Positions 1 to 18,415 of a stretch of 18,415 nucleotides of DNA are shown here, piece after piece. The stretch covers positions 1-18,415 of the forward strand of contig JABCSY010000082.1 in assembly GCA_018238625.1 (NCBI GenBank), written 5' to 3'. The stretch's first letter is position 1. Every line of letters begins with the position of its first letter. The notes beneath the pieces are model-generated. The model ran no database searches, was not told the origin of the DNA, and worked only from the letters and a program-made list of their open reading frames with translations. The position numbers and the translations under genes are program-made. The DNA comes from Promethearchaeota archaeon. GTDB lineage: Archaea > Asgardarchaeota > Lokiarchaeia > Sigyniarchaeales > SOKP01.

Positions 1-10
1 GAATCTATTG

Positions 11-934
11 TCATAATTTTGAGAGAATAAGTTTTAATCTTGCATATATCTTGTTAATTGCTTGACTGGCTGCTGACTCCGGGGCATAATCTACGACAGG
101 TTCTGCGTAAGACATAGCTCTAGGAATAGATAAATCAAAATTAATTCTACCTAAAATATCAAAACCTGCTTTATCAATGTATTTATTTAATTGCTTTTGA
201 CTCGCGCTTTTTAAATCTGCTTTGTTAATCACAATCCCGAAAGGAATGTTAAACTGGTTAACCATCTCAATTGCTCGTTTCATATCGTGCAATCCTGAGG
301 GAGTTGGCTCTGTTATTGCAACTATATAGTCTAGACCTGAAACTGTAGCAATTACGGGACAACCTATTCCTGGAGGTCCATCAATTAAAATAAGATTTGC
401 GTCGTCGAACTCTTTGAGGTTTGTAGCGTGCCGCTTAACTTCTGAAACTAATAATCCCGAAGTGGTGCTTCCTAGCTTAGTTTTGCCGTAAATTAGAGGA
501 AATCCCGCATCTGTTTCATATTTTATTATTTCTCCGCTTTTAACTGAATTAATTTCAAATGCATCCTCAGGACATAAAACTTTACACGCTCCACATCCCT
601 CACACGCTAAATAGTCGATAACAGGAATGTTATTGTCCTCATCCCAATTTAACGCGTTAAATTCGCAAAAATGGTCGTCATAACATTGTTTGCAATTCAC
701 GCATTTTTCCTCTAAGAATGTGGCCTTTTTTGTAGTAAACGTGTCTTGAGTTAGTATGTCTTCCTTAGATTTCGGTGGTAGTATTAAGGCTAAATTAGGG
801 GCATCCACATCGCAATCTAATATAATAAGATTAATGTCCTGATCTTTATGCGCTATGCTTGCTAGAGAAGCTACGAGCGATGTTTTCCCAACACCTCCCT
901 TTCCAGAAATCACAGCAATCTTTTTTCTATTCAC
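11..934 (-). CDS. MinD-superfamily P-loop ATPase with inserted ferredoxin domain (COG1149), paralog B
   Basis: Deviant Walker A SGKGGVGKT, DCDVDAPN, inserted Cys motifs CVNCKQC..C and CEGCGACKVLCP, DGPPGIGCPV, TEPTPSGLHD. Its GTG start overlaps the TGA of the upstream paralog (931-934). Confidence 0.92.
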   Translation of the reverse strand: MNRKKIAVISGKGGVGKTSLVASLASIAHKDQDINLIILDCDVDAPNLALILPPKSKEDILTQDTFTTKKATFLEEKCVNCKQCYDDHFCEFNALNWDEDNNIPVIDYLACEGCGACKVLCPEDAFEINSVKSGEIIKYETDAGFPLIYGKTKLGSTTSGLLVSEVKRHATNLKEFDDANLILIDGPPGIGCPVIATVSGLDYIVAITEPTPSGLHDMKRAIEMVNQFNIPFGIVINKADLKSASQKQLNKYIDKAGFDILGRINFDLSIPRAMSYAEPVVDYAPESAASQAINKIYARLKLILSKL

Positions 935-1848
935 TTTGAAATTTCACCCCATTTTATTAGGTTCTCAAAAATTATTTCAAACGATTTGTAGCCAGCTCCA
1001 TCCCTATCAAATTTGCTTTTTTCTTCCATTAACGGAATACCTTGACAATAGGAGCTCACAATTTCTTCGTCTAAAGGAATGTCGCCTAAAATTTCTATAC
1101 CAATTTCTTCTAATTCTTTTAAAAATTTATCTTTGTAACCTAACAACGACGATCGATTCACAATAGCCTTGTGTTCTTTCTTCAATAAATCAATCAATTC
1201 TATAATTCTTAACAAATCAAGCTTTCCGAATCTCGTAGGTTCTGTAACTGGTATGACAAGATCAGCCCCACCAATTAATTCTTCTACGTCGCAATGGGCT
1301 CCAGGCGCAGTATCCAATATAACGATGTCGTATTTTTCTGGCTCTGTTTTTATAACATTTTCTAAATTTTCCATCAATTTATTTACAATTACAGCTGAGC
1401 GCGCTTCGGCTGGTTTTAATTCGCCTAGAAAAAGATCTATGTTAAATGCGGAGGCCGTATAAGTCCATCCAATAACTTTTAAATCAGGTTCAATTGCATT
1501 AGTCGGACAAATCTTATAACATAATTTGCAACCTGAGCAAACTGTCGATATTGGAATTGGATAGGAATCTTTGATGTATAAGAGTGCGTGTGTTTCACAA
1601 TTCTCTGCGCACAATCCACACTTAGTACATTTATCTTCTATTATTTTTGGTAGGAAATAAAGAACTTCCGTTTTATTCTTAAGCTTTGCGTTTAATAATA
1701 AATAAGTATTCGGGTTCTCAACATCTCCGTCGATAAGAAGTACTTTAAAACCCTTATTCTTAAATAATATTGCTAAATTCACGGCAACCAGCGTTTTTCC
1801 CGTCCCGCCCTTGCCACCTGTAACACAAATGATTTTTGGTTCGACCAT
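931..1848 (-). CDS. MinD-superfamily P-loop ATPase with inserted ferredoxin domain (COG1149), paralog A
   Basis: GGKGGTGKT, DGDVENPN, CTKCGLCAENC and CSGCKLCYKICP, DTAPGAHC, TEPTRFG. Tandem pair typical of COG1149. Confidence 0.92.
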   Translation of the reverse strand: MVEPKIICVTGGKGGTGKTLVAVNLAILFKNKGFKVLLIDGDVENPNTYLLLNAKLKNKTEVLYFLPKIIEDKCTKCGLCAENCETHALLYIKDSYPIPISTVCSGCKLCYKICPTNAIEPDLKVIGWTYTASAFNIDLFLGELKPAEARSAVIVNKLMENLENVIKTEPEKYDIVILDTAPGAHCDVEELIGGADLVIPVTEPTRFGKLDLLRIIELIDLLKKEHKAIVNRSSLLGYKDKFLKELEEIGIEILGDIPLDEEIVSSYCQGIPLMEEKSKFDRDGAGYKSFEIIFENLIKWGEISK

Positions 1849-1900
1849 TTTTAGCCTTGCTTTTTATAAATAAGTAATTTAAATTAATATTATTAGTTAG

Positions 1901-2359
1901 TTAAAATTGTCTTCCTCGACCGCCACCGCCACCGCCCATTCCTCGACCACCACCCATGCCGCCACCTCGACCTCCGCCTCCACCCATGCCTGCGTGAGCT
2001 CCAACGTTTGAAGTCGCAAGAACTTGCAATTTACCACCTAAAAGCAAATCTATTAATTCTTTCACAGTTCCACCTTGTGATTGATAAATTTTAATATTTA
2101 AAGCGCTTAAAGAATTCGACGCGTTAGGACCTAAATTGCCTACAATGACCTCTGTGGCTCCGTTATTACCGATAATTTGAGCAGCTTGAATTCCTGCACC
2201 ACCCATCGCACCTGCCGCATCGTTTGCGACGGTTTTAACTCCTACTATTTCGTTATTCTCAATTGTAACAAATGTGAAGCTTGCACACCTTCCAAAACGA
2301 TTATTCATAACTTCTTTCAAGCCTAAATTTCCAAATGTAGGAATACCAACTATTACCAT
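1901..2359 (-). CDS. NifB/NifX (COG1433, FeMo-cofactor-binding fold) family protein with Gly/Arg-rich C-terminal tail
   Basis: RFGRC..F motif, GAGIQAAQ, GNLGPNA, GTVKE. AGGTGA RBS upstream on the minus strand. Confidence 0.9.
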   Translation of the reverse strand: MVIVGIPTFGNLGLKEVMNNRFGRCASFTFVTIENNEIVGVKTVANDAAGAMGGAGIQAAQIIGNNGATEVIVGNLGPNASNSLSALNIKIYQSQGGTVKELIDLLLGGKLQVLATSNVGAHAGMGGGGGRGGGMGGGRGMGGGGGGRGRQF

Positions 2360-2420
2360 TTTTTATAATTCACCTTTTAAAGTATGATTAAACTAATTCT
2401 TGATAGAATTTAAAGTTTTA

Positions 2421-2434
2421 TGAATGATTATTCT
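2421..2434. promoter_or_regulatory. Putative operator TGAATGATTATTCT (one mismatch to TGRAT-N4-ATYCA)
   Basis: About 60 bp upstream of the NifX-COG1149-COG1149 unit. Matches 9543-9556 at 12 of 14 positions. Confidence 0.6.
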
Positions 2435-2598
2435 ATTTAATTTCCTCTAAATAGATATAATTTATAAGCATTGTGTTTAAAAATAGAATTGATTTTAAGA
2501 TAATAATAACAAGAAGTTAAGAAACGGTTAAATTTACTTAAGATTACCTTATTTTAAGCTTCATTTTCTAAAAATATGATTTATAACATCATAGTTTT

Positions 2599-2991
2599 TT
2601 ATCTTTGTCCCATTTCAGCACCTTTTATGAGCTCTGCTGATTTGGTCATATTTAATTTCCCAGCTAGGTAAAGATTAATTAATTCTTTAATTGTAATTTC
2701 TTGATCAGGTCCTTGAAATGTTTTAATATCCAAGGAACTTAATACTTTGGAAGCGTTTGGCCCCAGTCTGCTAACAATTAACTTATCGCCGCCATTACTT
2801 TTAACTAATTTAGCTGATTGCGTACCAGCACCTCCTTGTTCGTCAGCCGCAAAATTTTTGATTACTTTAACTTGTGTAATTTCATTATTATCTACGGTTA
2901 TAAAAGTAAAGCTGTCACATCTACCAAATTTGAGGTGGAAAATTTCGTTTAATCCTCCTTCTCGATAACTCGGTACTGTAATTATTTCCAT
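2599..2991 (-). CDS. NifB/NifX family protein
   Basis: KFGRCDSFTF, GGAGTQSA, LGPNA. Clear paralog of 1901-2359. Confidence 0.9.
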   Translation of the reverse strand: MEIITVPSYREGGLNEIFHLKFGRCDSFTFITVDNNEITQVKVIKNFAADEQGGAGTQSAKLVKSNGGDKLIVSRLGPNASKVLSSLDIKTFQGPDQEITIKELINLYLAGKLNMTKSAELIKGAEMGQR

Positions 2992-3215
2992 TCTGTTATT
3001 ACCTTTTTTTAAAAACTTTTAATTAACTCGAATTATATTTTGATTCATTTCTATAAAAGTTTACTTTTAATAAGTAAAATAAGCTTAATTGTAGTTTCTA
3101 ACTATAAATGAAATTATTAAAAGTATAGATTAAATTATATATATTATTGTTATTAGTTCTTAAATAACTTAAATTATATTAAAGGTTTAGTCTTACCTTC
3201 AAGTGAGAAAATTCT

Positions 3216-3758
3216 ATGGTTTCTTTAAAAAAAATGATGTATAAAATTTGCATAGTTGGTGATGGAGCAGTTGGAAAAACTACAATTCTTCACCAGTATG
3301 TTGATGGAAAGTTCATGGAAGATACTCAACTGACCATTGGAACAAATTTCTTTATAAAAGATATCATTTTAAAAGAATTTGATATAAGTATTAAATTTCA
3401 GATTTGGGACCTTGGCGGACAAGACTATTTTGCATCAGTCCGTCGTAATTTTTATAATGGAGCTAGGGGAATTATTTACACTTTTGATTTGACGAGAAAA
3501 AGTACTTTTAACAATTTAATTGAGTGGAAAAGTGAAATTGATAAAGATTTAGAAGAGGGATTCTCTAGCGTTTTAATTGGAAACAAATTAGATTTAATTA
3601 ACGAAGAAGATCGAGTAATAAACCTTGAAGATGTTTTACTTATTAAAAAAGAATTGAGTGTTTCAGAATACTTCGAAACAAGTGCTAAAAATAATACTGG
3701 AATTGATAACGCTTTTAGGAGATTGGCGATAGATATTTATAAATCATTAGCACCCTAA
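3216..3758 (+). CDS. Rab-like small GTPase (Ras superfamily, eukaryotic signature protein)
   Basis: G1 GDGAVGKT, G2 TIG, G3 WDLGGQ, G4 NKLD, G5 ETSAK. RabF-like segments IGTNF, KFQIW, FYNGA, TFDLT. No C-terminal Cys. Confidence 0.93.
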   Translation: MVSLKKMMYKICIVGDGAVGKTTILHQYVDGKFMEDTQLTIGTNFFIKDIILKEFDISIKFQIWDLGGQDYFASVRRNFYNGARGIIYTFDLTRKSTFNNLIEWKSEIDKDLEEGFSSVLIGNKLDLINEEDRVINLEDVLLIKKELSVSEYFETSAKNNTGIDNAFRRLAIDIYKSLAP

Positions 3759-3879
3759 ATTAACAGGTTTCTGATATGTAACTTGTTTCTTCCTAATTAT
3801 AACAAAAACTTGTCTTAAGTACTGTACTATCTAAAATTGTCTTGTTTTATCTTAATTTTTAATTAAGAAATTTAAAAAA

Positions 3880-3893
3880 TGGATAATCATTCA
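3880..3893. promoter_or_regulatory. Putative operator TGGATAATCATTCA
   Basis: Identical to 9481-9494 and the reverse complement of 9543-9556 and 9754-9767. Lies in the intergenic region upstream of mrp. Confidence 0.65.
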
Positions 3894-4076
3894 CTAAATT
3901 GTTTTGAATTATAATAAAAACATGAATGAAACCTATAGAATTATAATCTAATGTTTTAAAGGATTTTCAAAATATTAGCGATAGATTAAAGGATATTATA
4001 ATGTATCTTTAAAATATAATAAAATAGTAAAGAAAAATAAATTTAAAAAGTCAAATAAAGTGGTTGATATTTAAAA

Positions 4077-4949
4077 ATGGGAGAAGATGAAACACCTGAT
4101 ATTGATTTAAAGAAGATGGTAAGCGACGGAAAACAAGAAGCGATGGACGAGAGAATGGTAAGCATTCGGAATAATATGGCTAAAATAAAACACAAAATCG
4201 TCGTGATCTCCGGGAAAGGAGGCGTCGGCAAAACTACTGTATCCGTAAATCTAGCAATGAGTTTGGCAAGCGTAGGATTACGTGTAGGCATTCTGGATGT
4301 AGATATTACAGGACCAAACGTGAATAAGATGTTAGGCATTAGTCCCGAAGTTAGACCTCGCGTAGACCCCGACGCAAAGAAGTTCTACCCGGTTGACGGC
4401 CCTTTGAACACTAAGGTTGTTAGTATGGCGTTTTTACTTCAAGATAGCGACACACCAGTGATCTGGAGGGGTCCTATGAAGATGGGAGCCGTTCGACAAT
4501 TCTTGGGTGATGCGCACTGGGGCGACCTTGATTACTTAATTTGTGATTTACCACCTGGTACTTCTGACGAGACTCTTGACATTTTACAGCTGATTCCTGA
4601 TGAAAATGTCGTAGTTGTATCCACCCCTCAAGAAGTTGCAATTATGGACGCTCGAAAGACGATATCAATGGCAAAAACAATGAAAAGACATGTACTTGGA
4701 ATAATTGAAAATATGTCGGGATTTAAATGTCCTCATTGTGACGAATACATCGATCTTTACCCTCCAGGTGGCGCAGAAAAGGCATCTAAGGATTTTAACG
4801 TAAAACTTCTAGGTAAAATTCCTTTCGAGGTCGAAGTAGGCCAACAAGGGGACCAAGGATTGCCATTCGTTTTAAAATATCCAGATAGAGAAAGCACTAA
4901 AGCATTTAAAGCAGTAGTAGCTAAAATAAGAGAAGAATTAGAAAAATAA
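4077..4949 (+). CDS. mrp: Mrp/ApbC/Nbp35-family Fe-S cluster carrier ATPase
   Basis: SGKGGVGKTT, DVDITGP, PVIWRGPMK, WGDLDYLICDLPPGTSD, TPQEVA..D, IENMSGFKCPHC (bridging CxxC). Confidence 0.95.
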   Translation: MGEDETPDIDLKKMVSDGKQEAMDERMVSIRNNMAKIKHKIVVISGKGGVGKTTVSVNLAMSLASVGLRVGILDVDITGPNVNKMLGISPEVRPRVDPDAKKFYPVDGPLNTKVVSMAFLLQDSDTPVIWRGPMKMGAVRQFLGDAHWGDLDYLICDLPPGTSDETLDILQLIPDENVVVVSTPQEVAIMDARKTISMAKTMKRHVLGIIENMSGFKCPHCDEYIDLYPPGGAEKASKDFNVKLLGKIPFEVEVGQQGDQGLPFVLKYPDRESTKAFKAVVAKIREELEK

Positions 4950-4972
4950 ATCTTTTTTATAAATTTTTTTTA
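4950..4972 (+). terminator. Oligo-T terminator-like tract after mrp
   Basis: TCTTTTTTATAAATTTTTTTT directly after the stop codon, between convergent genes. Confidence 0.4.
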
Positions 4973-4985
4973 ATTATTTATGAAA

Positions 4986-5360
4986 TTAAGGATTTGGGTG
5001 CCCACCACCGGCGCAGGCAGCTTCGTTAAGCGGTTGCAATTTTCCTTGTAAAAGTAGCTGAATATTATCGTTTAGAGTCCCTCTAACTCCTTTATATAAT
5101 TTAATTCCATATTGAGTAAATCCTGCGAACGGTCGTCCGCCTATTCCTCCAACAATCATATCCGTAACCCGCCTATCCCTCATGTCATTAACGGGTTCCA
5201 TGCATCCCGTATGTCCGTTATTTTGCAAAGAAAATGCTTTTTTCATGTTGTTGTCTTGGTCAATCTCTATTCCTACAAAATAACTGCAATGTCCGAAGTG
5301 TTCGGAGATTGGATCTACTAATTCTGGTCCATCGGATGGAATTCCAATAACTTTATTCAT
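4986..5360 (-). CDS. NifB/NifX family protein
   Basis: ISEHFGHCSYF, GHTGCM.PV, GGIGGRP, C-terminal ACAGGGH. Confidence 0.9.
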   Translation of the reverse strand: MNKVIGIPSDGPELVDPISEHFGHCSYFVGIEIDQDNNMKKAFSLQNNGHTGCMEPVNDMRDRRVTDMIVGGIGGRPFAGFTQYGIKLYKGVRGTLNDNIQLLLQGKLQPLNEAACAGGGHPNP

Positions 5361-5398
5361 TTTATATCACTCGTGTTAAATATTTTTATTAATTCAAC

Positions 5399-5412
5399 TG
5401 AATATTTATTCA
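5399..5412. promoter_or_regulatory. Putative operator TGAATATTTATTCA
   Basis: Perfect TGAAT-N4-ATTCA arms about 40 bp upstream of the NifX gene at 4986-5360. A TATA-like TTTATAA lies on the minus strand at about 5429-5435. Confidence 0.55.
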
Positions 5413-5721
5413 TCATTAAATTTAATGGTTATAAAAAATCAGTTCTTCTTAAAAAGTCGAATGTAATTGCGACTAATCCGACAAAATCTAAAATTTCCTA
5501 TAAGTCCTATGAAATTTGGGATAAAATATCCACGTGATATAAAGTCTGATAAATACCTAAAGAATTTAAACAAATAGTATTATATTTTTATTATAAATAT
5601 GGAGATACAAAAAATCTTCATAATTACAGATTAAGGGTTAATCAACATTAGCTTAGATATTAAATCAGAAATCTCGAAATTTTTAAAGGGTATTATTATT
5701 TGTAAGGAATCTGGAATTTAT

Positions 5722-6147
5722 TTGTTAGATCTCATTTTAGATTCTGACATTAACCCTCTGTTGCTCTCTTCATTTGTTGGTGCCCTTCAGCTCTTTGGGT
5801 CCGAAAATATGGGAAAAATTGAAGAAATTACGATAAAAGGTTTATCGATTGACATGATTATCGTAAACAAATATAATCTTGTTATGATAACCATAATGGA
5901 TAAAGCTTTCGTTAAATACGACATTAGAGGAGAGTCAGAAAAAGCGTTAGATATGTTCTACGCTATATACAGAGACGAGATCGAAGATTGCTCTGAAGTA
6001 TACCAGTTCAATTCTTTCAAAAAAATTCTCTATGACCAAATTGAAGAATATTTTATAAAAATAAAAAATGAAGATCCAAAAGCCGAAATTGGAGATTTTG
6101 GATTTTTTACTGGAGCGATAGCGAAGCTGAGAAATGGTTCGCACTAA
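5722..6147 (+). CDS. Longin/roadblock-like (profilin-like fold) Asgard protein; true start probably upstream (frame open from 5635)
   Basis: In-frame upstream LKGIIICKESGIYLL, then INPLLLSSFVGALQLFGSE..GKIEEITIKG and a C-terminal F..F...I helix. This pattern resembles Asgard longin-like proteins. Confidence 0.6.
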   Translation: MLDLILDSDINPLLLSSFVGALQLFGSENMGKIEEITIKGLSIDMIIVNKYNLVMITIMDKAFVKYDIRGESEKALDMFYAIYRDEIEDCSEVYQFNSFKKILYDQIEEYFIKIKNEDPKAEIGDFGFFTGAIAKLRNGSH

Positions 6148-6149
6148 AC

Positions 6150-7034
6150 TTAAAAGTTATTTGTCTTCATTTTGAAAATTAAATCGCCTAATTTTACTTT
6201 AAATATTCTTTCCATCAATGAGCATTTAGCTTTTAATAAATAGAACATTTTTCTATCTATTATTTCCATTCCATATAAGCTTTCAAAATTTCCCTGTCCT
6301 TTTGATAAAATCACGCCATTTTTCAAAAAGAAGTGTTTCTTAAATTCGGCTGTAGATGTTGGTATATGAATTCCAGGTGTATCGCTTCCTTCGATCACAT
6401 GAACTAAATCAGTTAAACCAACTGATTTGGCATCCTCAATCGTTACATCATTAATAGTGGGAGCGGCTCTTACCGAATAAACAATTTCTAAATCTGGATA
6501 CAATTTTTTAATGGTTACAATTAATAATTTATCAAATACGATTTCTCCGCAATTATCTCCCAAAATTAACAAATGGTTTGTTTTCTGAAGCGCTTGCTTG
6601 AACTTATCGTAATCGTTTATTACTAAATCTTCTGGTGAAAAGCTCTTAATATCGTTTATAAAATCTATTTGGTGTTGAGCCGCTAGATCTATCGTATTTC
6701 CAAGAGCAGCAACAATAATCGCTTCGAACAAAGGATCTTCTGCCTTATCGACTATCTTTTTGGCTTCGTCGTAAAATTGCATAGCCAATTGATTGTACTT
6801 TTTTTTAATAGCCGCGTAAGGGTCTTTTACGCCTAAAGCTTCTGCGATAAGCTTGTATAATGCTTTTCCAAATATAGGAGAAGCGTTTTGCTCCATGTCG
6901 AGATTCATAAGATATTCCATTAATTTTTTCTGAGTATCCAGAATTATTTCTCGGGAGATATCAGGCTTTAACAATTGAAACGCTCTCAGTACTTGATTAA
7001 AGAGGCACCCAACACATTCAGGTTCTAATTGCAT
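6150..7034 (-). CDS. DUF89/ARMT1-like metal-dependent damage-control phosphatase (COG1578)
   Basis: N-terminal ECVGC, DPY...K, GN.ID, DNCGE.VFD, INDVT..DA, KGQGNFESL, LLKAKC. Confidence 0.92.
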   Translation of the reverse strand: MQLEPECVGCLFNQVLRAFQLLKPDISREIILDTQKKLMEYLMNLDMEQNASPIFGKALYKLIAEALGVKDPYAAIKKKYNQLAMQFYDEAKKIVDKAEDPLFEAIIVAALGNTIDLAAQHQIDFINDIKSFSPEDLVINDYDKFKQALQKTNHLLILGDNCGEIVFDKLLIVTIKKLYPDLEIVYSVRAAPTINDVTIEDAKSVGLTDLVHVIEGSDTPGIHIPTSTAEFKKHFFLKNGVILSKGQGNFESLYGMEIIDRKMFYLLKAKCSLMERIFKVKLGDLIFKMKTNNF

Positions 7035-7186
7035 TTTAATAATTCCTTTATATTGTGATAGTTATTGTGATTAGAAAAAATTAAGAAATAAATTAAATCC
7101 TTTTAAAATAGTTCAGAAAAAAAGGAATTTTATATAGAAGAAGAAATTTATAGTATATTATCATTTAACTAAATTTAAAAAAAAAT

Positions 7187-8503
7187 GTGAAAAAAATGTC
7201 AGAAAGTCAAAAAAAGGACAAATTAGATGTTAGACATACGTTTTTTATCGGTTTAGCTTTTTTTACAACAGGGATATCATGGTCAATGTATAACACTCAA
7301 GTCAATTTTACACTTTTTCAATATTTAGGTCTATATGCGCTCGTAGGTGCGTGGATGGCAATGGATAATATTATCGGGGTTATTATTCAGCCTATTTTGG
7401 GCTCGGTTTCGGATAATACACGTAGTAAATTCGGTAGAAGGATGCCCTATCTTATAGTTGGAATACCATTAGCCGCGATCTTTTTTGTTTTAATATCGAC
7501 AGTAAATTATCCGCAAGATCCTATGTGGTTATTACTTCTATGGATGTTCTTCTTTAATATTAGTATGGCCTCGTATAGATCACAGGCAGTGGCACTCATG
7601 CCAGATTTTGTAACACCGGCCAATAGAAGTAACGGGAATGCTATAATTAATTTTATGGGGGGTATAGGGGCAGTAATGGCTTATATTTTTAACCTCGTTT
7701 TAGTTCCTATAAGCTTATTTCTAGCATTTTTAGTTGTAGCTATTATAATGGTCATATCATTGGTTATACTGCTATTTACGGTAAAAGAAACGGATTCTTA
7801 TAGTTACAAATTGATTTTAGAAATGGAGGAAAAGGAAGGAGAGAAAATAAAAGACAAAAAAGAAAAAATGAGCCTTCTAGAAAGCTTTAAAGATGTAATA
7901 GGCGAAGAAGATAAAAGTACTTTATTTATGCTTCTCGCTATTTTCTCTTGGTTCGTCGGATATCAAGCACTCGAAGCATTATTTACAGTTTACGCAGGCG
8001 ATGTTTTAGGTTTAGAACGAGGTCCAGCAGGAGGAATGTTGCTTTATGTGGCGCTCTCTTTTCTTTTATTTGCATTTCCAGCAGGTATCTTGGGCACTAA
8101 AATCGGTAGAAAATTAACTATTAAAATCGGACTCGTCTTATGGATAATTTCTTTGATTGTTATGTTTACTTTTCAAAATACGACTGTGATCTCAATATGT
8201 TTCGTTGTTGCTGGAGCTGGTTGGGCTTTTATAAACATCAACTCAATAGTCATTGTGTGGGAAATGGCCCCTACAGCAAAGAAAATTGGCACTTACACAG
8301 GGCTTTATTATTTCTTTAGTTTCATGGCTGCAATCTTAGGTCCTTTTTTGGTAGGTCTAATTGTCGATGCTCTTGGTAATCATACACTATTTTTGGTAAG
8401 TTCTTTTTTCTATATTATCGCTTTAATTTTTGTATTTCTTGTTAAAAGAGGCGAAAGCGAACTTACTGAAGAAGCAAGAAAAAAAGCAATCCAAGAATTA
8501 TAA
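7187..8503 (+). CDS. MFS transporter (GPH/maltose-sucrose-like); start possibly ATG 7196
   Basis: About 12 hydrophobic segments, QPILGSVSDNTRSKFGRRMPY, ALMPD, second motif-A GILGTKIGRK, GTYTGLYY. Confidence 0.9.
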   Translation: MKKMSESQKKDKLDVRHTFFIGLAFFTTGISWSMYNTQVNFTLFQYLGLYALVGAWMAMDNIIGVIIQPILGSVSDNTRSKFGRRMPYLIVGIPLAAIFFVLISTVNYPQDPMWLLLLWMFFFNISMASYRSQAVALMPDFVTPANRSNGNAIINFMGGIGAVMAYIFNLVLVPISLFLAFLVVAIIMVISLVILLFTVKETDSYSYKLILEMEEKEGEKIKDKKEKMSLLESFKDVIGEEDKSTLFMLLAIFSWFVGYQALEALFTVYAGDVLGLERGPAGGMLLYVALSFLLFAFPAGILGTKIGRKLTIKIGLVLWIISLIVMFTFQNTTVISICFVVAGAGWAFININSIVIVWEMAPTAKKIGTYTGLYYFFSFMAAILGPFLVGLIVDALGNHTLFLVSSFFYIIALIFVFLVKRGESELTEEARKKAIQEL

Positions 8504-8513
8504 ATATTTCAAC

Positions 8514-8531
8514 TTTTTTTTTTTTATTTTA
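8514..8531 (+). terminator. Oligo-T terminator-like tract after the MFS gene
   Basis: Run of 12 T followed by ATTTTT, about 10 bp after the stop. Confidence 0.5.
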
Positions 8532-8564
8532 TTCAATTATAAAAAGAAGGTAGATTCATATTTC

Positions 8565-8975
8565 TTAAAGATTTTCTCGTACTTCTTCGAGAAGAAACTT
8601 TTCTAAAGCATCTGAAATTTCGGGCGTTACAAAATGTTCTATTTTACAACAAAGCTCGTCGAGCTCAAGACTATCTTTTACGCCTAAAATATTGATAAAA
8701 AAACGCTTCCATAAATTATATTTGTTAATAGTTCCAATTGCTATATTTTTTCCTTTCGTACTTAACCTTACTGATTTTCTCGGACGCCAATTTATTAAAT
8801 CGTTAGTTTGCAATTTAAACAACATGTTTGACACAGAAGCGGGCTTAACTTTTAAAAAGTTAGAAATCTCTGAATTTGAAACCCAACCACCTTTGTTTTT
8901 CTTCGATACAGTGTAAATTGCTTTGAGATAATCTTCGTAGGTATCATTAATTAGCGACATAGCACTTATCCACAA
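8565..8975 (-). CDS. DtxR/MntR-family metal-dependent transcriptional regulator (likely start ATG 8960)
   Basis: EDYLKAIY, wHTH SNSEISNFLKVKPASVSNMLFKL, LSTKG, FF..ILG, CKIEH metal-site motif. No FeoA domain. Confidence 0.92.
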   Translation of the reverse strand: MWISAMSLINDTYEDYLKAIYTVSKKNKGGWVSNSEISNFLKVKPASVSNMLFKLQTNDLINWRPRKSVRLSTKGKNIAIGTINKYNLWKRFFINILGVKDSLELDELCCKIEHFVTPEISDALEKFLLEEVRENL

Positions 8976-9024
8976 TCAATTTTTAACTTTTAAAGTTTTA
9001 ATTAATATAAAAATGAAAAAAAAA

Positions 9025-9414
9025 TTATTCTTTTTTCTCTAATTCTTCAATTCTTTTAGCGATATCCTCAATCGCGGTACCTATACCTTTAAGGTCAGAT
9101 TCTAAGTAATTTCTTTCTTGCTTTAACATGGCAACTTGATCTCCAGCGCTTAAAGGGGCCATTGGCGCATAAACGGGCGCAACAGGCATATAAGGAGGAT
9201 TAATAGGACCCCCATACCCATATCCTGCTCCGTAACCTCTACCGTATCCTCTACCGCGTCCAGCACCCCGACCCATCCCTCGGCCATAACCTCCGCCGTA
9301 ACCTAAGCCTACGCCTCTTGTATAGCCAGGACTGGCATATCCCGCGCAATATCCTAAACCTCTTCCTGTCATTGAACCATAACCTCTTGGTCCAGTTCTA
9401 TCTCCACCGGGCAT
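9025..9414 (-). CDS. DUF5320-family protein (Gly/Arg-rich, C-terminal coiled coil)
   Basis: MPGGDRTGP.G.G.MTGRGLGYCAG start, GRG repeats, C-terminal LKQE...LE..L..I...I..RIEELE. Confidence 0.88.
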   Translation of the reverse strand: MPGGDRTGPRGYGSMTGRGLGYCAGYASPGYTRGVGLGYGGGYGRGMGRGAGRGRGYGRGYGAGYGYGGPINPPYMPVAPVYAPMAPLSAGDQVAMLKQERNYLESDLKGIGTAIEDIAKRIEELEKKE

Positions 9415-9477
9415 TTTTTAACATCATCTCATTTTTATTGGTTTTTAATATTTTTTAAATTCAGATTTAGAATGCTA

Positions 9478-9559
9478 TTTTGGATAATCATTCACTATCT
9501 GTTCATTATTATTTATATATCAATTAGAGTATATAAACATTATGAATGATTATCCAAAA
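9478..9559. repeat. 17-bp perfect inverted repeat (TTTTGGATAATCATTCA ... TGAATGATTATCCAAAA): two operator copies flanking a TATA-like box
   Basis: Arms at 9478-9494 and 9543-9559. The spacer contains TATATAAAC, which reads TTTATATA on the minus strand toward DUF5320. Confidence 0.75.
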
Positions 9560-9749
9560 GACTATAGAACACCCACTCTCTTTAATAAATAAGAGTCTAA
9601 AAATCTTTAATTTAAAAATTATTCAATAATCTTTAATCTCCTAAGACAATATTTTTTTATGGTTAAAAAACTTTATAGATCTCATCTGGTGTTTCGAACA
9701 CTAAATTACTATTTTTACTACATTTTGATACTAAATAGAAAATTTAAGT

Positions 9750-9770
9750 ATTATGAATGATTATCCAAAA
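9750..9770. promoter_or_regulatory. Putative operator ATTATGAATGATTATCCAAAA
   Basis: Exact 21-bp direct repeat of 9539-9559, upstream of the NifX-iscU-radical SAM-tsaA unit. Confidence 0.7.
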
Positions 9771-9821
9771 CAAAATTATCAATATAAATATAATATATAA
9801 GTACTAAAATAAAAAGAGTAG

Positions 9822-10238
9822 GTGGTTTTAAAGTTGAAAATAGTTATATGTACAGAATCCGGAAATGTTGCCCAGCATTTTGGTCGAGCGCCTTTATTTA
9901 CATTTATTACGATTGAAGATAATAAAGTAATTGATAAAGAAGCCCTTCCCAATCCAGGGCATACAGTTGGAAGCATCCCTCAATTCATAAACGAGCAAGG
10001 TGCTACTTGCATGATCACGGGTGGAATAGGTCATAGAGCAGTTGGTTTTTTTAACGATTACGGAATAGAAGTTATTAGGGGCGTTATTGGCAGCGTTGAC
10101 GACACTATTGGAAAAATCTTAGATGGAACTTTAGAAGGTGGCGAAAACATTTGTTCTCCTGGTCTTGGTAAAGGTTATGGAGTAGAAAAAATCCATACAG
10201 AAGCAGACGATAATTCTGATCGCCACCATGACCATTAG
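9822..10238 (+). CDS. NifB/NifX family protein with His-rich tail (probable start TTG 9834)
   Basis: VAQHFGRAP.F, PNPGH.VG.IP, ITGGIG.RA, GTLEGGENIC, C-terminal HHDH. AGGTGG RBS precedes 9834. Confidence 0.9.
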   Translation: MVLKLKIVICTESGNVAQHFGRAPLFTFITIEDNKVIDKEALPNPGHTVGSIPQFINEQGATCMITGGIGHRAVGFFNDYGIEVIRGVIGSVDDTIGKILDGTLEGGENICSPGLGKGYGVEKIHTEADDNSDRHHDH

Positions 10239-10269
10239 TATTACACAATAAATAGGAATTCAATCCAAG

Positions 10270-10713
10270 ATGCCTGATGAAAATTTTGATGTGTTTTTCG
10301 CTAAGCTTCAAAAGGAGATAATGGAACAAGAAATAAAAGAATATAACGAATATATCGTTAATTTATTTCACAATCCAAAAAATTGGGGAAAACCTCCAGA
10401 TGAAGAGATCACTATTTCCCAAAAGTTTAAAGGGCCATGCGGGGATTCGATGTTATTCTTTTTAAAAATCAATGGTAATATAATTGAGAAAGCAAATTTC
10501 ATAACAGACGGTTGTGGGGCATCTTTAGCAACAGCGTGTCAAACTACGCTTCTAATAGAAGGTAAATCTTTAAGTTTTGCTGAAGCCTTAAAACCGGAAG
10601 ATCTTGACTTGGCTTTAAAGGGGTTGCCGGAAGATCATAAACATTGTGCTGAATTAGCGATAAGAACGTTAAGAAGAGCGATAAATAAATATAAAGCGTC
10701 AATGGTTAAATAA
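10270..10713 (+). CDS. iscU: IscU/NifU-N type Fe-S scaffold protein
   Basis: NPKNWG, GPCGD, DGCG, LP..HKHCA; all three conserved Cys present. Confidence 0.9.
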   Translation: MPDENFDVFFAKLQKEIMEQEIKEYNEYIVNLFHNPKNWGKPPDEEITISQKFKGPCGDSMLFFLKINGNIIEKANFITDGCGASLATACQTTLLIEGKSLSFAEALKPEDLDLALKGLPEDHKHCAELAIRTLRRAINKYKASMVK

Positions 10714-10752
10714 AAATAAATTTTTAAAAACTTGTATTATTTTTAAAAGAAT

Positions 10753-11685
10753 ATGAAATACGTGTATGGTCCTGTTCCTAGTAGACGATTAGGAAATTCG
10801 TTAGGAATCGACCCAATTCCCTCAAAAACCTGCAATTATCAGTGTATATATTGTCAATTAGGAAAAACAACTAATTTTACGAACGAGAGGAAAGATTTTT
10901 ACCCCCCAGAAGAAATTATTAAAGAGATGGAAGAGTCTATTAACCTTAATAAAAATAAGTTTGATTACATAACATTTGTAGGTAGTGGGGAGCCTACACT
11001 ATGCAAAAGTTTAGGCGAATTGATTTTAAAAGCAAAAAAATTATCTAAAAAACCGATATGTATAATCACTAATGGTAGTTTATTCTATCGCGAAGATGTT
11101 AGGGAAGAACTTATGTTTTCTGATGTTGTTTTGCCTACTTTAGATGCGGGAGATGAAAAATTATTCATTAAAATAAATCGTCCTCATCCCTCCATAAAAT
11201 TTGAAAAAATGATCCAAGGATACATTGATTTTAGGAAAGAATTCAGCGGAAAATTCTGGATAGAAATAATGTTAATGAAGGGTATTAACGATTCCAAAGA
11301 AGAACTATTAAAAATAAAAAATAAATTAGATTTAATCAAACCCGATAGAATTGACGTTAACGTTCCAATAAGACCTCCTGCTGAAAGTTGGGTGCAAATT
11401 CCCGATAAAAACGTTATATCGACTTTAAACGATGTTTTTGGAGAATATAATAATATTAATTTTCCTGAGCGAGGAAAATTTAGCGTTTTTAGTTCTAATT
11501 TTGAAATGGAATTAAAGAAATTACTTGAAAGACATCCTATGAGACAAGAACAAATTTTTGAAACATTTAGTTCAAAAAAGTTTAATGAGCAAGACATATT
11601 ACTTCAATTGAATACTCTAGCATCGCAGAATAAGATTAAAAAAGTAATTTACAATAACCAGCCCTTTTGGAAATTAATAAATTAA
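10753..11685 (+). CDS. Radical SAM protein, COG0731 (TYW1-related subgroup)
   Basis: YVYGPVPSRRLGNSLGID, CNYQCIYCQLG (CX3CX2C), GSGEPTL, TNGSL, LDAG, RPPAE, RHPM. Confidence 0.92.
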   Translation: MKYVYGPVPSRRLGNSLGIDPIPSKTCNYQCIYCQLGKTTNFTNERKDFYPPEEIIKEMEESINLNKNKFDYITFVGSGEPTLCKSLGELILKAKKLSKKPICIITNGSLFYREDVREELMFSDVVLPTLDAGDEKLFIKINRPHPSIKFEKMIQGYIDFRKEFSGKFWIEIMLMKGINDSKEELLKIKNKLDLIKPDRIDVNVPIRPPAESWVQIPDKNVISTLNDVFGEYNNINFPERGKFSVFSSNFEMELKKLLERHPMRQEQIFETFSSKKFNEQDILLQLNTLASQNKIKKVIYNNQPFWKLIN

Positions 11686-11706
11686 CAAATAACCTAATTA
11701 GTAGCT

Positions 11707-12198
11707 ATGCCAGTTTGTACGAAATGTAAAAAGGAAAAAGGATTAGACCAACTTGATAAATTTGACGACAAATTCATGTGTTATTCCTGTTTATATCAGA
11801 ATAATAAGCCGTTTAAGATCTTTCCAATCGGTTTTGTTGAGAATCAATTAGAACGAGGGGAAGGATTTGGGTTGAAAGGGAGTAGAAGTAATGTCTCTAA
11901 AATCCGTCTTTTTGAATCACAAAGACCATTTCTTTACAAATTGGAAGAAGACGAATGGATTACTGTTGTATATTATTTTCATAAACAGCGTAATATTCGA
12001 TCGACTTTTTCTCGAGGAATTGACGGGAAAAAAGTGGGTGTTTTCGCTTCTCGGACGCCTAATCGATTATCTCGCATTGGAATTAGTAATGTTAAACTAG
12101 TTAAAATTGAAGATACCACTTTATTCGTCGAAAATCTCGATGCGATTAACGGAACGCCAATTTTAGACGTTAAATTAGGTTCTAAAACGAGATGGTAG
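11707..12198 (+). CDS. tsaA: TsaA/TrmO-like SAM-binding protein with N-terminal CxxC..CxxC zinc finger
   Basis: PIGFV, GVFASRTPNR..IG, LDAINGTPILDVK are TsaA/TrmO signatures. N-terminal CTKC and CYSC. Confidence 0.8.
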   Translation: MPVCTKCKKEKGLDQLDKFDDKFMCYSCLYQNNKPFKIFPIGFVENQLERGEGFGLKGSRSNVSKIRLFESQRPFLYKLEEDEWITVVYYFHKQRNIRSTFSRGIDGKKVGVFASRTPNRLSRIGISNVKLVKIEDTTLFVENLDAINGTPILDVKLGSKTRW

Positions 12199-12265
12199 TA
12201 TAGATTAAAGATCTTTTTAGCTTATTATTTATTAGACAAAATAACTTGGAACAAATTAGAATTTA

Positions 12266-12405
12266 TTAACTCAAAAATTCTTTTAATTTTAACAATACTT
12301 CTGAGGTTTTTCCTTTTAAAAAATATCAACAATAGAATTAGTATATTTTGAATCTTCAATGTTAATTTCTATAAATTTTGCTCTATTTTTCTTGGCAATA
12401 AATGG
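12266..12405 (-). pseudogene. 3' remnant of a sirtuin paralog (frameshifted)
   Basis: Translates PFIAKKNRAKFIEINIEDSKYTNSIVD-(1-nt deletion)-FLKGKTSEVLLKLKEFLS*. This aligns with PYLAREKGARIIEVNIEPTKYTQSIVDIFLKGKATEVFMKLKKIL* of 15611-15748. Confidence 0.85.
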
Positions 12406-12526
12406 CGGAAAGAATTGTGTGAGAAATAGAAGATTTGAAAGTGAAGGCTATATATCTCCCGATTATGGCCTTCCAGATGGGTCTGAAGATAGTAAGTTAA
12501 AAGAATATTTTTCTAAAATAGATTAA
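12401..12526 (+). pseudogene. 3' remnant of a paralog of the small ORF at 16389-16610
   Basis: Translates NGGKNCVRNRRFESEGYISPDYGLPDGSEDSKLKEYFSKID*, versus NEGKNCIRKKRFEEEGYISPDYVLPDGSEDSKLK* in the intact gene. The N-terminal half is missing. Confidence 0.87.
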
Positions 12527-12599
12527 CAATGTCTTCACTAACAATATATATTTATTTTTATGAAAAATTTGGGAAAAAGGATTTAAAAAGATGAAAGCC

Positions 12600-13241
12600 T
12601 TAAAGTTCACCCTTTTCTCTTAGAGCATCGATCCATTCGGTCATTTGTTCAAGAAATTCCTTCCTTGCGGTTCTGATTTTTTTCGGAAGTTGGTTGACTA
12701 GATTTCTCTTTTGTTCCATACCATTATCTTCACAATCCCATATTTTATTTGTCCCGCAAAAACATAAAGGCATATCTGATTTTCCATCCCAATTCTCTGT
12801 TGTAAAAAATCCAAGTTTTTTCAGCGGTTTATCAATTGTTACGTCTAGCTGTATCCATTTTCCATCAATGAAAATTTTAAGATAGTTATGAAAGTCTATA
12901 ATTTCATACTCTTTGAGCATATCTATTAATTCTTCTGAAAAATTTACTATTTCATAATTCCCTGTCGGAAACCATATTAGATCCTTCCAACGTTGCATAC
13001 AGATCATATCCTTGGTTTTTAAACCGATACCTTTATATAATTCTTTAATTAGGAAATGTTTTCCCGAACAAGTCCCTTTATTTGCTTTATAAACGTCAAT
13101 GGGATTTCTTGAACTGATGCTACCAAAGCGGATGTCTCTTACTTTTTCAAAAATTTTTACAATTTGATCATTTAGAGATAGTTCATAGACACCCCATTCT
13201 TTTAGAATTTTATTTCTTTCTTTTTGACTTAAATATTCCAT
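12600..13241 (-). CDS. Transglutaminase-like (papain-fold Cys-His-Asp) protein
   Basis: VRDIRFG, GTCSGKH (Cys), FHNYL (His), GKWIQLDVT (Asp). GGAGG RBS. Confidence 0.8.
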   Translation of the reverse strand: MEYLSQKERNKILKEWGVYELSLNDQIVKIFEKVRDIRFGSISSRNPIDVYKANKGTCSGKHFLIKELYKGIGLKTKDMICMQRWKDLIWFPTGNYEIVNFSEELIDMLKEYEIIDFHNYLKIFIDGKWIQLDVTIDKPLKKLGFFTTENWDGKSDMPLCFCGTNKIWDCEDNGMEQKRNLVNQLPKKIRTARKEFLEQMTEWIDALREKGEL

Positions 13242-13289
13242 TTTTTTGAAACCTCCAAATTTTTATTAATTGAATAAGAAACAACAAGT

Positions 13290-13988
13290 TTAATATAATC
13301 TAAGAATCTGACCACATGAATACTCCCCTAATCCCGAAAGCCAAAGATTTACTGCCCAAATAATTTGATCAATATCTTTTTTATAATTAGGTCCAAGTGC
13401 AATTCCATTTAAAGAAACCCCTTGTGGGATAATATCCGCTGCTATTGAAGTCATCATTCCAGTAATTCCACTGGAACAAGCACATTCATGAATAGATCCA
13501 CTAAGAGTTATTTCTCCTTCACCTTCACCTTCTCCAGTATATCCAGTGGTAGTGATGAAAAAAACTATTCTCCCCTTTTTTACCTTGGTCATTAGGGGAA
13601 CCACAGCTTTTAACACTAAAAAATAATTAACTATCCAATCTTGAAATAAAAAATCCCATGTTTCTAAAGTTAGATCTTCTGGTTTTATTTTATGTTGTAG
13701 ATCATCAATATAATAAATACAAATCAAATAATTAATATCACCAAGCTTTTGATGGATTTCTTCAACAATATTAATCATATTGTCTTCATTCCCAGATTTT
13801 ACTGTTTTATAAATTGTTTTATTTTGAGTGTTTAAATTATTCGTAATTTCTTCATCTTTATGAGAAACAAGATCTATCAAACCGAGATTAACTTGGTTTT
13901 GAGCAAGATACTTACTTACTATTTTTCCAATGAAAGTATTTACTCCGAATATAATACAATTCTGGCCTTTATATAAATTTTCTTTCAT
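13290..13988 (-). CDS. Degenerate short-chain dehydrogenase/reductase-like protein
   Basis: SDR layout (GRIVF, QGVSLNGIALGP, GQIL). The Gly-rich motif reads FGVNTFIG and the YxxxK position reads ECACS. Confidence 0.7.
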   Translation of the reverse strand: MKENLYKGQNCIIFGVNTFIGKIVSKYLAQNQVNLGLIDLVSHKDEEITNNLNTQNKTIYKTVKSGNEDNMINIVEEIHQKLGDINYLICIYYIDDLQHKIKPEDLTLETWDFLFQDWIVNYFLVLKAVVPLMTKVKKGRIVFFITTTGYTGEGEGEGEITLSGSIHECACSSGITGMMTSIAADIIPQGVSLNGIALGPNYKKDIDQIIWAVNLWLSGLGEYSCGQILRLY

Positions 13989-14004
13989 CGATCTTCACCT
14001 CTTT

Positions 14005-14796
14005 TTAAAGATATGTGATCCCTCCATCTGAGAGAAGTGTTAGACCGCTAATTTTCGGTGATTTAGCTAAAGAGAAATATGCATATATTTCTGCCACTTC
14101 TTCTGGAGTAATCATTTTACCCGTTTTAGATTTTTTATTTAACTCTTCAATGCCCTTTTCAACGTCCTTTCCTCGTCCTTTCACTACTCTCCTTATCATG
14201 GGAGTATCACAATGCCTTAAAACTAAAGTAAAAGTTCGAATATTATCGTGTTTGTATTTTTTAGAAATGTACTTTGCTAAACCTATAAAAGCAGATTTAC
14301 CGGCAAGATAAGAACAAGGTATCCCAGAAGAAGACAAAGGTGCCCCAGTAAAAACTATTCTCCCCCATTTATTTTTCTTCATATATGGAGTCGCCATAAG
14401 TGTACAATACATTGCACCAGAAAGATCAATCTTTATTGTTTTAAGAAACTCATTATAAGAAATTTCAGGAAAGTCACCTGTACCGTGAACGGCAGCATTA
14501 TTGATGAGAACATCTACTCCATTATTTTTTTTTAATATTTTTTGAAACATTTCTCTTACTTCTACCTTACTTGAAATATCATATGGGACTGCCATTGCTC
14601 TTGGTTCTTCATATTGTTTATTGATATAATTTGCAAGTTCAGTGGTTTCCTTAATATCACAAATATACACAAAAGATCCCAATTCTGCAAATCTTTTACA
14701 AATTTCCCTCCCAATACCACCAGTTGCACCAGTGACAAGCGTCACTTTTCCTTTTAGGGCATTTTTTTCTTCATATGACATCTTCTTCTTATTCAT
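14005..14796 (-). CDS. SDR-family NAD(P)-dependent oxidoreductase (FabG-like)
   Basis: TGATGGIG, DVLINNAA, WGRIV, catalytic YLAGK, TPEEVA, SG..L..DGG. Confidence 0.9.
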   Translation of the reverse strand: MNKKKMSYEEKNALKGKVTLVTGATGGIGREICKRFAELGSFVYICDIKETTELANYINKQYEEPRAMAVPYDISSKVEVREMFQKILKKNNGVDVLINNAAVHGTGDFPEISYNEFLKTIKIDLSGAMYCTLMATPYMKKNKWGRIVFTGAPLSSSGIPCSYLAGKSAFIGLAKYISKKYKHDNIRTFTLVLRHCDTPMIRRVVKGRGKDVEKGIEELNKKSKTGKMITPEEVAEIYAYFSLAKSPKISGLTLLSDGGITYL

Positions 14797-14842
14797 AATA
14801 GTAAGTAGTAAAAATCTTGATCATTTTTGTTTTTTATTTTTT

Positions 14843-14989
14843 TCACAGATCTCGGAAGTGCGGAACCACCCTGAAAAGGTTTCTGAAGGTGAAGCTGCAA
14901 TATATGGAATGATCGCAAGTTTGCCTGATCGCGCTAAAGTCAAGAATTTCATCATAATCTTCTTATAGACGTAATATAAGATCAACTAA
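14843..14989 (+). pseudogene. 3' remnant of a sphingosine-1-phosphate-lyase-like PLP-dependent enzyme gene
   Basis: SEVRNHPEKVSEGEAAIYGMIASLPDRAKVKNFIIIFL*T*YKIN* resembles the S1P-lyase C-terminal pattern (P....G.A.IYGM....PDR..V......FLD.LY) as I recall it. A T-rich terminator-like tract follows. Confidence 0.6.
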
Positions 14990-15042
14990 AGATATATTTC
15001 TTTTTCCATTTTTTTAATAATTATCGGATTTTAAATTTCAAT

Positions 15043-15447
15043 TTAAATTGAAAACACTTTTTTTGCTTCATCTAGCGCCGTTATTAATTCTGATAACTCC
15101 AGTTTCTGCAAACCATCCGGAATTGGAAATTTTGGAGGTTTTCCACCTAGAAGTTTCATCCATGCTTGACAAGCATATAAGGGAACTCCTACCTTATTTG
15201 CCTCTTTTATTAATTCGAAAGGATCTGAAGGGATACCCATCATAGCCGCATTTTTCTCTATATCTTTCGCATGTGGTTCCAAACCATGTATAAATCTAAA
15301 ATTTTTGTCCACAAGAGCTGCTAATCCTTCTTGCATAAACACAACATTTACATCTTCTCCTTTCTTCTTTTTATTCATTGCAATAACGAGGGCACTTAGA
15401 TAAGAGTTAATTGTTCCCTCCTTACACAATATCACGGTTTCTACCAT
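15043..15447 (-). CDS. DsrE/DsrF-like (DrsE_2-type) protein
   Basis: ALVIA......G.DV.VVFMQEGL, ELIKEA...GV.LYAC with the conserved Cys. Confidence 0.75.
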   Translation of the reverse strand: MVETVILCKEGTINSYLSALVIAMNKKKKGEDVNVVFMQEGLAALVDKNFRFIHGLEPHAKDIEKNAAMMGIPSDPFELIKEANKVGVPLYACQAWMKLLGGKPPKFPIPDGLQKLELSELITALDEAKKVFSI

Positions 15448-15610
15448 TTTTTATATTCACTTTTAATATTTTTTAATTGATTATTATAAAGCTTATAGCA
15501 ATAAGATAAAAGCTTATCTAACTTAAAATCTAAAACCTTTTTTTATAATTTTTAATTACAATATAGGTTTTCTCCTGTTAAAATCTAAGAAAGGAGAAGT
15601 ATTATTAGAA

Positions 15611-16372
15611 TTAAAGTATTTTTTTGAGTTTCATAAATACTTCTGTAGCTTTTCCTTTTAAAAAAATATCAACAATTGACTGAGTGTATTTGGTAGGTTC
15701 AATGTTGACTTCAATAATTCGTGCACCTTTCTCTCTTGCAAGATATGGAATTAAAGAAGCAGGCATTATTTCTCCAGTAGTTCCTACTAATATAAACAAT
15801 TCGGCTGTCGAAGCGTATTTATTCGAAAGATTTTGAGCTTCAGCGGGAATTGGTTCACCAAAAAATACAAAATCAGGTTTTAGCAAACCATCACAACTGG
15901 GACAGTGAGGAGGTAATTTTTCTTTATTTACAAGGTTATTACTATTAAATTTTTGAGTACAATTTAAACAGGTTAAGGTTCTTGATGTTCCATGATATTC
16001 TACAATACTTTTACTTCCTGCTTTATGATGCAGATTATCTATATTTTGGGTAATTATACCATTAATTAATCCTTTTTTTTCTAGTTCTGCGATGATATAA
16101 TGAGCTTTATTTGGTTTTGCTTGATTGAAAAACTCATAAAAAATCTCATATATCAATCCCCAAGATTCTTTTGGATATTTCCTAAAATTACTCATTAATA
16201 AAAAGGATGGATTATATTTACTCCATAGTCCATCTTCACCACGAAAAGGTGGAATTCCACTTTCGACAGAAATTCCTGCTCCTGTAAAAAGTACGGTATT
16301 CTTAGATTCCAAAATCCATTCTGCAGCTAATTGATAATCATCGATTTTCAATTTAAATTCCCTTTTAGACAA
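15611..16372 (-). CDS. cobB: NAD-dependent protein deacylase, Sir2/CobB family
   Basis: TGAGISVESGIPPFRG, PNKAH, TQNIDNLH, EYHG, CLNC..CPSC zinc site, KPDFVFFGE, GTTG, EVN. Confidence 0.95.
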   Translation of the reverse strand: MSKREFKLKIDDYQLAAEWILESKNTVLFTGAGISVESGIPPFRGEDGLWSKYNPSFLLMSNFRKYPKESWGLIYEIFYEFFNQAKPNKAHYIIAELEKKGLINGIITQNIDNLHHKAGSKSIVEYHGTSRTLTCLNCTQKFNSNNLVNKEKLPPHCPSCDGLLKPDFVFFGEPIPAEAQNLSNKYASTAELFILVGTTGEIMPASLIPYLAREKGARIIEVNIEPTKYTQSIVDIFLKGKATEVFMKLKKIL

Positions 16373-16388
16373 AAATAATAGTAATATA

Positions 16389-16610
16389 ATGTTTATAAGT
16401 GATATGAAGAAATTTTTTTGTCGCTGGTATGATGAAACTTCCGCAATAAAACGAGCTTATGATAAAGGTTTGATTGAGAAAAAATGGGTCGAAAATTATT
16501 GCTGGAACGAAGGTAAAAATTGTATTCGAAAAAAAAGATTTGAAGAAGAGGGATATATATCGCCTGATTATGTTCTTCCAGACGGGAGCGAGGATTCTAA
16601 ATTAAAATAG
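16389..16610 (+). CDS. Small Cys-containing hypothetical protein (C.WY...W.E.YC....C.R...PD..LPDG); probable start ATG 16404
   Basis: A second diverged copy at 12401-12526 differs largely at synonymous positions, which supports coding status. AGTGA RBS-like site before 16404. Confidence 0.75.
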   Translation: MFISDMKKFFCRWYDETSAIKRAYDKGLIEKKWVENYCWNEGKNCIRKKRFEEEGYISPDYVLPDGSEDSKLK

Positions 16611-16620
16611 TTTTCTAAGA

Positions 16621-16848
16621 TTAATTAATTGTTCCAGAGTATGTAAATGCATGATGGTTCATTTTGATATAATATCCTCGATCAGTTCCTATTAATTTTC
16701 CACAATTAGGGCATTTTAACTCTTTATAATTTAGTGGTACATAATATTTTTGAATACGGCTTTTATAACAGCGATGGATATTTCCTTTTCCCAATTTCAT
16801 GTATTTAATAATTTTCTCTTTACATTTAGCACATTTAATGATAATCAT
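16621..16848 (-). CDS. Small zinc-ribbon protein
   Basis: CAKC ... CPNCG pairs, basic. GAGG RBS-like sequence upstream. Confidence 0.7.
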   Translation of the reverse strand: MIIIKCAKCKEKIIKYMKLGKGNIHRCYKSRIQKYYVPLNYKELKCPNCGKLIGTDRGYYIKMNHHAFTYSGTIN

Positions 16849-17009
16849 TCTTCTTCTATTTTTTCCCTCATTTATCTTTATGAGTATCCATCAAATTATT
16901 TAAAGATTTAAAAGTATAAATATTCAATCTACTAATAGAAGGAAAGAATTTTCTTAAATTTGATATTTTCACTATTACTATTGCAATCGTTATGATATCA
17001 ACTAACAAA

Positions 17010-17585
17010 TCATCTCATTCTTCGACTACCTATATATCCGCCAAGTGAAAAATATGAATGCTTTTCGTAATATAAAGGTTTCATAAGTCCTTTTTGCTCA
17101 CAAAGATTTTTTATAAAGAGATCTTCATCTAAAGATAACGCAACTACTTCTGCAGTAATTATAACTCTATCTGTGCACGTATTTGAAGCCTCTTTTATCC
17201 ATATCGTCTTACATTCCATATGCGATTTACACTCCTCAATTCTTGGAGGTTGAACTATATTTGATTTAATTGGAGTTAAGTCAGCGTGAATAAATTCATC
17301 TTCAGCTGATGGAATTGGATCAGCTGTTCTATTTATTTTTTTTAAAAGTTCTACACTTGGTACATTTAGAACAAACTCATTTAATTGTAAGATATTTCTA
17401 TATGTGTCTCTATTTTTTGCCGAACCAACACTAACTATAAGAGGATTATAAGAAATAGGCATAACCATCCCATATGGAGCAATATTATAAATATTATTCT
17501 CATCTATAGTAGTAATTAAATAAACTGGCACTGGAATAAAACATAACGAACAATTATTGAAATCTATACTTTTCTTCATCTTCAT
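17010..17585 (-). CDS. Flavin reductase-like (DIM6/NTAB) family protein
   Basis: P.PV.LITT, NIAPY, RDTYRNI...EFVLN, DEF..A.LT...S..V.PP.IEEC....EC. Confidence 0.88.
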   Translation of the reverse strand: MKMKKSIDFNNCSLCFIPVPVYLITTIDENNIYNIAPYGMVMPISYNPLIVSVGSAKNRDTYRNILQLNEFVLNVPSVELLKKINRTADPIPSAEDEFIHADLTPIKSNIVQPPRIEECKSHMECKTIWIKEASNTCTDRVIITAEVVALSLDEDLFIKNLCEQKGLMKPLYYEKHSYFSLGGYIGSRRMR

Positions 17586-17704
17586 ATTCTATAAATGTAG
17601 CTTAGTTTATCTAAAACTTTCTAATTAAGTAATTTGTCTCATTTAATTCTTTTATTTGATAAAAAAAAGAATTTGTTTTAAAGTGCCAAAATATTAAAAA
17701 AAAA

Positions 17705-17857
17705 TTATAATTTGATTTCGATTTTCACTTCTACTTTATCTTCAGGAATTTTTTTTAATGCACCAATAAATCCTAAGTTAATATTGGTTAGAATCGTAGT
17801 CATAATTGGATTTAATGGGATATTTTCTCCATTTACTAACAATTTTATATCTGGCAT
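17705..17857 (-). CDS. 50-aa protein resembling the C-terminal domain of MobB (not in the ORF track)
   Basis: MPDIKLLVNGENIPLNPIMTTILTNINLGFIGALKKIPEDKVEVKIEIKL*. The L.VNG..IPLN......G....LK......I.I pattern matches my recollection of the MobB C-terminal extension. Confidence 0.65.
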   Translation of the reverse strand: MPDIKLLVNGENIPLNPIMTTILTNINLGFIGALKKIPEDKVEVKIEIKL

Positions 17858-17982
17858 AATTTACACTTAATTTCTTTAAATTTAAAAATTTTGTATATAT
17901 TTTAAAAATTTAATTTTAAGAATGAGGATAATAAGGACATCGGCTTCCATGACATTGAGCATTAAATTAAGATTTCTATACT

Positions 17983-18415
17983 CTAAAATTTATATTCTAA
18001 TCTATCGATTATGTCGTTTTGAATGGGCTTTCCAAGATCAATAAATGTAGCGTTATAACCACCAACTTTGACGATTAGATCAGGATAATTTTCGGGGTGG
18101 ATTTGTGCGTCTTTTAAAGTTTCAGTCGATACTACAGTAGGTTGAATTTGCATACCTCCTTTTTCGAAGTAAGATTTTAACAAGTGATAAAACTTTTCTA
18201 CATTTTCTTGACTTTCTAAATTTTGAGGATGGATTCGTATGTTAACGGCTATTCCATTCATAGCGTAGTCGTAATTTAATTTTGCTATCGAATTTAATGC
18301 CGCAGTGATTCCATTCTTTTCAGCGTTATTTACCGGTGATAAGCTATTTGAGATTGGTCTACCTGCTTTTCTGCCATCCGCTGTTGGGCGAGTTAAAAGT
18401 CCTTCCATCACGTGA
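17983..18415 (-). CDS. Glycyl radical enzyme (PFL2/GRE family), C-terminal part; gene runs off the window
   Basis: TADGRKAG.P.S..LSP, GG.QIQ..VVS.ETL.DAQ.HPENY.DLIVKVGGY.A.F..L....Q.DII.R glycyl-radical domain. Confidence 0.92.
   Translation of the reverse strand, partial: HVMEGLLTRPTADGRKAGRPISNSLSPVNNAEKNGITAALNSIAKLNYDYAMNGIAVNIRIHPQNLESQENVEKFYHLLKSYFEKGGMQIQPTVVSTETLKDAQIHPENYPDLIVKVGGYNATFIDLGKPIQNDIIDRLEYKF

What the first reader, a model, noticed from the sequence alone, without database searches (positions are those of the whole stretch)
2421..9770. Candidate undescribed regulon: palindromic TGRAT-N4-ATYCA operator upstream of five metal-cofactor transcription units
Seen in sequence: six copies, at 2421-2434, 3880-3893, 5399-5412, 9481-9494, 9543-9556 and 9754-9767. 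Four are identical 14-mers and two share 21 bp exactly. All are intergenic, upstream of NifX-COG1149x2, mrp, the third NifX, DUF5320 and NifX-iscU-rSAM-tsaA. By eye I found none upstream of the Rab, longin, MFS or DUF89 genes, the NifX at 2599-2991, or any gene beyond 12.2 kb. Inference: a dimeric transcription factor co-regulates scattered, differently oriented genes, so they form one functional system. The local DtxR protein is one candidate. A DUF134-type HTH protein, which often accompanies such clusters but is absent from this window, is another.
Basis: partly seen in the sequence, partly recalled or inferred. Interest (0 to 1): 0.75.

Follow-up and report, generated by a model that had tools for sequence, protein, structure and literature searches.

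The report
Conserved Asgard operator for NifX-like genes
A short palindromic DNA signal in front of several iron-sulfur and metal-cluster carrier genes is kept in the same places across many Asgard archaea, so it is very likely the docking site of one regulator that switches these scattered genes together.

Summary
The window carries five exact TGRAT-N4-ATYCA sites and one near-site (2421-2434, last base T); shuffles give 0.26. All six lie between genes.

The motif is conserved. In 62 related Asgard loci the pattern occurs 161 times, 145 of them between genes, against 1.6 expected. The consensus is the 20-bp palindrome TTATGAATAATTATTCATAA.

Sites sit upstream of 103 of 118 NifX-like, 27 of 27 DUF5320, 39 of 44 Mrp and 5 of 5 small zinc-ribbon units. 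They sit upstream of 0 of 37 MFS, 0 of 30 ferredoxin-like and 0 of 19 DUF89 units.

About half the sites abut a TATA-like box. DUF5320 promoters carry two sites about 61 bp apart.

The gene set matches the Desulfovibrio ORP system, so this is a real regulon with a new operator.

The regulator is unresolved. I favour a DUF134 protein encoded outside the window. The local DtxR-like protein fits better a classical TTAG-N6-CTAA box found upstream of feoA in sister loci.

Bacterial DUF134 genes carry an analogous palindrome, TGRCATATGYCA.

The parts
2418..2437 (.). Operator 1 (core 2421-2434, TGAATGATTATTCT). Weakest copy. It lies 62 bp upstream of the NifX-like/COG1149x2 operon on the minus strand.
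   Evidence: 13.8 bits. A site sits at the head of the orthologous operon in 46 of 59 testable loci. The AGAAT half-site recurs in the close clade (15 of 122 half-sites).
2408..2414 (-). TATA-like TTTAAAT, starting 7 nt after operator 1 in the direction of the NifX gene.
   Evidence: Read. The position fits the family-wide peak of TATA-like hexamers at +16 to +23. Promoter function is inferred.
1901..2359 (-). NifX-like gene (Nitro_FeMo-Co domain) with a Gly/Arg-rich C-terminal tail. First gene of unit 1.
11..1848 (-). Two COG1149-type MinD/ParA ATPases with 4Fe-4S ferredoxin inserts (931-1848 and 11-934). They resemble Orp3/Orp4 and lie downstream in unit 1.
   Evidence: Orp3/Orp4 description from PMC6345978 passages.
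3877..3896 (.). Operator 2 (core 3880-3893). It lies 183 bp upstream of mrp and 121 bp after the Ras-like gene. It is the ancestral Mrp/NifX divergent-region site.
   Evidence: 18.0 bits. The '<Mrp * >NifX' arrangement is common in relatives.
4077..4949 (+). Mrp/NBP35-type Fe-S carrier ATPase. It matches the P-loop part of MrpORP. Probable regulon member, less sure than the others.
   Evidence: NF041136, 329 bits, below the 450 cut-off. 39 of 44 Mrp units have a site within 250 bp.
5396..5415 (.). Operator 3 (core 5399-5412, TGAATATTTATTCA), 38 bp upstream of the NifX-like gene 4986-5360.
   Evidence: 16.7 bits. Orthologous sites lie 33-38 bp upstream of this NifX in L002, L003, L007-L009, L011, L015 and L016.
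4986..5360 (-). NifX-like gene (third copy).
9478..9497 (.). Operator 4 (core 9481-9494). Promoter-proximal site of the DUF5320/DtxR-like operon, 66 bp upstream of DUF5320.
   Evidence: 20.6 bits. 27 of 27 DUF5320 units have a site.
9530..9537 (.). TATA-like TATATAAA between operators 4 and 5. Read leftward it follows operator 5 by 5 nt and would place the DUF5320 start of transcription just before operator 4.
   Evidence: Read. Geometry matches. Inferred, with no transcript data.
9540..9559 (.). Operator 5 (core 9543-9556). Distal site of the DUF5320 pair, 62 bp from operator 4. In relatives this position is also the promoter site of the NifX-IscU operon.
   Evidence: (23.3 bits). Pair spacing of 58-65 bp in 27 of 44 neighbouring pairs.
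9751..9770 (.). Operator 6 (core 9754-9767), 54 bp upstream of the NifX-IscU-radical SAM-TrmO operon. It is a duplicate of operator 5.
   Evidence: D5; 23.3 bits.
9025..9414 (-). DUF5320 protein (Gly/Arg/Tyr-rich N-terminus, coiled-coil C-terminus). First gene of the most tightly marked unit.
8565..8975 (-). DtxR/MntR-family regulator, 49 bp downstream of DUF5320. A regulated member of the regulon. It is the rival candidate for the binding factor, but predicted here to bind a different box.
   Evidence: '>D5320 >DtxR' in 22 sources: the window and 21 related loci.
9822..12198 (+). NifX-like (9822-10238), IscU/NifU_N (10270-10713), radical SAM (10753-11685) and TrmO/TsaA-like (11707-12198) operon.
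   Evidence: The same order occurs in L007, L008 and L011.

Best explanation
The six sites are operators of a conserved Asgard regulon. Its consensus is the 20-bp palindrome TTATGAATAATTATTCATAA, with the core TGAAT-N4-ATTCA.

A dimeric helix-turn-helix factor binds them and co-regulates:
- the NifX-like ('Di-Nase') metal-cluster carriers;
- the COG1149 ferredoxin-ATPases that follow them;
- DUF5320 together with the DtxR-like gene behind it;
- a NifX-IscU-radical SAM unit;
- probably Mrp.

This is the archaeal counterpart of the Desulfovibrio ORP system, run by a different regulator.

At about half of the promoters the operator ends 2-9 bp before a TATA-like box, where TFB would bind. At DUF5320 and at a small zinc-ribbon gene in relatives, a second operator lies about 61 bp further on, just past the predicted start of transcription. 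I infer that the factor acts mainly as a repressor that blocks assembly of the initiation complex, with the paired sites bound cooperatively on one face of the DNA.

The factor is most likely a DUF134-type protein (a sigma-region-4-like HTH plus a four-Cys ribbon) encoded outside this window. The signal may be Fe-S or metal-cluster status.

Shown: the motif, its conservation, its gene specificity and its geometry. Inferred: the binding factor, the direction of regulation and the signal.

My odds: real operator about 0.9. Binder: DUF134 about 0.45, DtxR-like about 0.2, another factor about 0.3.
For: Window: 5 exact sites against 0.26 expected. The six reader sites are the six best matrix hits.

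Relatives: 62 Asgard-type loci with 58-99% identity of the query protein.
- 161 pattern hits, 145 between genes and 16 in my ORF calls; intergenic sequence is 14% of bases.
- 145 observed in 127,059 bp of intergenic sequence against a mean of 1.64 and a maximum of 6 in 100 shuffles.
- 61 of 63 sources hold at least one site.

Specificity, counted as units with a site within 250 bp upstream:
- NifX 103 of 118, DUF5320 27 of 27, Mrp 39 of 44, zinc-ribbon c27 5 of 5.
- MFS 0 of 37, PF04060 ferredoxin-like 0 of 30, DUF89 0 of 19, MTTB 0 of 9, the 5722-type gene 1 of 22.

Geometry:
- A TATA-like hexamer starts at +16 to +23 in 64 of 138 sites, against 8-37 in the other 8-bp windows.
- 27 of 44 neighbouring site pairs are 58-65 bp apart, with the mode at 61.

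For DUF134:
- It lies beside NifX/COG1149 genes in 16 loci. In all 16 it is divergent from, or in an operon behind, a NifX with a site.
- In 6 of 8 bacterial DUF134 loci an analogous palindrome, TGRCATATGYCA, lies no more than 170 bp upstream of DUF134 or NifX. These are the only 8 exact matches in 1.13 Mb held. It has the same TGR...YCA ends and, in most copies, TTAT/ATAA flanks.
- The DUF134 model's HTH superposes on sigma region 4 and on the DeoR DNA-binding domain at 0.6-0.8 A over 41-50 columns.

Against the local DtxR-like protein as binder:
- Its closest solved relative, DR2539, has a near-identical recognition stretch and binds ATTTTAGTCGCGCCTAAAAT.
- That TTAG-N6-CTAA box lies upstream of 7 of 13 feoA genes next to the DUF5320-DtxR operon. 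Only 13 such boxes occur in all the intergenic sequence.
Against: No binding or expression data exist for any of this.

No DUF134 gene lies in the window or in any of the 16 close-clade loci (L001-L016, about 20 kb each). By contrast, the DtxR-like gene sits in the operon carrying the strongest double operator in 22 sources: the window and 21 related loci. That is the classic look of an autoregulated repressor.

The bacterial DUF134 palindrome has 6 bp, not 8, between TGR and YCA. The recognition helices also differ: SQPTFSR in Asgard against SR(A/T)T(V/I)Q in bacteria. The parallel is therefore an analogy, not a match.

The Foldseek hits are local and none reaches E 0.001.

The TATA-like box is absent at about half of the sites. 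An operator just upstream of TATA can also mark an activator.

The weight matrix was built from the same loci it scores. My ORF calls and start codons are crude, and some distances are clearly too short. The loci are related species, not independent samples.
Confidence: 0.5

Rival explanations
1. The local DtxR/MntR-like protein (8565-8975) is the binder. With bound Fe(II) or Mn(II) it represses its own DUF5320-dtxR operon and the NifX-like genes through the TGAAT box. A different DtxR paralogue elsewhere in the genome serves the TTAG box at feoA.
For: The gene rides behind DUF5320 under a double operator in 22 sources: the window and 21 related loci. It is the only regulator gene near the cluster in the close clade. 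The family binds 5-4-5 palindromes of the same length (TroR and SirR motifs in PMC10783522; DR2539). Archaea are reported to carry several DtxR paralogues (PMC10783522 passage). The protein keeps Cys/Glu/His at the positions aligned with the metal ligands E99/E102/H103 of MntR (alignment; the residue numbering is recalled).
Against: Its recognition stretch (KPASVSNML) is close to that of DR2539 (APASVTGML), which binds TTAG-N6-CTAA. That box, not TGAAT, lies 38-71 bp upstream of the adjacent feoA genes. The conserved G of the TGAAT box lies two positions further from the dyad than in the TroR, SirR and DR2539 boxes (my comparison of the sequences). Five DUF5320 units keep their operators without a DtxR gene behind them (L012, L024, L050, L055, L057).
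Confidence: 0.2
2. A regulator seen in none of the loci binds the site. Examples would be a Fur-, ArsR-, TrmB- or Lrp-type protein encoded elsewhere.
For: The four identical window sites contain GATAATCATT, which resembles the Fur-box core (consensus recalled, not from a call). Regulators need not be linked to their targets. Neither local candidate is shown to bind.
Against: The family consensus TGAATAATTATTCA does not fit the 7-1-7 Fur arrangement (recalled). No further conserved regulator family appeared among the 38 cluster representatives I put through Pfam; clusters with fewer than 3 members were not scanned. Fur is reported to be rare in archaea (PMC10783522 passage).
Confidence: 0.25
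3. The motif is not a regulator site. It could be a special promoter element (an extended BRE for an alternative TFB), an RNA hairpin, the start of a short leader peptide, or a relic of local duplication.
For: About half the sites abut a TATA-like box, where a BRE would lie. In the window the motif begins ATG/GTG AAT GAT TAT CC. Sites 9543 and 9754 are products of a local duplication.
Against: The proximal members of site pairs have no TATA-like box after them. A perfect 20-bp dyad is not expected of a BRE. In the consensus the reading frame closes after five codons and the peptide is not conserved. The stem would be only 5 A/U-rich pairs, and Rfam finds nothing. Duplication cannot explain conservation at orthologous promoters in loci only 58-72% identical.
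Confidence: 0.05

Closest known systems
Desulfovibrio vulgaris orp operons under OrpR (DVU2106)
   Same: The same kind of gene set is co-regulated through a palindrome placed before differently oriented units. Compared: two ferredoxin-motif ATPases (Orp3/4), a Di-Nase/NifX-like protein (Orp8) and an Mrp/NBP35 carrier (Orp9). The authors suggest the system came from Archaea (PMC6345978 and PMC8359166 passages).
   Different: OrpR is a sigma-54 enhancer-binding activator that recognises GGGCGYRTTTTGCGCCC and needs IHF. Here the site is an AT-rich 20-bp dyad next to an archaeal TATA-like box. No OrpR homologue appeared in the Pfam scans. Mrp and the NifX-like domain are separate genes. DUF5320, IscU and a radical SAM enzyme are included.
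DtxR/IdeR/MntR-family metal boxes (haloarchaeal TroR TTTAGGC-N3-CCTAAA, SirR TTTwGAnnnnTCwAAA, Deinococcus DR2539 ATTTTAGTCGCGCCTAAAAT)
   Same: A 5-4-5 dyad of about 14-20 bp, tandem sites at some promoters, and a family member encoded in the regulon.
   Different: The half-site is TGAAT, not TTAGG or TTWGA, and its conserved G is shifted outward. A classical TTAG-N6-CTAA box exists separately, upstream of feoA in sister loci.
Bacterial DUF134-linked palindrome TGRCATATGYCA
   Same: It lies upstream of DUF134, NifX, COG1149 and MrpORP genes. It has TGR...YCA ends with the same R/Y wobble, and most copies have TTAT/ATAA flanks giving a 20-bp dyad.
   Different: There are 6 rather than 8 bases between TGR and YCA. 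It overlaps a bacterial -35/-10 promoter. The bacterial proteins have a different recognition helix, and three of them carry a fused NifX-like domain.
Fe-S-status repressors of Fe-S assembly operons (IscR, SufR; recalled, no call)
   Same: What it may work like: a cluster- or metal-sensing repressor set before scaffold and carrier genes, including its own neighbourhood.
   Different: No sequence relationship was tested or expected. The sensing by DUF134's four cysteines is a guess.

Membership tests
DtxR/IdeR/MntR-type operator | Half-sites of the TTAGG / TTWGA type in a TTAG-N6-CTAA frame | tested here: not met
   The consensus is TGAAT-N4-ATTCA. The window holds no TTAG-N6-CTAA at all.
DtxR/IdeR/MntR-type operator | Bound by a DtxR-family dimer in the presence of metal | not testable with these tools
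DtxR/IdeR/MntR-type operator | Placed before metal uptake or storage genes | tested here: not met
   A TGAAT site lies within 250 bp of 2 of 13 feoA units. The classical box lies upstream of 7 of 13.
Fur box | 19-bp GATAATGATAATCATTATC or 7-1-7 TGATAAT-N-ATTATCA dyad (recalled) | tested here: not met
   Window sites share GATAATCATT, but the consensus of the 138 unique intergenic sites used for the logo is a 14-bp core with even spacing.
Fur box | A Fur-family protein in the genome | not testable with these tools
   None appeared among the proteins scanned. The rest of the genome is not in hand.
ORP (orange protein) system | Two paralogous ATPases with two 4Fe-4S ferredoxin motifs (Orp3/Orp4) | tested here: met
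   ORFs 11-934 and 931-1848 carry CbiA/ParA plus Fer4 domains. Description from PMC6345978 passages.
ORP (orange protein) system | A single-domain Di-Nase/NifX-like protein (Orp8) and an Mrp/NBP35 carrier (Orp9) | tested here: met
   Four Nitro_FeMo-Co genes are present. Mrp matches MrpORP positions 1-252 and the NifX-like genes match positions 264-365. The two domains are not fused here.
ORP (orange protein) system | Control by sigma-54 with OrpR at GGGCGYRTTTTGCGCCC | tested here: not met
   No such regulator appeared in the scans and a different motif is present. That archaea lack sigma-54 is established knowledge (recalled).
ORP (orange protein) system | Physical complex of the proteins and a Mo-Cu cluster on Orp8 | not testable with these tools
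   Biochemistry only.
DUF134-controlled NifX/ORP regulon (proposed here) | DUF134 gene beside the regulated NifX/COG1149 genes | tested here: inconclusive
   Met in 16 of 62 Asgard loci and in bacterial L077, L079 and L083. Not met in the window or in L001-L016.
DUF134-controlled NifX/ORP regulon (proposed here) | DUF134 is a DNA-binding HTH protein | tested here: inconclusive
   Pfam DUF134 at 7e-21. The model has mean pLDDT 72.8, and its HTH superposes on sigma region 4 and the DeoR DNA-binding domain, but no Foldseek E-value reaches 0.001.
DUF134-controlled NifX/ORP regulon (proposed here) | DUF134 binds the dyad as a dimer | not testable with these tools
   It needs EMSA or DAP-seq.

The most novel reading that the evidence does not exclude
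DUF134 is a so far uncharacterised regulator family shared by Bacteria and Asgard archaea. It governs the anaerobe-specific ORP/NifX-like metal-cluster carrier genes through TGR-N6/8-YCA dyads. In Asgard archaea it stands above an iron-sensing DtxR, which in turn controls feoAB. One cluster-status signal would then set both Fe-S carrier supply, including the NBP35 homologue, and iron uptake.
Probability: 0.35. Interest if true: 0.72.

Novelty: new member of a known kind. Interest (0 to 1): 0.62.

Why it matters
Almost nothing is known about gene regulation in Asgard archaea, the closest archaeal relatives of eukaryotes. I found no described regulon of this kind.

- This operator is unusually clean. 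It can be tested at once by EMSA or DAP-seq with two named proteins, and in the cultured Lokiarchaeia by transcript mapping.
- It ties proteins of unknown role (DUF5320, a 63-residue zinc-ribbon protein, several NifX-like paralogues, the COG1149 ATPases) into one system with IscU and the Mrp/NBP35 carrier. That supports a role for the ORP-like set in Fe-S or metal-cluster handling.
- It offers a first function for DUF134, in archaea and in bacteria.
- It separates two metal-related circuits in these genomes: the TGAAT box and the classical DtxR box at feoA.

Tried and rejected
- Homodimer prediction for Asgard DUF134 (two copies, 10-row alignment) gave no verdict. It counts neither way.
- Rfam over the whole window gave 0 families.
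- Short leader peptide starting in the motif (MNDYP...): small ORFs exist in the window, but the frame closes after five codons in the consensus and is not conserved. Rejected.
- RNA hairpin: only 5 A/U-rich pairs, and the letters themselves are conserved. Rejected without a fold.
- Fur-box likeness: seen only in the window's own variants, not in the consensus.
- The 14 non-Asgard loci from the scan (L063-L076) hold neither DUF134 nor DtxR relatives and only scattered pattern hits. They gave no cross-phylum test.
- The bacterial palindrome has no counterpart in Asgard loci. TTGAC-N4-GTCAA gave one unrelated hit in L018, and TGRCATATGYCA gave none.
- Co-variation between the DtxR helix and operator variants: the close clade has both a PASVS helix and more degenerate half-sites (TGAAT 83 of 122, against 248 of 284 in the others). 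DUF134 is unseen in that clade, so this does not discriminate.
- Fievet et al. 2011 (PMC3133258) is not held. I did not see its comparative analysis of orp neighbourhoods, and it may bear on DUF134.
- The sigma-70 promoter scan was not used because it does not apply to archaea.
So neither a genome-wide motif scan of the source organism nor a search for its DUF134 gene could be run.

Full report
**1. The observation.**
The degenerate pattern TGRAT-N4-ATYCA matches five times in the window: 3880, 5399, 9481, 9543 and 9754. In 200 dinucleotide-preserving shuffles the mean was 0.26 and none reached five.

The sixth site, 2421-2434, reads TGAATGATTATTCT and differs from the pattern at its last base. 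At one mismatch the window is not enriched as a whole: 8 found against 5.17 expected.

Four sites are the same 14-mer, two in each orientation. Positions 9539-9559 and 9750-9770 are identical over 21 bp, inside a 49-nt direct repeat. All sites lie between ORFs.

- two COG1149-type ATPases with ferredoxin inserts;
- four NifX-like genes;
- a Ras-family GTPase;
- Mrp/NBP35;
- DUF89 and MFS;
- a DtxR/MntR-family regulator;
- DUF5320;
- IscU, a radical SAM enzyme and a TrmO-like protein.

NCBIfam's best model for Mrp and for the NifX-like genes is MrpORP. That pointed me to the Desulfovibrio orange-protein (ORP) system.

**2. Related loci.**
It returned 76 loci.

- L001-L062 match at 58-99% identity. 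Most titles read Promethearchaeota or Promethearchaeia. A few read Hod-, Hermod- or Odinarchaeota, or 'uncultured archaeon'. One (L016) is titled as a Nanopelagicaceae bacterium but has the gene order of the close clade.
- L063-L076 are weak hits in other phyla. I used them only as background.

I called ORFs with a simple longest-ORF rule and clustered the 1244 proteins by BLASTP. I named clusters from the window's proteins and from Pfam scans of 38 representatives. Start codons are therefore approximate.

**3. Conservation.**
- The pattern occurs 161 times in the window plus L001-L062. Of these, 145 are intergenic and 16 fall in ORF calls; intergenic sequence is 14% of the bases.
- Shuffling the 751 intergenic segments (127,059 bp; L001 left out as a near-duplicate of the window) gave a mean of 1.64 and a maximum of 6 in 100 shuffles, against 145 observed.
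- For the logo I used 138 intergenic sites, all distinct in sequence. Each lay within 200 bp of a correctly oriented gene and had 60-bp flanks. Sites in ORFs, further away, or at contig ends were dropped. The aligned sites give the 20-bp dyad TTATGAATAATTATTCATAA.
- A matrix from these sites finds 203 hits at 12 bits or more, 193 of them intergenic.
- 61 of 63 sources have at least one hit; L006 and L042 have none.

The matrix was trained on the loci it scores. The informative results are therefore the intergenic bias and the gene specificity, not the hit count.

**4. Which genes.**
I counted genes that head a transcription unit and have a site within 250 bp upstream.

| Gene family | Units with a site | Units counted |
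|---|---|---|
| NifX-like | 103 | 118 |
| DUF5320 | 27 | 27 |
| Mrp | 39 | 44 |
| 63-residue zinc-ribbon protein (cluster c27) | 5 | 5 |
| MFS | 0 | 37 |
| PF04060 ferredoxin-like | 0 | 30 |
| DUF89 | 0 | 19 |
| MTTB | 0 | 9 |
| cluster u16389 | 0 | 10 |
| the 5722-type gene | 1 | 22 |
| Ras-like | 4 | 18 |
| FeoA | 2 | 13 |

The head of the NifX-COG1149 operon, the orthologue of window site 1, has a site in 46 of 59 testable loci. The misses are mostly cases where the operon starts further upstream (OsmC-Mrp-IscU-NifX-COG1149) or where my operon walk failed.

Mrp sites lie 64-265 bp from mrp and are usually the promoter site of a divergent NifX gene. I therefore rate Mrp as probable only.

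In the window a Ras-like gene lies between that site and the NifX gene 2599-2991. This explains why that NifX has no site of its own.

**5. Geometry.**
I oriented each site towards its nearest gene.
- A TATA-like hexamer starts 16-23 nt after the first base of the core in 64 of 138 sites. The other 8-bp windows hold 8-37. Typical sequences read TCA-TAAnnn-TTTAAAT. The operator thus ends where a BRE would lie.
- Neighbouring sites are 58-65 bp apart in 27 of 44 pairs, with the mode at 61. These pairs precede DUF5320 and c27. The TATA-like box follows the distal site. The proximal site then falls about 10 nt past the start predicted 26 nt after the box.
- In the window the same picture holds. 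TTTAAAT (2408-2414) follows site 1. TATATAAA (9530-9537) lies between sites 5 and 4.

I infer repression by occlusion of TFB/TBP, plus a block just after the start. The 61-bp phasing suggests cooperative binding. Activation from the upstream site cannot be excluded, and no transcript data were available.

**6. A window-specific duplication.**
In L002, L007, L008 and L011 the DUF5320-NifX intergenic region is 184-219 bp, including 9 bases of each flanking gene. One site serves each side. In the window the same region is 425 bp, because the NifX-side promoter with its operator is present twice, at 9511-9559 and 9722-9770. The 'third' site is therefore recent.

**7. Who binds? The two candidates.**
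- The DtxR-like gene follows DUF5320 in 22 sources: the window and 21 related loci.
- A DUF134 gene of 139 residues (HTH plus C-x2-C...C-x2-C) follows the COG1149 pair in 16 loci. It is either divergent from a NifX with a site or in an operon behind one.

**Findings that favour DUF134 over the DtxR-like protein.**
First, the intergenic regions next to DUF5320-DtxR hold a second, different dyad, TTAG-N6-CTAA, 38-71 bp upstream of feoA. An exact box lies upstream of 7 of 13 feoA genes, and only 13 exact boxes occur in all the intergenic sequence.

Second, the closest solved relative of the window's DtxR-like protein is Deinococcus DR2539 (8pvt, E 1e-9). Its recognition stretch APASVTGML resembles KPASVSNML here. 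In the passages of bioRxiv 10.1101/2024.02.12.579695 that I read, DR2539 is crystallised on ATTTTAGTCGCGCCTAAAAT. That is the same box. Haloarchaeal TroR (TTTAGGC-N3-CCTAAA) is of this type too (PMC10783522 passages). The DtxR-like protein therefore has a family-typical target next door.

Third, DUF134 is the partner of NifX/COG1149/MrpORP genes in bacteria as well.
- Peptoclostridium has a DUF134-NifX-ATPase-ATPase-MrpORP operon.
- Selenomonas has Mrp-DUF134.
- Salinivibrio has DUF134 near a NifX gene.

In 6 of 8 such loci the dyad TGRCATATGYCA lies no more than 170 bp upstream of DUF134 or NifX. These are the only 8 exact matches in the 1,133,682 bp I hold. It shares TGR...YCA ends, and in most copies TTAT/ATAA flanks, with the Asgard dyad.

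The AlphaFold model of Asgard DUF134 has mean pLDDT 72.8. Its HTH superposes on sigma-factor region 4 and on the DeoR DNA-binding domain (rmsd 0.6-0.8 A over 41-50 columns). No Foldseek match reaches E 0.001.

**Findings against DUF134.**
- It is absent from the window and from all 16 close-clade loci.
- The bacterial spacing is 6 bp, not 8.
- The recognition helices differ.

**Odds for the binder:** DUF134 about 0.45, DtxR-like about 0.2, another factor about 0.3, not a factor site about 0.05.

**8. Comparison with what is known.**
The ORP complex of D. vulgaris consists of:
- Orp3 and Orp4, with ferredoxin motifs;
- Orp5;
- Orp8, a Di-Nase protein with a Mo-Cu cluster;
- Orp9, which is MrpORP.

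Its two divergent operons are activated by the sigma-54 regulator OrpR at GGGCGYRTTTTGCGCCC, with IHF. The authors suggest an archaeal origin (passages of PMC6345978, PMC8359166 and PMC3897727).

The window has homologues of Orp3/4, Orp8 and the two halves of Orp9. The regulator and the operator are entirely different.

The same paper notes that Pyrococcus IssA, of the same family, binds thioferrate through a cationic tail. The window's first NifX-like protein ends in a Gly/Arg-rich tail, and DUF5320 starts with one. I did not test that likeness.

**9. Novelty.**
Searches for DUF134/DUF5320, the three COG numbers, Asgard with DtxR, and Lokiarchaeal promoters found no description of this motif or regulon. 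These covered PubMed Central CC-licensed papers and bioRxiv only. Fievet et al. 2011 was not available.

The kind of thing, a dyad operator and its regulon, is well known. This instance, its breadth across Asgard lineages, and the link to DUF134 appear to be new.

**10. Verdict.**
- Observation: confirmed.
- Interpretation: supported.
- Regulator: unresolved, with DUF134 favoured over the local DtxR-like protein.
- Interest: 0.62.

Noticed in passing
L077:4897-4947, L078:4913-4924, L079:4035-4046 and 4939-4984, L081:4836-4847, L082:2942-2953, L083:3923-4103: Bacterial DUF134 genes (Clostridia, Negativicutes, Salinivibrio) and neighbouring NifX/Mrp genes are preceded by the palindrome TGRCATATGYCA, usually as TTATTGACATATGYCA overlapping a -35-like TTGACA. 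All 8 exact matches in 1.13 Mb of held loci are at these places. It is a candidate DUF134 operator that I have not seen described.
   Followed up: partly
L028:5917-5954, L035:2909-2922 and 3496-3533, L046:5203-5216, L050:6632-6645 and 7193-7206, L053:5857-5870: A classical DtxR-type box, TTAG-N6-CTAA, lies 38-71 bp upstream of feoA genes that sit divergently next to the DUF5320-DtxR operon. It matches the operator crystallised with Deinococcus DR2539. The window itself has no feoAB and no such box.
   Followed up: yes
window 9511-9559 and 9722-9770: A 49-nt direct repeat (80% identical, last 21 nt identical) marks a local duplication of about 211 bp of the NifX-side promoter with its operator. 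The intergenic region here is 425 bp, against 184-219 bp in L002, L007, L008 and L011. The 160 bp between the copies has no ORF of note and no Rfam match.
   Followed up: partly
window 3216-3758: A Ras/Rab-family GTPase gene lies inside the otherwise conserved Mrp/NifX divergent pair. It separates the NifX gene 2599-2991 from the operator at 3880. L001, L004 and L013 have the same arrangement. Other relatives have Ras-like genes at other points of the cluster.
   Followed up: no
window 1901-2359 and 9025-9414: The first NifX-like protein ends in a Gly/Arg/Met-rich tail (GGGGRGGGMGGGRGMGGGGGGRGRQF). DUF5320 begins with about 70 residues rich in Gly, Arg and Tyr. The coding DNA shows up as a shared repeat family (D1). 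The tails recall the cationic tail of Pyrococcus IssA mentioned in PMC6345978.
   Followed up: no
L026:14657-14848, L028:14871-15062, L034:6123-6314, L041:6393-6584, L053:14940-15131: A conserved 63-residue protein with CWGC...C-x2-C (no Pfam family) is preceded by two operators about 61 bp apart in all five loci, like DUF5320. It is an unnamed member of the regulon and is not present in the window.
   Followed up: partly
L025, L026, L028, L031, L053 (upstream of the called DUF134 ORFs): In several loci the conserved DUF134 N-terminus (GRRRHRRW) is in frame behind ATA rather than ATG, 5-7 nt after a GGTGAT Shine-Dalgarno-like box. That suggests an unusual start codon. My ORF calls there are truncated to 100-114 residues.
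   Followed up: no
window 12278-12509 versus 15620-15748 and 16512-16614: A gene-poor stretch after the TrmO-like gene is 73-80% identical to the 3' end of the Sir2 gene and to the 3' end of the small ORF 16389-16610 (D2, D3, D6). It looks like a decayed partial duplicate.
   Followed up: no
L016: The record is titled as a Nanopelagicaceae bacterium, yet its COG1149 protein is 81% identical to the window's and its gene order and operators are those of the close Asgard clade. The contig may be binned to the wrong genome.
   Followed up: no
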